The translations under genes were made by a program, and so were the position numbers. Shown here one piece after another: positions 1 to 64,000 of a stretch of DNA of 64,000 nucleotides (positions are counted from its first letter, which is position 1; each line of letters starts with the position of its first letter). The stretch is from an uncultured Acidobacteriota bacterium (GTDB taxonomy: Bacteria; Acidobacteriota; Vicinamibacteria; Vicinamibacterales; UBA2999). The DNA lies in NCBI GenBank assembly GCA_963772955.1, contig CAVYZF010000008.1:51615-115614 (forward strand), written 5' to 3'. The notes under the pieces are model-generated. The model searched no databases and was not told where the DNA came from. It worked only from the letters and a program-made list of their open reading frames with translations.

Positions 1-7
1 TCCGTCT

Positions 8-35
8 TTGCCGTACTACGTCTCTGACGTATAAT
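8..35 (+). promoter_or_regulatory. sigma-70-type promoter with overlapping palindromic operator (toxin-antitoxin promoter)
   Basis: TTGCCG (8-13), 16-nt spacer, TATAAT (30-35). The inverted repeat TACGTC-tct-GACGTA (17-31) overlaps it, as expected for antitoxin autorepression. Confidence 0.7.
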
Positions 36-40
36 GGTAA

Positions 41-137
41 GTGTGGACGTTGACGTGTACGACGAAGGCACGCGGCGGACAGCATTCCCGGCGCGGTCCT
101 GAAGAAGATCAAGGAGGAGCTCGATGGCAAAGAGTAA
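41..137 (+). pseudogene. C-terminal remnant of a RelE/HigB-type toxin
   Basis: Fragments read WTLT, VY and ADSIPGAVLKKIKEELDGKE* in different frames, resembling HigB-family C-termini. The stop overlaps the antitoxin start and most of the gene is missing. Confidence 0.6.
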
Positions 138-396
138 GCGGAACATCGGCCAGGAGATCCTGGATGGGATTCGCCAGATCAAGCGTGGGGAGCATGGCCG
201 CATCACGAACGTGCCATCGGTGTCGAGCGTGCGTGAGAAGACTGGCCTTTCGCAGTTGAAGTTTGCCACCTTGCTTGGCGTATCGGTCCGAACGCTGCAG
301 GAGTGGGAGCAAGGCCGACGTGCACCCTCTGGCGCAGCGAGGACCCTCCTGCTGATAGCAGCGAAGAATCCGCGCGCGCTGACTGAGGTCGCTTGA
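124..396 (+). CDS. XRE-family HTH antitoxin (HigA-like)
   Basis: REKTGLSQLKFATLLGVSVRTLQEWEQGRRAPSGAARTLL is a classic HigA/XRE HTH. RBS AGGAGG upstream. Confidence 0.88.
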   Translation: MAKSKRNIGQEILDGIRQIKRGEHGRITNVPSVSSVREKTGLSQLKFATLLGVSVRTLQEWEQGRRAPSGAARTLLLIAAKNPRALTEVA

Positions 397-716
397 GGCA
401 AACTGCGACATGAACTGTGACGTAACCCTTCGAGGACTGCCTGTTTTGACCTGTGCCTCGCCAATATTCCGACTGCGGTGAACCACGCACGCGGAGGTGC
501 ACACCGCGCCCGAACGAAGATGGTTCGTCTGCCGACGACGTTGACCACGATGGCGAGCCGCCGCCCGCGCGTGTGATTCGACGCCGAGGCTCCTGCAGAT
601 GCTCGCAGTGATCGGCGCAACCCTGAGGAGGCCTTATGACGATCACTCTATGCGGGCGTGGCGCAAAGTCGCGTCCGGGCTGGCAGCTATCATGAATGTG
701 TAAAGACGTGAAGGAC

Positions 717-2126
717 GTGAAGACCATCCTCGCCGGCTGCCTCGTCGCGATGACGTGCGCATGCGCGTCGCGTACACCGCCCGCGGGAGCGCCAGCACCG
801 CAGCCCGTGTCGCGACCGCCCGCCGGTCCGAGCCCGCCGGCTCCCATCATCGAGCTCGGTCCTCCGACGCCGATTCCCACGCCGCGCCCGGAGCCTGTGC
901 CTTCAGAGTGCGCGGTCATCCAGGAGCCTGGCCTGCCAATTGCCACAGTGGCACTTGGCGAAACCGTGAACCCCGCGAATGCGCCACGTCCTTCGAACGA
1001 CAGCGAACGGCTCGTCTTCCGTCAGCTGTACGACACGTTGGTTCGAGTCGATTGCATGGGGCGGGTCGTGCCAGGGCTGGCTTCATCGTGGCGGCGCAGC
1101 ATCGACGGGCGGACATGGATTGTCACCCTTCTGTCCGAGGCGCGTTTTTCGGATGGATCTCCGGTGACAGCCGGAGCGGTGCTGGCGCTGTGGAGCCGTG
1201 ACGGCGTTGGCGGTGACTTACAACCGCACGTCAATCGCCTCGTGCAATCGGTCATCTCCGTAGACGACCGGACGGTGGCAGTTCTGTTGCGCAGCCCTCG
1301 AGTGGATGCGCCGTACGCCCTTGCACACAGCGACTTGGCAATCGCAAAACCCGTTGCGGGTGCGGCATGGCCGCTGGGAACACGGTCGGCGCACGTGACC
1401 TCCGATCGCGCATCGATGACGGTGACGACTGCCACCGGTGCATCGATTCAGTTTCTCGCTCCTCGCGGCGATCCTCGCGATCTGCTGGACGAGTCCGTTG
1501 ATCTCTTGATCACACGCGACCGCGCGGCGCTCGATTACGCAGCCACGCTCCCGCAGTTCCAGTCGATGCCCCTGGCGTGGCAGCGGACCCAGGTGCTGCT
1601 GTCGCCTGGTCGCGCGCGCACATCGCCATCGTTGTCGGACGAGGCGCGACAGACACTCGCCAACGATGCCGTCAGAGGAGAAGCGCGGGGTGCAGTCGGG
1701 CCGTTCTGGTGGCAGGGGCTATCTGACTGCGAGATCCCGCCTCCTCGAGTCCAGGGACCGGGGTCGCGTCCCTCGGGCCGGGTCGTCTACGACGCCAACG
1801 ACAGTGCGGCTCGCGACCTTGCCGAGCGTCTCGTTGGTCTGGACAGGCGCACTTACCAGCGCGCCACGGGCCTCACTGGCGAGGCTCTTGCCCTGGCGCG
1901 GCGGCGAGGAAGCGACGCTGCGTATCTGACGTCCTTCGACAGCCGTCCATTCGATCCGTGCCGGGAGCTGCAGGTGCTCATGGAGGGCGCGCCTTGGCTC
2001 GACCCGGAGACCATCGTCCCGCTGGTTGACACACGTCAGCGCGCGATCGTGCGGCGTGGATATTCGGGTGTCGCCAGCGAATGGGACGGAGGACTGCTGA
2101 TTGCAGGCGCCGATGATCAGAGATAA
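717..2126 (+). CDS. Lipoprotein with a family-5 ABC substrate-binding-like N-terminal domain
   Basis: Lipobox-like signal (LVAMTCAC), Pro-rich linker, and YDTLVR...PGLASSW...RFSDGSPVTA motif. The C-terminal half is divergent. The start could be 696. Confidence 0.7.
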   Translation: MKTILAGCLVAMTCACASRTPPAGAPAPQPVSRPPAGPSPPAPIIELGPPTPIPTPRPEPVPSECAVIQEPGLPIATVALGETVNPANAPRPSNDSERLVFRQLYDTLVRVDCMGRVVPGLASSWRRSIDGRTWIVTLLSEARFSDGSPVTAGAVLALWSRDGVGGDLQPHVNRLVQSVISVDDRTVAVLLRSPRVDAPYALAHSDLAIAKPVAGAAWPLGTRSAHVTSDRASMTVTTATGASIQFLAPRGDPRDLLDESVDLLITRDRAALDYAATLPQFQSMPLAWQRTQVLLSPGRARTSPSLSDEARQTLANDAVRGEARGAVGPFWWQGLSDCEIPPPRVQGPGSRPSGRVVYDANDSAARDLAERLVGLDRRTYQRATGLTGEALALARRRGSDAAYLTSFDSRPFDPCRELQVLMEGAPWLDPETIVPLVDTRQRAIVRRGYSGVASEWDGGLLIAGADDQR

Positions 2127-2129
2127 GGG

Positions 2130-3878
2130 ATGAGTCTGCGCATCCGCCTCTTGTTCGCCTTTGCGGTCGTGGCGCTGGTCCCGATTGCGCTCCTGGCGTT
2201 CGGGCTCCGGCAGGAGATGACCCGTCGTCTCTCGGACGAGTACCAACTGCGAGTGAACTCGGTTGTTGACGTCATTCGCGAGGACCTCAGCCGCGAGAGT
2301 GCGGCGATCAGCGATCGGCTCGCATCGCTCGAGAGCGCGTTGGTGAACGACAACCGGTTCCGCCTCGCGGCAGTGGCAGACGTCGAGTCTGAACGAGAGT
2401 ACCTGCTCGACTACGCGGGCACGGCGATGCGGCTGACGGGCCTGTCGATGCTGCAGATCCAGGATGGTGACGGACGGATCATCAGTTCAGGCCACTTCAG
2501 GAATGAGCACGGGCGCGCAGAGCCTGAACTGGCGATGGCGCTGGCGAATACGCGCGGTGATGTGGCGTTCGTGACGGCGCGTGCCGCAGAGCGCGAGTTC
2601 TTAGCGCTGGTGCGAGCCAGATCGTTTGCGATTGGCGGACGGATGTTCACGCTCGTCGGTGGAATCACCGTCGATGAAGGCTTGCTCGCGCGGCTGGCTC
2701 GCGACCGGGCGATCGTCGTGTCGGTGATCTATCCGGGCGGGGAGTTGACGACGGCCCGTGCGCTCTCGACGCGGCTCGGGCCAGGAAAGCCGGACGCGCC
2801 GAGCGAGACGATGCGCCCTGCAGTTGGGGAGCTTCAGGTCCCGTTGATCAAGGCTGACGCTGGAGCGCCGCTCGAAGTCGTGCAGGCGCGTCTGCAAGTG
2901 ACGCAGCCGCTGACGCCGCTGCGAGCGCTCGTCCGCAGCGCAGACTCCTGGTTCCTGTTCACTGCCGCCGGGGCTGGAGTCGTCGCGTTGATGCTCGCCG
3001 TGTGGGTGTCGTCGCGAATCAGTCGTCCGCTGGCGACTCTCGCGGAGAAGACCGCCGTGCTCGATCTCGATCGCCTCGACGTCGAGTTCGACGCCGGTAG
3101 CGACGAAGTGGGAAGGTTGTCGCGGCTCCTTGGCGATTTGGCCTCGCGGCTGCGCAGCAGCACCGCGCGAGTGCGCGAGGCAGAACGGCGCGCCACCGTT
3201 GGCGACCTGGCTCGCCAGATCAATCACGACATCAAGAACGGGCTCATCCCGCTTCGCAACGTGATGCGGCACCTTGCGCAGGTCGAGCGCGACGAGCCGG
3301 CCGCGCTGCCGACCGTGTTTGCCGAGCGCAGGCCGACAGTCGATTCGAGCATCGCGTATCTCGAGACGCTGGCCACGAGCTACCAGCGCCTCTCGCGGCC
3401 GATGGACCGGCGCGACTGCGACCTGAACACGCTGGTCACCGACGTTGTGCGCGCAATGCAGGCACACGAGCACGTCGAGTTCGTGACTCAGTCGGCCGCG
3501 AGCCTGCCGCGCGTCGTCGGCGATCCGATCGCCTTCAGGCGTATCCTCGAGAACCTCATGTCGAACGCCGTTGATAGCCTGGAGTCCCAACCGGGTCGCG
3601 TGACTGTCTCGACGCAAGTGGTCGAGCGCGCGAGCGTGAACGAGACGCCGGCGATTCGTCTCGCAGTCGCAGACACCGGTCGCGGCATGTCCGCGGAAGA
3701 AACCGGCAAGATCTTCAACGACTTCTACACGACGAAAGAGGGCGGCACCGGTCTCGGCCTCTCCATCGTCCGCAGGCTTGTGATGGATCTCCAGGGAACG
3801 CTTGGCGTCGAGAGCACGCCTGGCATGGGGACCCGTATCACCATCGACATCCCAACCGGTCCGATGACGCGCACATGA
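2130..3878 (+). CDS. Membrane HAMP sensor histidine kinase (NtrY-like)
   Basis: Two TM segments, HAMP domain, H-box (INHDIKNGL), N-box (NLMSNA), DTGRG and GTGLGL motifs. Confidence 0.92.
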   Translation: MSLRIRLLFAFAVVALVPIALLAFGLRQEMTRRLSDEYQLRVNSVVDVIREDLSRESAAISDRLASLESALVNDNRFRLAAVADVESEREYLLDYAGTAMRLTGLSMLQIQDGDGRIISSGHFRNEHGRAEPELAMALANTRGDVAFVTARAAEREFLALVRARSFAIGGRMFTLVGGITVDEGLLARLARDRAIVVSVIYPGGELTTARALSTRLGPGKPDAPSETMRPAVGELQVPLIKADAGAPLEVVQARLQVTQPLTPLRALVRSADSWFLFTAAGAGVVALMLAVWVSSRISRPLATLAEKTAVLDLDRLDVEFDAGSDEVGRLSRLLGDLASRLRSSTARVREAERRATVGDLARQINHDIKNGLIPLRNVMRHLAQVERDEPAALPTVFAERRPTVDSSIAYLETLATSYQRLSRPMDRRDCDLNTLVTDVVRAMQAHEHVEFVTQSAASLPRVVGDPIAFRRILENLMSNAVDSLESQPGRVTVSTQVVERASVNETPAIRLAVADTGRGMSAEETGKIFNDFYTTKEGGTGLGLSIVRRLVMDLQGTLGVESTPGMGTRITIDIPTGPMTRT

Positions 3879-5257
3879 TGACGCAGATCCTGGTGGTCGA
3901 TGACGTCCCGGCGATGGCCGAGCAGTACGCCTATGACCTGAAACGCGTCGGTGGCTACAGCACGATCGTGGCGTCTGGCGGTGACGAAGCGCTCGATGTC
4001 CTTGGCCGCGAGCCGGTCGATTGCGTCGTCCTCGACCTCGAGATGCCGGGCATCGACGGCTTCGAGGTGCTTCGCCGTCTGCAGCTACGCGGCATCGATA
4101 CCCCGGTCATTGTCTACACCGGTGCCGGCAACTACGAGCGCTGCGTCCAGGCCATTCGCCTTGGTGCGTACGGCTTCGTCGACAAAGCCGAGCCGATCGA
4201 ACGCGTCGTCCAGGAGATTGAGAACGCCGTTTCCCGTGGCCGCCTCGTGAAGGAGCTGCACACGCTCCGCTCCCGATTCGATGGCGAGACGACACTGATC
4301 GGCGACAGCGCACCGATGCGCGCGTTGCGTCAGGCAATTACGCGCGTTGCGCCGATTCCGAGCAGCGTCCTGATCATGGGCGAAAGCGGAACGGGCAAGG
4401 AGCTTGTCGCGCGCGAGCTACATCGCCTGGGCCCCGGCGAGAAGACGCCGCTCGTCGCCGTCAACAGCGCCGCGCTTCCCGAGCAACTCGTCGAAAGCGA
4501 ACTCTTCGGTCACGAGCGTGGCGCGTTCACCGGCGCCGATCGTCTGCGCAGGGGGGCGTTCGAGAACGCGGGCAACGGAACGCTCTTCCTCGACGAAGTC
4601 GGCGAGCTGCCGCTACCTGCGCAGGCCAAGCTGCTTCGCGTGCTCGAGGACCGGAAGGTGATGCGAGTCGGCGGCGACCGCGCGCTCACGATCGCCGCAC
4701 GCGTCGTCGCAGCGACGAACCGGGATCTCGAGAAGGAGGTTGAGGCCGGCCGCTTCCGCCAGGATCTCTACTATCGCCTCAACGTCCACACGCTGCGCGT
4801 GCCGCCGTTGCGCGAACGTCTCTCCGACGTGCCGGTGCTCGTCGAGCATCTTCTTCGGGCGATCGCCTCGCATCTGCGCGTGCGGCCCAAGACGATCGCG
4901 CCAGAAGCGGTCGCGTTGCTCTCGACGTACGACTGGCGGAAGAACAACGTTCGGGAGCTGCGAAACTGCCTCGAGAGGATGATGATCGCGACCGATGCCG
5001 CCACCGTCACGGCCGCTGACGCACCGCCTGAAATCCTGGGCGATGACCGCGATGATGGTGCCGATCCAGCGGCGCCGGCCGGCACACTGAGGGCGCTGCG
5101 CGCGCAGGCTGAACGGCAGATCGTGCTCAGCGCGCTCGATAAGCACGACTGGCACGTGACCCGGACGGCAGAAGCGCTTGGCCTCGCGGATCATTCGAGC
5201 CTCCTGAAGATCATGCGGCGTCACGGGTTGAGTAAGAGCACCCACCGAGACTCGTAG
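3875..5257 (+). CDS. Sigma-54-dependent response regulator (NtrC/NtrX family)
   Basis: Receiver domain (VVDD, LDLEMP), Walker [30 protein letters not shown]-terminal Fis-type HTH. Confidence 0.95.
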
Positions 5258-5265
5258 CGACGTCC

Positions 5266-5320
5266 CGCGTGTCCGGCAGGACACGCGACGCTCCCTTGCT
5301 TTCGTGTCCGTCGGGACACG
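5266..5320. promoter_or_regulatory. Two tandem palindromes CGTGTCC-N4-GGACACG (putative enhancer sites)
   Basis: CGCGTGTCCggcaGGACACGCG (5266-5287) and CGTGTCCgtcgGGACACG (5303-5320), 35 bp apart, upstream of a -24/-12 motif. Confidence 0.65.
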
Positions 5321-5369
5321 GGGGCCGTGCAATCCCGCATTCTTCCGAGCATTTCGTCCTATTCCACGC

Positions 5370-5385
5370 CTGGCCGCGCGCTTGC
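5370..5385 (+). promoter_or_regulatory. Sigma-54 (-24/-12) promoter
   Basis: CTGGCCGCGCGCTTGC: GG-N10-GC with a TTGC -12 element, about 55 nt before the ATG at 5440. Confidence 0.7.
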
Positions 5386-5439
5386 CCTTTACGCGTGCGA
5401 ACGTCGGCCGCTTGCGGCGACGAACAAGGAGAAGGACCT

Positions 5440-6355
5440 ATGAGACCCAGACGACAGCTGACGGCGGTGCTCCTGATGGCGGCATGTGCGGCCGTCGGCT
5501 GCACCAAGCGCGAGACGCCATCGACGAAGGCAACGGAGTCGCGAGACTCGGCGCAGGCGAAGCCTGTCGCGGCAGTGAGCGAGCTCCCGCCGCTTGCGGG
5601 CACCGACGAAGAAGGGCTTCGTGAAGGACACGACGCCGAAGGTCAAGGGCCCGGCATCGTTCGCTGATGGCGAAGCGGCCTACAAGGCCAGGAACTACAC
5701 CGAGGCCACGACGATCTTCGAGGACTACACGACGCAGAAGCCCGACAACGCATGGGGGCACTTCATGCTCGGGTTGTCGACGTGGAAGGCCGGCGATCTC
5801 GACAAGTCGCAGAAGGCTTTCGAAACGGCGCTGACGATCGACCCGGATCATCTCAAGAGCCTGGTGAACCTGAGTCGCGTCCTCCTCGAGAAGAAGCAGT
5901 ATGACGGCGCGATCAACACGTTGATGAAGGCGGGCGACATCGAGCCCAATTCGACGGACGTGTATCGACTGCTCGGGCGCGCGTATCACGCGCAGGGCAA
6001 GACCGACGATGCGGTCGATGCGTATACCCGCGCAATCGAGCTGGACGACAAGGACGCGTGGTCGATGAACAACCTCGGTCTGGTGTTGCTCGAGAAGAAG
6101 CGTGCCGAGGAGGCGCTGCCGCTCTTCACCAAGGCTGTGGAGCTGAAGAAGGACGTCGCCGTGTTCCACAACAACCTGGGGATGGCGCTCGAGCACACGG
6201 GACGCTTCGGTGCGGCTGCCACCGCATACGGCAAGGCGGTGACCGCCGACCCGGCCTACGACAAGGCGAAGCAGAACCTTGCACGCGTCGAGGCAGTCAA
6301 GAAGGGCCCTGAAACGCCCGTCACCGAGGAGGACACCAAGACCGCCAGCAAGTAG
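5440..6355 (+). CDS. TPR-repeat lipoprotein (apparent one-base insertion near 5598-5600)
   Basis: RBS and lipoprotein signal MRPRRQLTAVLLMAACAAVGC from 5440. Removing one G from GGG 5598-5600 joins it to the multi-TPR ORF 5594-6355. Confidence 0.75.
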
Positions 6356-6365
6356 GCGACGAGTA

Positions 6366-6434
6366 GCAGTCCCTGGGTCCTGGTCTCGTTCCGCTCAACA
6401 AGGGGGTGCGGAACGGGCCGGGGCTCGGGGCTGC
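6366..6434 (+). terminator. Long GC-rich hairpin after the TPR gene (terminator or RNA-stability element)
   Basis: Stem of roughly 28 pairs with many G-U wobbles and one bulge. No U-tract. Confidence 0.45.
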
Positions 6435-6507
6435 GAGGAAGTGCGCGTCCCGTCACACGCCCTGGAACTGCTCGAAGCCACCCCTCAAGTCGATACGTCT
6501 TGTAGTC

Positions 6508-7962
6508 ATGCCGCGCTCTCACGCCAGGCTGCTCGTCGTCCTTGCCGCTCTCGCGGTGCCATCGGCCGCGGCAGCGCAGGACATCCCAATCCAGTTGCGC
6601 TTCGATGGACAGCCACTCGTCGTGACGGCCATGCCTGAATTCGCGTGCCTCGATCGCACGCGCGACATGTGGATCGGATGCCGCATCCAGCGGTCGGCAG
6701 ACGGCGACCGCTACGTGCTCTCCAGGCCTGAGGCCGGCGAGTACACGCTGCACGTCAAGATCGACGAGAACACGAAAAACCCCGCGAGATTTCCCGGCGA
6801 CTACGATGTGTTCTTTCCATTCGAGGTCACGGCGAGCACCCCAATCGAGCTGCGGATCGACATGCCGAAGTTGATCCGCGTCACCGCTCCCTGGGACAAC
6901 GATCGCGACCTGGAAGGCATGCTCGCGCGCCCATGGTCGGAGAAGCCCGGGCTCAGGATCGCGCGCGAATCGGGAATGGCGACGGCGACGTTCGAGTGGG
7001 AAGCCGTCGCGCCCGACGCTGAATACACCTTCAGCGTCACAACCGCGCGCAACGACCCTTACCTCGAAGGCCCTGAAGTCGTTCGAGGGACGACGCACGA
7101 TACGAAGGTGACCCTGCGTCTGCCGCCATCGCCAGCGGAACACTATTTCCGCTTCGGGATCTCCGCGAAGAAGGATGGGCGCCTGGTTGGCGATTTCATG
7201 ACACACGATTCAGGCGTGCAGTCGTGGGCGTACACGTTCACGGTGCGTGACTCGGCGGGAGCGTCTGCGACGGCAGCGGCGAAGCCCACGACGCGCGCGT
7301 CGCGCCCGCGGTCTACAGTCCGTTCGAAGGTCGATGACGCGTTCGCGATCGAGTGGAAGGAGCGCGTACCTCGGCCCACATGGTGGGACGAAGTCCCGGA
7401 GTCGTCGTTGAAGATTGGCTCAATCGGGGATCTGCTGGCGGTCTGGCAGAGCGGCACGAGCGACGAGGTCGCCCGGCGTCGCTTCTACAAGCTGACGTAC
7501 GAGGGCATCGTCGCGCATCCGGGCGACCGGGATCTTGCGGCCGAGGGGTTGGGGTTGATGGCGTTCGTCGCTGACAACGACGATCAACTGCCACTTCTCG
7601 AGTTCGGAGTCGAGAAGTTCTTCTCGTACAACCGGCGCCTCGACAACTGTGCGAACTGCAAGATCGGCGATACCTCTGGCGAGATGGTGCGCGACCTGGC
7701 ATCGGCCTACATCTCGAGCGGACGCTCTTACGACGCGATCCAGCTGATTCAGCGATTCGTCACCGAGCGCGAAGCCGACGTCAGCGACTACAACCTCGCG
7801 CTCACGTTCGAGACGATGTCACGCGCGTATTGGGAACTAAGCGACGTAGCCGGGGCGAAGGCGGCCATCCAGGAGGGGCTGCGACGCTTTCCTATGGGCT
7901 GGCAGGCCGACCAATTGCGGCGCACTCTCGAGCGTTACGAGCAGCCCGGCGTCGACCGTTAG
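6508..7962 (+). CDS. Secreted hypothetical protein, beta-rich N-half and TPR-like C-terminus
   Basis: Signal peptide MPRSHARLLVVLAALAVPSAAAAQ, host-like codon usage, CxxC (CANC) motif, helical C-terminal repeats. Confidence 0.7.
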   Translation: MPRSHARLLVVLAALAVPSAAAAQDIPIQLRFDGQPLVVTAMPEFACLDRTRDMWIGCRIQRSADGDRYVLSRPEAGEYTLHVKIDENTKNPARFPGDYDVFFPFEVTASTPIELRIDMPKLIRVTAPWDNDRDLEGMLARPWSEKPGLRIARESGMATATFEWEAVAPDAEYTFSVTTARNDPYLEGPEVVRGTTHDTKVTLRLPPSPAEHYFRFGISAKKDGRLVGDFMTHDSGVQSWAYTFTVRDSAGASATAAAKPTTRASRPRSTVRSKVDDAFAIEWKERVPRPTWWDEVPESSLKIGSIGDLLAVWQSGTSDEVARRRFYKLTYEGIVAHPGDRDLAAEGLGLMAFVADNDDQLPLLEFGVEKFFSYNRRLDNCANCKIGDTSGEMVRDLASAYISSGRSYDAIQLIQRFVTEREADVSDYNLALTFETMSRAYWELSDVAGAKAAIQEGLRRFPMGWQADQLRRTLERYEQPGVDR

Positions 7963-8016
7963 GCGTCCGACCCACTCGGCAGCCTAGTCCGGCCGACGCC
8001 GGAGTGCGCGAAGCGT

Positions 8017-8976
8017 CTATCGTGTAGCGACGGCCTCGGTCGATGGCGCGGTCGGGAACGTCCCGGTGATCGGCACGCCCATCGGTCCGACCGGGATGTA
8101 GACGACGGTGTGGTTGGGCGAGTTGACCATCGCCTTCTGCGCTTCGATCGCCTCGTGCTGAATGTACATGCCGCTCAACTGACCGCGGATGATCTGCATC
8201 GCGTTCGCGATGCCCTGCGCCTGCACCTCGCGCTTGGTGCGCTCTTTCCGCTCGATCTCGATCTCCGTGTCCTTCCGCTGCAGTTCCTGCGTCGCCGCCA
8301 GCTTGCGTGAGACCGCATCGGCGACTTCCGCCGGATACTGAACGTTGCCGACGACGACGCTCGTGATGGTGAATGGACTGTCGGTCGCATAGGTGCGGAT
8401 TCGCGCGAGCACTGAGTCACCAATGGCGATCAGCGCGTCCTTCACCTCGAGTCCGTTGCGCTGTTGGACCTCGTCGCGCGCGAAGGTCCGCAGCGGCTCA
8501 CGAATGAAGTTGCCGTAGGCCACCTTGACGATGGAGTCGGGTTCCTTCTCGTGGCCGCGGTCCGACAGGGTCGTGCTGTAGCGCTCCATGAACAACGGCA
8601 CGCGCGCTTCATCGACACGCCAGACTGTGTGCACCCTGAAGGCGATCTTCAGGTTGTCTTTGCTGAGGACGGCGTCTTCGCCCGTGAAGTCCTCGGTGTA
8701 GGTGTAGGGCGTGATGCTGACGTTGGTGACGTCGAGCAGCCATCTGCGGCCGGTCGACGTCGGGCCGCGTTGTGTGCCGTAGAAGGTCGACTTGCCGAAC
8801 ACTGCACCGCGTGTGAGGTATCCGACGTAGCCCGCGGGTGTGTAGGGATTGCGCGCACCAAGCAGCCAGACCATTCCGACGCAGAGTGCGACGAGCACCA
8901 CGCCGACGATGGCGAGCGAACTGCGCAGGCGTGAAAACAGACCGGTGCCGTATTCCAGTGGGGACGGGAACGACAT
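8017..8976 (-). CDS. SPFH/band-7 (prohibitin/flotillin-like) membrane protein
   Basis: N-terminal TM, LSKDNLKI motif, 'YPAEVADAVSRK' followed by a coiled coil. RBS GGAGG. Confidence 0.85.
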   Translation of the reverse strand: MSFPSPLEYGTGLFSRLRSSLAIVGVVLVALCVGMVWLLGARNPYTPAGYVGYLTRGAVFGKSTFYGTQRGPTSTGRRWLLDVTNVSITPYTYTEDFTGEDAVLSKDNLKIAFRVHTVWRVDEARVPLFMERYSTTLSDRGHEKEPDSIVKVAYGNFIREPLRTFARDEVQQRNGLEVKDALIAIGDSVLARIRTYATDSPFTITSVVVGNVQYPAEVADAVSRKLAATQELQRKDTEIEIERKERTKREVQAQGIANAMQIIRGQLSGMYIQHEAIEAQKAMVNSPNHTVVYIPVGPMGVPITGTFPTAPSTEAVATR

Positions 8977-8990
8977 GACGAGCCTCCAAT

Positions 8991-9118
8991 CACGCCGACG
9001 GGGTTAGCTGACGGGCTCGAAGTTGGAAGTCTTCTACGGCCTGGAGTCGCGCACGGCGCGCCGCCTGGCCGATTCGCCCCGTAACCTGGGTCCCCCGCGA
9101 CCGCCACTTGCTGGCGTC
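8991..9118 (-). ncRNA. Cyclic di-AMP riboswitch (ydaO/yuaA class)
   Basis: Minus strand reads GACGCCAG...GGGGGACCCA...GGGGCGAATC...GAGCCCGTCAGCTAACCCCGTCGGCGT, the hallmark ydaO segments. ACGCC/GGCGT close P1. It lies directly 5' of the SPFH RBS. Confidence 0.85.
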
Positions 9119-9132
9119 TTAGGCGTACATTC

Positions 9133-9161
9133 ACGCTACTCCTGTGCGCAAACGGCGTCAA
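9133..9161 (-). promoter_or_regulatory. sigma-70-type promoter for the riboswitch/SPFH transcript
   Basis: TTGACG-N17-TAGCGT on the minus strand, just upstream of the riboswitch. Confidence 0.6.
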
Positions 9162-9263
9162 ATCGCCCCATTGTTCAATCGCTGACGGCGAAGATCCCGG
9201 AAGGTGCAAGGCCAGGGGAAACCAGCTCGAGGGCTCGCTTAGAATGCCTTCGGGAGAAATTGC

Positions 9264-10556
9264 ATGAAAACGCTTGTGGCCGTTGCGTGTGTGACCGTGA
9301 CTGCTGCGTTTGTCGTCGTTCGTGACTCGGCGGCGCAGGATCTGGTTGTGACCAACGCACGCATTCTCGATGGAAAGGGTGGCGTCATCGAGCGCGGCTC
9401 CGTTGTCGTGCGCGACGGCAAGATCGTGTCGGTCGCGTCAGGGGCGCCGGCGAGGGTGGCTGATGCACAGTCAATCGATGCGCAGGGCCGCACGCTCATG
9501 CCGGGATTCATCGACGCGCATCGACACATCGCCCAGGGTGATCCGGCGGAGTGGCTGGCCAAGCGCGCTGCGCCGCAGATGCAGGAGTTTCTCGATGCCG
9601 GTTTCACCACGGTGCTCTGCGCGATCTGTCCCGATCAGGCAATCGAGTTGCGTCAGCGCATCGAGTCGGGTGCGGTGAAGGGTCCGCGTCTCTACCTGGG
9701 AAGCATCATTCCGCTCGCGAGAGCTGGCGCTCCTGGCGCCGCTGCCGGGGCGCGCGGCGGCGGCCGCGGCGGCGATCCCGCGCGCTTCGACAACTCGCGG
9801 CCTCCTTTGCGTCCAACCGTCGCGGCGGCCGGTATCCCGGCCGCGGAGACGATCAAGGCCGTCGAGGCTGTGGCGAGCAAGAAGTACGACTACATCAAGA
9901 CCGTCATCACGACGACTCCGGGAGGACCGGAGACAGACACGCTGAAGCTGATCGTGTCCGAGGGTAAGAAGCACAACCTGCCGACGATCACGCACGCGGT
10001 CTCCGTGATCGACACACTCGCGGCAGTCGAGGCGCGCCCTGATGTCCTCGTGCACACGCCTCACATCGGGAGACTCGAAGAGGATCCCGCCGCCGTGAAG
10101 CGGATCGCCGGCGCCGGGATCCCGATGACATCCACGCTGGCGGTCTTCGTCCCGCACTTCAGCGGTGACAACGCGCCGCTCTTCCGCGACGCGATGCCAT
10201 TTCCATGGGAGACCATTGCCAGTGCCGGTCAGGGTCCGGTCAACGCGCGCCTGTTGTGGGAGTCCGGCATCTCGTACGGCTACGGCACCGATACCAGCTG
10301 GCCGCCGAAGGAATCACTCGCGGACGAACTGCGCGCGCTACGACTCGTCTTCTCGCCGCGAGATATCAGCAAGATTCTCGGGCAGGGAGCGGCGCGATCG
10401 ACGCTCAAGCAGGATCAGATCGGGGCGCTCGAATCCGGCAAGCTCGCGGATATGGTGCTGATCGACGGCAACCCACTCACCGACGTCAACGATTTGCTGA
10501 AGGTCGTGGTGACGATCAAGGGCGGTGTGATCGTCTCGGATACCAGGAAGAAGTGA
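9264..10556 (+). CDS. Secreted amidohydrolase-family protein
   Basis: Signal peptide, PGFIDAHRH, GTD and GKLADMVLIDGNP motifs. Confidence 0.9.
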   Translation: MKTLVAVACVTVTAAFVVVRDSAAQDLVVTNARILDGKGGVIERGSVVVRDGKIVSVASGAPARVADAQSIDAQGRTLMPGFIDAHRHIAQGDPAEWLAKRAAPQMQEFLDAGFTTVLCAICPDQAIELRQRIESGAVKGPRLYLGSIIPLARAGAPGAAAGARGGGRGGDPARFDNSRPPLRPTVAAAGIPAAETIKAVEAVASKKYDYIKTVITTTPGGPETDTLKLIVSEGKKHNLPTITHAVSVIDTLAAVEARPDVLVHTPHIGRLEEDPAAVKRIAGAGIPMTSTLAVFVPHFSGDNAPLFRDAMPFPWETIASAGQGPVNARLLWESGISYGYGTDTSWPPKESLADELRALRLVFSPRDISKILGQGAARSTLKQDQIGALESGKLADMVLIDGNPLTDVNDLLKVVVTIKGGVIVSDTRKK

Positions 10557-10561
10557 GAGGG

Positions 10562-10588
10562 GTAGAGGCGGGTCTCCGGGCCCGCCTC
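10562..10588. repeat. GTAG-type REP-like hairpin between convergent genes (possible bidirectional terminator)
   Basis: GTAG followed by GAGGCGGGT-ctccgg-GCCCGCCTC stem-loop. Confidence 0.55.
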
Positions 10589-10601
10589 CTGTGATCACGT
10601 A

Positions 10602-11462
10602 CTAGACGAGACCTGCCTTATACAACGCCAGCAATTTACCCCACGCCTTCTCGGCATCGTCCATTTTGTAGATCGGCGCACCGTTCGCCTGTGCCGGCAT
10701 GTCGGGCACGCACCATCCGTGCTGCGCCATCGAGTAGACCTCGACCTCCACAGGCACCTTGGCCGCGTCGAAAGCTTCCTTCAGCTTCGTCTTGGCATCG
10801 GGCTGCTGCATGTCGTCGTTGGTCGCGATGCCGAAGTACATCCGGCCTTTGACCTTCGGTGCGAGCAGGTGCGGGCTGTTCGGGTTCCCCGTGACGAGTC
10901 CGCCACCATGGAACGAGGCGCCGGCGCCGACGCGATTCGGCACCGCGGCGGCGGTCCTCACGACGAGTCCGCCGCCCATGCAGTAGCCCTGCGTGCCGAT
11001 CTTCTTGTTGCGATCGACCTGCTTCTGCATGTCGAGCCACGCGATGAGCGCAGGCGCGTCTTTCTCGACGGTGCCGTCTGCCTGAATCGAGCTCATCAGC
11101 GGTTTGAGCTTCGGCAGTTCGTTCGCGAAGTTCACCTTCGACGCGTCTTCCCAGATTGGCGCCTTGGCCACTCGATAGAACGGATTCGGAACCAACACTG
11201 AGTAGCCGGCGCCAGCGAGCCGCCTTGCCATGTTCCGCATTGAAGGTCGCAACCCGAATGCATCGGGCCAGATGATGACGGCGGGATGCGCGCCGGTTGC
11301 CGGCGTGATGAAGGCGGCATCGCACGTGCCGTCGGGCGTTTTGATCTCGACGTTCGTTTCCGTCACCTGTCCCTGCGCGCCGAGCTCGGCGCCTGTTGCA
11401 GCGACCAGGCCGGCCGCGACTGTCGTGACGAAGTCTCGTCGTGTGAGCTCATCGTTTTCCAT
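10602..11462 (-). CDS. Dienelactone hydrolase family protein with Tat signal
   Basis: TRRDF twin-arginine signal, PDAFGLR, GYCMGG nucleophile motif, HGW. Confidence 0.9.
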   Translation of the reverse strand: MENDELTRRDFVTTVAAGLVAATGAELGAQGQVTETNVEIKTPDGTCDAAFITPATGAHPAVIIWPDAFGLRPSMRNMARRLAGAGYSVLVPNPFYRVAKAPIWEDASKVNFANELPKLKPLMSSIQADGTVEKDAPALIAWLDMQKQVDRNKKIGTQGYCMGGGLVVRTAAAVPNRVGAGASFHGGGLVTGNPNSPHLLAPKVKGRMYFGIATNDDMQQPDAKTKLKEAFDAAKVPVEVEVYSMAQHGWCVPDMPAQANGAPIYKMDDAEKAWGKLLALYKAGLV

Positions 11463-11505
11463 GGTCCTGTTCCTCCCCGCGGGGAGGATATTATCCTGAG
11501 CCGTG

Positions 11506-12474
11506 ATGCCGCGCTTCCTCCATGTCGCCAACGGCAGTAGTGTCACGCGCACGCTTGCCGAGGCGGGCGTGCCTGGACTCTTTTCAATCTGGGCCGATCC
11601 GCTTCATGACGGACCCGTTCCGGGCGGTTTGAGCGACGAGGCTTTGCTCGACGTGCGCCGGCAATTCCTTGCGGGCCCGCCCGGCGGTCCGAGTGACGAC
11701 CCTGTAAACGACTTGCGCAGGTGGCGACGGATCATCGAGGACAACGACGCGTACGACGAGCTCGTCCTCTGGTTCGAGCACGACCTCTTCGATCAGTTGA
11801 ACCTGATTCAGGTCCTGAGCTGGATTCATCACCAGGTGCCATCATCCAGGATTGTGAGCCTGGTGTGCATCGGCTCGTATCCAGGTCGCCCTGATTTCAA
11901 AGGCCTCGGCGAGTTGACGGCAGGGGAGTTGGCATCGCTACTCGACACACGCAAGCCTGTCACCGAGTCGCAGTACGAATTGGCCGAGCGAGCGTGGAGC
12001 GCGTTTCGTGAGGCGACGCCCCAGGCGTTGGACGATTTCACGCGCACGGATACTGCCGCATTGCCGTATCTCGCGCCAGCGCTCGTGCGTTTTCTGCAGG
12101 AGTATCCGTGGACGACTGACGGGCTCTCTCGCACTGAGCGCCGGCTCCTCCACGTCGCCGCCGCGGGAAGCCTGACGCTCGCGAAGGCCTTTCCTCGGAT
12201 GCACGAAGACGAGACGGCGTACTACGTGACAGACACGTCGCTCGTTGAGCTCGTCGAGATGCTGTCACGCACGTCGCCGCCATTGCTCGCGCGAAGCACT
12301 GACGGAGCATCCATTACCGCTGCTGGTCGTGCGGTTCTCAGAGGCGACCAGGATCGAGTCTCGCTGTGCGGCGTCACAGAGCGGTGGCTCGGAGGAGTGC
12401 AGCTCAATGATCGCGCAACCCTCTGGCGCTGGGACGATGCGCGCCAGCGGATCACCTCCAGCGACATTGCATGA
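11506..12474 (+). CDS. DUF1835-like protein
   Basis: LHVANG, DPLHDGPVP, LWFEHDLFDQL and GLSRTE motifs. Confidence 0.75.
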   Translation: MPRFLHVANGSSVTRTLAEAGVPGLFSIWADPLHDGPVPGGLSDEALLDVRRQFLAGPPGGPSDDPVNDLRRWRRIIEDNDAYDELVLWFEHDLFDQLNLIQVLSWIHHQVPSSRIVSLVCIGSYPGRPDFKGLGELTAGELASLLDTRKPVTESQYELAERAWSAFREATPQALDDFTRTDTAALPYLAPALVRFLQEYPWTTDGLSRTERRLLHVAAAGSLTLAKAFPRMHEDETAYYVTDTSLVELVEMLSRTSPPLLARSTDGASITAAGRAVLRGDQDRVSLCGVTERWLGGVQLNDRATLWRWDDARQRITSSDIA

Positions 12475-13481
12475 TGTGTTGGCGCGCGGTCGTCGTCATC
12501 GCACTCGTGCTCTACATGAGCACGATCGTGCCGCTCGGTGCTGACCCGCTGCCGTGTCTGCGTGACGTGTCCGGCGTGACGTGGCTACGGTGGAATGACA
12601 AGCAGGACATCCTGAATCGTTGGTGTGAGAGCGTCGGTCCTCCGGTGTTCGCGACGGTCGCAGAGCGCGAGGGGCCGATTTCGCGTCTCCTCGTCCTCAG
12701 TTGGAACGTGCACGTCGGTGGAGCGGATATCGAAGGGTTGATGGCGAAGACACTCGGACCGATCTCGGGGAGTGATACCGGACTTGTCATCCTGATGCAG
12801 GAGGCGTTTCGCGCGGGGTCTGACGTGCCCGAATCACTGCCGCGCGATCTCGACGTGCCGTCGTCCATTCGTCCGCGTCGCCCCTCCCCGGATGTGGTCG
12901 CAATCGCGAAGCGACTGGGAATGTCGGTCGCCTACGTGCCGTCGATGCGCAATGGCTCGGCCTCGTCACTCGAGTCCCGCGAGGATCGCGGCAATGCCAT
13001 CCTCTCGACCGAGCCGCTGAGCGACATCCGCGCGATCGAGCTGCCGTTCGGGAAGCAGCGCCGTGTCGCCGTGGCAGCGACCATCACCCCACGCGGATCG
13101 AGGATAGGCGTGATGCGTGTGATTACGACGCACTTCGATACGAACGGCGATCGTGTGGCACAGGCGGAGGCGCTCGCCCAACGGATGGAGTCGCTCGTTG
13201 ATCTGCCGCTCCTGGTCGCCGGTGATTTGAACTCGCGTCGCGGCTTTGGAGATCGATCGGTCACGGCGATCAGTCGCCGGATCGGGATCGAGTCGTGTGG
13301 CACTCAGCGGACGCTTCACTGGCCCTGGAGGCTCGACGTGCCGTTGTTCTTCCTGATCGGCCGAGTGGACTTCATGTTCAGCACGCTCGACGCGAGCGTG
13401 ACGCGGAGCTGTCAGACGCTCTCGCACGCCTACGACTCCGACCACCTGCCGATCCTGCTCGACGTGAGCGGCCGTCAGTGA
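12471..13481 (+). CDS. Endonuclease/exonuclease/phosphatase family protein (secreted)
   Basis: SWNVH, MQEA, GNAILS, TTHF, AGDLN and SDHLP motifs. Confidence 0.88.
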   Translation: MMCWRAVVVIALVLYMSTIVPLGADPLPCLRDVSGVTWLRWNDKQDILNRWCESVGPPVFATVAEREGPISRLLVLSWNVHVGGADIEGLMAKTLGPISGSDTGLVILMQEAFRAGSDVPESLPRDLDVPSSIRPRRPSPDVVAIAKRLGMSVAYVPSMRNGSASSLESREDRGNAILSTEPLSDIRAIELPFGKQRRVAVAATITPRGSRIGVMRVITTHFDTNGDRVAQAEALAQRMESLVDLPLLVAGDLNSRRGFGDRSVTAISRRIGIESCGTQRTLHWPWRLDVPLFFLIGRVDFMFSTLDASVTRSCQTLSHAYDSDHLPILLDVSGRQ

Positions 13482-14780
13482 GCTTCGCGCGCTCTCATCT
13501 CGGCGCTGGCTGAGACCTGGGTCGCGGGCCGGAGCGGTCGCACGATTAACGTGAGCACGAACCCGATCGCCAGCAGCCCCGCCAGCACCTGCAGCGGCGT
13601 GTCGTAGATGTGAATCCTGTCCGCGCCTTCGGGCAGCGCCGCCCTGGCTCGGTTCGAAAGCTCGGTGATGATCACCGGCCCTGCCACCGCCGCCGCGCTC
13701 CACGCGGTGAGCAGCGCGCCGTGAATCGCGCCCACGTTCTCCGGTCCGAAGATGTCGGCGAGAAACGCCGGAATCGTGGCGAACCCGCCGCCGTACATCG
13801 TGAAGACGATGAAGAGCGCGATCTGGAAGAGGACCCAGTTGGCTGACGCCGCGAAGGTGGGAATCAGGAGGAACAGAAAGAACTGCGTCACGAAGAACAC
13901 GAGATACGTGTTTCGTCGTCCGATGTAGTCGGAGCCGGACGCCCAGAGGAATCGGCCTCCCGCGTTGAAGAGGCTGATGATCGAGACGACGAGCGCGGCC
14001 TGGACGGCCGTGCGCTGAAACATGTCCTGCATCATCGGCGACGCCTGGGCCAGGATGCCGATGCCCGCGGTGACGTTGATGAACAGGATGCCCCAGAGCA
14101 GATAGAACTGACGCGTCTGGATCGCCTGATTACGAGTGACGCTGACGTCCGTGATCATCGCGCTCTTCTTCGTCGGCCCTGTCCAGCCCTCCGGCCGCCA
14201 GCCTTCCGGTGGACGACGCAGCAGGCGGGCGCCGACGAGCATGATGATCAGATACGTCGCGCCGAGTGCCATCACCGTTCGCGCGACACCGATGCGGTCC
14301 ATGAAGTAGACGTTCAGATAGCCGGCGAGGAACGCGCCGCCTCCGAATCCCATGATCGCCATGCCGGTCGCCATGCCCGCGCCGATCGGGGAACCACTTC
14401 ACGAGTGTGCTGACCGGCGAGATGTAGCCGAGGCCGCAGCCGATGCCGCCGATGATGCCCATGCCGAGAAACACGAGGATCGGTTGCGACTGTGCGAGCC
14501 CGACACCACCGATGAGGAGGCCGGTGCCGAAGAACAACGCGGCGGCGGTCGCGGCGACGCGTGGGCCGCGGCGCTCGACCCAGGGACCACCGAATGCGGC
14601 GCTCAATCCGAGCAGGACGAGCGCCGTCGTGAACGTCGTGTACGGTGGGCTGAACCACCACGGCGAATCAGGGAAGAGCTGTTGGATGGGGCGGTTGAAC
14701 GTGCTCCACGCGTAGACCGATCCGATGCAGATGTGAACGAGGACGGCTCCGACCGGAATGCGCCAGCGATGCTCCGACAT
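13475..14780 (-). CDS. OFA-family (oxalate/formate antiporter-like) MFS transporter, apparent one-base insertion near 14377
   Basis: ORFs 14130-14780 (CIGSVYAWS...LVKWFPDRRG) and 13475-14374 (MATGMAIMGFGGG...YGGGFATIPA) join after removing one G. Confidence 0.85.
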
Positions 14781-14829
14781 AGCGCGTTATCCTGTCGCGG
14801 ATCGCGTCGCGCGCGCAACCGGGGAACCG

Positions 14830-17541
14830 CTACGCCGTTGCTGCCGTTGGCGCCTGGCCCTGAGGTGGATCGATGCCGAAGCGCTGGCGCTTGAGGTACA
14901 GGCCCTTACGCGACAGACCGAGCATCGCCGCCGTCTCCTCAATCCGTCCGCCACACTTCTTGAGCGCGTATTGCATCATCGTCTGCTCGATATGCCGGAC
15001 GGCAGCCGCCATCGGTTGGTCGAGACGGACGACGACTTCCGTCGGATCGAGCATGCGTTCTGACGCCGGGATCGTGCGGCGTGACGCCGCGATTTCCGGG
15101 GAGAGATGTTCGGGCATCATCACGGCGCCAGACTCGGCGAGAGCGGCGAGGCGGCGCATCTCGTTCGCCAGTTGCCGCGTGTTGCCCGGCCAGCGATAGA
15201 GCACCAGATACTCCATCGTCTCCTCGGCGAGCCGGAGGTCGCCCTTCGAGTACTCCTGCGAGAACTTCTGCAGGTAGTGATTGGCGAGTGTGGGGATCTC
15301 GACCCGTCGTTCGCGCAGGGGGGGCAGGTGCAGGCGGACGATGCTGAGGCGGTAGAAGAGGTCTTCGCGGAACCGTCCCTGGCTGACGAGCGTGTCGAGG
15401 TCGGCGTTGGTCGCGACGATCAGGCGCACGTCGACTTTGCTCGGTTGGGCCTCGCCGACCGGGTGAATCTCGTTCGATTCCAGGAATCGCAGCAGCTTTG
15501 GCTGAACCTCGAGGCTGGTGTCGCCGATCTCGTCGAGGAACAGTGTGCCGCCCGTGGCCGCACGCACAACACCTTGAAAGTTGTCGACCGCGCCGGTGAA
15601 GGCGCCGCGGCGATGACCGAACAGCTGCGAGTCGAGCATGTCCTTCGGCGTCGAGGTGCAGTTGAACGGCAGGAAGGTCGACTGCGCGCGGGTGGAGCAG
15701 GCGTGGATTGTCCGGGCGAGGACTTCCTTGCCGGTGCCTGTCTCACCTGTGATGAGGACCGTGACGTTCGTCGGTGCGATGCGCCGCGCGACGCTGAGGA
15801 TGCCCTGCATCTCCTCAGCGAGGAAGATGGCGCCACCCTGGCTCTCGATCGGATCCGCGGGCCACAGCGCCGCGCGGTTCCGCTCTTCCTCGCGCGCGTG
15901 TTCCAGCGCCACTGCGGCGCGACCGAGGCGAAGAATATTGCCCAGGAGAATTGCTTTGGCAGGGTCATCGGGGATTTGACACGAGAGCGCTATTGACTCA
16001 CCTCGATGCTCGCCCAACGGCAGTACGCAGTGGGTGAATGAATGCATCCCGGCCGGTGAGCGCGATTTCGTAACGCGCACTTCTGGTGAACAGCGCGTGG
16101 ACTGGATGGCCTCCATGAGCTCACTGCCCAGGAGGCCGGCATCATGAGACAAATCAAAGGCACTCGCGAGAGATGCGGCGAGCCTTGAGTCCAACTGCGA
16201 TTCGATCTGCGACGATGCATCGACTTCGATCGATCTCTTCGCCGAGAAGTTGTCAAACTCGTTCTCAGAGCAAGCGTTGCCTTGCTCGCGCCAGATTCTC
16301 TTTGCGCGATCGCTCGATTGCCTTTGCAACTCCGGGGACGTCTGTTGGATCTGAGAACACAGTTGCCAGAACATGCCCAAGTGCTCACGCAAAGCCCACG
16401 CGCCAAGCTCGGTCGCTCTGGCGATTGAGCGAGACGCTTCGTCAGGCTGTTCGGCTTTAACCATTGCTAACGCACGAAGCATGAGCGCTGTGCATTCGAT
16501 TTTTCGGTCTCCGACTTTTCGCGCCTCTTCGATTGCGACGTCAGCGATCCGCGAAGCGTCATGCCATTTGCGCTGCCGCAAGAGTAGGCGCGCACGCGTG
16601 ATCAAACTCGATCGCGCCGGAAACGGCATCTCGGATGGATCCCGAGTCTGCAGTCCAGTGAGCGTATCGAGCGCTCGCTCACACTCGGGCAATCGATTGG
16701 TGGCGATATACAGACGCGCGAGGCCGTCGAGCACGCTTTGGCGCACCTCGTCAATCTTGCTACCGGCTAAGCCAAGGAAGGTACGCTCGGCTCTAGCGAA
16801 TTTTCCGGTCTCTAGGTATAGGTGGCCGAGGTTATTGAGAACTGTTGACTCGGATGTGCCGGAGATCGCTCCGAAACGCTTGGCTCGATCTAGATGCTCC
16901 TCTGCGAGCGGAAGGTCAGAGTCAAAGAACTCAATGCAGAAGGCATTGATCTCGCAAAGCTGTTGGAGCCACGCGTTCGGGTGTGTTTCGAGCAGTGAGC
17001 ACGCGATTCTTAGGTGACGGCGCGCTTGTACCACGTTGCCGACCTGGGCTTCTTGACGAGCGACCGACTCATGCAGAAGGGCAGTGAGGTGAGGTTCGGC
17101 AGAGCGCATCGTCAAACGACGAACTTCCGACAAGAGAGGACCGACGATTTCTAGTGGTTGCCTCTCCGAGACGATTCTGAAAATGGCGAGTGCTGATCGT
17201 GCAGCCTGAGCAATGTCGCCGCCTTCCTTGGCAGAGTGAAGTGATCGCTGAAGGCTCTGTAACGCCTCTTCAGTGCGACCGAGATCTCGAGCGACGATCC
17301 CGAGAACCATTTCAGCCCGGGGATGGCCACGCACCCACTCCTGTCGAGCTATTACTTGACGCGCGACATGACCGGCAGACTCGAGCCTTCCAGTGCGAGC
17401 CAATGATTCAGCAATCAGGAGTTGGTGCTCATAGGACGGGAACCTCTGAATTTCCCGGAGAGCGGCCGCGCTGTCGGTACTAATTTCCTGGAACCGACCA
17501 AGACGAAACAGTGACTCGACTTCGGAGTAGCTGAGGGGCAT
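14830..17541 (-). CDS. Sigma-54 enhancer-binding protein with a long N-terminal TPR-like region
   Basis: GETGTGKE, SQLFGHRRGAFTGA, FLDEI, WPGN and a Fis-type HTH. About 430 aa of helical repeats (e.g. VLNNLGHLYLETGKFARAE). No receiver domain. Confidence 0.92.
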   Translation of the reverse strand: MPLSYSEVESLFRLGRFQEISTDSAAALREIQRFPSYEHQLLIAESLARTGRLESAGHVARQVIARQEWVRGHPRAEMVLGIVARDLGRTEEALQSLQRSLHSAKEGGDIAQAARSALAIFRIVSERQPLEIVGPLLSEVRRLTMRSAEPHLTALLHESVARQEAQVGNVVQARRHLRIACSLLETHPNAWLQQLCEINAFCIEFFDSDLPLAEEHLDRAKRFGAISGTSESTVLNNLGHLYLETGKFARAERTFLGLAGSKIDEVRQSVLDGLARLYIATNRLPECERALDTLTGLQTRDPSEMPFPARSSLITRARLLLRQRKWHDASRIADVAIEEARKVGDRKIECTALMLRALAMVKAEQPDEASRSIARATELGAWALREHLGMFWQLCSQIQQTSPELQRQSSDRAKRIWREQGNACSENEFDNFSAKRSIEVDASSQIESQLDSRLAASLASAFDLSHDAGLLGSELMEAIQSTRCSPEVRVTKSRSPAGMHSFTHCVLPLGEHRGESIALSCQIPDDPAKAILLGNILRLGRAAVALEHAREEERNRAALWPADPIESQGGAIFLAEEMQGILSVARRIAPTNVTVLITGETGTGKEVLARTIHACSTRAQSTFLPFNCTSTPKDMLDSQLFGHRRGAFTGAVDNFQGVVRAATGGTLFLDEIGDTSLEVQPKLLRFLESNEIHPVGEAQPSKVDVRLIVATNADLDTLVSQGRFREDLFYRLSIVRLHLPPLRERRVEIPTLANHYLQKFSQEYSKGDLRLAEETMEYLVLYRWPGNTRQLANEMRRLAALAESGAVMMPEHLSPEIAASRRTIPASERMLDPTEVVVRLDQPMAAAVRHIEQTMMQYALKKCGGRIEETAAMLGLSRKGLYLKRQRFGIDPPQGQAPTAATA

Positions 17542-17585
17542 AGCTTGTCTCCGTATCCGGTCAGTCGGCGTGTGAGCGGTATTTC

Positions 17586-19502
17586 CTAGCCGTGACGCTG
17601 TTGAAACGATACGAGCTTGTTGATCTTTGGTCTAACCTGAGACAAATGTTCTCCGAACGTATTTGCCAATTGCTCGAAGGCATAAACGTGTCTGTGCGTG
17701 AATACGTCTATGGCCGGAGAGTATGCCGTTAATACCCCCTGGAAGTCACCCTGCGGCCCCATCACAGGCGTGCTCACTGCACTACGCGGTCGAGGCTCCA
17801 CGACTAGCGCTGCTTGTCCGAGATCTAGTGTGGCGTCGGAGTTGCTGATCGTCTGTCGATTAGCCGCGACCCAACCTGTTACGCGCTCACCAAGACGGAC
17901 GCGAAGGCCAAGAAGGGCGCTGAACTTCTCGTCACTCACGTATTCACAAAAGAGGTCGTCCGATTCTTGCGAGTACCTGAAGAAGGCGCATGCACTTGAT
18001 GGAGTGAGTTGTCTCACCGCCTGACCGAGTCCACTCATTGCCTCAGTCAGATTGCGGGCCTCAAGAAGGTTCTGCCGTGTAGCGGCCAACAACGCGCCAT
18101 CGGCAGCGGCCGCGCGAATTTCTTCCAACGCACTTGAGCCGGAGTCCGAAGCGGCGTGAGAGACGAGCAGTGTTCGTGCTTGCTCGCCTGCTTCGTTCGC
18201 CTCATCAACGATTTCGTGGTAGGCCGAGAGAAACTGATCGACGACCAGAGGATCGTACATCGTCCCCCTGCGCTCTCGCAGTATGGCGAACGCTTCAGAG
18301 ACACTCAGTCGGGGTCGATATGGCCGGTCTGAGTTCAAGGCGTCGAAACAGTCGACGACCGCCAGAATCCTGGCGCCGAGGGGAATATCCGTTCCGGAGA
18401 TTCCATTCGGATAGCCTTGACCACTCCACTGTTCGTGATGATGTCGCACAATTGGGACGACAGGGTAGGGAAAACGAATCGACGAAAGAAGGTCAGCGCC
18501 GATGTCGGCGTGTCGCTTCATTGTTTCGAACTCGGCAGGTGTCAGTTTCCCTGGCTTGTTCAGAATGTGCTCTGGGATGGCGAGCTTCCCCATGTCATGG
18601 AGTAAGGCTGCCGCCTCGATGGCCTTCAACTGAGAGTGTTCCGTAACGCCAAGCCTCCTCGCGAGCTCGACCGCGTACACTTGCACTCGTCGGATGTGGC
18701 CGTGAGTGATTTGGTCTTTTGCGTCGACCGCCATAGCCAGTGTCTCTATCGTCGACAGATAGAGATCGTTGACCTGAGTCACGTGGCGATTTGCATCGGC
18801 GAGGCGGCCGAGCGAGGTCCGAAACGTTAGATAGGTGATGGCAAGGATCGGAAGGATGACACTTACGGCCGTCAGATCGATGCTCTGGCGATAGGTTACG
18901 AGGAGCATCGCCACGCAGGCCCCGCCGAGGTAGTTCAAGCCGACCCACGCGAAGTTTTGTTTCCAAATCTCGATCGGAGAGCTCGACTTTTCGTAGCTGA
19001 CGGCGACGGCGATGAAGAAGCTGTTGATTGCGAAATAAGTAGCCGACATGACAGCGACCGGGAAGATGATCTCCTCGAGTCGGGGTGATGAAGGCGTTTG
19101 GGGGAGGAGGAGTCGGAAGATGTGCGCAGCTACCCAGATCGCGGTCGCTGCCGCGCATATGTTGAAGGCGGCTCGAACCTTCGAATGACGTCTACTACTG
19201 GCCCAGCTGCTAAGGATGATCGCGTCGAGCGTTGTGATGATCGTCGCTGCCGATGGTCCAAACAGAAGTACTGCGGCAAAGACAAAGGCCTCGGATACCG
19301 AGATCCGAGCATTGATGGAGGGCAGCTTAATGCTGAATGAGCCGGTTAGGAACGCTAGCCCCGCCAACACCAGCCATTGTGGGCTGGGCGGTGCCACCGT
19401 CAGATCGTAGACGGATGCCGCAACAGCGAGCGTTCCTACAACAACGATAACTGTGATGTAGACCCGGGCTCCAAGTGAGAGCCGGGCAGCGCGATGCGGC
19501 AT
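17586..19502 (-). CDS. Membrane-sensor HD-GYP phosphodiesterase with a C-terminal GAF-like domain
   Basis: About 6-7 TM helices in the first 230 aa; AVDAKD, HDMGK, HHHEQWSGQGYP, DCFDAL..DRPYR; GAF-like tail (GERVTGWVAANRQ). Confidence 0.9.
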   Translation of the reverse strand: MPHRAARLSLGARVYITVIVVVGTLAVAASVYDLTVAPPSPQWLVLAGLAFLTGSFSIKLPSINARISVSEAFVFAAVLLFGPSAATIITTLDAIILSSWASSRRHSKVRAAFNICAAATAIWVAAHIFRLLLPQTPSSPRLEEIIFPVAVMSATYFAINSFFIAVAVSYEKSSSPIEIWKQNFAWVGLNYLGGACVAMLLVTYRQSIDLTAVSVILPILAITYLTFRTSLGRLADANRHVTQVNDLYLSTIETLAMAVDAKDQITHGHIRRVQVYAVELARRLGVTEHSQLKAIEAAALLHDMGKLAIPEHILNKPGKLTPAEFETMKRHADIGADLLSSIRFPYPVVPIVRHHHEQWSGQGYPNGISGTDIPLGARILAVVDCFDALNSDRPYRPRLSVSEAFAILRERRGTMYDPLVVDQFLSAYHEIVDEANEAGEQARTLLVSHAASDSGSSALEEIRAAAADGALLAATRQNLLEARNLTEAMSGLGQAVRQLTPSSACAFFRYSQESDDLFCEYVSDEKFSALLGLRVRLGERVTGWVAANRQTISNSDATLDLGQAALVVEPRPRSAVSTPVMGPQGDFQGVLTAYSPAIDVFTHRHVYAFEQLANTFGEHLSQVRPKINKLVSFQQRHG

Positions 19503-19508
19503 CGCCCC

Positions 19509-19528
19509 GCCGGGCCTCCTAGCCCGGC
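19509..19528 (-). promoter_or_regulatory. Hairpin with an AGGAG loop upstream of the HD-GYP start
   Basis: Minus strand GCCGGGC-TAGGAG-GCCCGGC, ending 6 nt before the ATG at 19502. Confidence 0.4.
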
Positions 19529-19543
19529 AGGCGCTATATCGGC

Positions 19544-19573
19544 CTATTCGCCCCAGATAATTAGTCTTCGCAT
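19544..19573 (-). CDS. 9-aa micropeptide MRRLIIWGE
   Basis: AGGAG (19585-19581), 7-nt spacer, then ATG CGA AGA CTA ATT ATC TGG GGC GAA TAG. IIWGE resembles the IVWSD repeat of the upstream peptidase. Confidence 0.65.
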   Translation of the reverse strand: MRRLIIWGE

Positions 19574-19614
19574 TTTTGCACTCCTGAAGCTAGCGGCCGA
19601 TTCTGCTTTTGCCC

Positions 19615-21321
19615 TTAGTCGGACCACACGATGCCGTCGGACCACACGATGCCGTCGGACCACACGATGCCGTCGGACCACACGATGCCGTCGGACCACA
19701 CGATGCCGTCGGACCACACGATGCCGTCGGACCACACGATGCCGTCGGACCACACGATGCCGTCGGACCACACGATGCCGTCGGACCACACGATGCCGTC
19801 GGACCATACGATGCCGTCGGACCACACGATGCCGTCAGACCATACGATGCCGTCGGACCATACGATGCCGTCGGACCACACGATGCCGTCAGACCACACG
19901 ATGCCGTCAGACCGTGCAGCAGTGCGACACGTCGAGGCCGTGCAGAATGTCATCTTCGACGGCGTGAGGTTGGACTGGGCTATCAGAGCGGACGCGGTGG
20001 TCGGAGCCAAAAACGAGGCCACCGCCAGATCGAGATTCAGCGACCCGGCTCCCGAGATCAGATAGGCCGTGGAGAGCTTGTTGCTTGAGTGTTGGAGAAG
20101 TCGGCGAACCGACTCTGTGCCCTTGACACCACTTTCCAGCAACACGCTCACAGCACCCGACACAACCGCCGCCGCCATGCTGGTGCCGGACAGCTGCAGC
20201 CGGCGACCCTCTTTCAGCGACACCACCAGCTCGGGATGCTCACGCACCAGCGTCGAGCCAGGCGCGGCCAGACCCAGAATCTTGTTCCCCGGTGCCACCA
20301 GGTCCGGCTTCACCAGGTGGTCGAACATCGTCGGGCCCTTCGAGCTGTAGCTCGCGACCTCGTCGTCGCTCCGATAGGGCGTGCCCTTGGTGTTCACCGC
20401 GCCAACAGTGATGGCGAACGGCGAGATGCCCGGCGTCGTGATACCGCCGTAGATCGGACGCCCGTCTTCGGCCTTGCCGAAGTTACCGGCGGAGGTGACG
20501 ACGGTGATGCCCGCGCGGTAGGCGCGCTCGACCGCCTGGCACAGCGGGTCGTCACGCCAGCCCTGAGTAACGGGCCCGCCGAGCGACATGTTGATGACTT
20601 TGATGTTGTAACGCTTGTGATTGGCGAGCACCCAGTCCATGGCCTCGATCACATCGCCGACCACGCCTCTGCCCTTCGCGTCCAGGACCTTCAGGCTGAT
20701 GATGTTCGCGCCCGGCGCCACGCCCTCGGCGTCGTCGAAGCGGTTGCGGCCCGCAGCGGCGATGATCCCCGCCACGTGCGTGCCATGGCCATTGAAATCA
20801 AGGCCAGGTCCGCGATCGTCGGTGAAGTCGCGCGTCGCGATGATGCGCCCCCCGAACTCGGGCATGATCGCCACGCCGGAGTCGATGACGGCCACCCCGA
20901 TGCCCTTGCCAGTCAGCGGCCCGATGCCTTTGGCCCAGCCGCCTTCGTGAACGAGATCCGCACCGATTGATTGATTGGTCACCGCCATGTGGGCCGTAAC
21001 CACGTGATTGCTCGAAAGCTGGTCGGCCGCGGGATCGTCGGCCAGTGCCGCTAACGCTCCCGCGGGGACATCAACCACCGCTCCCGTGGCCAGACGCTTC
21101 TTGATTCGCAACCCGTGACGCACCGCCAGGTCGTCCACCTGCGCAGCCGTTCCGGTGACGATGACGCTCGCCCCCTGAACGTCGCCTGTGCGCAAGCGCT
21201 CCGCGAGATCCTTGGAAAGACGTGCATGCCGCCCCTGGGCCGACGCGGCGTCGGCCGATAAGAAGAAAGCAGCACACAGGACAACGGCGAATCGAAGGTT
21301 CCGGGTGTTGAATCTGGCCAT
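19615..21321 (-). CDS. Secreted S8 subtilisin-like peptidase with a C-terminal (GIVWSD)x16 tail
   Basis: Signal peptide and propeptide; catalytic VAVIDSG, GHGTHVAG, SAGN and SGTSMA motifs; repeat tail. Confidence 0.95.
   Translation of the reverse strand: MARFNTRNLRFAVVLCAAFFLSADAASAQGRHARLSKDLAERLRTGDVQGASVIVTGTAAQVDDLAVRHGLRIKKRLATGAVVDVPAGALAALADDPAADQLSSNHVVTAHMAVTNQSIGADLVHEGGWAKGIGPLTGKGIGVAVIDSGVAIMPEFGGRIIATRDFTDDRGPGLDFNGHGTHVAGIIAAAGRNRFDDAEGVAPGANIISLKVLDAKGRGVVGDVIEAMDWVLANHKRYNIKVINMSLGGPVTQGWRDDPLCQAVERAYRAGITVVTSAGNFGKAEDGRPIYGGITTPGISPFAITVGAVNTKGTPYRSDDEVASYSSKGPTMFDHLVKPDLVAPGNKILGLAAPGSTLVREHPELVVSLKEGRRLQLSGTSMAAAVVSGAVSVLLESGVKGTESVRRLLQHSSNKLSTAYLISGAGSLNLDLAVASFLAPTTASALIAQSNLTPSKMTFCTASTCRTAARSDGIVWSDGIVWSDGIVWSDGIVWSDGIVWSDGIVWSDGIVWSDGIVWSDGIVWSDGIVWSDGIVWSDGIVWSDGIVWSDGIVWSDGIVWSDGIVWSD
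19618..19911 (-). repeat. 18-bp coding tandem repeat, 16 units plus a partial unit
   Basis: Plus-strand unit GTCGGACCACACGATGCC spans 19618-19905 (288 bp). The variants are only GTG/GTA (Val) and TCC/TCT (Ser). Confidence 0.97.
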
Positions 21322-21345
21322 GGCGGTTGCCTTCTTGTTCGGAAG

Positions 21346-21618
21346 TTACAGTCGAACTGCCGGGCTGACTCCGAGAGACGCGCCCGACGCGGAGGTCGAA
21401 AATGCCTGCGGTCTGAACCCCAGGTCGAAGAGCGACTGGACGAGAACGCGCTGGGAAACACCGAGCGTGCGGACAGTACGAAGCCGGCCGTCACGGATGC
21501 GGTTGTAGATGGTGCGACGGGAGACGCCGAGAAGCGCTGCTGCCTGATCGATGGTGACGCTGCGACCGAGTCGCGGCTCGAAACTGGATGATTCTGTGGT
21601 CAGGGGGGACTCAAACAT
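21346..21618 (-). CDS. Small excisionase-like (HTH_17/MerR-type) DNA-binding protein
   Basis: VTIDQAAALLGVSRRTIYNRIRDGRLRTVR. RBS AGGAG at 21632-21628. Confidence 0.85.
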   Translation of the reverse strand: MFESPLTTESSSFEPRLGRSVTIDQAAALLGVSRRTIYNRIRDGRLRTVRTLGVSQRVLVQSLFDLGFRPQAFSTSASGASLGVSPAVRL

Positions 21619-21647
21619 GTTTGGGAACTCCTACGGGAATTCCCTTA

Positions 21648-21665
21648 CTGCGGGTGAGGTGCCAA
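21648..21665 (-). promoter_or_regulatory. Sigma-54 (-24/-12) promoter of the HTH-peptidase operon
   Basis: TTGGCACCTCACCCGCAG: TGGCAC -24 box, GG-N10-GC spacing, about 30 nt upstream of the ATG. Confidence 0.75.
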
Positions 21666-21692
21666 TCTAAACAGGTAACGCGCTGAATCCCT

Positions 21693-21705
21693 TAAGCTAC
21701 TGATA
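21693..21705 (-). promoter_or_regulatory. Putative IHF site
   Basis: TATCAGTAGCTTA fits WATCARNNNNTTR and lies just upstream of the -24 box. Confidence 0.5.
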
Positions 21706-21871
21706 CGCGCGGGTTTCTACGGTGGAAGCTCAGCGCGGGGGGTGCGACAGATCCGCGCACCCGGGCAGGTCGTTGACTGACACTATGGTCACAGTCGAGC
21801 GAAGGCGCGATATGTCGAGGGTTGCACGACATTATTTTGATCGGCCAACAAGTTGGCCGGGGTGGCCAGGA

Positions 21872-23632
21872 TTGACGCCGCCTCGGTCGCGTCTGCCAGG
21901 CGTGCTCGTCATGGGCGTCGTGTTCGTGGGTGCACTTTTCTGGTGGCGGGGCTGCGAGCCCGAGCGCTCATCGCTCAGCGGCGGTGCATCGAAATCGACG
22001 AGCGAGCCTCGCGAGCGCGGCGGGCAGGTCGTCGCGTCCCTGAGGGCGGAGCCTCGAACCTTCAATCGACTCGTCGCCAGCGACCAGACGACCGAGGTCC
22101 TTGCGATGCTGATGCAGGGGCGATTGGTTCGCATCAACCGGTCGACGTTCGAGCTGGAGCCATGGCTCGCCGAGCGATGGGAATCGACTGAGGACGGTCG
22201 GACCCACACGTTGCACCTTCGGCAGGGCGTCGTCTGGTCGGACGGAACGCCGTTCACGTCAGCGGACGTCCTCTTCTCTCTGCGAGCCGCCTACGATCCG
22301 AACGTCAAGAGCCCGGTGGCGAGCAGCATCACGATCAGCGGGCAGCCAATCACAGCCACCGCCCCTGACACTTCCACCGTCGTCCTGAAGTACCCGTCGC
22401 CCTCCGGCCCGGGAATCCGACTGCTCGACATGCTGCCGATCATGCCGAGGCACAAGCTCGAATCGGCGCTGTCTTCCGGCACCTTCGCGCAGGCGTGGGG
22501 AACGACGACGACGCCCAGCGACCTCGTAGGCACGGGCCCGTTCACACTGCGCGAGTATCAGCCTGGACAGCGTCTCGTCTTTGATCGAAATCAACGGTAC
22601 TGGCGCAAGGCCGAGAACGGCGATGCGCTCCCGTATATCGATCGTCTTGTGCTGGAGCTCGTGCCGGATCAGAACGCGGAGCTCCTGAGGCTGCAATCGG
22701 GAGCGACCGATCTCACGCACAGCGAGCTGCGATCGGATGACTACATTCCCGTGCGCCGCGCCGAGGCTGAAGGCAAGCTGACGATGGTCGAGCTCGGCGT
22801 GTCGCCGGATGCAGACGCGTTCTGGTTCTGTTTGAAGCCGGAGAAGAAGGCGCGCGACCCACGATTCGCCTTCGTCAGCAGGCGCGAGTTCCGGCAGGCC
22901 ATCTCTCACGCCGTCGATCGCGAAGCATTCGCGCAGACGGTGTTCCTCGGCGAGGCCGTTCCGATCTGGGGTCCAATTACGCCCGGCAACCGACTGTGGT
23001 TCTCACCGAACGTGCCACGCTACCCGTTCGACGTTGCACGCTCGCGTCAGCTGCTCGCGAGCATCGGCCTCGAGGATCGCAACGGCAACGGCGTCGTGGA
23101 AGACAAGGCTGGGACCGAGGCGCGCTTCACGGTGATCACGCAACAGGGCATCGGGTACTACGAGCGCGGCGCCACGGTTCTTCGCGAACAGGCTGCGGCG
23201 GTTGGAATCGCGCTCGACGTCGTGCCGCTCGAGTTCTCCGCGATGGTCACGCGGCTGCTGGCCTGCGACTACGACGCGATCTACATGCGGCCGCTCACGA
23301 CCGATCTCGATCCGGCAGGCAACCTCGATTACTGGCTCAGTTCCGGATCGGCGCACCTGTGGAACATGCATCAGGAAAAGCCGTCGACGGATTGGGAGCA
23401 GCGGATCGATATGCTGATGGGTGAGCAATCGACAACACTCGGCCTCCAGCGCCGACGGGAAATCTTCGCAGAGGTTCAGAACGTATTCGCCGAGAATGTC
23501 CCCGTGCTGTACTTCGCGTCGCCGCGGCTGTACTACGCGCACAGCCAGCGGCTGCGCGGCGTGGTGCCTTCGATCCTGCGTCCACCCGTGCTGTGGAATG
23601 CTGACTCGTTCAGCATCGCGGGCGCTCGTTGA
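21872..23632 (+). CDS. Oligopeptide/dipeptide ABC transporter substrate-binding protein (family 5)
   Basis: EPRTFN, PWLAERW, WSDGTPFTSADV, GTGPF and FRQAISHAVDR motifs. Start uncertain; the ORF is open from 21722. Confidence 0.92.
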   Translation: MTPPRSRLPGVLVMGVVFVGALFWWRGCEPERSSLSGGASKSTSEPRERGGQVVASLRAEPRTFNRLVASDQTTEVLAMLMQGRLVRINRSTFELEPWLAERWESTEDGRTHTLHLRQGVVWSDGTPFTSADVLFSLRAAYDPNVKSPVASSITISGQPITATAPDTSTVVLKYPSPSGPGIRLLDMLPIMPRHKLESALSSGTFAQAWGTTTTPSDLVGTGPFTLREYQPGQRLVFDRNQRYWRKAENGDALPYIDRLVLELVPDQNAELLRLQSGATDLTHSELRSDDYIPVRRAEAEGKLTMVELGVSPDADAFWFCLKPEKKARDPRFAFVSRREFRQAISHAVDREAFAQTVFLGEAVPIWGPITPGNRLWFSPNVPRYPFDVARSRQLLASIGLEDRNGNGVVEDKAGTEARFTVITQQGIGYYERGATVLREQAAAVGIALDVVPLEFSAMVTRLLACDYDAIYMRPLTTDLDPAGNLDYWLSSGSAHLWNMHQEKPSTDWEQRIDMLMGEQSTTLGLQRRREIFAEVQNVFAENVPVLYFASPRLYYAHSQRLRGVVPSILRPPVLWNADSFSIAGAR

Positions 23633-24597
23633 TGGCGCGCTTCCTCGCCCGCCGGCTGCTGTTCGCTGTCATCCTCATCGCTATCACGTCCTCGGCAGCC
23701 CTGGTGCTTGCGCGGCTCGCCCCGGGCGATGTGACCTCGCAGCTCGGGCCATTCGCCTCACAGGTCGAAGTCGAGAAGACCCGGAGCCGTTTCAATCTGG
23801 ATCGAAGTCCGATCTCACAGTGGGTGCTGTGGGCCGGTCGGGCGATGCGCTTCGACCTCGGAGAGTCCTTTCTCTACAACCGACCTGTTGCGCCGCTCGT
23901 TGCTCGAGCGGCCGCGAACACTGCGCTGCTCGGAATCGTCTCGCTTCTGACCGCGACGTTGGTCGGGCTTGCACTCGGCGTCTTCACCGGAGCTCGATCG
24001 GGACCGCTGCCGCTGCTGGTTCGCAGTGTCTCGCTCGTGTGCGTCTCGCTCCCTCCGCTGGTGACATCGCTTGCGCTCGTCTTCCTCGCTGCTCGAACGG
24101 GGTGGTTGCCGGCAGGCGGAATGGTGTCGTCGGCGGCCAGCGATCCGTCGTGGTCAGCCTGGATGATCGACGTCCTCTGGCACCTGCCGTTGCCGGTGCT
24201 TGCCCTTTCGTTGCCGATGGCTGCGACGTTCGAGCGGCTTCAGTCTCAAGCGATGGCCGATGCGGTCCAGCAACCCTTCGTGCTGGCCGCCATCGCCCGT
24301 GGAGTGCCGACGAGCCGTGTCCTCCTGCGCCATGCCTGGCCTTCATCGCTGCGTCCGATCTGCGGTGTCTACGGGCTCGCCATCGGTGCTCTGCTCTCGG
24401 GCTCGTTCATCGTCGAATTCGTGACGGCGTGGCCAGGTCTGGGACGCCTGACGTTCGAAGCGCTTCGCGCACGCGACGTGTATCTCGTGGCGGCATGCGC
24501 CGCGACTGGGGCCGCGTTCCTCGCGCTCGGGACGATGACCGGCGATCTGCTGCTGGCGGCCGCAGACCCGCGCGTGAGACAGGAGTCGGTGGGATGA
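23632..24597 (+). CDS. Peptide ABC transporter permease (DppB/OppB type)
   Basis: RFLARRLL...LAPGD, DLGESF, EAA-like loop, WPGLGRL. Confidence 0.92.
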   Translation: MARFLARRLLFAVILIAITSSAALVLARLAPGDVTSQLGPFASQVEVEKTRSRFNLDRSPISQWVLWAGRAMRFDLGESFLYNRPVAPLVARAAANTALLGIVSLLTATLVGLALGVFTGARSGPLPLLVRSVSLVCVSLPPLVTSLALVFLAARTGWLPAGGMVSSAASDPSWSAWMIDVLWHLPLPVLALSLPMAATFERLQSQAMADAVQQPFVLAAIARGVPTSRVLLRHAWPSSLRPICGVYGLAIGALLSGSFIVEFVTAWPGLGRLTFEALRARDVYLVAACAATGAAFLALGTMTGDLLLAAADPRVRQESVG

Positions 24598-25568
24598 GGC
24601 GCGCGGCGTGGTCGCTGCTCCTGCTGATCGCGATGGCCGCGGCGGCTGCGCCGTGGCTCGCTCCCAATCCACCAAACCAGCGGTTCGACGATCTGCTTTA
24701 CGCTCCGCCAACACCCGTTCACCTCTTGAGCGATGGATTGCGCGCGCCGTTCATCAACCCGTGGCATGTCGTCAGTCGTCTCGAGCGTCGCTTCGAGGCG
24801 GACACGGGTGTGCACGTGTCGCTGCGATGGTTCACCGGCGGCACGCTGGTCACCGGTGATCCGGATGCGGGCGCGCCGCTTCTGCTCCTCGGCGCGGATG
24901 GTTACGGTCGCGACATCTTTTCGCGATTGCTGTACGGGGCGCGTGCAACGCTGGTGGTCGCGCTCGTCTCGGCTCTGCTCGCGACGATCTTCGGTGCCTG
25001 TGTCGGCGGCCTGGCGGCTTACGCCGGTGGCTGGCTCGACGGCGTGCTCTCTCGCGTCTCGGAGTTCGTGCTGGTGCTGCCGGCGATTTACGTGGCTCTC
25101 GTCCTGCGTGCAGTGCTTCCGCTGGTGTTGCCTCCATCGACTGTCTTCGTACTGCTGATCGGCATCTTCACACTCCTCGGCTGGCCGATCGTTGCGCGTG
25201 GTGTGCGGGCGATCGTGCTCGTCGAACGCGAGCGTGAGTATGCGGTCGCCGCGCACGCCGCAGGTGCGAGCGATGGCCGCGTGCTGTTCCGCCATCTGCT
25301 GCCGGCGTCCGCCGGCTTCCTGCAAACGCAGGCCTCGCTTCTGGTGCCCGCGTTCATGCTCGGTGAAGCGACGCTGTCGTATGTCGGCCTCGGCTTTCCG
25401 AGCACGATTCCGACGTGGGGAACGATGCTGCAGGATGCGTCGAACGTCGCGCTGCTCGGAGATGCGCCGTGGTCGCTGGCGCCCGCTGCCGCCATTTTCG
25501 TGGTGGTTCTCGGCGTCAACCTGTTCGCCCAGAGCCACGGTCGCGCGCCTGTACAATTGGAGCCATGA
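24594..25568 (+). CDS. Peptide ABC transporter permease (DppC/OppC type)
   Basis: LLGADGYGRDIFSRLLYGAR, EATLSYVGLG, PTWGTML. Confidence 0.92.
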   Translation: MRRAAWSLLLLIAMAAAAAPWLAPNPPNQRFDDLLYAPPTPVHLLSDGLRAPFINPWHVVSRLERRFEADTGVHVSLRWFTGGTLVTGDPDAGAPLLLLGADGYGRDIFSRLLYGARATLVVALVSALLATIFGACVGGLAAYAGGWLDGVLSRVSEFVLVLPAIYVALVLRAVLPLVLPPSTVFVLLIGIFTLLGWPIVARGVRAIVLVEREREYAVAAHAAGASDGRVLFRHLLPASAGFLQTQASLLVPAFMLGEATLSYVGLGFPSTIPTWGTMLQDASNVALLGDAPWSLAPAAAIFVVVLGVNLFAQSHGRAPVQLEP

Positions 25569-26488
25569 AGCGCTTCACGGGCATCTTCACGCCGATCGTC
25601 ACGCCCTTCACATCCGACGACACACTCGACGAAGCGGGACTCCGGCGCAACGTCTCACGATGGATGGAGACATCGCTCACCGGACTCGTTGTGTTGGGCT
25701 CAAACGGTGAGGCCGCGCAACTCGACGATGCCGAAGCCGATCGGATCGTCGACATCGTTCGAGCAGGCGTTCCGTCCAACCGGCCGCTGATCGCCGGCAC
25801 CGGACGCGAGTCCACGCGCGCGACGATCGAGGCGACGAGGCGAGCCGCCGCAGCCGGCGTCGACGCCGTGCTGGTGCGGACGCCGTCGTTCTTCAAGTCG
25901 CAGATGACGACCGACGTGTTCGTTCGCCATTACACGGAGGTCGCCGACACATCGCCGGTCCCGGTGTTGCTCTACAACGTGACGATGTTCACGGGAGTGA
26001 ATCTGCTGCCGGATGCTGTCGAGCGATTGGCCGCGCATCCGAACATCGTCGGGATGAAGGAATCGGGAAGTGATATCGCACAGATCGCAGAGTTCGTGGC
26101 GCGTACACCAGACGACTTCACTGTGCTCGCAGGATCGGCGACGACGTTCGTTCACGCGGTGTGCGCGGGATGTGACGGCGCGATTCTCGCGTTGGCGGCT
26201 CTCGTGCCGGATGAGTGTGTCGAGCTTGTGATGCTCGTGCGTAACGGCCGATTGGATGAGGCACGAACTCTGCAGCAACGCCTGTTGCCGCTGGCCAAGT
26301 CAGTAGGCGGTACGTATGGTGTGCCCGGGCTGAAAGCTGCGTTACACTTACTGGGTTTTGCAAGCGGACCGCCGCGGCCGCCGCTTCGTTCCGTGGCTCC
26401 TTCAAGCATCGATAGCATCCGTGGTCAGCTCGACGCACTCGGAGTGTTTCCACTCATGCCCGCTGGCCAGTCTGACGCGCTGCGCTGA
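25565..26488 (+). CDS. Dihydrodipicolinate synthase-family aldolase (4-hydroxy-2-oxoglutarate aldolase-like)
   Basis: GSNGE (rather than DapA GTTGE), LYN, and Schiff-base motif GMKESG. Confidence 0.85.
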   Translation: MKRFTGIFTPIVTPFTSDDTLDEAGLRRNVSRWMETSLTGLVVLGSNGEAAQLDDAEADRIVDIVRAGVPSNRPLIAGTGRESTRATIEATRRAAAAGVDAVLVRTPSFFKSQMTTDVFVRHYTEVADTSPVPVLLYNVTMFTGVNLLPDAVERLAAHPNIVGMKESGSDIAQIAEFVARTPDDFTVLAGSATTFVHAVCAGCDGAILALAALVPDECVELVMLVRNGRLDEARTLQQRLLPLAKSVGGTYGVPGLKAALHLLGFASGPPRPPLRSVAPSSIDSIRGQLDALGVFPLMPAGQSDALR

Positions 26489-26499
26489 TCGCTCTCTCT

Positions 26500-27666
26500 A
26501 TGCCACTACCGTCGACTGAACGCATTCTGCTTGGTCCAGGGCCGAGCCTCATACCGCCGCGCGTGATGCGCTCGATGGCGGCGCCAGTACTCAGCCATCT
26601 CGATCCCGACTTCGTGCCGATGCTCGAAGAGGTTCGCGTGTCGTTGCAGCGAGTGTTCCGCGCTGACAGCAAGGCATTCACGATCGCGACTTCGGGCACC
26701 GGTACCTCCGCCATGGAAGCGGCCGTCGCGAACGCTGTCGCCGAGGGCTCTCGCGGCATCGTGATCGTGACCGGGTACTTCGGCGATCGTCTCGCGCAGA
26801 TCTTCCAGCGCTACGGATCGACAGTTCGCCGCATCGATGTCGAGTGGGGACGCGCAGTCGATCCGCAGCGACTCCGCGACGAGCTCAAACGGGAAGGCGC
26901 TGACGTCATCGGCATGGTGCACGCCGAGACATCGACCGGCGTTCGCAATCCAGTCAAAGAACTGGCGGCGGTCGCGCGTGAACATGGCGCGCTCACCATC
27001 GTCGACATGGTGACGTCGCTCGGCGGACACGAAGTCGATCTGGCAGGCTGGGGCGTCGACATCGCGTACTCGTGCACGCAGAAGTGCATTGGCGCTCCGT
27101 CCGGCATGGCGCCGATTGCGGTGTCAGGCTCGGCACGCGAGCGGCTGATCCCGTGCCGCAGTTTCTATCTCGATCTCAAGCTTCTCGAGGACTACTGGGT
27201 CGGGCGCAAGTACCACCACACCATGTCGAGCACGCTGATCTACGCGTTGCGCGAGGCGCTGCTCATGGTCGAGGAAGAGGGGCTTGCCGCGCGACAGGCG
27301 CGTCACGAGCGCAACCATCACGCTCTCGTGGCCGGCATTGAGGCCATGGGCCTTTCACTGCTTCCACCTGAGGCCGAACGGCTCTGGACGCTCAACGCCG
27401 TGAAGATGCCGGCTGGCGTCGACGAGGCCGCGGTTCGTCGCACGATGCTGACGACCTACAACATCGAAGTTGGCGCAGGCCTCGGTCCGCTGGCCGGAAA
27501 GATCTGGCGCGTGGGCCTGATGGGTGCCAGCTCGACGCCGCAGACACTGCTGCAGTTTCTCGCTGCGTGCGAAGGCGCGCTGGCGACGCACGGGCATCGC
27601 GTGCCCGAAGGTGCGGGCGTTGCGGCGGCTTCGGCGTCGTTGCGTTCCGCGCTCGTCACTGCGTAA
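26500..27666 (+). CDS. Alanine-glyoxylate / serine-pyruvate aminotransferase (class V PLP)
   Basis: LLGPGPS, SGTGTSAME, HAETSTG, SCTQKC, YHHT, WRVGLMG. Confidence 0.92.
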   Translation: MPLPSTERILLGPGPSLIPPRVMRSMAAPVLSHLDPDFVPMLEEVRVSLQRVFRADSKAFTIATSGTGTSAMEAAVANAVAEGSRGIVIVTGYFGDRLAQIFQRYGSTVRRIDVEWGRAVDPQRLRDELKREGADVIGMVHAETSTGVRNPVKELAAVAREHGALTIVDMVTSLGGHEVDLAGWGVDIAYSCTQKCIGAPSGMAPIAVSGSARERLIPCRSFYLDLKLLEDYWVGRKYHHTMSSTLIYALREALLMVEEEGLAARQARHERNHHALVAGIEAMGLSLLPPEAERLWTLNAVKMPAGVDEAAVRRTMLTTYNIEVGAGLGPLAGKIWRVGLMGASSTPQTLLQFLAACEGALATHGHRVPEGAGVAAASASLRSALVTA

Positions 27667-27723
27667 GTGTGTAGCGAGCGGGTCGCGCCCGCGTGCGAGT
27701 GGACCTGGAGGACAGAGACATAG

Positions 27724-28609
27724 GTGGCCGCGATCCGTTTCTCCAGGCGTCCGCTACGAATTGTGACCGGAGTTGCGGGAGTTGGATTCGGTCTCGTTTC
27801 GTACGTCTACCTGATGCTTCCGGACGTTCGTGCGCTTGCGACGGTCAACCCGACGTCGACCGCATTCATGAGGCTGCGGGAGCGCGAGGCGGAAGCCGAT
27901 GGGTTGAAGCCGAAGTACGCGTACCGGTGGGTGTCCTATTCGCGGATCTCGCCCAACCTGAAGCGCGCCGTGCTCGTCGCAGAGGACAGCGCGTTCTGGG
28001 ATCACGAAGGGATCGACGTCGAAGAGATTCGCCGGGCGATTCACGACGGTCTCGCAAAGGGGCAGGCGCCGCGTGGCGCCAGCACGATCACGCAACAGCT
28101 CGCGAAGAATCTCTACCTCTCGCCTTCGTACGATCCGATGCGGAAGGTCAAGGAGCTGATCATCGCGCGGCGTCTCGAGGTCGCGTTGTCCAAGACGCGG
28201 ATCCTCGAGCTCTATCTGAACGTGATCGAATGGGGTGACAGGGTCTGGGGAGCCGAGGCCGCGGCCCGGACCTACTTCGGTACTCCCGCAGCGTCGCTTT
28301 CACGTCAGCAGTCGGCGCTTCTCGCCGGTGCGATCGTCAACCCCAGGCTGCTGACACCAGCTCGGCCGACGCGCCGTCTCTTGCGACGCCAGACGAATCA
28401 TCCTCGCCCGCATGGGCAGCGGAGACCAGCCCGCGCCACGAGTGGCCAGCACCCCTGATCTGGAATCCGACGCGGAGCCCGAGCCGGCGCTCCCGCCGAG
28501 ATTTCCACTGTCAGTTGACGAGGAAGATGCCCGGGAGGGCGGTGGGGAAGCGGAGGTCCCGGCAGAATCGGCGCCGGAACCACCCGCGGAACAGAGTCCG
28601 CCAGCGTGA
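27724..28609 (+). CDS. mtgA: Monofunctional peptidoglycan transglycosylase (apparent one-base insertion near 28393, Pro/Glu-rich tail)
   Basis: AEDSAFWDHEG, GASTITQQLAKNLYL, RKVKE, ILELYLN. Removing one base gives RRQRIILARM, continuing into ORF 28412-28609. Confidence 0.85.
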
Positions 28610-28647
28610 GCAACTGTGTGCGTATGGCTCAGTGAAGGTCGTTCGAG

Positions 28648-29484
28648 TTGGCGCCGAAAAGTGTGAATGCTCAAATGATGAACTACACCGAGCACGTCCG
28701 CCAGCTGATGTCGGATATCGTCCTGCGCGTGCCCAGGCTGTCGTTTCTGGACATGAACCGCATCCTGGTGTTCGCGCGCTCTGGACGTGCCGACCGGGAG
28801 GGCCCGTACGCGACGTGTCACTGCGTCTCTCTTCCCGCGAGCGATCCTGGCTATTACTTCTGGCGTGATCAAACGACCGGGGCGCTGACCCGGCGATCGG
28901 AGTGGTTCGTCACGAAGTCTCCGGTCGTGCGCGTCTGCGGGAATCGGATCGATTACATGGTGTCGTTCACGCTGCCGCGGTTCTGCGACCAGCGTCGAAT
29001 CAGTGCAAGCAAACGGGCCCGATACGCCGGACATCCCCATTGGATGGCGAAGCTGGACACGATCATCCACGAGCTCTACCACATCGATCCGCAGCAGCCG
29101 GGCATCCGCCGCATCGAACGCGCCGACGGATCACCCTCGACGAAGTGCCACAGCCCGGCCTTCTTCAAGGATGTCGTCGAGATGGTCACGCAGTATTTGA
29201 CCAGCGATCCCGATCCACAGACGCTCGAGTTCCTGCGCTACGACTTCGCGGGCCTGACCGCACGGTATGGCGGTGTGGTCGCCACCACCTTCAGGGCCTC
29301 GTCGTATCCACGGCGCTACATCGAGGTTGTCAGGCCGCAGCCGGAAGCACAGAGCCACGACTGTCCGGTCGAGCCACTCGAGCTGCCGCGAGTGACCACG
29401 CACTTCTCGGAGAAGGATCTGGTGACGCGAAGATTCTGGGCCGATAGTGCTGTCGCGCGGAAGGGGAAGGTTCGCGCCGCTTAG
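28648..29484 (+). CDS. Putative zinc metallopeptidase (HEXXH)
   Basis: KLDTIIHELYH with a downstream His (KCHS). Confidence 0.65.
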   Translation: MAPKSVNAQMMNYTEHVRQLMSDIVLRVPRLSFLDMNRILVFARSGRADREGPYATCHCVSLPASDPGYYFWRDQTTGALTRRSEWFVTKSPVVRVCGNRIDYMVSFTLPRFCDQRRISASKRARYAGHPHWMAKLDTIIHELYHIDPQQPGIRRIERADGSPSTKCHSPAFFKDVVEMVTQYLTSDPDPQTLEFLRYDFAGLTARYGGVVATTFRASSYPRRYIEVVRPQPEAQSHDCPVEPLELPRVTTHFSEKDLVTRRFWADSAVARKGKVRAA

Positions 29485-29990
29485 GAAACGCGCCGGGCGC
29501 CGACCCACCGCGACGCCCAGTAGCCGTTCGTATAACTCTCCACTCGTACGACACCGCGTGAGCTCGGTGCATGGACGAACTGGCCCGCTCCGAGCGCGAT
29601 GCCCACGTGCGAAGGCCCTCGACTGACGGTCTCGAAGAACACGAGATCCCCCGCCTGAACATCGTCACGATTTAGCTTCTTTCCCTCGTCGTACTGCGCA
29701 CGCGTTTCGCGCGGGAGGCTCGTCCCGTGTTGAGCGAAGACCCACTGCACGAAGCCGCTGCAATCGAACCCGCGTGACGGCTCGGTTCCGCCGTTCCGGT
29801 ACGGAGTACCTCGGAGAGCCATCGCGGTCGCGATCAGATCGGTAGACGCAGCGGTGTCCGTGCGTGCGGGCGGAGGTGTGTTTGCGCCCGGGAACGGCTG
29901 TGGCCTCGGCACTCCGCCACCACTCGCGCACCCGGCGAGGATGGCCGATGAGAGCACCGATACGAGGAACCAACCGGCTCGGGCCGTCAT
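29481..29990 (-). CDS. NlpC/P60 family lipoprotein
   Basis: Lipobox LAGC, GTPYRNGG, FDCSGF, GDLVFF, HVGI, FVHAPS. Confidence 0.93.
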   Translation of the reverse strand: MTARAGWFLVSVLSSAILAGCASGGGVPRPQPFPGANTPPPARTDTAASTDLIATAMALRGTPYRNGGTEPSRGFDCSGFVQWVFAQHGTSLPRETRAQYDEGKKLNRDDVQAGDLVFFETVSRGPSHVGIALGAGQFVHAPSSRGVVRVESYTNGYWASRWVGARRVS

Positions 29991-30048
29991 TTCATGTCAG
30001 TGTATCGTCGTAACTCTCCTGTTGCTTAGAGTTTATGGTGTCGGAACC

Positions 30049-30077
30049 TTGACAGCCCTCTCGCCCTCTTGCATGAT
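30049..30077 (+). promoter_or_regulatory. sigma-70-type promoter of the HNH gene
   Basis: TTGACA-N17-CATGAT, 11 nt before the ATG (near-leaderless). Confidence 0.6.
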
Positions 30078-30088
30078 GGGTTCAAGAT

Positions 30089-30622
30089 ATGCAGCAGGCG
30101 CTTCTCCTAAACGCGACGTTCGAGCCGCTCAAGGTCGTCGACTGGCAGAAGGCGATAACGCTGTGGTGCCAGGGCAAGGTGGAGGTCATCGCCCATCACG
30201 ACCGCGAGGTGCACTCGGTCAAGTTCACGTTCAAGCTTCCGTCGGTCATCCGGTTGCTTCGGTTCGTCAAGATCAAGCGCCGGTTCGACTACGTTCCGTT
30301 TTCGCGGGCGAACATCTATTCGCGTGACCGGTATGTCTGCCAGTACTGCCACCGGGCGTTTCCAACGACTGACCTGACCTTCGACCACGTGGTTCCCGTT
30401 GCCCAGGGTGGCCGCAAGGACTGGGAGAACATCGTCACCTGCTGTGTCGGATGCAATCGGCTCAAGGGCGGGCGCACGCCCGCCGAGGCCGGGATGAGGC
30501 TGCTCAAGCCTCCGCGGAGACCTGACTCCGCGCCAGCCATTCGCATCACGGTCGGGATGCGAGACGCACCCGAGAGCTGGCGTGACTATCTGTATTGGAA
30601 CGTCGAGCTAGACGATACTTAA
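30089..30622 (+). CDS. HNH endonuclease family protein
   Basis: LLLNATFEP, RDRYVCQYC, DHVVP..GG..WENIVTCC..CN..KG. Confidence 0.93.
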   Translation: MQQALLLNATFEPLKVVDWQKAITLWCQGKVEVIAHHDREVHSVKFTFKLPSVIRLLRFVKIKRRFDYVPFSRANIYSRDRYVCQYCHRAFPTTDLTFDHVVPVAQGGRKDWENIVTCCVGCNRLKGGRTPAEAGMRLLKPPRRPDSAPAIRITVGMRDAPESWRDYLYWNVELDDT

Positions 30623-30631
30623 GCAAGAAGT

Positions 30632-31615
30632 TTGGCCAGGCCCACCATTGCCTCGGTAACCCCGCTGCGCGCCGTCGAGGGCGGGCGCATCACGCTGAAA
30701 GGCTCGGGGTTTCCCGTCGACACGATCCCTGAAGTGACCGTCGGTGGTCAGCGTGCCCTCGTGGCGTTCGCGTCGAGCACGCGCATCGTCGTGGCTATTC
30801 CACCGGACGTCGAATCTGGTCCGGCGCCGATTCGTATCGAGGACCTTCCCGGCGCAACTGCGTACGTCAACGTCGGAGGCGCGTGGGCGACGGGTCTTCA
30901 CCAGGTGGACAACCCGATCTTCGACGCCGACGGCAATCTGTTCGTCACCTACAGCGGATCGCGCGGCCAGGAATCGCCCGTTTCGATCTTTCGAGTGACG
31001 CGCGCCGGAACGCGCGAGCCGTTCGTCTCCGGCATCGTCAACGCGACGTCGATGGCGATCGGACCCGACGGACACCTGTATGTCTCGAGCCGATTCGAAG
31101 GCGCCGTCTATCGCGTCACGCACGAAGGCAAACATGAACTGGTCGTGTCGGAGCTGGGTGTGGCGTGTGGCCTTGCGTTCGATGGCGAAGGGCGCCTGTA
31201 CGTCGGCGATCGATCGGGGACGATCTTTCGAGTTCGCGACGGCCATGCGGAGCCGTTCGCGACGTTACCCGCAAGCGTCGCCGCCTTTCACCTCGCGATC
31301 AGTCCTGACGGTGAGCTCTTCGCCAGCGGCCCGACGCTCTCGACCTACGATCACGTTTATCGCATCGGCTCCGACGGCAACGTGCGCTCTGTCCTCGCGA
31401 CGTTCGGCCGTCCTCAAGGCCTTGCGTTCTCGCCAGGCAATGGCGGCCTTCACGTCGTCGACGCTCTCGCCGGTCGCAGCGGGTTGTATTGTCTGAAGGA
31501 TCTCGAGGGCGAGCCCGAGCTTCTCGTGGCGGGCGGCTTCATCGGCGTGGCGTTCGGTCCATCAGGCGAGATGGCCGTCACCTCCAACGACACGGCCTAC
31601 CGTTTCGATTCCTAG
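30632..31615 (+). CDS. IPT/TIG domain plus gluconolactonase/NHL-like beta-propeller protein
   Basis: PTIASVTP..GGRITLKGSGF, then repeated blades (FDADGNLFV, IGPDGHLYV, FDGEGRLYV). Confidence 0.8.
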   Translation: MARPTIASVTPLRAVEGGRITLKGSGFPVDTIPEVTVGGQRALVAFASSTRIVVAIPPDVESGPAPIRIEDLPGATAYVNVGGAWATGLHQVDNPIFDADGNLFVTYSGSRGQESPVSIFRVTRAGTREPFVSGIVNATSMAIGPDGHLYVSSRFEGAVYRVTHEGKHELVVSELGVACGLAFDGEGRLYVGDRSGTIFRVRDGHAEPFATLPASVAAFHLAISPDGELFASGPTLSTYDHVYRIGSDGNVRSVLATFGRPQGLAFSPGNGGLHVVDALAGRSGLYCLKDLEGEPELLVAGGFIGVAFGPSGEMAVTSNDTAYRFDS

Positions 31616-31648
31616 ATCACGCCTCGTACTGCAGGACCACGCAGACGC

Positions 31649-31670
31649 AGATGTGCGGGGTCAGACCCCT
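31649..31670. repeat. Dispersed GGGTCAGACCC palindromic element, copy 1
   Basis: Near-exact reverse complement of 49418-49438. Confidence 0.7.
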
Positions 31671-31688
31671 TGACAGTTTGTCACCGGT

Positions 31689-32132
31689 CTAGGGGTTGGC
31701 GACGGTACCCTTCGGTCCTTCCGGCGCTGGCTCACCGAAGTTTGCCGTGCGGTAGATCTCTTTCCCGCTGTCGGTCGCGACGATGTTGGCGCGCTCGGTG
31801 AGGTTCAGATACGGCGCTCCGCTCTTCAGGCGGCGACCGATGAAGGTGAGCTTCATTCCAGCTTTGATCGTCGACGGTGTCCAGCCGAACTGTTTGATCA
31901 ACTGCTGGGGTCCACCCAGTTCCGCCTGCCACCTGACAGGCTTGCCGTTCTCCACCGCGTCGAACACGATCCGTGCGTGCGGGTTCACCATCTGCACGTC
32001 GACGACCGTGCCGCTGACGGTGACGACCTCCTGGTTGTAGCGGTCGGCATCGCCGTGATGCGCGACGGCCCGGCTCGACCAGACGAGCACTCCGATAGTC
32101 ACCGACATCGCGACGAGTAGCGTTCGATTCAT
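31689..32132 (-). CDS. DUF6152-like secreted protein
   Basis: Signal peptide ending AVA-HHG; GTV...NPH; W.AELG. Confidence 0.75.
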   Translation of the reverse strand: MNRTLLVAMSVTIGVLVWSSRAVAHHGDADRYNQEVVTVSGTVVDVQMVNPHARIVFDAVENGKPVRWQAELGGPQQLIKQFGWTPSTIKAGMKLTFIGRRLKSGAPYLNLTERANIVATDSGKEIYRTANFGEPAPEGPKGTVANP

Positions 32133-32287
32133 AGCGGATTCTCCCGACCTTCCCCCCGGCGCCTTCGCTCCGGCAGCCGTGCTGGACAATTTGTCACTGT
32201 GAGGCGGACCTGTCAAATCAGACATGCCAGCCGTGCCTGCGGCCCCATCCCTTCCAGCCGCGCAGTGTGGAACATCGTCTGACGGAA

Positions 32288-33055
32288 TCATCCCTTCTTG
32301 ACGTTCTGCAGGATCACCGGCGCCGCAGCGTAGTTCTCAATCGCGAGCGTTTTGGCGTCGTTGTCGACGATGACCTTGGAGGTCAATGACGTTTTACCTT
32401 CGCCAAGCCCCTTGGCGTTCAGTCGAAGCTCGATGACCGTGAACTCGTAGTCCGTCGCAGGTTCGGTCGGCTTCCATTGAATCGACCCTCCTCCGAGCAC
32501 ACGGCTCGTTGCCAGCACAATACGTTCACCACCTGCTGGTAGCGGCAGGCGATAGGCGTACTTGATCGAATAGCCGGTCGCTTCGTCGGTCCAGATGTAC
32601 CCGATGGTTGGAGCCTTGACGAGGGCGGTCGTCAGCGCCTCGATCGGAGTAATCGGCTTCGGCGGTGGCGGCGCTTCGCCGCGACCACCGCGTCCGTCTC
32701 GACCGCCGCCGCGTCCCGCCCGGCCTGCACGACCGGCGTTTCCGCGATCAGGTGCGGGCGCCGCGTCAGCGTCCGGCGCAGGTGGCGCAGGTGCTGGAAC
32801 CGCAGGTGGCGGTGGTGGAGGCGGCGGGGGCGGCGGTGTATTCAATGCCGCGATCAAAGGTGCGCGCTCTTCGTCCGTGGACCAGCGCTGGATCCGGATG
32901 TTGACGGGACTCCCTGGTCGCGCGACGTGAGCGGACGTCGCCGCGAAGGTCGCTTGCGGAGCCTGCGTGAAAGAAGTCTGTGCGGATGCAAATGAGACGC
33001 TGATGCCGATGATCAGCGTGTAGCCGAGAACTCGTAGTCCGTTGCCCATGGTCAC
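32288..33055 (-). CDS. Secreted hypothetical protein with a Pro/Gly-Arg-rich insert
   Basis: Signal peptide; IQRWSTDEER, YEFTVIELRL and GEGK motifs flank a poly-Pro tract. Confidence 0.7.
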   Translation of the reverse strand: MTMGNGLRVLGYTLIIGISVSFASAQTSFTQAPQATFAATSAHVARPGSPVNIRIQRWSTDEERAPLIAALNTPPPPPPPPPPPAVPAPAPPAPDADAAPAPDRGNAGRAGRAGRGGGRDGRGGRGEAPPPPKPITPIEALTTALVKAPTIGYIWTDEATGYSIKYAYRLPLPAGGERIVLATSRVLGGGSIQWKPTEPATDYEFTVIELRLNAKGLGEGKTSLTSKVIVDNDAKTLAIENYAAAPVILQNVKKG

Positions 33056-33100
33056 CGAGGAGGATACGACGAATCGTCCTTCGGGGCCACGTTCGTCGAC

Positions 33101-33844
33101 TCACTTCTGATGGGGTTGCACGAGGACGAGCAGCGCGCCGTGTGGATCGCGAACGCTCGTCAGCAGTCCTGCGCGCGGAACATCGAGTGGTCCGAACTCT
33201 GCCTTCCCGCCCGCGGCCGAGACCCTGGCGACCGACGCCTGGAGATCGTCGACCTCAAACAGCACCTGCCATCGCGGTGGGACGTTCCAGTCCGCTCCGA
33301 TTGGCAGCAGTCCACCGACGGCCTTCTCGCCGCGTCTCCACACGACGTAGAGCGGATGCGGTGCGAGGGACTGTTCCGTGAACTGCCATCGAAAGAGACG
33401 GGTGTAGAACGCCTGAAGAACCGATGGTGTCTGCGCCAGAACTTCGGCCCACCAGATCGTTCCAGCGCCCTCAGTCAGCGTTGCGACCTGGTCATCGTCA
33501 GCAGCACAGAGACCGATGACTGCGCCTTCGGGATCTGTGATGACCGAACCGTCGACAACCGTCCCGCCAGCTTGCGCGGCAACTTTTGCACACGCAGCCA
33601 CATCGTCGACTGCGACGTAGGGAATCCAGAGGTCGTCACCTGCCGTGCTACGGCGAACACCGGCCACGCGCTGACCACGCAGTGTGAACGAGGGTGTCGC
33701 GCCGTCCTGCAGTTGCCAGCCGAAGATCTCGCCGTAGAAGCGAGCCGCCGACACGACATCGCGCGTGTGAAGCAGCGCCGTGCGGAGCGTGCCTGTCGTT
33801 TCTAGATCTTCTTGCTGTGCAAGCTCCCGAGCGCGACCAGACAT
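33101..33844 (-). CDS. VOC/glyoxalase family protein (two domains)
   Basis: AARFYGEIFGW, WIPYVAVDD, DPEGA; a second domain ending DPHGA. Confidence 0.85.
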   Translation of the reverse strand: MSGRARELAQQEDLETTGTLRTALLHTRDVVSAARFYGEIFGWQLQDGATPSFTLRGQRVAGVRRSTAGDDLWIPYVAVDDVAACAKVAAQAGGTVVDGSVITDPEGAVIGLCAADDDQVATLTEGAGTIWWAEVLAQTPSVLQAFYTRLFRWQFTEQSLAPHPLYVVWRRGEKAVGGLLPIGADWNVPPRWQVLFEVDDLQASVARVSAAGGKAEFGPLDVPRAGLLTSVRDPHGALLVLVQPHQK

Positions 33845-34061
33845 TCCTCGTCCTCATCGGGTTCTTCGACGGCGACCGAGCCGCTCAGGCCCGTCGGTGA
33901 GTGAGGTCTGGGGACTCTCACTCCGCTGTCAGGTTCGAACCGCGTCCAGGGCGGATCGAAGCCCTGCTCGCTTCCCGATGCGCGACGTGACACAAGACCC
34001 TTGAGCCATTCCAACATACGGGATCACGGATCCTACACCCGTCATCTGCCGATGACGACAC

Positions 34062-34517
34062 TCAACTTCTGTTGAGTGAGCGGGCGTCCGAGCCGATCGA
34101 ATCGGCGGCAAGGTTCCTCGCACGGTCGAGGAACGTGTGGACCGGGTGCTCTGAAAGCAGGGAAGCCGCCTCGGCGAAGGTCGTCCAGCGGCGCTCCCTG
34201 AAGCCGGCTTCCCGCCAGCGGGCGTGCTGCTCGAGAACCTCCATGAGGTAGAGCGTCACCTCGAAGGTCGCGTCCCATTTCTCGTACTGGTAGGTGCCGA
34301 GAGACCTTCCGATCAGCCGACCTGAAATCCCGGCCTCTTCCCAGGCTTCCTTGAGCGCCGTCTCCTCGTGAGTGTCACCTCGATCGACGAGCCCTTTCGG
34401 CACGCCCCAGTTTCTCGATCCCATTTTGCGAATGAGGCAGACCTCGAGGTCGTCGTGTTTCGATCGGACGGCGATTGCGGCCGCCTGCTGCGGGATCGGA
34501 GCACGCTTATGAGGCAT
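34062..34517 (-). CDS. NUDIX hydrolase
   Basis: WGVPKG...ETALKEAWEEAG Nudix box. Confidence 0.9.
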   Translation of the reverse strand: MPHKRAPIPQQAAAIAVRSKHDDLEVCLIRKMGSRNWGVPKGLVDRGDTHEETALKEAWEEAGISGRLIGRSLGTYQYEKWDATFEVTLYLMEVLEQHARWREAGFRERRWTTFAEAASLLSEHPVHTFLDRARNLAADSIGSDARSLNRS

Positions 34518-34588
34518 GGTCGTCTACCACCCGCATGGTACACGGATGGTGCAACGACATCGTATCGAGTTTTCGGTCGACTGCTCAG

Positions 34589-34693
34589 TCAATACCCGGC
34601 AAGAGCTACACCCAACAGCTCGGCGACGACCCGAGGCGACCAATGCTCGGAGAACTGGGCGAGCTTCTCTCTGAGGTCGATGGCGGTTCTCAT
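34589..34693 (-). pseudogene. Truncated cupin-domain gene (N-terminal 26 codons)
   Basis: MRTAIDLREKLAQFSEHWSPRVVAEL matches the start of a common small cupin family, then reads LGVALAGY* into unrelated sequence. RBS GAGG present. Confidence 0.65.
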
Positions 34694-34708
34694 GGGTTCC
34701 TCGCTTCA

Positions 34709-34732
34709 GGTCCGGCTCAAGCCGGACGCTAC
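34709..34732 (-). repeat. GTAG-type REP-like hairpin
   Basis: GTAGCGTCCGGCTTGAGCCGGACC; its TAG is the ATPase stop codon. Confidence 0.65.
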
Positions 34733-37053
34733 AGCGGCGCGCGTCGCAGCCGCAGCGCGTTGGCAATCACCGATACCGAGCTGAAGGTCATCGCCGCGCT
34801 CGCGATCATCGGGCTGAGCAACACTCCCAGCACCGGATACAGGATGCCCGCCGCGACGGGGACACCCAGCGTGTTGTAGACAAACGCGAAGAACAGGTTC
34901 TGCCGGATGTTCCCCATCGTCGCGCGGCTGAGCCGCCGCGCGCGGACGATGCCGCGCAGATCCCCTTTGACGAGCGTGACGCCCGCACTCTCCATCGCGA
35001 TGTCCGTGCCGGTGCCCATGGCGATCCCCACGTCCGCCTGCGCAAGGGCCGGGGCGTCGTTGATGCCGTCGCCAGCCATCGCAACGCGCTCGCCTTGTGC
35101 CTGCAGGCGCTTGACGACTGCGGCCTTCTGATCTGGCAGCACGTCGGCCTCGACGCGATCGATGCCGACCGACGTCGCGACGGCATCCGCGGTCGTGCGA
35201 TTGTCACCCGTCAGCATCACGACCTTGACTCCATCGGCATGCAGCGCGCGGATGGCTTCGGCAGTCGTCGTCTTGATGGGATCGGCAACGCCGAGCAGAC
35301 CCGCAGCGTTCGCGTCGATGGCAACGAAGACGACCGTCTGTCCCTGGCGGCGGAGGTCGTCGGCTCGATTGCGAAGAGATCCGGGGTCGATCCCGAGCGC
35401 TTCCAGATGCCGGACGTTGCCGATCGCGACGCGCCGACCATCGACGACGCCGGCCACGCCCTGGCCGGTGACTGACTCGAACTGGTGCACATCGGCGAGC
35501 CCGACAAGTCGCTCCTTCGCTCCCGTCACGATGGCCGCGGCAAGCGGATGCTCGCTGACGTGCTCGAGGCTCGCGGCCAGACGCAGCAACACGTTGGCGT
35601 CGAAACCACCGATCGGCTCCACGGTGACGAGTCGTGGCTTCCCCTCGGTCAACGTTCCTGTCTTGTCCACGACGATGGTCGTCACTTTCTCCATCGTCTC
35701 GAGCGCCTCGGCGCTGCGAATCAGGACGCCGGCTTCAGCGCCGCGACCAGTGCCGACCATGATCGACATCGGCGTGGCGAGACCGAGCGCGCACGGGCAC
35801 GCGATGATCAACACCGCCACCGCGTTCAGAAGCGCATAGGCGAGTCGCGGCTCTGGTCCGTAGACCGACCAGACGACGAACGTGATCAGCGCAACGGCGA
35901 TGACGGTGGGCACGAACCACGAGGACACGGCGTCGGCCAGCCGCTGAATCGGTGCGCGCGAACGCTGAGCCTCGCTGACCATGCGTACGACCTGCGCGAG
36001 CAATGTGTCGCGCCCGACCCGGTCGGCGCGCATGATGAACGTCCCGGTGCCATTGACCGTGCCGCCGGTGACCAAGGCGTCGGCCGCCTTCTCGACCGGG
36101 ATAGGCTCGCCGGTCACCATCGATTCATCGACAGTCGTCCTGCCGTCGAGAACTGTTCCGTCAACAGGGACTCGCTCACCTGGACGAACGCGCAGGCGAT
36201 CGCCGGCCGCAACGTACTCGAGCGGTACATCGTGCTCGCTGCCATCGGATTCCACTCGACGCGCGGTCTTCGGGGCGAGACCGAGCAGGCCGCGAATCGC
36301 CGTACTCGTCCGGCTCCGCGCGCGCAACTCCAGGACCTGACCAAGCAGCACGAGCACGACGATGACCGCTGCAGGCTCGAAGTAGACGGCCACCTCACCT
36401 CCCATGCGGAAGGAGTCGGGGAAGAGGCCCGGCGCGAGAACCGCCGCAACGCTGTAGCCGTACGCAGCGGCGACGCCCAGCGCGATGAGCGTGAACATGT
36501 TGAGATACCGATTGACGATCGATGCCCAGCCGCGCTCGAAGAATGGTGCTGCGCCCCACCAGACGACGGGAGTCGCCAGCGCGAATTCGAGCCAGTTGCG
36601 CAGGCTGTGTGAGACGACATGTTCCAGGGGGCGACCTGGCAGAAGCTCCGCCATCATGAACCCGAGAATCGGCGCGGAGAGGGCGAGCGACACGTAGAAG
36701 CGTCGCGTCATGTCCTCCAGTTCGACGTTGCGCTCTTCGACGTGCCCCGCGTCGGCCGGTTCGAGCGCCATGCCGCAGATCGGGCACGCCCCGGGTCCCT
36801 TCTGGCGCACCTCCGGATGCATCGGGCAGGTGTACTCGGCCTCGCGATCGACGAGAGCTGCGACACGTTGATCGGGGTTGAGGAACTGCTCCGGGTTCTC
36901 GCGAAACTGCTGGAGGCAACTCTCGGCGCAGAAGTAGTACGTCTGACCCTTGTAGTCGAAGTGTCCGACGGCGTCGGCGGGGTCGATTGTCATCCCGCAC
37001 ACGGGATCGAGGACGCCTTCAGCCGCCTCCGGATGTTGGTGCGTCGTGGTCAA
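34729..37053 (-). CDS. copA: Cu(I)/Ag(I)-translocating P1B-type ATPase with YHS and CPMHP domains
   Basis: DPVCGM YHS domain, [32 protein letters not shown] and MxxSS. The TTG start overlaps the upstream stop. Confidence 0.93.
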
Positions 37054-37196
37054 GACTTGACGTATTGACTGGGGTTCGAGTCGAACTTCGTTTTGCAGAT
37101 CTTCGCGCAGAAGTAATAGGTCTTGCCCTTGTACTCGCTGGTGGCCGCCGCCTTCGCGGGATCCACCTGCATTCCGCACACGAGGTCTTTTTCCAT
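37050..37196 (-). CDS. Stand-alone YHS-domain metal-binding protein (48 aa)
   Basis: [13 protein letters not shown]...[33 protein letters not shown]. Below the ORF-track cutoff. Confidence 0.9.
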
Positions 37197-37213
37197 AATG
37201 TTCGCCTCCTATC

Positions 37214-37256
37214 GAATCCCAGGCCCCGGATCCCGGGCCCCGGATCCCGGATCCCG
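37214..37256. repeat. Heptamer tandem repeat (GGATCCC-like), intergenic
   Basis: About six degenerate 7-bp units. Confidence 0.75.
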
Positions 37257-37274
37257 AGATTACAATGCGCGCCT

Positions 37275-38189
37275 ATGCGATACCGATATCTCGCCGCATT
37301 CGTCGTAGCCCTGGCCCTTGGCTCATCCAGTGCACCGGTGGCGCAGACCGGCGTGCATCTGAATCCCGTCATCGCAAAGCTGGCCGCCGGGAAGACCGTC
37401 TACGGTCTCATCAACTCGGGCGATTTGTCGCTCGTCAACGCGCGAGAGACGGCCCGTGCTCCCGTCGACTTCGTCTACGCCGACATGGAGCACAACCCGC
37501 TCGACTTTCCCGGGCTTGCGATGTTCCTCCTCGGCCTGACCGACAAGGCTGCGATCATCAGCAAGGGCAACCTGCAACCGAACGTCGCGCTCTTCGCGCG
37601 CTTCCCGCAGGAGGCTGACGAGTCCACCTGGGTCGTGAAACAGGCGCTCGACATCGGTCTCATGGGGGTCGTCTTCAACGGCGTGGACACGAAGGAGCAG
37701 GCGGTGACCGCCGTGCAGTCGATGCGATATCCGCCACTCAAAGGGGAAACGCGCCGCGAACCAGTTGGGATTCGCGGGTACGGTACCGGCGGTGCGACCT
37801 GGGCATGGGGCGTCAACGCCGCCGAATACGAACGCCGTGCTGATGTCTGGCCGCTGAACCCGGACGGCGATCTTATTGCCATCGTCATGATCGAATCGGT
37901 CGTCGGACTGAAGAACCTCGACGCGATCGCTGCGGTTCCCGGTGTCGGCGCACTGTTCCTCGGCGCGGGTTCCGACCTCTCGCGCTCGCTCGGTGTTCGT
38001 CCGAACACGCCCGAGGTCGAAGCTGCTTTTCAGCAGGTGTTGAGCGCGTGCAAGTCTCACAAGGTTGCCTGCGGCATCACGGCCGGCTCGGGCGCCGACG
38101 TCGCGCGCCGCGTCAAGGAGGGCTGGAACATCATCCGCTCCACGGTGCCGGCGATTACGCAGGGCCGGCAACTCATGGGCGAGAAGTAA
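37275..38189 (+). CDS. HpcH/HpaI aldolase-family protein with a signal peptide
   Basis: DMEH, KQALDIG, MRYPP, MIES, G.SDLS motifs; N-terminal MRYRYLAAFVVALALG. Confidence 0.85.
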   Translation: MRYRYLAAFVVALALGSSSAPVAQTGVHLNPVIAKLAAGKTVYGLINSGDLSLVNARETARAPVDFVYADMEHNPLDFPGLAMFLLGLTDKAAIISKGNLQPNVALFARFPQEADESTWVVKQALDIGLMGVVFNGVDTKEQAVTAVQSMRYPPLKGETRREPVGIRGYGTGGATWAWGVNAAEYERRADVWPLNPDGDLIAIVMIESVVGLKNLDAIAAVPGVGALFLGAGSDLSRSLGVRPNTPEVEAAFQQVLSACKSHKVACGITAGSGADVARRVKEGWNIIRSTVPAITQGRQLMGEK

Positions 38190-38226
38190 CCGGGATCCGC
38201 GGGCCCCGGATTCCGAGTCCCGCACA

Positions 38227-40159
38227 CTACGGCGTCCAGATCCTCGATGGTCCGCCGCCCGCCAGCGTGAGCATCAATTCATTGAGACGCTTCACGAAGG
38301 CCGACGGATCCTCGAGCTGACCGCCCTCGGCCAGCGTCGCCTGGTCGAACAGGATCTGACTCCAATCCGAGAACCGGCTTTCGTCCGTCTCATCGTTCAG
38401 CCGTTTCACGATGGGGTGGGCGGGATTGATCTCGAGCACCGGCCTGGCGTTCGGCACGTTCTGTCCGGCGGCTTTCAGCATCCGCTCGAGGTTCGTGCTC
38501 ATCGCGTGTTCGTCGCTGACGAGGCACGCCGGTGAATCCGTCAGACGGTGCGTCACGCGAACCGCGCTGGCGCGGTCGCCCAGCGCTTTCTGCATACGCT
38601 CGACGAGTCCTTTGCTCTCCTCGGTCTGCTGTTCCTGTTCCCGCTTTGCCGTTTCGTCGCCGAGCGCGCTCAGGTCGAGGCCGCCTTTCGCGATCGACTG
38701 CAACGGCTTTCCCTCGAACTCGGTGAGCGCGGACAAGACCCATTCGTCGATGCGGTCGTGCATCAGCAGCACCTCGACGCCCAGCTTCCGGAAGATCTCC
38801 AGGTGCGGACTGTTCTTCGCCGCGGCAAAGCCGTCACCGGTGATGTAGTAGATGGCGGTCTGTCCCTCTTTCATCCGGCCGACGTAGTCGGACAGCGAGA
38901 CCGTCTGATCGTCGGTCTCGCGCTGCGTCGACGAGTAGCGAAGCAGCTTCGCGATGCGATCGCGATTGGGCGTGTCATCGACGACGCCTTCCTTGAGTAC
39001 GCGGCCGAACTCTTTCCAGAACGTCGCGAACTTGTCTGCGTCTTTGTTGGCGAGCTCCTCGAGCAGGCCGAGCACGCGCTTCACGGATGTCGTCCTGATC
39101 GCCTCGACATCGCGCGACTGCTGCAGGATCTCGCGCGACACGTTGAGTGGCAGGTCGTTCGAGTCAATCACCCCGCGCACGAAGCGCAGGTACGGCGGCA
39201 TCAGCTGCTCCGCATCGTCCATGATGAAGACGCGGCGGACGTACAGCTTGATGCCACGGCGATGCTCGCGGTTCCAGAGATCGAACGGCGCCTGTTTTGG
39301 CACATAGAGGAGTAGCGTGTATTCCTGGCGGCCTTCGACCCTGGCGTGCACGTGCGCGAGCGGGGAGTCGAAGTCGTGCCCGACGTGCTTGTAGAACTCG
39401 TTGTACTGCTCGTCGCTAATCTCGGACTTGGGGCGTGCCCAGAGCGCAGAGGCCTGATTGATCTGCTCGTCCTCGTCGGTCAAGACCTGCGCCTTCGCGG
39501 TGGAGTCCCACTGTTCCTTCTTCATCACGATCGGAACCGTGATGTGGTCGGAGTACTTCCTCAGGATCTCCCGCAGCTTGAAGCCGGCGAGCAGCGCGTC
39601 TTCGCCGGCCCGCAGGTGAAGCACGACCTCCGTGCCGCGCGACTCTTTCGTCCACGGTCTCGACCGTGTACTCGCCCTCGCCGCCGCTCTCCCAGCGAAC
39701 GCCGTGCTCGGCCGTCAGACCCGCGCGCCTCGTCGTGAGCGTGACGCGATCGGCAACGATGAACGCGGAGTAGAAGCCAACGCCGAACTGTCCGATGAGA
39801 TGTGCGTCCTTGGCCTTTTCCGACGTGAGGCTCTGAAAGAACTCGCGCGTGCCTGACTTGGCAATCGTGCCAATCTGGTCGATGACTTCCTGGCGCGACA
39901 TGCCGATGCCGTTGTCCGACACGGTGATCGTGCGCGCGCTCGCATCGCAGGAGACGCGAATCTTCAGATCTGGATCGCTCTCGAACAGCGCGGGATCGGC
40001 GAGCGCCTCGAACCGCAGCTTGTCACCTGCATCGGACGCGTTCGACACCAGCTCGCGCAGGAAGATCTCTTTGTTGCCGTACAGCGAGTGCACCATCAGG
40101 TGCAGTAGTTGTTTGACTTCGGCCTGGAACCCCAGGGTTTCTCGTGTGGTCGTGGTCAT
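38227..40159 (-). CDS. htpG: Chaperone HtpG (Hsp90), apparent one-base insertion near 39652
   Basis: [21 protein letters not shown] and [10 protein letters not shown] in one frame; LYVRRVFI and [11 protein letters not shown] in the other. Confidence 0.95.
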
Positions 40160-40163
40160 ATGG

Positions 40164-40973
40164 TTACTTCGACTTCGAAGCGGCGCTCTGCGGCTGCCAT
40201 GAGTGACTGTCCTGCCACGCGGTCGCACGCCGATACGCATCCGCGCGCTGGTCCGGCGTCATCCTCTTCTCGAGGTCGTCTCGCAGCGTGGCGGCCTGCA
40301 CACGCTTCGCCTCGTTCTTCCATCGTGACGCCGCCAGGTTGAACCAGGTGTGCGCCTCGACGATGTCGGTGGACGCGCCGTGACCGGGGCTGAGCAGGAT
40401 GCCCAGCTCGATCTGGGCGTCAGCCTCGCCGCGATCGGCTGCCTTGCGAAACCACGCGATCGCCTGCGTCATGTCGCGACTCACGCCGCGGCCGTCACGA
40501 AGCATCAATCCCAGGCGGTATTGCGCAGTGCCCAGCCCTTGCTCGGCGGCCTTGCGATACCACGTCGTGGCCTTCGCCTCGTTCTGGCGGACTCGATCGG
40601 CACCCGTTTCGTAGATCGATCCCAGGCTGAAGCTCGCGATCGATTCTCCGCGCTCGGCGGCCTTCTCGAACCACATTACCGCCTCGGCCACGTCTCGCGG
40701 GACACCCTCGCCCTCGAAATACATCATGGCGAGGTTCATCTGCGCGCCCGTGTGTCCCTTGTCCGCCGCGCGCCGATACCACTCTGCCGCCTGCTGTGGA
40801 TCCTGCGGCAGAACACTGCCTGCTTCGTAGAGGTTGCCAAGCGCGACTTCCGCGTCCACGTCGCCCCTGGCGATCTGCGCACGCAGATCGGCGACGTAGC
40901 GTTCTTCGGCCGTCGCGGGAACGAAACCACTTTGCGCCACCATAAGCGCTATGAGCAAGACGAGACTCATCAA
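40164..40973 (-). CDS. Sel1-like repeat protein
   Basis: Repeated A...LG..Y..G.GV..D...A..W..KAA..G units. Confidence 0.92.
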
Positions 40974-41051
40974 ACCCCCATTCTAGGCCGCACGAGCCAT
41001 GGGGCACACGCTCCCGGTATACTCAAGGAACGGCTGGAGCCCGTTTACGAC

Positions 41052-41098
41052 GTAGGGCGGGTCCTGCCGCTGAGGCCCGCCGGACACGCCGGGTCTAC
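41052..41098. repeat. Inverted pair of GTAG REP-like elements
   Basis: GTAGGGCGGGTC...GGCCCGCC followed by ...CCGGGTCTAC (GTAG on the opposite strand). Confidence 0.45.
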
Positions 41099-41130
41099 GG
41101 AACAAGACCCAGCCTACGATTCCACGCGAC

Positions 41131-42378
41131 TTGAGTACTGACGCCGCCGCACCACGAACACCCGCAGCCGCTTCCGCGACACCATCGTCACGAGCCGCGA
41201 CGCACGGAACCGCGCTCGGCATTCTCGCGGCGATCAGCGTCTGCCACGGCCTGAACGATCTGATGCAGTCGGTGCTGCCGGCCGTGTATCCGATCCTCAA
41301 AACGGCATATCGCCTCGACTTCGGACAGATCGGGCTCATCACGTTTGCGAACCAGGCGACGGCGTCGCTGCTCCAACCCGTCATTGGCAACTTTACCGAT
41401 CGGAGTCCGCGACCCTATTCGCTGCCGACCGGCATGGCGTTCACGCTGGTCGGCCTGCTGCTGCTCTCCGTCGCGCCGACGTATGGCGTGATTCTCCTCG
41501 CGGTGGCGATGGTCGGCATCGGCTCGTCGGTGTTCCATCCCGAGTCGTCTCGCGTCGCGCGACTCGCGTCAGGTGGGCGTCACGGGTTCGCGCAGTCGCT
41601 GTTTCAGGTTGGCGGCAATATCGGGTCTTCAACCGGTCCGCTGCTCGCGGCGTTCATCGTCCAGCCCTACGGCCAGCACAGCATCGCGTGGTTCGGTGTC
41701 GCAGCACTCTCGGCGATGGCCATCCTGCTACAGGTCAGCAACTGGTATCGCCATCGTCTTCTCGAGTTGGTGAAGACGAAGGGCGCGGCCATTCGCGCTG
41801 GGCTGCCAACCGGTCGCGTGCGCCTCGCGCTGCTCGTGCTGGTGCTGCTCGTGTTTTCGAAGAACATTTACCTTGCGAGCCTGACGAGCTATTACACGTT
41901 CTATCTGATCGGGAAATTCCACCTGAGTGTGCAGAGCGCGCAGCTTCACCTGTTCATACTCCTCGGATCCGTCGCGGCGGGGACGTTCATCGGCGGACCT
42001 GTCGGCGATCGTATCGGCCGCAAGTACGTGATCTGGGTCTCCATCCTCGGCGCGCTGCCGTTCACGCTGCTGCTGCCGTACGCGAACCTGTTCTGGACCG
42101 AAATCCTGACGGTCATCATCGGGCTGATCCTCGCGTCCGCCTTCTCGGCGATCGTGGTCTTTGCTCAGGAGCTCGTCCCGGGCCGTGTGGGGACCGTGGC
42201 CGGTGTGTTCTTCGGCTTTGCCTTCGGTGCCGGCGGTCTCGGCGCCGCGATGCTCGGACAGCTGGCAGACGCGACGAGCATCGACACCGTCTTCACCGTC
42301 TGTTCCTTCCTGCCGGCGATCGGGTTGCTGACGTGGTTCCTGCCTAACATCGAGCCGGCGCGCCACGCGCGTCACTGA
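41131..42378 (+). CDS. fsr: MFS transporter, fosmidomycin-resistance (Fsr) family
   Basis: HGLNDLMQS, ASLLQP, SVFHPESSRVAR, AQSLFQVGGN, GDRIGRK. Confidence 0.85.
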   Translation: MSTDAAAPRTPAAASATPSSRAATHGTALGILAAISVCHGLNDLMQSVLPAVYPILKTAYRLDFGQIGLITFANQATASLLQPVIGNFTDRSPRPYSLPTGMAFTLVGLLLLSVAPTYGVILLAVAMVGIGSSVFHPESSRVARLASGGRHGFAQSLFQVGGNIGSSTGPLLAAFIVQPYGQHSIAWFGVAALSAMAILLQVSNWYRHRLLELVKTKGAAIRAGLPTGRVRLALLVLVLLVFSKNIYLASLTSYYTFYLIGKFHLSVQSAQLHLFILLGSVAAGTFIGGPVGDRIGRKYVIWVSILGALPFTLLLPYANLFWTEILTVIIGLILASAFSAIVVFAQELVPGRVGTVAGVFFGFAFGAGGLGAAMLGQLADATSIDTVFTVCSFLPAIGLLTWFLPNIEPARHARH

Positions 42379-42387
42379 CTGCAACTC

Positions 42388-42406
42388 TGTGAAGGGTCTG
42401 ACCCCA
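42388..42406. repeat. Dispersed GGGTCAGACCC element, copy 2
   Basis: TGTGAAGGGTCTGACCCCA, the exact reverse complement of 60877-60895. Confidence 0.75.
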
Positions 42407-42531
42407 CTCACCAATTTAGGGGGGAGTCGATTCATTGACTTCCCCTCGGTTGCGGCGTTATACAAGGCCCGGCGTTTCACACGTCAAAGATTCGTCAAAG
42501 GTCACAAGTACGGAAGTCAGGGAGGCAATTC

Positions 42532-45500
42532 ATGCCGTTTCGACGCGGTGTCGTGGTTGGTTTTCTTGCTCTTGCAGTGCTGATCGTCAGTGCGCCCGGG
42601 GCGTTCGCCCAGGGACAAACCGGCACGATCGCCGGCGTTGTACGAGATACCTCCGGTGCGGTACTTCCGGGCGTCACCGTTGAAGCATCCAGCCCGGCCC
42701 TCATCGAGAAGAGCCGCTCTGTCGTGAGCGACGGTCAGGGGCGATACACGATCGTCGATCTGCGACCCGGCACCTACAGCGTCGCTTTTACTCTTCCAGG
42801 ATTCGCCACCGTCAGGCGCGAAGGGATCGAGTTGACGTCCGGCTTCACGGCGAACGTGAGTGCCGATCTGAAGGTTGGAACGATCGAAGAGACGGTCACC
42901 GTCACCGGCGAATCACCCATCGTCGATACCCAGAGCACGACCAAGCTGGCCACCGCGTCTCGTGAGGCCATGGACGTCCTGCCGACGGACCGCAACTTCG
43001 TCAGCTTCGCGGCGTTGACGCCGTCAGTGCTGGTCACGGGCGTGCGGCAGAACGTCGGCGGCTCGATTCCCGAGACCGGCATGAACCTGGTGGTGCACGG
43101 CAGCCGTGCCAGCGACAGCCTCGTGACCGTCGAGGGTATGCCGATCATCAACGGCGGCGGCACGGGCGGCCTGATGTATGGCAACTATCTGAACAACGGG
43201 TTGGCGCAGGAAATCACGTTCCAGACCGACTCGCACAACGCCGAGTTCGAGCGCGCGACGGTCTACTCCAATTTCATCCCGAAAGAAGGATCGAATACAT
43301 TCCGCGGTTCTGTCTTTGGCCGCTGGGCGGGTGAGTCATGGCAGTCGGACAATCTCTCCGAGGAGCAGATGGCCCAGGGCCTGAGCACGGGCAACCGGAT
43401 CGATCGGATTTGGGACATCAACCCCAACGTCGGCGGGCCAATCGTCCGCGATCGTCTGTGGATCTACGGTGGCTTCCGCCACTGGGGCACCTACAACTCG
43501 GTGGCGGGCTCGTTCAAGGACGCCGATTTCACCGACATCTTCTACCACCCGACGACGGAGCAGAACCTGTTCCCGGTCTGGCATGAGAGCGCTGTTGCGC
43601 GGTTCACGATCCAGGCTAATCAGAAGAACAAGTTCAACGTCTACACCGACTGGCAATACACCTACTTCGGCAACTGCTTCGTGCCGACGTATCTGACTGC
43701 CATCAGTGCCTGTCCGGAGTACAAGAACATTCCGCAGTACATCCTGCAGGGCAGCTGGAGCTCTCCAGTGACCAACAAGCTGCTGCTCGAAGCGGGTGGC
43801 ACGATCACGCCGCAGGACTTCCACGGCTATCGCCGGCCGGGCGTCTCGGAGACGCAGTTTGCGATGAGCGACCCGACTGCTCCAGCGGGGATGCCCACGG
43901 CATGGGGATCGTCGCTCGCCTACGGCGCCAACCGCAGCGATCAATCGAACTATCGTGCGTCGGCGAGCTACGTGACCGGCTCGCACTCGATCAAGGCCGG
44001 GTTCACGCTCATGCACGCGTGGCGCTACAACACGCAGGAGCCAAACAACTCTGTGGCGCTCAGCGTTCGTGGCACACAGCCGTTTTCGCTGACGCAGTAC
44101 GCCACGCCGATTCAGTACCACGAGACGCTGCGCTACAACATGGGCATCTTTGCCCAGGATCAGTGGCGCATGAATCGCTTCACGGTGAACTACGGCGTCC
44201 GTCTCGATTACCTCAATGCCCGCGTCGACGCGCAGGACATCGCCGCCGGTCCCTTCACGCCCGCGCGGAACTTCGATGCGGTCGAGAATGTGCCGAACTG
44301 GAGAGACGTCGATCCCCGCGTGGGCGTCTCTTGGGATCTGTTCGGCGATGGCAAGACGGCCGTCAAGGCGAGCATGGGTCGATACGTCGTCGGAGCGGCC
44401 TACGAGATCGCACGACCCGCCAATCCCGTGCAGTCGAGCGTGAACACGGTCACGCGGACGTGGGCGCCACCGGCGGGCGTGATCTACACCGGCACCTACA
44501 ACCCGTACAACGACTGCGATCTGTTCAACCCAAACGCCAACACCAAGCGTCCGGGCCAGATCCAGTGCGGAGCGATCAGCAACCCGGCGTTCGGACAGGT
44601 GACGGCGCGCACGACCAACTACGACCCGGGAGTCGTCGACGGCTGGCACGTGCGCCCGAACAACTGGGAGGGACAGGTGAGCATCCAGCGCGAGATCGTG
44701 CCGCGCGTGTCGGTGTACGGCGCCTACACACGGCGCTGGTACGGCAACCTGACGGCCACGCGCAACCGGGCCGTGACCAACGCTGACTTCTCACCGTACT
44801 GCGTCCCGGTTCCCGCCGATTCGCGGCTCCCGAACAGCAGCGGTTATCAGCAGTGCGGTCTGTTCGACGTCAACCGCAACATCACGCCCAACAACCTGAT
44901 CTTCAACTCGAGCGACATCGGTGGCATCGACGACGTGTATGACGGCTTCGACTTCGACGTCAACGCACGGCTGGCGAGGAACATCATTCTGTCGGGTGGC
45001 GTCACCTTCGGTCGCGAGCGCATCAACTACTGCAATCTCAAGGATGACCTCAGTCTGACGACAAACGGTCCGGGACTCGGGGTCAACACGCCGCGGACCG
45101 ACGAGTATTGCAACGTCTCGCCGCCCTTCCAGCCACAGGTGAAGGGGCAGGTCGCGTACCCGTTGCCGTGGTGGGATATCAGTCTCTCTGCAACGTTCCA
45201 GAGCCTGTCAGGTCCGCAGCTCGACGCGAACTACCCATTGACCAACGCGCTCGTGGCGCCATCGCTTGGCCGGCCATTCACCGGCGTTCCGCCAAGCGTC
45301 AACCTGCTGCCCAACGGCACGATGTACGGCGATCGCATCTACCAAACTGATCTCCGGGTCAGCAAGGCCTTCCGGAACGGCGGCACGGTGATTCGGCCGA
45401 CTGTCTCGGTCTACAACCTGTTCAATGCGAACCCGATTCAGACGTACAACACGACCTACGGCGCTGCCTGGCTGTCGCCGACGGTCATCATGCAGGCGCG

Positions 45501-45534
45501 CTTCGTGGACATTGGAGTGCAAGTAGACTTCTAG
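42532..45534 (+). CDS. TonB-dependent receptor-like outer-membrane protein with a carboxypeptidase-regulatory-like N-domain
   Basis: GTIAGVVRDTSGAVLPGVTV, ETVTVTGESP, beta-barrel strands, terminal Phe. Confidence 0.9.
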   Translation: MPFRRGVVVGFLALAVLIVSAPGAFAQGQTGTIAGVVRDTSGAVLPGVTVEASSPALIEKSRSVVSDGQGRYTIVDLRPGTYSVAFTLPGFATVRREGIELTSGFTANVSADLKVGTIEETVTVTGESPIVDTQSTTKLATASREAMDVLPTDRNFVSFAALTPSVLVTGVRQNVGGSIPETGMNLVVHGSRASDSLVTVEGMPIINGGGTGGLMYGNYLNNGLAQEITFQTDSHNAEFERATVYSNFIPKEGSNTFRGSVFGRWAGESWQSDNLSEEQMAQGLSTGNRIDRIWDINPNVGGPIVRDRLWIYGGFRHWGTYNSVAGSFKDADFTDIFYHPTTEQNLFPVWHESAVARFTIQANQKNKFNVYTDWQYTYFGNCFVPTYLTAISACPEYKNIPQYILQGSWSSPVTNKLLLEAGGTITPQDFHGYRRPGVSETQFAMSDPTAPAGMPTAWGSSLAYGANRSDQSNYRASASYVTGSHSIKAGFTLMHAWRYNTQEPNNSVALSVRGTQPFSLTQYATPIQYHETLRYNMGIFAQDQWRMNRFTVNYGVRLDYLNARVDAQDIAAGPFTPARNFDAVENVPNWRDVDPRVGVSWDLFGDGKTAVKASMGRYVVGAAYEIARPANPVQSSVNTVTRTWAPPAGVIYTGTYNPYNDCDLFNPNANTKRPGQIQCGAISNPAFGQVTARTTNYDPGVVDGWHVRPNNWEGQVSIQREIVPRVSVYGAYTRRWYGNLTATRNRAVTNADFSPYCVPVPADSRLPNSSGYQQCGLFDVNRNITPNNLIFNSSDIGGIDDVYDGFDFDVNARLARNIILSGGVTFGRERINYCNLKDDLSLTTNGPGLGVNTPRTDEYCNVSPPFQPQVKGQVAYPLPWWDISLSATFQSLSGPQLDANYPLTNALVAPSLGRPFTGVPPSVNLLPNGTMYGDRIYQTDLRVSKAFRNGGTVIRPTVSVYNLFNANPIQTYNTTYGAAWLSPTVIMQARFVDIGVQVDF

Positions 45535-45539
45535 ACACG

Positions 45540-47558
45540 TTGTTCAACTCCCAACTATCCAACTCCCAATTCCCAACAAGGCTCGCCTTGTTGGGGTTGG
45601 GGGTCGGCCTCGCTGTACTGATTGCCTGTCAGCGCGCGCCCGAGACGGCCGCGAGCGCTTCGAATCCCGAATCCCGAACCGCGAACCCCGGATCCCGGGC
45701 CCCGAGTCCCGTCACATTCAATAAAGACATCGCGCCGATCCTGTTCGCGAACTGCGCCACCTGCCATCGCCCGATTGACGACGGCCCGAGCGTCAAAGGC
45801 GGCGATGTGTTGTGTGTTGCCGGCGCGCCCTTCAGCCTGCTCGACTATGAAAGCGCCCGCGCCCGGGCCGGCGAGATCGCCGCAGCGACGCTGACGCGCG
45901 CGATGCCGCCGTGGCTTCCGGAGTCCGGACACGGCGAGTTCGTCAACTCGCGCCGCTTGAGCGACGATCAGATCGCCCTCATTCAGCAGTGGGCCGAGCA
46001 AGGTGCGCCTGAAGGCAATGCGCAGACGCTGAAGCTGCCGGCCTTTCCCGAAGGCTGGCAACTGGGAACGCCTGACGTCGTGCTGAAGAGCGGCGAGTCC
46101 TACACATTGCAGCCCGGCAAGGCCGAAGTGTTTCGCAACTTCGTTTTCCCGGTGCCGCGCTCGTCAACGAGATACGTCCGTGCCATTGAGTTCCGCGCGG
46201 ACAACCAGAAGGTCCTGCATCACGCCAACGTCGCTGTCGATCCCGCGCGCGTGGCTCGCCGCCTCGATCGCGCCGACCCCGGGCCTGGCTTCTCGACGAT
46301 GCCCGAAGACGAGGTGCAGAACGTGTTCGGCTGGTCGCCGGGGAAAGTGCCGATACTCGAACCGCCAGATACCGCGTGGGCGCTCGAAGAGGGCAGCGAT
46401 CTCGTGGTGCAGCTGCACATGGTGCCGGGCGCGAAGGCCGAAACCGTTCAGCCCTCGATTGGACTCTTCTTCACGTCGACGCCGCCGACACGAGTGCCAA
46501 TCGTCGTGAAGCTCGAGTCGAAGTCGATCGACATTCCAGCGGGCGACGCACACTACGCGATCGAGGACAGCTATGTCCTGCCGGTGGATGTCTCCGCAGT
46601 CAGCGTCTACCCGCACGCGCACTATCTGGCGAGAGAGATGCGTGGCACGGCGACGCTGCCGGATGGGACGGAGAAGCCGTTGATCTGGATCAAGCACTGG
46701 GATATCCGCTGGCAGGATCAGTATCGCTACAAGGATCCGCTCGTCCTGCCGAAGGGAACGACGCTGCGCATGCGCTTCACCTACGACAACTCCCCGGCCA
46801 ATGCGCGGAGTCCACGCCCGCCGCGACGCGTGGCGTGGGGACAGAACTCAACGGACGAGATGGGCGCGCTGTGGGTCGAGGTCATTCCTCGCCGCAGCGA
46901 GGACGCCGCGGTCCTCTCGCAGGACTACTTCCGGCGCGCGCTTGCCACCGACCTCGCGAGTGCGGAGCTGCAGGTGCGCAACAACCCGAAGGATCCAGCG
47001 GCGCACAATCGGCTCGCGCTGAAATACATTCAGGCTAACCGGATCCCGGACGCGCAGGCACGCCTGGACGAGGCGCTGCGTCTTGCGCCGAACGACGCCG
47101 AAGCGCACAGCAACCTCGGCACCGTGCTGCAGCTGCAGGGCCGGCTGGCCGAAGCAACGCCGCATCTGCAGACGGCGCTCAAGCTGAAGCCGAACGACGA
47201 TCGCATTCGCTTCAATCTTGCGAATGGACTGATGGCGGCCGGGCGCTCCACTGACGCCATGCGCGAATACGAGCGCGCGATTGCCCTCAACCCCGAGAAC
47301 GCGGACGCCCACTTCAACCTTGCCATGCTCCTCGGCCCGCAGAACCGGCTGGACGAGGCGATCGGGCACCTGCGGCGAGTGATCGAGCTCAGTCCCCGTA
47401 ACAGCGAAGCTCATCGCAATCTGTCGGTCGCTTACGGGTTGCAGGGGAAGATCGATGAGGCGATTGGTGAGGCACGAGAGGCCGTGCGTCTGCAGCCCGA
47501 TTCAGCCGCCGCCCGTCAGCAGCTCGATCGGTTGCTGGCGATGCGCGGACAGCGTTGA
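45540..47558 (+). CDS. Cytochrome c / copper monooxygenase (PHM-like) / TPR fusion lipoprotein
   Basis: Lipobox LIAC, CATCH heme motif, HH, QLHM, PHAH, DEM, and about six TPRs. Start uncertain. Confidence 0.75.
   Translation: MFNSQLSNSQFPTRLALLGLGVGLAVLIACQRAPETAASASNPESRTANPGSRAPSPVTFNKDIAPILFANCATCHRPIDDGPSVKGGDVLCVAGAPFSLLDYESARARAGEIAAATLTRAMPPWLPESGHGEFVNSRRLSDDQIALIQQWAEQGAPEGNAQTLKLPAFPEGWQLGTPDVVLKSGESYTLQPGKAEVFRNFVFPVPRSSTRYVRAIEFRADNQKVLHHANVAVDPARVARRLDRADPGPGFSTMPEDEVQNVFGWSPGKVPILEPPDTAWALEEGSDLVVQLHMVPGAKAETVQPSIGLFFTSTPPTRVPIVVKLESKSIDIPAGDAHYAIEDSYVLPVDVSAVSVYPHAHYLAREMRGTATLPDGTEKPLIWIKHWDIRWQDQYRYKDPLVLPKGTTLRMRFTYDNSPANARSPRPPRRVAWGQNSTDEMGALWVEVIPRRSEDAAVLSQDYFRRALATDLASAELQVRNNPKDPAAHNRLALKYIQANRIPDAQARLDEALRLAPNDAEAHSNLGTVLQLQGRLAEATPHLQTALKLKPNDDRIRFNLANGLMAAGRSTDAMREYERAIALNPENADAHFNLAMLLGPQNRLDEAIGHLRRVIELSPRNSEAHRNLSVAYGLQGKIDEAIGEAREAVRLQPDSAAARQQLDRLLAMRGQR
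45662..45711. repeat. Heptamer tandem repeat in frame within a CDS
   Basis: GAATCCC-like units encoding NPESRTANPGSRAPSP. Confidence 0.7.
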
Positions 47559-47607
47559 AAGGATTTCTCGGTGCCTCGGTGCCTCGGTGTGTCGTAATCT
47601 CCTTTCT

Positions 47608-48489
47608 ATGAGAAACCTGATGAATCGAATTTTCTGTGTCATCGCCCTTGCCCTCTTCGTCCTCGCGCCCGTCTCCAACGCCTCCGCGCAGTTGATCGCC
47701 GCGAAGGACGGTCCAATCGTCTATGGTCACCATCACCTGAACGTGACGGACATGGACCAGGCCAGGAAGTTCTGGGTGGACGCGATCGGCGGCGTGCTGA
47801 TCAAGGTCGGTCCGGAGAATCGCGAGATCATCAAGTTCCCCAATGCGCTGATGCTGCTGCGCGCGCAGAAGCCCACCGGCGGAAGCAAGGGCACGACAGT
47901 CGATCACATCGGGTTCTCGGTGAAGAACCTGCGTCAGGTCGTCGACCGCATCAAGGCAGGCGGCTTCCGCATGGTCACCGCTGCGGAGGCGCCGCCCAAC
48001 GTCAAGGTCCAGGACGACATCGGCATTGTCGAGGGGGGGCCGGTTAGCGGCATCGCTTACGCGATGGCTCCCGATGACACGAAGGTGGAGCTCGTCGAGA
48101 TGAAAGCGCAGGCGACCCCGATTGCCTCGCACCACCTGCACTTCTTCGGCATGAACAAGGAGATGCAGGCCTGGTACATGCAAACGTTCGGTGCTGCGAC
48201 TCTCGCGTCCGCGAATCCGGCGGCGTTCGTCAGCGCGAGCCTGCCGGGGTTGACGATGAACTTCTCGCCGTCACAGACGCCTGTGGTTGGGACTCAGGGA
48301 CGCGCGATCGATCACATCGGGTTCGAGGTGAAGAATCTCGAGGCGTTCACCAAGAAGCTCGAGTCGCAAGGGATCAAGCTCGCGTCGCCCTACCGGCAGG
48401 TGCCCGCGCTCAACATCTCGATCGCGTTCATCACCGACCCGTGGGGGACTTACATCGAGCTGACCGAAGGGTTGGACAAGATCAACTGA
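47608..48489 (+). CDS. Secreted two-domain VOC family protein
   Basis: Signal peptide, GHHHLN, DHIGF twice, DPWGTYIELTE. Confidence 0.88.
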   Translation: MRNLMNRIFCVIALALFVLAPVSNASAQLIAAKDGPIVYGHHHLNVTDMDQARKFWVDAIGGVLIKVGPENREIIKFPNALMLLRAQKPTGGSKGTTVDHIGFSVKNLRQVVDRIKAGGFRMVTAAEAPPNVKVQDDIGIVEGGPVSGIAYAMAPDDTKVELVEMKAQATPIASHHLHFFGMNKEMQAWYMQTFGAATLASANPAAFVSASLPGLTMNFSPSQTPVVGTQGRAIDHIGFEVKNLEAFTKKLESQGIKLASPYRQVPALNISIAFITDPWGTYIELTEGLDKIN

Positions 48490-49126
48490 GCCCAGAGCTT
48501 GTGCAGCCTCGAACTGGCGATCCGTCGATCTCTGTGAATCCGCTGCCGATGACGGCCTCCATGTACGTGCGAAAGTGGTCCCGGTGAAGCAGGTGCATGT
48601 ACCTCAGTGAGCACGCAGCGACCAGGTAAAGAATCAAGAGGGGAACAAAAGGCCACCAGACCATGCGGAGCATCCCGGCCAGCGACGCCTTGTACGCGAG
48701 AACACGCAAGGGCCACAAGACGATTGTCAAGAGAGCGGACAGCAGCAGCGCGAGGCTACCGTTGCCGCACGCCTCCTTGATCACGAGCAAGCGTTCGGCC
48801 TGCATCTGCTGAGACGAAGTGGCCCTTCGATCGAACTCCACCATCAGCTTGTACGTGTCCTTACGTTTGAAGCCGGAAGGATCATTCTTGATGAACCCGG
48901 ATCTTTCACCGAGGCCCTGAACCGCGAAGGCGGTCAGCCATCCGCTGCCCAGTGTGCTCAACGCGAGCCACAGCGGCGGGTCGAGAAGTGTCCGAAATGT
49001 CTCCGTCGGCAGAGCCGCGTAGGCGACGGTCGCCAGCAATATCGTTCCGGGAAGAATTTTCGCGAGCAGGTCGCGCAGAATGAGCCGGCTGTAGAGCGAG
49101 TCGAAAATCCCGGAAACGTCACTCAT
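48482..49126 (-). CDS. Hypothetical membrane protein
   Basis: About four hydrophobic segments; no recognised motif. Confidence 0.6.
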   Translation of the reverse strand: MSDVSGIFDSLYSRLILRDLLAKILPGTILLATVAYAALPTETFRTLLDPPLWLALSTLGSGWLTAFAVQGLGERSGFIKNDPSGFKRKDTYKLMVEFDRRATSSQQMQAERLLVIKEACGNGSLALLLSALLTIVLWPLRVLAYKASLAGMLRMVWWPFVPLLILYLVAACSLRYMHLLHRDHFRTYMEAVIGSGFTEIDGSPVRGCTSSGLS

Positions 49127-49164
49127 TCGACCGCCTTAACTGGCGGGTAGGAATCCCCGCCACT

Positions 49165-49404
49165 CTACGAGAGTCTGAACGCGCCGGCATCGGCGGATGC
49201 GAGCAAGAGGCGAGCGCGTGCTTCGTCGCTTTCGTCAACCATGATCTCAACGGTACCGAGGCCGCTAAGTGTCAAGCCGTGCGTGTGACGCAATGCCTCG
49301 CCGCGCTCGCTCGTGTGGATACCGGAAGCCTCGAGAAACGCACGGACTTGCTGTGAGTGCAGCTCACCGTTGGCGACGAAGACGCAGCGCAGTTCGTGGT
49401 TCAT
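49165..49404 (-). CDS. DUF2007-like small protein
   Basis: VRAFLEASGI...VEIMVDESDEARARLLL pattern. Confidence 0.7.
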   Translation of the reverse strand: MNHELRCVFVANGELHSQQVRAFLEASGIHTSERGEALRHTHGLTLSGLGTVEIMVDESDEARARLLLASADAGAFRLS

Positions 49405-49577
49405 GTGAAACCGTGTGAGGGTCTGACCCCGCACATCTCGTAGTTCCCCTGGATGTCCGGATCACCCCACGGAGTCTTCGGCGCCTTGTAGCTCTGTGCG
49501 CTCGGTTGCGCTGCGGCCACCGCGATCATCAACGCGCCGGCGCAGATGCCGGACGCCAACCGCACGTTCACGGTCAT
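49401..49577 (-). pseudogene. Truncated paralogue of the upstream secreted protein
   Basis: Signal peptide plus YKAPKTPWGDPDIQGNY (compare YVAPKTPWGDPDITGDY in 49574-50641), then it runs into the repeat element and stops. Confidence 0.7.
49418..49438. repeat. Dispersed GGGTCAGACCC element, copy 3
   Basis: AGGGTCTGACCCCGCACATCT. Confidence 0.7.
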
Positions 49578-50641
49578 TTGCTCGATCCCCCCGCTGCAGC
49601 CTGCTCTTCTGCCCTCGCTGCCGTGAGGATGTTGCGCAGTCCGTAGTTGCCTTCGTGACACGCGTACTCGAATGGCGGCTGGCTCGGGTCTTCCGTCAGG
49701 TTCATCGTGAAGGTCCACGGCGTCGCCCAGGTATGCGGATCGTCGAGCGTCACCGCCCACTCAACCGTGTCCGGACCAATCGGCGTGAACTTCTCGATCA
49801 TTTTCAGCTGGTCGCTCGAGCCGCGATACGGCACCTTGTCGGTGAAGTTGGTCGTCTCGACGACGAGCGTATTGCCTTCCCAGTGGCCGCGGCCGTCGCC
49901 GACGTACTGACGAATCGAACCGGCGATGTGCGGCCGGGAGTCGAGCGGAATCACGCGCGTGTCGTGCACCATCTCGTAGGTGATCGTGACGTAGCCCGGG
50001 CTCTGATGGATGTGGTACGAGTTGCCGTAGATGGCCGGCATCATCGAACCGGGGATGCCGCGCGTGATGCAACGATCGTAGAGGCTCCGGTCTTCCCATG
50101 AATCTGCCGGGCCGCGTCCCTTTCTCGTCGCCTGCCGTGCGCTCTGCCGCTGCCGTGCTTCCGCTGTCTGTTGCGGCACCTTGCCGTCGGCCGGTTCGGT
50201 GACGAGCCATGGGCGGCTGTTGGCGGCGTAGTAGTTCTCGAACCAGTGCATGGGGCTTGTCGCTCCCGGGAACTCGCTCAGTCCAGGAGTGCGTTCGATG
50301 GTCTGCTGCTGCCGCTGTTCGACCATCTTCGCGAGCTCGGTCGGCGTGAAGGAGTCGATGCTCCGCCCCGCATATTCGTCGGGTCGCTCAAAGGGGATGC
50401 CGCTCTCGTCGCTGTTGTTGTAATCGCCGGTGATGTCGGGATCACCCCACGGAGTCTTCGGCGCGACGTAGGTGCCGCGCTTGGGGATCGGCGCGATCTT
50501 CTTTTTCTCTGGAACCTCGCCGGCCTTGATCGGCTGTGCGCGTTGGGGTCCCTGCGGCGCCGCGGACTGCGCGGTCACTCCGCTGGAGGCGACGGCGACG
50601 ACGATAGCGATGATGACGAGGCGAAGAGAGCGAATCGACAT
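49574..50641 (-). CDS. Conserved secreted hypothetical protein (PWGDPD...GHWEGNTLVVETTNF...EYACHEGN family)
   Basis: Signal peptide and motifs shared with 61411-62208. Confidence 0.8.
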   Translation of the reverse strand: MSIRSLRLVIIAIVVAVASSGVTAQSAAPQGPQRAQPIKAGEVPEKKKIAPIPKRGTYVAPKTPWGDPDITGDYNNSDESGIPFERPDEYAGRSIDSFTPTELAKMVEQRQQQTIERTPGLSEFPGATSPMHWFENYYAANSRPWLVTEPADGKVPQQTAEARQRQSARQATRKGRGPADSWEDRSLYDRCITRGIPGSMMPAIYGNSYHIHQSPGYVTITYEMVHDTRVIPLDSRPHIAGSIRQYVGDGRGHWEGNTLVVETTNFTDKVPYRGSSDQLKMIEKFTPIGPDTVEWAVTLDDPHTWATPWTFTMNLTEDPSQPPFEYACHEGNYGLRNILTAARAEEQAAAGGSSK

Positions 50642-52132
50642 TTAGGATGCACCCAGTTCCTTGAGAAGCTTTGCTGTGCGGTCGTAGACCGGCGGCGGTC
50701 CGCCCGCGCGGCCGCGACCACCGACGCCCATCGCCATGTCGACAGGCGTGCGGCCTTTCTTGTCCTTCGCGTCGAGATTCGCCCCGGCCTTGGCCAGCAC
50801 TCTCACGATCGAGTCGAGGCCGCCCTGCGCCGCCAGGTGAATCGCCGTAATGCCATCGTCGGTGGAGGCATTGACGTCCACCTTGCGCTCGACCAGAAGC
50901 TCAACGGCTTGACGGAGGTCGGCCTCGGTGCCGTAGTCCTTCGCGAAGACGCCGAGTCCGCGCCCGAGTCCCGACGCCATCATCAATGCCGTCGTGCCGC
51001 GCGGCTGCGTGAGCGTCGGGTCCGCTCCGGCTGCGAGCAGGATCTTCATCGCGGCGAAGTCGCCATTTCTTGCCGCGCGCATCAGCGGGGTCGTACCGGC
51101 ACCGAGCTGCGGCTCGCCGGGAGTGTGATTCCGCTGCAGCGTCGCCGACGTCAACCGCGCGTCGACGACGGAGCCCCTGGCGATGAGGTGCGACATCAGG
51201 TCGGTCGGCTTGAGCGTGTCCTGAACCTTGCGCGGTGGCATCCCGTACACCTCACCGAGCGAGCTCATGTCCACTGCGGCGTAAAGAGCTGCCATGCCTG
51301 CCTTGTCGACGATGTTCGGATCGGCGCCCGCCTCGAGGATCGCGTTGGCCGTGTCGTAGTGGGCGTTCATGATCGCCAGCATCAGGGGCGTGGTGCCATC
51401 GGGGTCCGTCGCATTGATCTCCGCGCCGGCCTTCGCGAGCGCGCGTGAGGAATCCACACCGCCATCACGTGCCGCATACATCAACGGCGTCCAGTTCCCG
51501 TGCGGAAGGATCGTCAGCACGCCTTCGAGGCCGAAGCGGTCCTTCGGGAACTGAATGACCGACGAACGAGCGTTCACGGTTGCGCCGCGGCTGACGAGCA
51601 GCGTGACGACGTCCGCGTGATTCTCGGACGCAGCCCACATCAGTGCTGTCTCGCCGAGCTGCGATTCTCTGGCGTTGACGTCGGCGCCGCGATCGACGAG
51701 CACCGTCACTGCTGCGACGTTTCCCGTCCGGGCCGCGGTCATCAAGACGGTCTGGCCCCTGGAGACGATCGTGTTGGCACTTGCGCCGGCGGCGAGGAGC
51801 GCCGCGATCATCGCGGGGTTTCCGTTGACGGCGGCCAATGACAGCGGCGTGACGCCATAGCGGTTGGCCGCGCTCGCGTTGGCGCCCGCGCCGAGGAGCG
51901 CCTTCGAAGTCTCGAGGTCGTCGGAACGAACGGCCCAGTGAAGCGGCGTCGTGCCGTCGGCCTCGGTGGCTCTCACCTCCGCCGGGTCCTTGAGGAGCTT
52001 CCGGACCGCTTCGCGATCTCCAGCCTGAATCGCTTCCGCGAGCCGTGACTCACTTCTTCCCGCACTCAGCGACGCTGCAGACAGCAGAGCGACGAGGACC
52101 ACCCTGGGCACGTATCGCATGGTTCGTCTCAT
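50642..52132 (-). CDS. Secreted ankyrin-repeat protein
   Basis: Many G.TPL..A repeats; signal peptide. Confidence 0.92.
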   Translation of the reverse strand: MRRTMRYVPRVVLVALLSAASLSAGRSESRLAEAIQAGDREAVRKLLKDPAEVRATEADGTTPLHWAVRSDDLETSKALLGAGANASAANRYGVTPLSLAAVNGNPAMIAALLAAGASANTIVSRGQTVLMTAARTGNVAAVTVLVDRGADVNARESQLGETALMWAASENHADVVTLLVSRGATVNARSSVIQFPKDRFGLEGVLTILPHGNWTPLMYAARDGGVDSSRALAKAGAEINATDPDGTTPLMLAIMNAHYDTANAILEAGADPNIVDKAGMAALYAAVDMSSLGEVYGMPPRKVQDTLKPTDLMSHLIARGSVVDARLTSATLQRNHTPGEPQLGAGTTPLMRAARNGDFAAMKILLAAGADPTLTQPRGTTALMMASGLGRGLGVFAKDYGTEADLRQAVELLVERKVDVNASTDDGITAIHLAAQGGLDSIVRVLAKAGANLDAKDKKGRTPVDMAMGVGGRGRAGGPPPVYDRTAKLLKELGAS

Positions 52133-53460
52133 CAACTGAAGAGGTCCTCGACGCGTCCGTTGCTGTCGCCAAACGTATCGATCTGACTGCCGTACTTGTT
52201 GGCGACGGCCAGCCACAGGTTGCCGACCGGCGTCTGTGGCTTCACCTTGATGTGGCGATGTCCCTTGCCCACGCCGCCGCCGACGGCGAGGACCGGCAGC
52301 GGATCGCTGGCGTGCCCGTTCGGGTTGCCCATGCCGCCGCCGTAGAAGATCAACGAGTGATCGAGCAGCGACCCGTCGCCATCCGGCGTCGCGCGAAGCT
52401 TCTCGAGGAACTTCGCAAAAAGCCCCATGTGGTAGGTGTTCACCTTGACGTTCTGCGCGATCTTCTGCGCGTCGTTGCCGTGGTGCGACACGGAGTGGTG
52501 CTGCTCGGTGACGCCGATGTTCGGGTACGTGCGCTGGCTCAGCTCGCGAGACAGCATGAACGTAAAGACTCGAGTGACATCGGCCTGATACGCCACGGCG
52601 AGCAAGTCGTACATCAATCCCACGTGCTCTTCGAAGGAGTCCGGTACGCCCACGGGCACGTCAATGTTCACCTCGACCCGGCCCTGAGCTTCCGCCCGCT
52701 GGATGCGCCGCTCGATCTCGCGCAGGTTGTCCAGGTAGTCGCTCACCCGGCGACGGTCGCGCGCGTCGAGGCCGCGCTGCAGCTTGCGCGCTTCGTCGGC
52801 AACCGAGTCGAGCATGCTGCGATCATCCCGAGTGCGCGCAGCGCGCTGCGCCGGGCTGCCGCCCTGCCCGAACATCCGCTCGAACACGACGCGAGGATTG
52901 ATGTCCATCGGCAGCGGCGTCGACGGCGAGCTCCACGTGACCGTGTTGAGGTACACGCAGTTGAACCCGGGCGAGCACGCACCGACGTAGCCGGTGAAGT
53001 CTTCGGTCGCCACTTCGAGCGATGGGAACGGCGTGTCCTGTCCGATCTGTTGCGCGACGACCTGATCGACGCTGGTGTTCGCGAGGACGTCCTCGGCCTC
53101 GGTTCGCTTCGGCCACACGCCCGTCAGGAATCCGGCGGCGCTCACCGCGTGATCGCCGACCTGGCTGCCCGGATGCGAGCGAGTCAGGTTGGTTACGAGG
53201 ACGAGTTGATCCTTGTAGGGCTCGATCGGCTGGAGGATCGGCTTGATGTCGAATCCGGGTCCGACGATCTCCGGAATCCACTGCTCCATGATGGCGCCGT
53301 TCGGAATGTAGATGGCGCCGAACCGCGTGCGTGGACGCGCCTGCGCGCGCGCGAGCGGTGTCAACGCAGGAAACATCGAATCGAGCAGCGGCAGTGCAAC
53401 GGCGGCGCCGACACCTCTGAGAAACGTGCGGCGCGGCAATGCGATCTTGGATACGAACAT
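52132..53460 (-). CDS. DUF1552-family protein (Tat signal)
   Basis: RRTFLRGVG..VALPLLDSM, YIPNG, SVDQVVA, HHSVSHH. Confidence 0.9.
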   Translation of the reverse strand: MFVSKIALPRRTFLRGVGAAVALPLLDSMFPALTPLARAQARPRTRFGAIYIPNGAIMEQWIPEIVGPGFDIKPILQPIEPYKDQLVLVTNLTRSHPGSQVGDHAVSAAGFLTGVWPKRTEAEDVLANTSVDQVVAQQIGQDTPFPSLEVATEDFTGYVGACSPGFNCVYLNTVTWSSPSTPLPMDINPRVVFERMFGQGGSPAQRAARTRDDRSMLDSVADEARKLQRGLDARDRRRVSDYLDNLREIERRIQRAEAQGRVEVNIDVPVGVPDSFEEHVGLMYDLLAVAYQADVTRVFTFMLSRELSQRTYPNIGVTEQHHSVSHHGNDAQKIAQNVKVNTYHMGLFAKFLEKLRATPDGDGSLLDHSLIFYGGGMGNPNGHASDPLPVLAVGGGVGKGHRHIKVKPQTPVGNLWLAVANKYGSQIDTFGDSNGRVEDLFS

Positions 53461-53470
53461 CAGGTCACTC

Positions 53471-55936
53471 CTAGGGAGCCGAAGACGTGGATTCCTCTGA
53501 CACCGGCTTGACGCGCATCTGGAACGGAACGCTCTTCACGATCCCGAGCACCAGCGACGAGAAGCGATAGTCGTTCGCGGATGCGTCATGAAGGATGCGT
53601 CGAATGCCGGGCATGTCTTCCGCGCTCACGCCGCGGCCGAGCGCGTAGATCATCATCTTCTCCGTCATCGTGCCGACGAAGAGCTCCGGCCGATCGAGAA
53701 TCGCTTGACGCAGGGTGACGACGCCATCCACGGGACGGCCGTCTGCAAGCTGCCCGGACGCGTCGATCGGACCGCCGGCCTCCTGCGTTCGCCACGCCCC
53801 CACTGCGTCGAAGTTCTCGAGTGCCAAGCCGACCGGATCCATCACCTTGTGGCAGGTCGCGCACGTCGGGTTGGTGCGATGCTCCGCCATCTGCTCGCGC
53901 AGCGTCTTCGGCTTCTGACCCTCTTCCGCGGGCTTCAGCTGCGGCACGTCCGGCGGTGGCGGCGGTACGGGCAGGCCCACGATGTTTTCGAGCACCCATT
54001 TACCTCGAAGCACTGGGGAGGTTCTCTCTGCGTGAGACGTCACCGCCAGCATGCTGCCTTTTCCCAGAATGCCCTTCCGCGCATCGTCAGTGACCGCCAC
54101 GCGACGGAAGCGGCTGCCGTAGATCCCAGGGATCCCGTAGTGGCGCGCGAGTCGCTCGTTCACGAAGGTGTAGTCGGCGCGCAGCAGATCGAGGACGTTG
54201 CGATCTTCGCGGATGATGCTCTCGAAGAGCAGTTCGGTCTCGCGGCGGAACGACTGACGCAGGTTGTCGTCGAAGTCCGGGAACTCGTCTGAGTTGGGCA
54301 GCACACTCCGGACGTTGCGCAGTTGCAGCCATTGGCCGGCGAAGTTTTCGACGAGTGCGCTCGATTTCGGATCGGCGAGCATGCGCCGAACCTGCTGGTC
54401 GAGCACGACCGGATCCTTCAGCCGGCCGCGACTGGCGACGTCGAGCAATGTGTCGTCGGGGATGCTGCTCCACAGGAAGAATGAGAGCCGTGAGGCGAGC
54501 TCGACGTCGGAGACTCGATACGGCGTCCCCGGCGTGACGGAATCGGGATCGTGCTCGACACGGAATGCGAATCGCGGACTCGCGAGGATGCGCTCGAGAC
54601 CCCGCTGAACGCCGCTTTCGAACGTCCCCCTGCGACGGGCCGCATCGTAGAAGTCGAGGATTGGTTCGAGCTCCGCTTTTGAAACCGGTTGCCGATACGC
54701 GCGGCGCGCGAGCCGGCTCAGGATCTCCGTCGCGCAGTCACGTTCGCGTCGCGGCGTGGCCGGTCGACAGGTGAAAATCTCCTGGCGGCTTGCAGTCTCG
54801 CCGGTCGCCACCGCGTTGAATGGCCCGGTGACGCTGAAGGTCTGGATATGTGGCCGTCCCGCCCAATCGAAGTTGTCAGCTGAACTGCGCAAGAAGGGCT
54901 GCAGCCTGACCGTGTCTTTCACCGACATGTTCTCGATGAACGTCGCGGTCACTTCGTGCGGGCCGGCCTTTACCGGCACGCGCACCCGCATGCGCAGCTC
55001 CACCGCGTCTCCCGTGTCCGTCGGCTTGTCGTACATCGCCGCCAGATCGTCGTTGCCGCCGATGGTCACGTGATGCACCTGCTGGCCATCGATCGCGATC
55101 TCGAACTCGCTCGGGTACTGCAGCCCACGCACGATGTTCAGATTGGTGCGATAGAGCTGTGTGCGGAACTCGTACTCGGCATCGAGCGGGAACGTATGCT
55201 GGACCCGTAAGCCGCCGACTGTGCCCAGCGGAAGTCCTTCGATGTGCTGGTTCTGCGACACATCCTGCTGGACGCGATAGGTATCGCTGCCTGCCCGCAT
55301 CGCCAAATCGCCCACAGCGAGCCGGCTCACTCGACCGGCGGCGGTGAGGTAGCGCTCCTGCAATGACGGCGACACGCCGAGCACGTCGGAAATGTTGTCG
55401 AAGCCGTACGCGGAGTCGTCGGGTGGCAGCAGCGCCGTCACGTCGACATCCAGGTTCAGCAGATCTCGAATCGCGTTCCTGTACTCCGCGCGATTGAGTC
55501 GATGGAGCAGCGGACGCCCGGGATTCGGTTGCGCGGCGGCGGCCTGGTCGAGACTCGTCTCGAGCGACGCGATAAGCGCGTGCATCGTCGCGTCGTCAGG
55601 TCGTCGAGCGCCCTGCGGCGGCATGACGCCCGCGCGCAGCTTGCGGACGACCTTCTCCCAGACCTCGACGTTGTTTGCGACGTGGGCGACGTCCGCGTTC
55701 TCGAGCACGAGATCGCCCGACTTGAGACGCGTACTGTGGCAGGTCACGCAGTACTGGTCGATAGTGGCTTTGGGGCCGGGATCCGGGGCCCGGGATCCGG
55801 GATCCGGGACCCGGGACCCGGGATCCGGGATTCGGGATCCGGGATTCGTGGCCTGAGCGCTCAGGATCGCCCGGGCGCCGATGAGCGCCGAGCAGAGAAT
55901 CCACGTACAAACGAGTAGCCGTCTGGTCATGAGCAT
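53471..55936 (-). CDS. DUF1587/1595/1592/1588/1585 cytochrome c-type protein
   Basis: CVTCH, MPP, RLNRAEY, ELASRLSFFLWSS, TSPVLRGKW, CATCH. Confidence 0.9.
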   Translation of the reverse strand: MLMTRRLLVCTWILCSALIGARAILSAQATNPGSRIPDPGSRVPDPGSRAPDPGPKATIDQYCVTCHSTRLKSGDLVLENADVAHVANNVEVWEKVVRKLRAGVMPPQGARRPDDATMHALIASLETSLDQAAAAQPNPGRPLLHRLNRAEYRNAIRDLLNLDVDVTALLPPDDSAYGFDNISDVLGVSPSLQERYLTAAGRVSRLAVGDLAMRAGSDTYRVQQDVSQNQHIEGLPLGTVGGLRVQHTFPLDAEYEFRTQLYRTNLNIVRGLQYPSEFEIAIDGQQVHHVTIGGNDDLAAMYDKPTDTGDAVELRMRVRVPVKAGPHEVTATFIENMSVKDTVRLQPFLRSSADNFDWAGRPHIQTFSVTGPFNAVATGETASRQEIFTCRPATPRRERDCATEILSRLARRAYRQPVSKAELEPILDFYDAARRRGTFESGVQRGLERILASPRFAFRVEHDPDSVTPGTPYRVSDVELASRLSFFLWSSIPDDTLLDVASRGRLKDPVVLDQQVRRMLADPKSSALVENFAGQWLQLRNVRSVLPNSDEFPDFDDNLRQSFRRETELLFESIIREDRNVLDLLRADYTFVNERLARHYGIPGIYGSRFRRVAVTDDARKGILGKGSMLAVTSHAERTSPVLRGKWVLENIVGLPVPPPPPDVPQLKPAEEGQKPKTLREQMAEHRTNPTCATCHKVMDPVGLALENFDAVGAWRTQEAGGPIDASGQLADGRPVDGVVTLRQAILDRPELFVGTMTEKMMIYALGRGVSAEDMPGIRRILHDASANDYRFSSLVLGIVKSVPFQMRVKPVSEESTSSAP
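55772..55847. repeat. Heptamer tandem repeat in frame within a CDS
   Basis: About eleven CGGGATC-like units encoding [25 protein letters not shown]. Confidence 0.85.
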
Positions 55937-56139
55937 CCGAGCACCCACCAATATGCCAGATTCTCGGGCCGATCGCGCGTCCGAACCACCCCCCGCGATC
56001 ATGTAATGCCGTGGCACTCTGCCGCGGAAATGCGGGCGTTTTCACGGTAGCTGCGCATCACGGTGCCGGCGGCGGTCCGCGCGATTTGGCGTACTATCTG
56101 GACACCGCCGACCGGGCGGCTTTTCCAAAGGACCGAGCG

Positions 56140-56727
56140 ATGCGGAAAACAGTTGGCGTGTTCATGGCCTCGGCGTTCATCGCGGCGGCCATTGGCGTTG
56201 TCGTCTCACCCGTGGCGGCTCAGCAGCCGCGCGCGGCCGGAGGCACTGTGACCTCGTTCTACGACCTCACGACGATGGCTCTCGATGGCAAGCCGGGCAA
56301 CCTGGCTCAGTACAAGGGGAAGGTCAGCCTGGTGGTCAACGTCGCGAGCAAGTGCGGGTTTACGCCGCAGTACGAAGGACTCGAGAAACTGCAACGGGAG
56401 ATGAAGGGCAAGGGCTTCAACGTGCTCGGTTTCCCGAGCAACGATTTCGGTGGTCAGGAGCCTGGGACGGCGCAGGAGATCGCGACCTTCTGCAAGCTGA
56501 CCTACGACGTGACGTTCCCGATGTTCGAGAAAGTCGTGACCAAGAAGGGCGCAGGTCAATCGGCCATCTACACGTTCCTTGGTGAGACGGGCAACCTCCC
56601 GGCCTGGAACTTCAGCAAGTACGTCGTGGACAAGAATGGCAAGGTCGTGGCCTTCTTCCCGAGCGCGGTCACGCCAGAGGATCCGGCGCTGCGTGCCGCG
56701 ATCGCGAAGGCCCTCGCGAGCAGCTAG
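56140..56727 (+). CDS. Glutathione peroxidase-like peroxiredoxin with a signal peptide
   Basis: VNVASKCGFTPQY, GFPSNDFGGQEPG, WNFSK. Confidence 0.93.
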   Translation: MRKTVGVFMASAFIAAAIGVVVSPVAAQQPRAAGGTVTSFYDLTTMALDGKPGNLAQYKGKVSLVVNVASKCGFTPQYEGLEKLQREMKGKGFNVLGFPSNDFGGQEPGTAQEIATFCKLTYDVTFPMFEKVVTKKGAGQSAIYTFLGETGNLPAWNFSKYVVDKNGKVVAFFPSAVTPEDPALRAAIAKALASS

Positions 56728-56825
56728 TCTCGAGACGCTCCACGATTCCGTACGCGGGCTGACGATGGTATCGTCGTCGGCCTGGTACGGAAGCCGCACC
56801 TTCTATCGACGGAGGGCGGCTGAAC

Positions 56826-57206
56826 GTGGACCTGAGTCTCGAACGTCGAATCGAAATCCTCGAAGGAAACATGGAACAACTGCGCGATGTGCCTGCCAGG
56901 CTCTTCGCCGTCGAGTCGCAGATCGTGCAACTCCGCGACGAGATGCACACTGGATTTTCCGCGCTCCGCACCGAGATGCGCACGTGCGAGGAGGGGCTTC
57001 GTGCGGAGATACGCTCGTGCGAAGAGGGGCTTCGCGCGGAGATGCGTCAAGGCCACGAGACACTTCGCGCGGAGATGCGGACGTTGAATGAGGAGACGAA
57101 CGCACACTTGCGCGTCCTGCATGAAGACGTGATTTCGCGCATCGCGGTTCTGCAGGAAGGCCGCCCGGCCTCGCCTCGCAGGAGCCGACGACGGAAGACG
57201 CGCTAG
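56826..57206 (+). CDS. Small coiled-coil protein with 11-aa repeats
   Basis: LRTEMRTCEEG/LRAEIRSCEEG/LRAEMRQGHET/LRAEMRTLNEE. RBS GGAGG. Confidence 0.7.
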   Translation: MDLSLERRIEILEGNMEQLRDVPARLFAVESQIVQLRDEMHTGFSALRTEMRTCEEGLRAEIRSCEEGLRAEMRQGHETLRAEMRTLNEETNAHLRVLHEDVISRIAVLQEGRPASPRRSRRRKTR

Positions 57207-58600
57207 GCGGCTTTGGCGGGTTGGAGGAACTCGCGCAGATCCAGGCCGTCCGGCGCGGGCAGGCTCTGCGTGATGTGCCGCGCGTAGCCGCCTGATGACT
57301 CCCGTTCGGACGTATCGACTTGCCCGATGGGTTTGTAGGTTTCTTCGTCGACGAGCGTGAGCAGCGGATGCAGCGGCTCGCGACGGTTGGTCTGCACGAC
57401 GAGCGCCAGCTCGTTTCTGTTCGTGCGAACAAGCGATCCGACCGGGAAGAACGTGATCGTGTTCACGAACGTCTTCACGAGACCTGTGTTGAGTTTCTCG
57501 CCCGCCATGCGCGCCAAGATCAGGCACGCGCGTTCTGGCGGAGTCGGCGCCTGATACGTGCGCGCGCCGGTGATCGCCTCGTAGATGTCCGCGACGGAGA
57601 CGATCTGGCTCATGGGATGGGGAATGGCCTCGCCCAGATCCGGATAGCCAGCACCCTTCACGCTCCGGTGATGCTCGAGCGCCACTGTCGGCGTGAGCGG
57701 ATGCAGTCCTTCGGTCTGAATCAAGATCTCGGCGCCCAGCGTCGTGTGTGCTTCGATCATGCGCCGCTCGGCTTTGTCCAGCGCGCCCGGCTTGCGCACG
57801 ATATCGAGCGGAATCTGCGTCTTGCCGACGTCGTGCAGCAGCGCCGCTTCAACGAGGGCCGCGAGCGTTGCTTCATCAAGACCGACCTGTTTGCCGATCA
57901 GCAGGCTGAGCATCGCGACGTTGACTGAGTGGCAGTACGTCAGGTTCTCGTATTGCTTGACGGCGAGAATCTGACCGAGGGCCGCGTTGCTGCGAGCGAC
58001 CTTGTAGATCAGCATTTGCACCAGGTCGCGCACCGTGACGACATCGAGAGGCTTGCCAGCGGTCGTGTCCTCCCACGTCTTCTGCGCCATTGAGAGCGAC
58101 TCGGCGTAGTCGGGATCGAGCGGGCCCGTCGGCGCATCAGCCCATTGCGGCGAGCGCCACCTCGTGTCGAGCGGCAGCAGCCGGCCGAGGCTGATGTGCT
58201 GCACGTTGCGCGCGGCGAGTTGGGCAGTCATCGACTCGCCGGACTCGGTGTACTGCCAGAGGAACTCGGCGACGGCAAGCAGTTCGTCGCGCTGCACGCC
58301 TTCCTGGACGTGAATGCTGTCGATGCCGAGCGTGGACAGCTGCGAGAGCAGCTGTTGATTCGCCTGGTTCTCGCTGGTCGAGGCGACACCGTCGAGGAAC
58401 ACGTCGCCGCGGATGACATCGATGCGAATCGGATTGCTGGCCTGCAGGAGACCGGCGATCGAGTCCTCGAGCTCTGTGAGCTTCTGGCCGATCATCGGGT
58501 GCCCGGCTGGATACGACCCAGTCAGTTTGCGAAGACTGGCCAGCCCGCGGAGGACGACGAGCGGATCGAGCGCCGGCGGTGTGGAGGTGGGTGTCGTCAT
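57203..58600 (-). CDS. Soluble HD-GYP domain protein
   Basis: TYCHSVNV, HDVGK, EHH...GAGYP, ADIYEA. Confidence 0.88.
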   Translation of the reverse strand: MTTPTSTPPALDPLVVLRGLASLRKLTGSYPAGHPMIGQKLTELEDSIAGLLQASNPIRIDVIRGDVFLDGVASTSENQANQQLLSQLSTLGIDSIHVQEGVQRDELLAVAEFLWQYTESGESMTAQLAARNVQHISLGRLLPLDTRWRSPQWADAPTGPLDPDYAESLSMAQKTWEDTTAGKPLDVVTVRDLVQMLIYKVARSNAALGQILAVKQYENLTYCHSVNVAMLSLLIGKQVGLDEATLAALVEAALLHDVGKTQIPLDIVRKPGALDKAERRMIEAHTTLGAEILIQTEGLHPLTPTVALEHHRSVKGAGYPDLGEAIPHPMSQIVSVADIYEAITGARTYQAPTPPERACLILARMAGEKLNTGLVKTFVNTITFFPVGSLVRTNRNELALVVQTNRREPLHPLLTLVDEETYKPIGQVDTSERESSGGYARHITQSLPAPDGLDLREFLQPAKAA

Positions 58601-60819
58601 CGGGCGCGCAGCTCCCGGGCTTTGAGCGCGACCTGCACGAGGCTCGGTTTCCAGAATCTGAAGCGAAGCCCTTCGAGCTTCGTGAGCGTGTCGTCGAGTC
58701 CCTGCACGCGCGACTGGCCGGCGCGATCGATCAATCGCGCCGCGGTCTGCGGGTGACTGAGCACGAACTCGCGCGCTCTCAGGAGCTCGCGCACCTGCGT
58801 CGCTGTTTGTGCCGGCGGGAAGTGCCAGAGCGCGTCTTCCGCAGCGCTGTGACGATCGTCACGTCCTTCGCGGATCTGACGCGCGACAAGCGCTGCCGCG
58901 GTCGGCGTGCCGATACGCGCGAGCGCGCGCATCGCTTCACGCGCGACCTGTCCGTCCTGATGCTCCGCCAGCCGGCCCACGAGGCCTTCGTGTCCGGTCC
59001 CGGCGTAACCAAGGATCTTGACGATCACTCGCGCCGCTGTTGCACCGCATGAGTCGAGTTGGCTCGCGAGTGCTGACGCCAGCGTCGGCGCCATCTCGCA
59101 CACCAGCGGCACAAGCGCGCGCGCTTTTGCTTCGTGAGCGGACCGATTCATCAACTCGATGAGACCCGGCACGAGCGCCGGTCCGAGCCCGGTCAACATC
59201 CGCTGTGCGATCGCGCGACCTTCGTCGTCGCGCTCGTGGAGCGTGGCGAGCGCCAGCAGGCGTGTCGGCGTGCAGTAGTCGCTCATCGCCTTCGAGATGA
59301 CGTCAGTGACGTCAGGGCGGCGTGTGCGCAACTCTTCGCCGAGGCGGCCGTACCCTTCCACCGCCTGGACCAGATCGTTCCACCGTCCCGCCCGCTCCAG
59401 CGTGCCGAGCAGGTCCAGTGCACGACGCAGGAACGCTTCGACGAGGCCTGGATTGCGCTCGATGCGCACCAGTTGCGTGGCGCAGAGCAACTGCGCCATC
59501 GGCACGTCGGTCGCGGCGATTCCCGCACGCACCTCGACGATCGCCAGTTCGGCCGGCGCGTCCATCGACAAGTCGAAGGCGGCAAACTCGGAGAAGTCGG
59601 TTTCCTGCGTTGCGTTGATGCGAATCAGCTCGCGCGCGTGACGTTCGACGCCGGACGAGCTGAGGCTGACCTCGGGCGATCCGCCGCCGCGCGTGGTGCG
59701 CATGCGATCTTCGATGAGCGGAACCAGAGCGGCACGGCGCTCCGTCGAGACGTCGAGTCGATTGAGCGCGGCCGACAGCACTTCCGGTGCCGCCGTCTCG
59801 AGATCGAGCAGCAGGCAGATCGACTCCGCGAGATCCATGTCGGGGAAGTCGCGCAGGACTTTGCCGTTGGCGTCGCCGTCGAGCAGGCCAGGCAAGATCG
59901 TTCGCTGCAGCAGATTGTTACGCCGATCCGAGTCGAGGTTCAGGACGGCTCTCGCCAGTTTGCCGAACATCACCTGCGCCAGTCGCGGATCGAGCGCTGC
60001 GAACAGCCGCGTGACGTCGCTGTATTTCCGTTCGAGCGCCGTCTGCTTGGCGTTCGGGCCGTTCAGGTCATCGTCGGTCAGGCGCACGAGCATGGTCGCG
60101 ATGTCGCCGGGATCGTCGACGAGGACGACGAGATCGAGGAGCGAGACCTGCGACAGTCCCTGCGCGGGGTCGGTTCTGACCCAGCCACGGTCGGGCGGAT
60201 AGAGATAGCTGACCGGCGCATCGGGCTGCGCAAGTTGTGCGTCGACCTGTCTGCGGCGCTCGTGAGTGATGAGTTCAGTGGCGTGCGCCTGCGGCACGCC
60301 GACGTCCATCACGACCGGGCGCTGCGCCATCTCCGGGATGATGGCGCCGACACCGTGCTCGGCCAGTTTCTCCGCGAAGGTGATTTCACCGGTCTGGGGA
60401 TCTTCGGATTCGACGAGGTCGATGCAGAAGCGGGAGAGATCGCGAGGCGTGGCATGGCATTCGATCTCGAGCGATGCCACGCGAAGCTTGAACAGCCGTT
60501 TCGTCAGCTCCTGCTCGACAACAGTTCCCGCGCCGATGTGCGTGTCATCGACGATCAGATCGTGTGGCGCCACACGGGACGCGACGCGGTCGCGATGGGG
60601 GATCGACTTCAGCGCGTCATGGCACGCCATGACGGCGTCTACACACATCGGGCTTGTCGACGGGTAGGTATGGAACTGGCGGATGGCCCGGGCGAGGAGC
60701 TGCAGCGCTCCTTCGACCGCGGTCAAGTCGGCAGTGCCGGTTCCCGATCTTCGTTTCGGAGTCGTCTTCTCGGTCGACACGCTGGATCTGTTATCGACCG
60801 TAAAGCTCCAGCCATCCAC
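58597..60819 (-). CDS. HEAT-repeat-containing protein
   Basis: All-helical; C-terminal HEAT-like units (VAREAMRALARIG). Stop overlaps the HD-GYP start. Confidence 0.75.
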   Translation of the reverse strand: MDGWSFTVDNRSSVSTEKTTPKRRSGTGTADLTAVEGALQLLARAIRQFHTYPSTSPMCVDAVMACHDALKSIPHRDRVASRVAPHDLIVDDTHIGAGTVVEQELTKRLFKLRVASLEIECHATPRDLSRFCIDLVESEDPQTGEITFAEKLAEHGVGAIIPEMAQRPVVMDVGVPQAHATELITHERRRQVDAQLAQPDAPVSYLYPPDRGWVRTDPAQGLSQVSLLDLVVLVDDPGDIATMLVRLTDDDLNGPNAKQTALERKYSDVTRLFAALDPRLAQVMFGKLARAVLNLDSDRRNNLLQRTILPGLLDGDANGKVLRDFPDMDLAESICLLLDLETAAPEVLSAALNRLDVSTERRAALVPLIEDRMRTTRGGGSPEVSLSSSGVERHARELIRINATQETDFSEFAAFDLSMDAPAELAIVEVRAGIAATDVPMAQLLCATQLVRIERNPGLVEAFLRRALDLLGTLERAGRWNDLVQAVEGYGRLGEELRTRRPDVTDVISKAMSDYCTPTRLLALATLHERDDEGRAIAQRMLTGLGPALVPGLIELMNRSAHEAKARALVPLVCEMAPTLASALASQLDSCGATAARVIVKILGYAGTGHEGLVGRLAEHQDGQVAREAMRALARIGTPTAAALVARQIREGRDDRHSAAEDALWHFPPAQTATQVRELLRAREFVLSHPQTAARLIDRAGQSRVQGLDDTLTKLEGLRFRFWKPSLVQVALKARELRAR

Positions 60820-60876
60820 CCCGTTACCGGGGGATCAGCGCGTCTGAATTGTGACTTTCTGTGTGAAAAACTGTGA

Positions 60877-60895
60877 TGGGGTCAGACCCTTCACA
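60877..60895. repeat. Dispersed GGGTCAGACCC element, copy 4
   Basis: TGGGGTCAGACCCTTCACA. Confidence 0.75.
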
Positions 60896-60917
60896 ATTCT
60901 TCAATTCGTCAGGGCGT

Positions 60918-61340
60918 CTACTTCGCGGCAGCGTCGTCCTGGGTTGGCCCCGCGTCGAACGACGAGCCGGCGAACACCTCGCGGCCGTCCGCCAGCTTGA
61001 CGGTCCTGGCGTTGGCCACATGAGGCGCCGTCTTCGACAGGAACCCGTTGATCGTCACGACGTGTCCCTGTCGCAGTGAGTTTCTGTTCCAGCCGCGGCG
61101 CATCAACCCGTTCGGCGGCCCGAGCTCACAGTCCCAATGGACGATGTTGCCTTTCTCGTCCTTGACGTCGATGTAGATGCGAGCGTGCGGATTTGTCCAC
61201 TCGAGTTTGGTGACAGTGCCGGTCAGGGTGATCGGCTTGTCACGGTCGAATTCGGCAGCAAATGAGTGATGCGCGCTCGCGGGAAGAGTCATTCCGACAA
61301 TTGTCAACGCCGCGAGAAGTGCTGCGAGCCTGCCGCTCAT
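60918..61340 (-). CDS. DUF6152-like secreted protein
   Basis: ASA-HHSFAAEFD, GTVTKLEWTNPH. Confidence 0.85.
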   Translation of the reverse strand: MSGRLAALLAALTIVGMTLPASAHHSFAAEFDRDKPITLTGTVTKLEWTNPHARIYIDVKDEKGNIVHWDCELGPPNGLMRRGWNRNSLRQGHVVTINGFLSKTAPHVANARTVKLADGREVFAGSSFDAGPTQDDAAAK

Positions 61341-61410
61341 GAGGACCTCCAAATCGTCGCGCCGCCGATGATACTCTGAGGCGCATCATCGTGGGATATC
61401 GGAGGTCGAT

Positions 61411-62208
61411 GTGACGTCGTTCATCCGGGCGAGTGTGCTGATCGCGGTGGTTGCCGCATCTCCGTCACTGATCGCGCAGTGGGACGTGCGCATGCCGGCG
61501 GGCGTGCCGATGAACGCGAAGGGTGAGCTCGATCTCAATGGGCCGCTGCCGAGAACAGCGGATGGCAAGCCGGACCTTTCTGGTGTCTGGCAAGGTGGAA
61601 ACGCCGCGAATCAGGGCGCCTCGACGGATGGTCCGCCGATCGCGGGTTTCCGCGACATCGCGCAGAATATCAAGGGAGGGCTTCCGATCACGCCCATCGG
61701 CGCGGCGCTTCTCAAGGAGCGGCAGGCCGGCAACAGCAAGGACAATCCGGAAGCGCACTGCCTCCCCATGGGGGTCGTTCAGTTCCACACGCAAGGGGCG
61801 CCGCGAAAGTTCATCCAGACGCCCGCGCTTCTCGTGATCCTGTATGAAGCCAGCTCCGGCGTGCGTCAGATCTTCACCGACGGCCGTGCGCTGCCGAACA
61901 ACGATCCGCAGCCGTGGTGGTACGGATACTCCATCGGCAAATGGGACGGCGACACGCTCGTCGTCGAATCCACCGGGTTCAGAGATGGCGGTTGGCTCGA
62001 TATCATCGGGACACCGTTGAGCGATGCGGCAAAGCTCACAGAACGATTCCGGCGCGTGAGCTACGGGCGGATGGAAATCGACATCACCGTGGACGACGCG
62101 AAGCTGTATACGCGTCCATGGGCCGTGCGCATGAACCAGCGCATCATGCCGGACCAGGAACTGATTGAATTCATCTGTCTCGAGAATCAGCGATTCGGGG
62201 CTCAGTAG
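61411..62208 (+). CDS. Conserved secreted hypothetical protein (DGKPDLSGVW family)
   Basis: PRTADGKPDLSG, CLPMG, GKWDGDTLVVE, EFICLEN. Confidence 0.8.
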   Translation: MTSFIRASVLIAVVAASPSLIAQWDVRMPAGVPMNAKGELDLNGPLPRTADGKPDLSGVWQGGNAANQGASTDGPPIAGFRDIAQNIKGGLPITPIGAALLKERQAGNSKDNPEAHCLPMGVVQFHTQGAPRKFIQTPALLVILYEASSGVRQIFTDGRALPNNDPQPWWYGYSIGKWDGDTLVVESTGFRDGGWLDIIGTPLSDAAKLTERFRRVSYGRMEIDITVDDAKLYTRPWAVRMNQRIMPDQELIEFICLENQRFGAQ

Positions 62209-63469
62209 CGGCGATCGCTGGCGCGGGCCGGTCACCGTCCTCGTGGCCACTCCCGGGCGACATCTGTTCGAAGGCATCCACGACGATCGTGTCGACGTCA
62301 TCACGCCGGGTCCCGGGAAACCGGATCCCGATTTGATCGTGTTCAGCTGCGGCAACGATCGTCACTTCAAGAACGTGTCGGCAGCCGGCATCTCGGCGCG
62401 CGATCGCGCGCGGATCACTGCAGGCGCCGTCGGGCTCGTGTTCGATGCCACGACCGAGGGCAACAAGCACAAGCCGCACACGACGACGGAGTTCCACGAC
62501 GCCCTGAGGGATCTCGGCGCCTCGACGAGGCGGACGGTCTATCTCACGCAGGATCGGCAGTTCGCGCCGGACTATCGCGCCTACTGTGACTCGATTGGTT
62601 TCACTTCGCCCGTGTCCGTCCTGACTCACGACTACTGGATCTGGTACGCGTTCTCGCATTACGAGCGCGACGGTGAAGAAATCTTTCAGAAGCGGCTCGC
62701 GGCGTTTCGCGCACGGCCTGCGAAACGGAAGCGCCGCTTCGTGTCGCTCAACCGGACGGCACGAGATTCGAAGGTCCTGTTTCTCCTCAGCCTTCTGCGC
62801 GATGGGCTCTGGGATCGCGGCTACGTGTCCTTCGGAGGGTTCAGGCATCCGGACGAGAGGAAGGGCGAACAGCCGCGGCCGACTCCCGCGGACCTCGCGC
62901 GGTCGCTGCCGGGATTCGACGACATGGTCGCCGAGCTCGCGCCGTATCTCGATGCGCTCGACGCACGTGGCCGGGTGCTCCTGGGCATGAAGCAGCACCA
63001 GTGGAAGCGGCTCGAGCTGTGGAACGCGGGGCTCGCGGCCGATCTCGCCGAGTACGACAAGTCGTGGTTCAGCGTGGCGACCGAGACCGAGATGCGTCCG
63101 CGGCCCTCGCGGATTACGGAGAAGTCGGTGAAGCCGCTCGCCAACTTCCACCCGATGCTCGTGCTCGGCAACCCCGGATCGCTGGCGCTGATTCGCAGTT
63201 ACGGGTTTCAGACGTTTGGTGACGTCTTCGACGAGTCATACGACGAGGAGCTCGATCCGCGCCGGCGCTTCGATCTGGTGTACGAGCAGGTGCTGCGATT
63301 GTGCAGGATGGAGGAGCGCGATCTCGTGTCCCTGGAGCGACGCGTGGCCGACACGTTGATCTTCAACGCGCAATGGGGGATGACGTCGTTTCCGACGACG
63401 TACCGCACGCACCGCGACGTCGCGCTCGTGGACGACATCCTGCGTCACTGCTTCTCGACGGTGATGTAG
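62165..63469 (+). CDS. Hypothetical protein, possibly glycosyltransferase-like
   Basis: RFVSLNR, SWFSVATETE, ITEKSVKP, GFQTF..FDESYD motifs. Start uncertain. Confidence 0.55.
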   Translation: MNSSVSRISDSGLSSGDRWRGPVTVLVATPGRHLFEGIHDDRVDVITPGPGKPDPDLIVFSCGNDRHFKNVSAAGISARDRARITAGAVGLVFDATTEGNKHKPHTTTEFHDALRDLGASTRRTVYLTQDRQFAPDYRAYCDSIGFTSPVSVLTHDYWIWYAFSHYERDGEEIFQKRLAAFRARPAKRKRRFVSLNRTARDSKVLFLLSLLRDGLWDRGYVSFGGFRHPDERKGEQPRPTPADLARSLPGFDDMVAELAPYLDALDARGRVLLGMKQHQWKRLELWNAGLAADLAEYDKSWFSVATETEMRPRPSRITEKSVKPLANFHPMLVLGNPGSLALIRSYGFQTFGDVFDESYDEELDPRRRFDLVYEQVLRLCRMEERDLVSLERRVADTLIFNAQWGMTSFPTTYRTHRDVALVDDILRHCFSTVM

Positions 63470-64000
63470 TAGAGGTCGGTCGCGACCTCGACCTCTTCTT
63501 TCGCCAGTCGCATCGGCATCACTTTCCAGTCAGTCGTCGGCTCGATCGTCGTCCAGGCGTCGGGACGGCCGATGCGCACCGGCATGGCGAACGCCCGTTC
63601 GTCGGTCTTCCACCTGTACGCCAGGCTGCCCGCTTCGTTGAAGGCGAGCTGGAGCGTCGGCAGCGCGGCGCGCCGAAGATACTGATCGAAGATCGGTGTG
63701 AGATCGTTCTTGAGTCGTGCGTTGAAGAATCGCACGACGTCCTCGGTCATGATGTTCTGGTGCTTGAACTGCTGGTAGAAGTCGCGAACGAGCGCCCACC
63801 ACACGCCGTCGTCGTTGACGACGCTTCGAAGCGTGTTCAGGAACAGCGTGCCCTTGAAGTACATATCCTGCTGCGGTTGTCGATGGATGCCGCGTTGCGT
63901 GATGATCGGCTCGCGATTCTGGACCTTGGGCTTGTAGCTGTTCACGTACCGGATCGCCTCGTCGTGCCCGAACAGTGTCTCGACGTAGAGGCTCTCGAGG
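63445..64000 (-). CDS. M1-family aminopeptidase, C-terminal part (runs off the window)
   Basis: LESLYVE...DMYFKG.LFLNTLR...DLTPIFDQYL. Confidence 0.8.
   Translation of the reverse strand, partial: LESLYVETLFGHDEAIRYVNSYKPKVQNREPIITQRGIHRQPQQDMYFKGTLFLNTLRSVVNDDGVWWALVRDFYQQFKHQNIMTEDVVRFFNARLKNDLTPIFDQYLRRAALPTLQLAFNEAGSLAYRWKTDERAFAMPVRIGRPDAWTTIEPTTDWKVMPMRLAKEEVEVATDLYYITVEKQ

What the first reader, a model, noticed from the sequence alone, without database searches (positions are those of the whole stretch)
14830..21705. Candidate peptide-signalling operon: repeat-tailed subtilase, micropeptide, membrane HD-GYP and TPR sigma-54 activator
Seen: five co-oriented genes follow a -24/-12 promoter with gaps of only 24-44 nt. 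They are a small HTH, a secreted S8 protease with 16 GIVWSD repeats, a micro-ORF MRRLIIWGE, a multi-TM HD-GYP-GAF protein, and an enhancer-binding protein with TPR-like repeats instead of a receiver. Established: HD-GYP domains hydrolyse c-di-GMP; TPR domains bind peptide pheromones in RRNPP regulators (Rap, NprR, PlcR); subtilases self-process. Inference: the protease carries and releases its own polyprotein of Trp-containing peptides. These would be sensed by the membrane HD-GYP and/or the TPR activator, which re-induces the operon. That would be a quorum-sensing-like circuit in a diderm soil bacterium. I do not know of a characterised system with this architecture.
Basis: partly seen in the sequence, partly recalled or inferred. 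Interest (0 to 1): 0.93.

Follow-up and report, generated by a model that had tools for sequence, protein, structure and literature searches.

The report
Repeat-tailed protease, micro-gene, c-di-GMP sensor cassette
A soil acidobacterium carries a conserved sigma-54-driven operon in which an exported protease with a tail of 16 identical Trp-containing hexapeptides is followed by a conserved, apparently coding nine-codon gene for a look-alike of that tail unit, a membrane c-di-GMP phosphodiesterase and a TPR activator, an architecture I found described in no paper I searched.

Summary
The cassette is not a one-off. The same gene order (HTH_17, repeat-tailed S8, micro-ORF, MASE9-HD-GYP-GAF, TPR sigma-54 activator) recurs across Vicinamibacterales. 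A -24/-12 element and an upstream GGCCAA-N4-TTGGCC palindrome are present in 10 of 10 orthologous loci.

The main new result concerns the micro-ORF MRRLIIWGE. It is conserved in 19 genomes, with Shine-Dalgarno sequences and mostly synonymous change. A second paralogous cassette type has its own conserved 14-15-codon micro-ORF (M-R-x-R-V-T-I-I-W-L-P...) at 10 of 10 junctions. Both peptides resemble the protease tail unit.

Repeat-tailed S8 genes are repeatedly followed by MASE9 membrane sensors with different outputs: HD-GYP, GGDEF, LuxR-type HTH and (weak match) a histidine kinase. This places the protease on the input side of the sensor.

Untested: tail release, peptide sensing, TPR-peptide binding. 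Weak signs point instead to a beta-solenoid tail. The adjacent peptide-type ABC importer sits in a long vertically conserved block, so its adjacency proves little.

The parts
21843..21858 (.). Palindrome GGCCAACTTGTTGGCC, a candidate upstream activator site, 194 nt upstream of the -24/-12 element
   Evidence: It occurs once in the 7.9-Mb genome. A GGCCAA-N4-TTGGCC match (up to 2 mismatches) lies 115-267 nt upstream of the promoter element in 10 of 10 orthologous loci. Which protein binds it was not tested.
21650..21664 (-). Sigma-54 type -24/-12 promoter element TGGCACCTCACCCGC, about 30 nt upstream of the HTH start codon
   Evidence: not above chance alone. It is conserved in position in 10 of 10 orthologous loci. 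rpoN is present in the genome. No sigma-70-like promoter was found in 14500-22000.
21346..21618 (-). Small HTH_17 / excisionase-family DNA-binding protein (90 aa), first gene of the operon
   Evidence: Pfam HTH_17 36.5 bits; NCBIfam excisionase domain 38.1 bits against a cut-off of 28.8. It lies upstream of S8 in 8 of 10 orthologous loci. In some metagenome gene calls it is fused to S8 (PF12728+PF00082).
19615..21321 (-). Pre-pro subtilase (S8, 568 aa): signal peptide (by eye, residues 1-28), propeptide-like region, catalytic domain with D147/H179/N280/S381 motifs, Cys-x5-Cys linker and repeat tail
   Evidence: Pfam Peptidase_S8 154.7 bits. The DSG, HGTH and GTSM motif columns are invariant in 44 homologues. 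In the AF2 model the body is confident and the tail (476-568) has pLDDT 28-37.
19618..19913 (-). Tail: 16 tandem GIVWSD hexapeptide units (18-bp DNA period) that run to the stop codon
   Evidence: TRF period 18, 16.4 copies, 97% matches. Homologues carry tails of other units with hydrophobic-hydrophobic-Trp-small residues. In the own genome such arrays occur only in the 3 S8 genes.
19544..19573 (-). Micro-gene of 9 codons, MRRLIIWGE, with an AGGAG Shine-Dalgarno sequence 8 nt upstream; the stop is followed by conserved GCCGATA
   Evidence: It is present in 19 genomes. Pairwise codon differences in codons 4-9 are 222 synonymous against 114 non-synonymous, with variable sites 3/1/5 by codon position. 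The pattern occurs once in the genome. The tail-like motif is found in 0.13-0.16% of 19,318 short frames.
19506..19531 (-). GC-rich hairpin holding the AGGAGG of the HD-GYP gene, just before its start codon
   Evidence: 11-bp stem, z -1.88 for the 86-nt stretch. Comparable hairpins occur in 4 of 7 loci folded (z -1.9 to -2.5) and are weak or absent in 3. Its role is inconclusive.
17586..19502 (-). Membrane c-di-GMP phosphodiesterase candidate: MASE9 (6 hydrophobic segments, residues ~1-230), HD-GYP, GAF
   Evidence: Pfam. H269, HD302-303, H331, HHE355-357 and GYP363-365 are invariant in 14 homologues.
14830..17541 (-). Sigma-54 enhancer-binding protein: N-terminal TPR-like alpha-solenoid (1-433), small alpha/beta region (446-555), AAA+ domain with GAFTGA, HTH_8
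   Evidence: Pfam. In the AF2 model residues 1-430 are all-helical with pLDDT mostly above 90. GETGTGKE, GAFTGA and DE are invariant in 47 homologues. Fold search returns sigma-54 activator AAA+ domains.
21722..25568 (+). Divergent neighbour: family-5 (Opp/Dpp/Nik-type) ABC substrate-binding protein and two permeases. Not shown to belong to the cassette. The listed GTG start at 21722 is probably too early, because the palindrome lies inside that ORF
   Evidence: Pfam SBP_bac_5 and BPD_transp_1. It is present beside the cassette in 9 of 9 loci with sequence there, but it is part of a syntenic block reaching 31615. It is absent beside the paralogous cassettes.

Best explanation
This is an order-wide, vertically inherited signalling cassette of Vicinamibacterales (Acidobacteriota).

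Proposed working:
1. The TPR enhancer-binding protein activates the sigma-54 promoter from the upstream palindrome.
2. The transcript encodes a small HTH protein, a Sec-exported subtilase whose C-terminus is a tandem array of hydrophobic-hydrophobic-Trp hexapeptides, a translated 9-codon gene for a basic/hydrophobic peptide that mimics one tail unit, a MASE9 membrane HD-GYP phosphodiesterase, and the activator itself.
3. I read the protease as the extracytoplasmic, input-side partner of the MASE9 sensor. The Trp-bearing tail motif, tethered or cut off by the protease itself, is what the membrane-embedded MASE9 domain perceives from outside.
4. The micro-gene peptide, made in step with the sensor, supplies the same motif from the cytoplasmic face.
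5. The output is a fall in c-di-GMP.

Shown: anatomy, conservation, a coding pattern of change in the micro-gene, promoter and palindrome conservation, and recurrent S8-MASE9 linkage with varied outputs.

Inferred: export, every binding step, tail cleavage, the direction of the effect on phosphodiesterase activity, and autoregulation.
For: 1. Gene order. HTH-S8-HD-GYP-activator is conserved in G019, G024, G022, G003 and G031, and partly in G012, G013 and G021 (coordinates).

2. Promoter. The -24/-12 element and the palindrome are present in 10 of 10 orthologous loci; rpoN is present.

3. Micro-ORF of the window's type. It is conserved in 19 genomes with Shine-Dalgarno sequences and all three stop codons in use (TAG, TAA, TGA). 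Among 15 distinct DNA versions there are 222 synonymous and 114 non-synonymous pairwise codon differences, and variable sites fall 3/1/5 by codon position. G019 has two intact tandem copies, each with its own Shine-Dalgarno sequence.

4. Second micro-ORF family. It sits at 10 of 10 type-B S8/HD-GYP junctions, with 188 synonymous against 46 non-synonymous differences and variable sites 2/2/9. A third form (MGLRRKAVWSMA) overlaps the HD-GYP start in G039.

5. All three forms carry the tail-like hydrophobic-Trp motif, which only 0.13-0.16% of 19,318 short frames in this genome carry.

6. Partner sensors. In the own genome 3 of 3 repeat-tailed S8 genes are followed by an HD-GYP gene. Elsewhere the gene after S8 is MASE9-HD-GYP-GAF-GGDEF, MASE9-PAS-GGDEF, MASE9-PAS-PAS-LuxR or a hybrid histidine kinase with a weak MASE9-like match (87 residues, E 1.9e-8). 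The shared element is therefore the sensor's input domain.

7. Phylum sample. MASE9 and/or HD-GYP lies within 1.5 kb of the best S8 hit in 10 of 29 loci. Two of these, L097 and L111, rest on the unpublished genomes G085 and G182; without them the count is 8 of 27.

8. Literature. The paper that defined MASE9 argues that its ligand binds within the membrane (passages of 10.1101/2021.11.05.467447). A hydrophobic Trp peptide would fit that idea.

9. Catalytic motifs of S8, HD-GYP and the AAA+ domain are intact.
Against: - No data show export, tail cleavage, peptide release or any binding.
- Type-B HD-GYP proteins lack MASE9. They have only one N-terminal hydrophobic stretch, seen by eye and below the script's threshold.
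- Type-A cassettes have MASE9 but no micro-ORF (0 of 6 junctions), so the micro-peptide is not a general requirement.
- Of 9 repeat-tailed S8 loci picked because no HD-GYP hit lay beside them, only 3 have a MASE9-type sensor, one of them only a weak MASE9-like match.
- G034 and G030 keep S8 and the activator but have neither HD-GYP nor micro-ORF.
- Tail unit and micro-ORF do not co-vary strictly. The window has tail GIVWSD but micro-peptide ...IIWGE; G012 matches (WSE/WSE).
- Some relatives' tails pass the Pfam cut-off for a grass antifreeze beta-roll (31.1 and 34.6 bits against 30). Hexapep is annotated on 16-23% of members of two similar Atlas clusters (scores 0.82-0.84, a lead only). Trp-less tails (DGVLVS, DGHLLS) exist in other Acidobacteriota. 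All this fits a folded structural tail.
- The orthologous loci are kin, so their agreement overstates independent support.
Confidence: 0.4

Rival explanations
1. Co-regulation without a ligand relation. The S8 enzyme is a sigma-54-controlled secreted or surface-held scavenging or matrix-remodelling protease. Its tail is a folded beta-solenoid-like domain (anchor, spacer or carbohydrate/Ca-binding) that stays attached. The HD-GYP is co-expressed simply to lower c-di-GMP when the protease is made, as a dispersal or foraging programme. The micro-ORF serves mainly to couple HD-GYP translation to upstream translation.
For: - Relatives' tails pass the LbR_Ice_bind cut-off, and Hexapep appears on some similar clusters.
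- Trp-less DGVLVS-type tails exist.
- Type-A tails are internal and are followed by a conserved C-terminal extension.
- Many repeat-tailed S8 genes have no sensor beside them.
- A peptide-type ABC importer, a DHDPS-family gene and an aminotransferase lie next door.
- The micro-ORF stop lies 8-12 nt (most type-B loci) or about 40 nt (this locus) before the HD-GYP start, and a hairpin over the ribosome-binding site occurs in 4 of 7 loci.
Against: - AF2 gives no confident fold for this tail (pLDDT 28-37), and the window's own tail matches no Pfam repeat family.
- A pure coupling device would not need amino-acid-level conservation across families, and would not need a tail-like motif in three different micro-ORF forms.
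- It would not be duplicated in tandem.
- The partner that recurs is the MASE9 input domain with four different outputs, not c-di-GMP turnover as such.
Confidence: 0.3
2. RRNPP-like export-import loop. Tail peptides released outside are taken up by the adjacent family-5 ABC importer. They bind the cytoplasmic TPR domain of the activator, which then switches on the sigma-54 promoter. The micro-gene peptide is an internal agonist or antagonist of the same TPR pocket.
For: - The SBP_bac_5 protein and permeases lie divergently beside the cassette in 9 of 9 loci with sequence there and share the intergenic region with the palindrome.
- The TPR array is long and confidently helical.
- Micro-ORFs occur only in cassettes that have an activator gene.
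- In RRNPPA systems, secreted propeptides, some with several pheromone units, are matured by extracellular proteases (abstract of PMC11343458).
Against: - The ABC genes are part of a syntenic block of unrelated genes reaching 31615 in all these genomes, so adjacency may be plain vertical synteny.
- No ATPase genes accompany them, and they are absent beside the paralogous cassettes.
- The best NCBIfam matches (Opp4A, NikA, opine binders) all fall far below their cut-offs.
- The TPR profile hits generic TPR proteins; RapH scores only E 0.0035.
- Type-B activators have a different, non-TPR N-terminus of about 120 residues.
- G012 keeps the cassette without the TPR activator at the locus.
Confidence: 0.12
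3. The micro-ORF is a regulatory leader peptide. Ribosome pausing or arrest on the I-I-W codons or at the stop, dependent on Trp-tRNA or on the nascent chain, opens the hairpin over the HD-GYP ribosome-binding site. This sets expression of HD-GYP and the activator. The likeness to the tail reflects descent from the last repeat unit.
For: - It is a short ORF with its own Shine-Dalgarno sequence directly upstream of HD-GYP.
- A hairpin containing the HD-GYP AGGAGG is predicted here, with comparable hairpins in 3 other loci.
- The rare Leu codons CTA/TTA are kept in 13 of the 16 copies listed.
- The micro-ORF disappears where HD-GYP is lost.
Against: - The hairpin is weak or absent in 3 of 7 loci.
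- G019 has tandem duplicates, each with its own Shine-Dalgarno sequence.
- Three sequence-divergent micro-ORF forms all keep a tail-like motif.
- Type-A cassettes manage without one.
Confidence: 0.1

Closest known systems
RRNPP(A) peptide quorum sensing of Bacillota (Rap/NprR/PlcR/PrgX with Phr-type propeptides)
   Same: A short peptide gene sits beside a TPR regulator. Extracellular proteases mature the signal. Some propeptides hold several tandem pheromone units (abstract of PMC11343458). A peptide-type ABC importer lies nearby.
   Different: - The organism is from Acidobacteriota.
- The TPR is fused to a sigma-54 AAA+ activator, not to an HTH or phosphatase domain.
- The candidate peptide array is fused to the protease itself.
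- The micro-gene has no signal peptide.
- A membrane c-di-GMP phosphodiesterase is part of the unit.
- There is no specific sequence likeness to RRNPP receptors.
Myxococcus xanthus A-signal (recalled from memory: extracellular proteases generate amino acids and peptides that act as a density signal feeding a sigma-54-dependent response; one search gave only two listings, not read)
   Same: A diderm soil bacterium, a secreted protease as signal generator, hydrophobic or aromatic amino acids and peptides as the signal, and a sigma-54 activator in the response.
   Different: The A-signal substrate is bulk protein, not a dedicated repeat array. No MASE9/HD-GYP partner and no micro-gene are known there.
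LapD-LapG c-di-GMP-controlled periplasmic proteolysis (recalled from memory)
   Same: A periplasmic protease is functionally paired with an inner-membrane c-di-GMP signalling protein.
   Different: LapG is a cysteine protease and LapD a degenerate GGDEF-EAL receptor with a periplasmic domain. Signalling runs inside-out and the substrate is a separate giant adhesin. None of these families is present here.
Minimal peptide genes: biarylitide bytA (10.1101/2020.07.21.214643, listing and start of abstract) and microcin C mccA (recalled)
   Same: Genes of 5-9 codons with their own ribosome-binding site that give a functional peptide.
   Different: Those peptides are modified by an adjacent enzyme (P450; MccB). 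No modifying enzyme is in this cassette.
MASE9-HD-GYP(-GAF-GGDEF) proteins as catalogued in 10.1101/2021.11.05.467447 (passages)
   Same: The same domain architecture. The ligand is unknown and proposed to bind within the membrane.
   Different: That survey does not contain the words protease, peptidase or Acidobacteri- (0 occurrences each). The linkage to repeat-tailed subtilases and micro-ORFs is not described there.

Membership tests
Subtilase (MEROPS S8 / Pfam PF00082) | Asp-His-Ser triad in DSG / HGTH / GTSM motifs, plus the oxyanion Asn | tested here: met
   PF00082 154.7 bits. D147, H179, N280 and S381 are invariant in 44 homologues. No NCBIfam equivalog passes its cut-off.
HD-GYP c-di-GMP phosphodiesterase | HD metal ligands plus the HHExxDGxGYP motif | tested here: met
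   HD_5 144.4 bits. H269, H302-D303, H331, H355-H356-E357 and G363-Y364-P365 are invariant. Enzyme activity was not tested.
MASE9 membrane sensor domain | Pfam PF20972 match above the gathering score, in a multi-pass N-terminal region | tested here: met
   31.5 bits against 24.3; six hydrophobic segments in residues 5-228.
Bacterial sigma-54 enhancer-binding protein | AAA+ domain with Walker A/B and the GAFTGA loop, plus a C-terminal HTH_8 | tested here: met
   PF00158 210.6 bits and HTH_8 35.8 bits. GETGTGKE, GAFTGA and DE are invariant. Foldseek hits to ZraR, NtrC1, DmpR and FleQ AAA+ domains.
Sigma-54 promoter | GG at -24 and GC at -12 with 10-nt spacing, at a conserved position upstream of the first gene | tested here: met
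   21650-21664; present in 10 of 10 orthologous loci. Transcription start was not tested.
RRNPP quorum-sensing receptors | TPR receptor specifically related to Rap/NprR/PlcR/PrgX, fused to an HTH or phosphatase domain | tested here: not met
   The TPR profile against PDB gives generic TPR hits; RapH E 0.0035, RapJ 0.06. The fusion partner is AAA+.
RRNPP quorum-sensing receptors | Adjacent propeptide gene with an export signal | tested here: not met
   The micro-ORF is 9 codons with no room for a signal peptide. The only exported candidate is the S8 tail.
RRNPP quorum-sensing receptors | Peptide import by an oligopeptide permease and binding to the TPR | tested here: inconclusive
   An SBP_bac_5 transporter is adjacent, but it lies within a long syntenic block. 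Binding is not testable here.
Beta-solenoid repeat domains (LbR_Ice_bind PF21300 / Hexapep PF00132) | Pfam match above the cut-off, or a confident solenoid model of the tail | tested here: not met
   The window's tail has no Pfam repeat hit at E up to 0.01 and AF2 pLDDT of 28-37. Relatives P0029 and P0053 pass PF21300 (31.1 and 34.6 against 30). Hexapep appears on 16-23% of two Atlas clusters. The fold of this tail stays open.
Leader-peptide translational attenuation | Short ORF whose translation controls a downstream hairpin that masks the next gene's ribosome-binding site | tested here: inconclusive
   A hairpin is present here and in 3 other loci (z -1.9 to -2.5), and is weak or absent in 3 of 7.
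Minimal RiPP clusters (biarylitide / microcin C type) | Tiny precursor gene next to its modifying enzyme | tested here: not met
   No P450, MccB-like or other tailoring enzyme lies among the cassette genes or immediate neighbours.

The most novel reading that the evidence does not exclude
Acidobacteriota use a self-contained peptide signalling system of a new kind.
- An exported subtilase carries its own tandem array of pheromone units and cuts them off after Trp.
- The hydrophobic Trp hexapeptides are sensed inside the membrane by MASE9 domains. This would give MASE9 its first ligand class.
- A 9-codon gene, among the shortest genes proposed to encode a functional peptide, supplies an intracellular mimic that sets or blocks the producer's own response.
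- The several paralogous cassettes per genome, each with its own unit sequence, act as orthogonal channels wired to c-di-GMP, phosphorelay or transcription outputs.
Probability: 0.2. Interest if true: 0.95.

Novelty: new variant of a known kind. Interest (0 to 1): 0.78.

Why it matters
- MASE9 is a widespread sensor domain with no known ligand. A conserved genetic partner gives a concrete, testable candidate.
- The two conserved micro-genes (9 and 14-15 codons) are the kind of gene that annotation pipelines tend to miss. They show clear comparative signs of coding and would be among the shortest genes proposed to encode a functional peptide.
- Vicinamibacterales are soil bacteria whose cell-cell signalling and c-di-GMP control I know of no work on (from memory). 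A protease that carries its own signal array would be a new way to build a peptide signal in a diderm.
- Even under the conservative reading, the cassette defines a large, unnamed family of repeat-tailed subtilases under sigma-54 control.

Tried and rejected
- Complex prediction of MASE9 (residues 1-240, alignment A3) with S8 (30-568, alignment A1) gave no verdict: score 0.00, controls not run. It counts neither for nor against binding.
- Foldseek of the full activator model returned only AAA+ sigma-54 activators.
- I considered whether the ABC importer adjacency shows a functional link. I rejected it as evidence because synteny extends over unrelated genes to 31615 in all loci.
- I considered whether the micro-ORF is a read-through or frameshift extension of S8. 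It lies in another frame, and stops separate it from S8 in the S8 frame.
- I considered whether the conserved micro-ORF region is a second sigma-54 or sigma-70 promoter. By eye there is no GG-N10-GC in register, and the scan found 0 sigma-70-like sites.
- Terminator-like sites in the operon are at chance level (4 against 4.9 expected) and all lie inside genes.
- Literature searches found nothing on this architecture. Searches: MASE9; HD-GYP+subtilisin+Acidobacteria (0 papers); enhancer-binding protein+tetratricopeptide+sigma-54+peptide (3 unrelated papers); Vicinamibacter/subtilisin/c-di-GMP; the motif strings NIVWG, NILWG, IIWGE and TIIWLP (no relevant hit). Supplementary files were not opened.
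- Public runs are contigs only. RNA-library contigs X19 and X20 match 19520-19588 with unlike flanks, and one X20 contig spans 19453-19574. This shows only that the micro-ORF region is highly conserved in environmental sequence found in RNA libraries. It does not show transcription of this locus. Parts without cover mean nothing.

Full report
**What is there**

On the minus strand of the window lie five co-oriented reading frames with gaps of 24, 41, 41 and 44 nt.
- A 90-aa HTH_17/excisionase-type protein (21346-21618).
- A 568-aa subtilase (19615-21321).
- The 9-codon frame MRRLIIWGE (19544-19573).
- A 638-aa MASE9-HD-GYP-GAF protein (17586-19502).
- A 903-aa protein with an N-terminal TPR region, a sigma-54 AAA+ domain and HTH_8 (14830-17541).

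Pfam supports each assignment. The subtilase ends in 16 GIVWSD units encoded by an 18-bp tandem array (19618-19913; 16.4 copies, 97% matches). The catalytic motifs of the subtilase, the HD-GYP domain and the AAA+ domain fall in columns that are invariant in alignments of 44, 14 and 47 homologues. Names attached to NCBI relatives place the organism in Vicinamibacterales.

**Promoter**

The -24/-12 match at 21650-21664 has two mismatches to the canonical pattern. Alone it is not above chance: 50 matches in the window against 60 expected. In all 10 orthologous loci that I fetched, however, an element of the type TGGCAC-N5-C(C/T)GC lies at the same place upstream of the first gene. A palindrome GGCCAA-N4-TTGGCC lies 115-267 nt further upstream. 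In the window that palindrome is at 21843-21858 and occurs only once in the 7.9-Mb genome.

The genome has rpoN. No sigma-70-like promoter was found in 14500-22000, and the terminator-like sites are at chance level. Sigma-54-like elements also precede S8 in 3 of 5 type-A paralogous cassettes and in two cassettes with a short activator. Sigma-54/activator control is thus well supported. Which protein binds the palindrome is not known.

**Conservation of the cassette**

With the window's proteins as queries, the S8, HD-GYP and activator hits in 40 relatives fall side by side on the same contigs in many genomes. I fetched 20 such places, chosen because the hit lists showed adjacency, so they are not an unbiased sample.
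- Ten are orthologous loci. HTH is present in 8, HD-GYP in 8 and the TPR activator in 9. G034 and G030 lack HD-GYP, and G012 lacks the activator.
- The right flank, from the family-5 ABC binding protein to about 31615, is syntenic in all of them, including three other families of the order. The left flank is conserved only in the closest relative.

The cassette is therefore old and vertically inherited at this site. It also follows that the neighbouring peptide-type ABC importer cannot be claimed as part of the system on adjacency alone.

**Tails**

Homologous subtilases carry tails of other units, with periods from 6 to about 11:
- AENILWGN, DTVVWGE, DGIIWAE, DTLVWG, RIVWGD and GIVWSE (G012), among orthologues and close homologues of this gene.
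- NIVWGS and DDNIVWST in the two paralogues of this genome.

Across the phylum, 39 of 151 sampled genomes have an S8 hit at E up to 1e-60. Their tails include DSIIWG, GVIWGD, DGILWA, SALWSD, DGFLWS and TALWSD, and also Trp-less DGVLVS and DGHLLS. In the own genome, arrays of at least four such units occur only in the three S8 genes.

The structure of the tail is open.
- AF2 models the enzyme body with confidence but gives the tail pLDDT 28-37.
- The window's tail hits no Pfam repeat family.
- Two relatives pass the cut-off of a grass antifreeze beta-roll family.
- Two similar Atlas clusters carry Hexapep on 16-23% of their members, at scores that are leads only.

**The micro-ORF**

This is the main new result. 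The frame between S8 and HD-GYP is conserved. The forms found are:
- MRRLIIWGE (window, G003, G020)
- MSRLIIWGD (G005)
- MQRLIIWGE, twice in tandem plus a degenerate third copy (G019)
- MRTLIIWGE, MRALIIWGE, MRPLIIWGE, MRKLIIWGE
- MCSLIIWSE, MRRLIIWSE
- MARLIVWGE
- MRTVIIWGD, MRKVIIWGD
- MRKLIIWED, MSKLIIWGE
- ...RTLIIWGE (G155, start unclear)
- The 8-codon MTPIIVWS and MTPIVVWG in two other families

That makes 19 genomes.

In the copies whose upstream sequence was printed, a purine-rich Shine-Dalgarno-like stretch precedes the start in nearly all. All three stop codons are used. The stop is usually followed by (G/A)CCGATA. Among 15 distinct DNA versions, variable sites in codons 4-9 fall 3/1/5 by codon position. 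Pairwise codon differences are 222 synonymous against 114 non-synonymous. Within the genus, the only orthologous locus without it (G001) has lost S8 and the N-terminal part of HD-GYP.

A second cassette type has its own conserved micro-ORF at 10 of 10 junctions. Its gene order is a short activator without receiver, an S8 of about 740 aa with DDNIVWST units, and HD-GYP-GAF-GGDEF without MASE9. The micro-ORF reads M-(R/K)-(K/T)-R-(V/I)-T-I-I-W-L-P-...-R. Variable sites fall 2/2/9, with 188 synonymous against 46 non-synonymous differences. In most loci its stop lies 8-12 nt before the HD-GYP start. A third form, MGLRRKAVWSMA, overlaps the HD-GYP start in G039.

Type-A cassettes (S8 then MASE9-HD-GYP-GAF-GGDEF, no activator beside them) have none (0 of 6 junctions). 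S8-activator loci without HD-GYP also have none.

Each pattern occurs once in the own genome. Only 26-31 of 19,318 short ATG-to-stop frames in this genome (0.13-0.16%) contain the tail-like motif. The likeness of the micro-peptides to the tail unit is thus unlikely to be chance, though common descent from a terminal repeat could explain its origin. I conclude that these are real, selected coding micro-genes. What the peptides do is not shown.

**What the protease is paired with**

In the own genome all three repeat-tailed S8 genes are followed by an HD-GYP gene; one S8 is broken by a TAA.

I then fetched 9 repeat-tailed S8 loci from four well-assembled relatives precisely because no HD-GYP hit lay beside them.
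- Three are followed by another sensor. These are MASE9-PAS-GGDEF (after a GNAT gene), MASE9-PAS-PAS-LuxR (blastp 1.6e-22 to the window's MASE9), and a hybrid histidine kinase with a MASE9-like N-terminus (1.9e-8).
- The other six have unrelated or broken neighbours.

In the phylum sample, MASE9 and/or HD-GYP lies within 1.5 kb of the best S8 hit in 10 of 29 loci, or 8 of 27 without the unpublished G085 and G182.

The recurrent partner is thus the membrane input domain, with four kinds of output. That argues that the protease acts on the input side of the sensor rather than being a target of c-di-GMP. The paper that named MASE9 reports no ligand and argues for binding within the membrane. It does not contain the words protease, peptidase or Acidobacteri-.

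**Mechanism**

My best reading (0.4) has these parts.
1. The activator drives the operon from the sigma-54 promoter.
2. The exported subtilase presents or releases its Trp-bearing hydrophobic units to the MASE9 domain.
3. The micro-gene peptide, with a basic N-terminus and a hydrophobic Trp core, is made together with the sensor and supplies the same motif from inside.
4. The HD-GYP lowers c-di-GMP.

Each tail unit places two hydrophobic residues and Trp ahead of a small residue. From general knowledge of subtilisin specificity this is a plausible cleavage site after Trp, but that is recall, not a test.

The rivals are:
- A structural beta-solenoid tail with mere co-regulation, and a coupling micro-ORF (0.3).
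- An RRNPP-like import loop through the ABC transporter to the TPR domain (0.12).
- A leader-peptide switch (0.1).

On the last, hairpins between the micro-ORF and the HD-GYP start are predicted in 4 of 7 loci and are weak or absent in 3.

On the TPR domain, it is a confident helical solenoid. By profile search it is only generically TPR-like, so RRNPP membership is not supported.

**Comparison and novelty**

No NCBIfam equivalog passes its cut-off for any of the four large proteins. My literature searches found no description of this architecture.

The nearest known systems are:
- RRNPP(A) peptide signalling with protease-matured, sometimes tandem, propeptides (abstract of PMC11343458).
- The Myxococcus A-signal (recalled).
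- LapD/LapG (recalled).
- Minimal peptide genes such as bytA.

This cassette shares parts with each and is a member of none. I file it as a new variant of known kinds (peptide- or protease-linked second-messenger signalling), with a 0.2 chance that it is a new kind of self-carried peptide signal.

**Limits**

- All loci are kin, and several samples were chosen by the feature counted; I have said where.
- No expression, processing or binding data exist.
- RNA-library contigs only show that 19520-19588 is highly conserved in environmental sequence.
- The complex prediction gave no verdict.
- Supplements of the papers were not seen.

Noticed in passing
window 13475-14780 (-): The MFS transporter downstream of the activator is split into two overlapping frames (13475-14374 and 14130-14780). 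This suggests a frameshift, a pseudogene or an assembly error.
   Followed up: no
window 16000-19500: G+C falls to 0.56-0.575 across the TPR part of the activator and the HD-GYP gene, against about 0.65 in the S8 gene, the AAA+ part and the flanks. Unexplained.
   Followed up: no
L036 = G000:C10:148500-158500: The type-B paralogous cassette of the same genome has its S8 gene broken by a TAA (two frames, 4156-5580 and 5366-6355). Its micro-ORF MRKRVTIIWLPADVR, the HD-GYP-GAF-GGDEF gene and the short activator are intact.
   Followed up: partly
L025 (G019:C134) 4967-5226: There are two intact tandem copies of the micro-ORF (MQRLIIWGE), each with its own Shine-Dalgarno sequence, plus a third, frame-disrupted copy before the HD-GYP gene.
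   Followed up: partly
L064 (G022:C7) 4210-4938 and L065 (G022:C8) 6159-6824: A GNAT acetyltransferase (Acetyltransf_3) gene follows directly after two other repeat-tailed S8 genes. In L064 it sits between S8 and a MASE9-PAS-GGDEF sensor. It may act on peptides.
   Followed up: no
L087 (G001:C221:6400-7600): This is a degenerate orthologous locus. The HTH gene runs almost directly into an HD-GYP fragment that starts near residue 235. S8, the micro-ORF and MASE9 have been lost.
   Followed up: partly
window 21722-21910: The ORF listed for the ABC binding protein starts at GTG 21722, yet the conserved palindrome (21843-21858) lies inside it. The real start is probably the ATG before MGVVFVG near 21911, which leaves a divergent intergenic region of about 290 nt.
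   Followed up: partly
L100, L102, L109 (G179, G169, G098): S8 tails in other Acidobacteriota are built of Trp-less hexapeptides (DGVLVS, DGVIVS, DGHLLS). L100 has a MASE9-like gene downstream.
   Followed up: no
window 19520-19588: In two soil RNA-library runs and one DNA run, contigs of other organisms match just this 69-nt stretch (the micro-ORF with its flanks) at 90% or more, then run on unlike (loose ends at 19520 and 19588).
   Followed up: partly
window 25415-27666 (+): A DHDPS-family gene and a class-V aminotransferase follow the two ABC permeases. No ABC ATPase genes are present in this transporter cluster.
   Followed up: no

What the first reader, a model, noticed from the sequence alone, without database searches (positions are those of the whole stretch)
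19544..19585. Hidden 9-aa micro-ORF MRRLIIWGE that mimics the protease repeat
Seen: in the 112-nt gap between the protease and HD-GYP genes there is an AGGAG at 7-nt spacing, followed by a 9-codon ORF. Its end (LIIWGE) aligns with GIVWSD as I-[IV]-W-small-acidic, and both chains terminate on the acidic residue. Inference: a separately translated variant peptide. Lacking a signal peptide, it could be a cytoplasmic ligand for the TPR activator, an antagonist, or a translational-coupling leader for the HD-GYP gene. Standard gene callers would miss it.
Basis: partly seen in the sequence, partly recalled or inferred. Interest (0 to 1): 0.87.

Follow-up and report, generated by a model that had tools for sequence, protein, structure and literature searches.

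The report
Conserved nine-codon peptide gene, Vicinamibacterales
A nine-codon gene sits between a secreted protease and a signalling enzyme in a group of soil bacteria, is kept across many species, and encodes a peptide resembling the repeat unit in the protease's tail, so it looks like a real, overlooked mini-gene whose function is still untested.

Summary
On the minus strand, AGGAG (19585-19581) lies 7 nt before ATG (19573). The nine codons read MRRLIIWGE and end at TAG (19546-19544), inside the 112-nt gap between an S8 protease with 16 SDGIVW repeats and a MASE9-HD-GYP-GAF gene.

Within this one genome it is barely more than chance. Comparison with other genomes is decisive. The same ORF, M-x(1-2)-[LIV]-I-[IV]-W-[GS]-[DE]-stop, lies at this position in 13 of 14 loci found by homology. 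It also occurs in 96 non-redundant Acidobacteriota/Vicinamibacterales loci; 89 of the 96 have a Shine-Dalgarno core, and all six Leu codons are used. The pattern gave 33 matches in 401 genomes of the order, and the reversed-pattern control gave none.

In this genus a second copy follows the ribonucleotide reductase gene nrdJ, in front of differing downstream genes. Tandem copies occur, and a paralogous module carries its own 15-codon IIW ORF.

Best reading: a translated micro-gene whose peptide acts in trans as an intracellular analogue of the protease repeat. It is probably also translationally coupled to the HD-GYP gene. No experiment has shown translation, and no binding partner has been shown. 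No print precedent was found.

The parts
19581..19585 (-). Shine-Dalgarno core AGGAG, 7 nt before the ATG of the micro-ORF
   Evidence: Read. A GGAG/GAGG core lies 4-18 nt before the ATG in 89 of 96 non-redundant protease-context loci, against 5 of 25 pattern hits without that context.
19544..19573 (-). Micro-ORF: 9 codons plus TAG, MRRLIIWGE
   Evidence: Translated. Conserved as M-x(1-2)-[LIV]-I-[IV]-W-[GS]-[DE]-stop.
19537..19542 (-). CCGATA motif, one base after the stop codon
   Evidence: Invariant CGATA in alignment A1 of 32 loci. Present in 40 of 96 loci, and always together with an NTA fourth codon. Absent from the nrdJ-linked copies. Function unknown.
19504..19534 (-). GC-rich stem-loop that ends 1-2 nt before the HD-GYP ATG and holds an AGGAGG in its loop and stem
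   Evidence: Folds at -27.2 kcal/mol with z -3.8; also seen. Stem-loops of unrelated sequence sit at the same place in many relatives (16 of 54 with z below -2). No T-tract terminator was found.
19615..21321 (-). Secreted-type S8 subtilase with a C-terminal array of 16 SDGIVW units (array 19618-19913)
   Evidence: Pfam Peptidase_S8 4e-45. Tandem repeat. AF2 models the catalytic domain confidently; the tail 457-568 has pLDDT 25-33 and no secondary structure. 62 of 92 orthologues end exactly on W-x-[DE].
17586..19502 (-). MASE9 / HD-GYP (HD_5) / GAF protein, the gene directly after the micro-ORF
   Evidence: Pfam. The gap from the micro-ORF stop to the first possible start has a median of 35.5 nt and is at most 69 nt in 78 of 88 loci.
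14830..17541 (-). Sigma-54 activator (bEBP) with an N-terminal TPR superhelix plus a small alpha/beta domain
   Evidence: Pfam Sigma54_activat, TPR and HTH_8. Present downstream on the same strand in 22 of 24 loci with enough sequence. AF2 pLDDT 84.
21722..23632 (+). Divergently transcribed SBP_bac_5 (Opp/Dpp-like) solute-binding protein, followed by permeases, a DHDPS-family gene and an aminotransferase
   Evidence: Pfam and NCBIfam. Divergent SBP5 lies upstream of the protease in 28 of 30 loci with enough sequence.
21346..21618 (-). 90-aa HTH_17 ORF ahead of the protease, preceded by a sigma-54-like TGGCAC-N5-CCGCA at 21664-21649
   Evidence: The promoter-like site was found in 5 of 41 loci, and in 3 of the 5 (L121, L139, L148) it is the same TGGCAC-N5-CCGCA form.

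Best explanation
The 30-nt ORF is a genuine protein-coding micro-gene of Vicinamibacterales (Acidobacteriota). It has its own Shine-Dalgarno site and yields an 8-9-residue cytoplasmic peptide: Met, one or two variable and mostly basic residues, then L-I-I-W-G-E. That hexapeptide is close to the consensus of the short W-containing units ([ILV]-[IVLT]-W-[GSA]-[DEN]) arrayed in the predicted-disordered C-terminal tail of the secreted S8 protease encoded just upstream.

The gene belongs to a conserved module. An Opp-like peptide importer is transcribed divergently. On the other strand lie the S8 W-repeat protease, the micro-ORF, the MASE9-HD-GYP-GAF gene and a TPR sigma-54 activator, in that order.

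Inferred mechanism: the protease tail is cut into short W-peptides outside the cell. These are taken up and sensed by a cytoplasmic or membrane component of the module. The micro-gene supplies an internally made look-alike that is similar but systematically not identical (E where the repeat has D). It would occupy the same site as a basal ligand or a competitor that sets the threshold.

At this locus the ORF's translation probably also opens the stem-loop in front of the HD-GYP start codon, which would couple the two genes.

Shown: conservation, coding-type substitution pattern, RBS, synteny, and a second genomic copy. Inferred: translation, cleavage of the tail, uptake, the receptor, and the sign of the effect.
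For: 1. The ORF is present wherever the module is. 13 of 14 HD-GYP loci found by protein homology that have a W-repeat protease upstream carry it, own locus included. None of the 6 loci without the protease does.

2. The degenerate pattern matched 33 times in 32 of 401 genomes of the order, and the reversed-pattern control matched none. All 30 fetched loci have the protease upstream and the HD-GYP gene downstream.

3. Selection acts on the amino acids. All six Leu codons are used (CTA 30, CTC 16, CTG 15, TTA 11, TTG 7, CTT 7). Gly uses four codons. At the RGN codon there are 92 Gly, 4 Ser and 0 Arg, against 6 Arg in 25 context-free hits. The stop is TAG, TAA or TGA but always at the same codon. 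The two codons after ATG vary freely.

4. A Shine-Dalgarno core is present in 89 of 96 loci. Flanking intergenic DNA is not conserved (alignment A1).

5. The peptide appears to matter away from this locus. In this genus, 11 of 18 fetched regions place M-x(1-2)-LIIW[GS]E right after the nrdJ tail, and the non-redundant set holds 13 such copies. Four of these show a TGATG stop/start overlap. The own genome has MKLIIWGE at G000:C9:629430-629456, behind a Ribonuc_red_lgC+TSCPD gene. The genes downstream of these copies differ between genomes.

6. Tandem copies, each with its own RBS, occur in G019, G336 and G351.

7. A paralogous S8/HD-GYP module carries its own conserved 15-codon ORF, M[RK][KT]RVTIIWLP...R, in 3 of 3 loci, with synonymous differences between them.

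8. The protease tail is modelled without structure (pLDDT 25-33). Its unit length varies from 6 to 11 residues between species. Both fit a string of short peptides better than a folded repeat domain.

9. Weak hint of expression: in one soil metatranscriptome library, four contigs from relatives cover 19520-19588.
Against: - There is no direct evidence of translation and no peptide detection. The RNA-library contigs may include DNA and sum over relatives.
- No binding partner has been shown.
- The TPR sensor's best compact structural match is MalT domain III, alongside generic TPR proteins. It is not a peptide-pheromone receptor.
- The peptide is not a copy of the local repeat. Only 1 of 91 loci shows 5/5 identity with the majority repeat core, and most show 3-4 of 5. 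The peptide stays nearly constant while the repeats diverge, so a shared receptor is an assumption.
- Nucleotide-level features exist only at the HD-GYP site. NTA fourth codon and CCGATA co-occur in 40 of 40 loci, and there is a stem-loop abutting the HD-GYP ATG. These point to a cis role there.
- The micro-ORF stop lies a median of about 36 nt from the HD-GYP start.
- A 9-mer without an export signal would be exposed to cytoplasmic peptidases (general knowledge).
- Cleavage of the protease tail and uptake by the neighbouring transporter are inferred from gene neighbourhood only.
- Within the single genome the motif count is near chance.
Confidence: 0.5

Rival explanations
1. The ORF is a purely cis-acting leader (uORF). 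It is translated only to control the HD-GYP gene behind it. A ribosome reading or terminating on it melts, or fails to melt, the stem-loop that abuts the HD-GYP start codon. The conserved residues would act as a nascent chain at the peptidyl-transferase centre. The released peptide would have no function.
For: - The ORF sits close to the HD-GYP start. The median gap is 35.5 nt, and 78 of 88 loci have a gap of at most 69 nt.
- A strong stem-loop lies between the stop codon and the ATG in the own locus (-27.2 kcal/mol, z -3.8). Stem-loops of different sequence occur at the same place in relatives.
- The HD-GYP start often lacks a free Shine-Dalgarno site.
- In paralogous module B the 15-codon ORF stops 9-13 nt before the HD-GYP ATG.
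- There is extra nucleotide conservation only in this context (NTA codon and CCGATA).
- The last residues before the stop are conserved, and TAG is preferred as the stop (65 of 96). Both are features seen in arrest peptides.
Against: - The same peptide is encoded behind nrdJ in 13 non-redundant loci. There the downstream genes differ between genomes, and CCGATA and the NTA codon are absent.
- Tandem duplicates lie more than 100 nt further from the HD-GYP start.
- The stem-loop is not universal. The median z is -1.2, and 38 of 54 loci are not below -2.
- This reading does not explain the resemblance to the protease repeat.
- No terminator or antiterminator pair was found, and there is no Rfam match.
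Confidence: 0.2
2. It is a real trans-acting micro-peptide, but its target lies outside the repeat-peptide circuit. One possibility is an amphipathic interfacial peptide (basic N-terminus, L-I-I-W core, acidic C-terminus) sensed within the membrane by the MASE9 domain of the HD-GYP protein. Another is a factor tied to ribonucleotide reductase or the growth state. On this reading the likeness to the protease repeat reflects common descent or a shared physico-chemical need.
For: - The nrdJ-linked copies are conserved and in part translationally coupled to nrdJ.
- Positions 2-3 are mostly K or R: 44 and 57 of 97.
- MASE9 has been suggested to bind its ligand within the membrane (bioRxiv 10.1101/2021.11.05.467447, passages read).
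- The peptide stays constant while the repeats vary.
Against: - Nine residues cannot span a membrane.
- Paralogous module B has a micro-ORF, but its HD-GYP protein has no MASE9 domain.
- The nrdJ-linked copy was seen only in this genus. It looks like a later duplication rather than the ancestral site.
- The tight linkage to W-repeat proteases (96 loci) is not explained.
Confidence: 0.15
3. It is not a gene. The conserved island would be a DNA or RNA element (operator, promoter, small RNA), or the decayed remnant of a 17th protease repeat that happens to be open.
For: - The CCGATA motif and the invariant A at the third position of codon 4 show that some nucleotide-level constraint exists in 40 loci.
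- The repeat unit and the ORF share 9 of 18 bases (counted by eye).
- Single-genome statistics are near chance.
Against: - Variation falls on synonymous positions, and all six Leu codons occur, including ones that differ at two positions.
- The ATG, the stop position and the RBS are kept across at least five families of the order.
- There is no Rfam family above chance, and no sigma-70-like promoter or terminator.
- The copies behind nrdJ keep the reading frame without any of the flanking motifs.
- A decaying remnant would not stay intact across families while the functional repeats themselves diverge.
Confidence: 0.04

Closest known systems
mccA, the 7-codon microcin C precursor gene of E. 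coli (abstracts of PMC4231749 and PMC6495379 read)
   Same: - It is an extremely short gene with its own ribosome-binding site that is really translated.
- Its length is conserved.
- A stem-loop lies right after the tiny ORF and before the next gene, and ribosome binding to the ORF changes what happens there.
- An SBP_bac_5-type peptide importer is relevant to the product (importer role recalled, not from a call).
   Different: - MccA ends in Asn and is adenylated by MccB. Here the peptide ends in Glu or Asp.
- No ThiF/MccB-like gene is among the neighbours scanned.
- MccA sequences are not conserved, whereas this peptide is.
- The stem-loop here has no T-tract.
- There is no sign of an antibiotic role.
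PatS / PatX / HetN of Anabaena (abstract start of PMC7761841 seen in the listing)
   Same: A very short peptide gene and a larger protein carry the same short active motif (there RGSGR) and act on one regulator. The logic matches 'a micro-ORF repeats a motif of a bigger neighbour'.
   Different: - The motif, phylum and receptor (HetR) are different.
- PatS is 13-17 residues (recalled).
- HetN carries one copy of the motif, not an array of 5-20 copies at the C-terminus of a secreted protease.
- A shared receptor has not been shown here.
RRNPP peptide signalling of Firmicutes, including the cCF10/iCF10 agonist-antagonist pair acting on PrgX (recalled, no call)
   Same: - Short hydrophobic peptides are involved.
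- A neighbouring Opp-type importer is present.
- There is a cytoplasmic regulator with a TPR sensor.
- There is precedent for two similar peptides from different genes competing for one receptor, one of them cut out of a larger secreted protein.
   Different: - The phylum is Acidobacteriota.
- The TPR is fused to a sigma-54 AAA+ activator.
- The micro-ORF has no signal or export sequence and needs no processing.
- The putative signal units are fused to their own protease.
- The fold search gave MalT domain III and generic TPR proteins, not RRNPP receptors.
Leader and arrest peptides (trpL-type attenuators, TnaC, drug-sensing leaders such as ErmBL or the cat/cmlA leaders; recalled)
   Same: A short ORF lies directly upstream of a regulated gene, RNA structure sits between them, and the residues next to the stop codon are conserved.
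   Different: - There is no run of regulatory codons, only a single Trp.
- No terminator/antiterminator alternative was found.
- The same peptide is kept at a second locus with no constant downstream gene.
- The peptide resembles a neighbouring protein's repeat.

Membership tests
Bona fide protein-coding gene (translated small ORF) | A start codon with a ribosome-binding site at proper spacing, conserved across species | tested here: met
   The ATG is invariant and the spacing fixed. A GGAG/GAGG core lies at -18..-4 in 89 of 96 loci. Own locus: AGGAG-N7-ATG.
Bona fide protein-coding gene (translated small ORF) | Substitutions concentrated on synonymous sites, with the reading frame and stop position preserved | tested here: met
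   Six Leu codons and four Gly codons are used, Ile is ATT or ATC, and Glu/Asp use all four GAN codons. No AGR (Arg) occurs in 109 context loci, against 6 of 25 chance hits. The stop varies between TAG, TAA and TGA at a fixed codon. The homology-ascertained set shows the same pattern.
Bona fide protein-coding gene (translated small ORF) | Direct evidence of translation (ribosome profiling, reporter fusion or peptide mass spectrometry) | not testable with these tools
   Only contigs from one metatranscriptome library cover the ORF. That does not show translation.
RRNPP-type peptide quorum sensing | The signal peptide is made as an exported precursor with a secretion signal | tested here: not met
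   The micro-ORF product is 8-9 residues with no room for a signal sequence. The protease carries an N-terminal hydrophobic leader (read, no predictor run).
RRNPP-type peptide quorum sensing | A cytoplasmic TPR receptor of the Rap/NprR/PlcR/PrgX fold | tested here: inconclusive
   A TPR superhelix is present (Pfam; AF2 pLDDT 84). The Foldseek PDB hits are APC subunits, MalT domain III (TMt 0.74), OGT and Tom70; no RRNPP receptor is among the listed top hits.
RRNPP-type peptide quorum sensing | An oligopeptide permease for re-import | tested here: inconclusive
   A divergent SBP_bac_5 gene plus permeases is conserved next to the protease in 28 of 30 loci. The transported substrate is unknown.
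Microcin C-like peptide-nucleotide system (mccA) | The precursor ends in Asn and an MccB (ThiF/E1-like) adenylyltransferase gene is adjacent | tested here: not met
   The peptide ends in E or D in all 109 context copies. None of the neighbours scanned has such a domain.
Amino-acid attenuator leader peptide | Tandem codons of the regulating amino acid, with alternative terminator and antiterminator hairpins | tested here: not met
   There is a single Trp codon. No terminator-like site lies in 19350-19700. Residues that an attenuator would not need (L, G, E/D) are conserved.
Ribosome arrest peptide acting at termination | Conserved residues next to the stop codon and a dependent downstream gene | tested here: inconclusive
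   The W-G-[ED]-stop ending is conserved and TAG is preferred. The HD-GYP gene follows in context 1, but no constant gene follows in the nrdJ context. Stalling itself cannot be tested here.
Known RNA family (Rfam) | A covariance-model match | tested here: not met
   In 19300-19800 only two chance-level hits appeared (E 2.4 and 2.7, far below gathering scores), and neither overlaps the ORF.

The most novel reading that the evidence does not exclude
Vicinamibacterales may run a previously unrecognised peptide circuit. In it, the signal precursors are polyprotein-like arrays of 6-11-residue W-peptides fused to the C-terminus of their own secreted subtilase. The peptides are re-imported by the neighbouring Opp-like system and read out through c-di-GMP turnover (HD-GYP) and a TPR sigma-54 activator. 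A leaderless 8-9-residue peptide from one of the smallest conserved genes known acts as the built-in intracellular antagonist or primer. A second copy is translationally coupled to ribonucleotide reductase, which would feed the cell's replication state into the same receptor.
Probability: 0.2. Interest if true: 0.92.

Novelty: new variant of a known kind. Interest (0 to 1): 0.8.

Why it matters
Genes of 8-9 codons are invisible to annotation pipelines, and very few are known to be functional; mccA is the textbook case. This one is conserved across at least five families of an abundant but almost unstudied order of soil bacteria. It has a clear amino-acid signature, two independent genomic homes and a paralogue.

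It gives a concrete, cheap entry point into three questions. How do Acidobacteriota use peptides and c-di-GMP? What are the tryptophan-repeat tails on secreted subtilases for? Can a cell make an internal look-alike of its own extracellular peptide?

The work needed is modest: a synthetic 9-mer, a handful of purified domains, and start-codon and recoding mutants in a heterologous host.

If the peptide proves to be only a coupling device, it would still be an unusually well-conserved uORF with a sequence-specific nascent chain.

Tried and rejected
**Co-folding.** I co-folded the activator's sensor region (residues 1-565, 16-row alignment A2) with the last 36 residues of the protease, since the tool asks for chains of 30 or more residues and the 9-mer itself could not be sent. 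The verdict was 'no answer', score 0.00, and controls were not run. This counts neither for nor against binding.

**Fold search.** The search with the TPR sensor model returned only generic TPR proteins and MalT domain III. It gives no specific pointer to a peptide receptor.

**Stop-codon readthrough into HD-GYP.** Rejected. The gap is 41 nt in the own locus (not in frame), and the frame differs between close relatives.

**Sigma-54 promoter inside or after the ORF.** Rejected by eye: the GG-N10-GC spacing is not met. A sigma-54-like site does exist upstream of the protease, but in only 5 of 41 loci.

**Pairing of CCGATA with upstream sequence.** The own locus has AUCGGCC...GGCCGAU, but this is not seen in relatives. 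Dropped.

**Intrinsic terminators after the nrdJ-linked copies.** A strong hairpin lies within 160 nt in 7 of 13 loci, but a T-rich tail follows in only 1 of 13. I therefore do not claim the ORF ends an operon. I rely instead on the differing downstream genes.

**RNA evidence.** Only one RNA library held part of the stretch, and only contigs were available. Regions without cover mean nothing, and depth is not a measure of expression. No habitat is inferred.

**Literature.**
- Searches for the peptide strings gave 11 papers, none relevant by title or abstract.
- A search for Vicinamibacter, subtilisin, tandem repeat and signalling peptide gave nothing relevant among the 15 listed.
- A search for MASE9 and HD-GYP turned up one preprint, read in passages.
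- I found no description of this ORF in those searches.
- Supplements were closed and not seen. Figure S5 of the MASE9 preprint might list related proteins.

**Counting notes.**
- Counts include genome G009, which is flagged unpublished.
- 14 of the 120 stretches were not re-found by my regular expression and were left out of the counts.
Full report
**What is there.** All the genes concerned lie on the minus strand.
- A 568-aa S8 subtilase (21321-19615; Pfam Peptidase_S8) ends in 16.4 head-to-tail copies of an 18-nt unit (19618-19913). These read ...SDGIVWSDGIVWSD-stop.
- After 29 nt comes AGGAG (19585-19581). Seven nt later come ATG CGA AGA CTA ATT ATC TGG GGC GAA TAG (19573-19544), which reads MRRLIIWGE.
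- Forty-one nt further on is the ATG (19502) of a MASE9/HD-GYP/GAF protein.
- Next is a 903-aa sigma-54 activator with a TPR N-terminal region.
- On the other strand, diverging from the protease, are an SBP_bac_5 binding protein, permeases, a DHDPS-family gene and a class-V aminotransferase.

**Is it more than chance?** Within this genome, hardly.
- AGGAG-N7-ATG occurs seven times in the window.
- A permissive six-frame search of the 7.9-Mb genome for a hydrophobic-hydrophobic-hydrophobic-W-small-acidic/amide motif gave 28 hits, against 29 in the reversed genome.
- Adding the requirement of a stop codon right after the motif gave 2 hits against 0, and about one would be expected.
- A mechanical 93-aa ORF shares the frame.

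The case rests on other genomes.

**Comparative evidence.**
- I searched 41 genomes, the own genome and 40 relatives, with the HD-GYP protein and examined the 20 loci fetched for the best matches. 14 of them have a W-repeat protease, or its visible tail, directly upstream. 13 of those 14 have an ORF M-x-x-[LIV]-I-[IV]-W-[GS]-([DE])-stop between the two genes, own locus included. One locus has two intact copies plus a decayed one. The one exception has a 19-nt gap. None of the six loci in which another gene precedes the HD-GYP gene has the ORF.
- A degenerate DNA pattern for the 9-codon ORF matched 33 times in 32 of 401 genomes of the order. The same pattern read backwards matched nowhere. All 30 loci fetched show the order protease - ORF - HD-GYP.
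- The same pattern was run over one genome per prokaryotic species. I re-found 106 of them, and 78 have the protease and/or HD-GYP context. Those 78 are MAG records titled Acidobacteriota or Vicinamibacterales, with a few differently titled bins. The rest are scattered over unrelated phyla and lack an RBS.
- After removing duplicates, the pooled set holds 96 protease-context copies, 13 copies behind nrdJ and 25 others.

**Coding signature.**
- The fourth codon uses all six Leu codons (CTA 30, CTC 16, CTG 15, TTA 11, TTG 7, CTT 7), plus a few Val and Ile codons.
- Ile is ATT or ATC. Gly uses four codons.
- At the RGN position allowed by the pattern there are 92 Gly, 4 Ser and no Arg. In the 25 context-free hits, 6 are Arg.
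- The last residue is Glu or Asp.
- The stop is TAG, TAA or TGA, always at the same codon.
- The one or two residues after Met vary, mostly K/R/S/A and then R/K/T/P.
- A GGAG or GAGG core lies 4-18 nt before the ATG in 89 of 96 loci, against 5 of 25 context-free hits.
- In 44 of 87 loci no other in-frame start exists upstream.
- In an alignment of 32 loci the only conserved island is RBS - ATG - ORF - CCGATA, and the flanks are unalignable.
- No Rfam family matches.

This is the pattern of a translated gene under selection on its amino acids. It is not the pattern of an RNA or DNA element.

**A second home and relatives.**
- The genome's other six-frame hit is MKLIIWGE (G000:C9:629430-629456). 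It has GGAGAG six nt before the ATG. It lies about 75 nt after a gene whose product carries the ribonucleotide reductase barrel and TSCPD domains, i.e. an nrdJ-type reductase.
- A core pattern matched 34 times in 24 of the genus's 36 genomes, with 0 control matches. Of the 18 regions I fetched, 11 place M-x(1-2)-LIIW[GS]E right after the same reductase tail. In four of them the start overlaps the reductase stop as TGATG. Six are the protease context and one is unrelated.
- These copies lack the CCGATA motif and use CTG, TTG or CTC for Leu. The genes that follow them differ between genomes: a Tat-signal protein, a membrane protein, a dehydrogenase, and others.
- An 8-codon form also occurs in protease context in another genus. 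Tandem duplicates occur in G336 and G351, as in G019.
- The genome has two paralogous S8/HD-GYP-GAF-GGDEF modules. One of them (sigma-54 activator - S8 with DDNIVWSTSG units - ORF - HD-GYP) carries a 15-codon ORF, M[RK][KT]RVTIIWLP...R. It is conserved in 3 of 3 loci, with many synonymous differences. The other module has no such ORF.

**The module.**
- A divergent SBP_bac_5 gene lies upstream of the protease in 28 of 30 loci with enough sequence. A TPR-type sigma-54 activator lies after the HD-GYP gene in 22 of 24.
- The protease tails carry units with the core [ILV]-[IVLT]-W-[GSA]-[DEN]. Unit length runs from 6 to about 11 residues.
- 62 of 92 proteases end exactly on W-x-[DE].
- AlphaFold2, with a 32-row alignment, models the catalytic domain well. 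The tail (457-568) gets pLDDT 25-33 and no secondary structure.
- The micro-peptide is nearer to the family consensus than to its own neighbour's unit. Identity over the five core positions is mostly 3 or 4 of 5, and 5 of 5 in 1 of 91 loci. The peptide has E where the repeat has D in 45 of 91 loci.

**Local cis features.**
- The ORF's stop lies a median of 35.5 nt before the first possible HD-GYP start.
- In the own locus a stem-loop of -27 kcal/mol (19534-19504; z -3.8) ends just before that ATG and partly buries an AGGAGG.
- Stem-loops of unrelated sequence occupy the same place in many relatives. This is not universal: 16 of 54 have z below -2, and the median z is -1.2.
- There is no T-tract terminator.
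- In 40 of 96 loci the stop is followed by [G/A]CCGATA. In all 40 the fourth codon ends in A, a rare NTA codon.
- TAG is the stop in 65 of 96 protease-context copies and 11 of 13 nrdJ-context copies. TAG ends about 26% of long ORFs in this genome (not corrected for phylogeny).
- These points are unexplained. They suggest an additional cis role at the HD-GYP site.

**Expression.** One soil metatranscriptome library holds four contigs from relatives that cover 19520-19588. The longest is 253 nt and runs on, unlike the window, on both sides. The tool warns that DNA may be present in such libraries and that contig depth is no measure of expression. I count this as a weak hint only.

**Interpretation.** I hold with high confidence (about 0.9) that this is a real, translated micro-gene. 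I favour a trans-acting peptide for four reasons:
- it is kept at a second locus with no constant downstream gene;
- it is duplicated in tandem;
- a paralogous module has its own version;
- only an amino-acid-level function explains its likeness to the protease units.

The most economical model has several steps. The disordered tail is a string of short W-peptides released outside the cell. The neighbouring importer brings them back. A module component senses them; the candidates are the TPR sensor, the GAF domain or the MASE9 domain. The micro-gene supplies an internal analogue. Each of these steps is inference from gene neighbourhood and sequence, and none was tested. Coupling of HD-GYP translation to the ORF is likely at this locus and is compatible with the trans model. 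A purely cis reading is the main rival.

**Comparison with known systems.**
- The nearest precedent for a functional gene this small, with a stem-loop right behind it, is mccA (abstracts of PMC4231749 and PMC6495379). Its defining features, a C-terminal Asn and an adjacent MccB gene, are not met here.
- The logic of a tiny peptide sharing an active motif with a larger protein recalls PatS/HetN (PMC7761841, seen in the listing).
- The idea of two similar peptides competing at one TPR regulator recalls cCF10/iCF10 (recalled).
- Membership of the RRNPP family is not supported. The ORF has no export signal, the phylum differs, and the fold search was generic.

Full-text searches for the peptide strings, and for the organism together with protease terms, found no description of this ORF.

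**Verdict.** The finding is a new, well-conserved micro-gene family. Its mechanism is unproven but testable.

Noticed in passing
G000:C9:629430-629456 (outside the window); loci L176, L181-L191, L102, L141, L145, L147, L174: A second copy of the micro-ORF (M-x(1-2)-LIIW[GS]E) lies directly behind the nrdJ-type ribonucleotide reductase gene in many genomes of this genus. In some it overlaps the reductase stop as TGATG. The genes downstream of it differ between genomes.
   Followed up: yes
G000:C10:150732-156400 (loci L003, L209); L206, L208: A paralogous module has the order sigma-54 activator, S8 protease with DDNIVWSTSG units, 15-codon ORF MRKRVTIIWLPADVR, HD-GYP-GAF-GGDEF. The ORF is conserved in 3 of 3 loci. 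In G000 the protease of this module has an in-frame TAA. A third module (DUF6152 - S8 - HD-GYP-GAF-GGDEF, C10:333190-339173) has no micro-ORF.
   Followed up: partly
window 19544-19546 and the equivalent position in 109 loci: The stop codon TAG is strongly preferred: 65 of 96 protease-context copies and 11 of 13 nrdJ-context copies. TAG ends about 26% of long ORFs in this genome. The comparison is not corrected for relatedness, and the preference is unexplained.
   Followed up: partly
window 19537-19542 and codon 19564-19562: [G/A]CCGATA right after the stop co-occurs in 40 of 40 loci with a rare NTA codon at position 4 of the ORF. Neither feature appears in the nrdJ-linked copies. This is a nucleotide-level constraint of unknown function.
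   Followed up: partly
window 21346-21618 (-) and 21649-21664 (-): A 90-aa HTH_17 ORF lies in the 400-nt gap upstream of the protease. It is preceded by a sigma-54-like TGGCACCTCACCCGCA. Such a site was found in 5 of 41 loci, and 3 of the 5 (L121, L139, L148) share the same CCGCA form. This may be the promoter through which the TPR activator drives the operon.
   Followed up: partly
L010 (G019), L178 (G351), L179 (G336): Tandem duplicates of the micro-ORF occur, each with its own RBS. In G019 the copy nearest the HD-GYP gene is frame-shifted and has lost its stop, while two upstream copies are intact.
   Followed up: partly
L068, L072, L073, L078, L101, L104, L106, L138, L157, L160: MAG records titled Bifidobacteriaceae, Phycisphaerales, Acidimicrobiia, Planctomycetota, Cyanobacteriota, Anaerolineaceae or Chloroflexota carry the complete Vicinamibacterales-type locus. 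These contigs are probably mis-binned or mislabelled.
   Followed up: no
G014:C204, G425:C361, G007:C111 (L199, L200, L204): In short-read MAGs, orthologous proteases break off at contig ends inside or just before the repeat array. The micro-ORF is therefore often unassembled, and absence counts understate its frequency.
   Followed up: partly
window 19544-19825 (-): A mechanical 93-aa ORF with a GTG start runs through the repeat array in another frame and ends at the micro-ORF's stop. It is an artefact of the stop-free repeat and is not conserved.
   Followed up: yes
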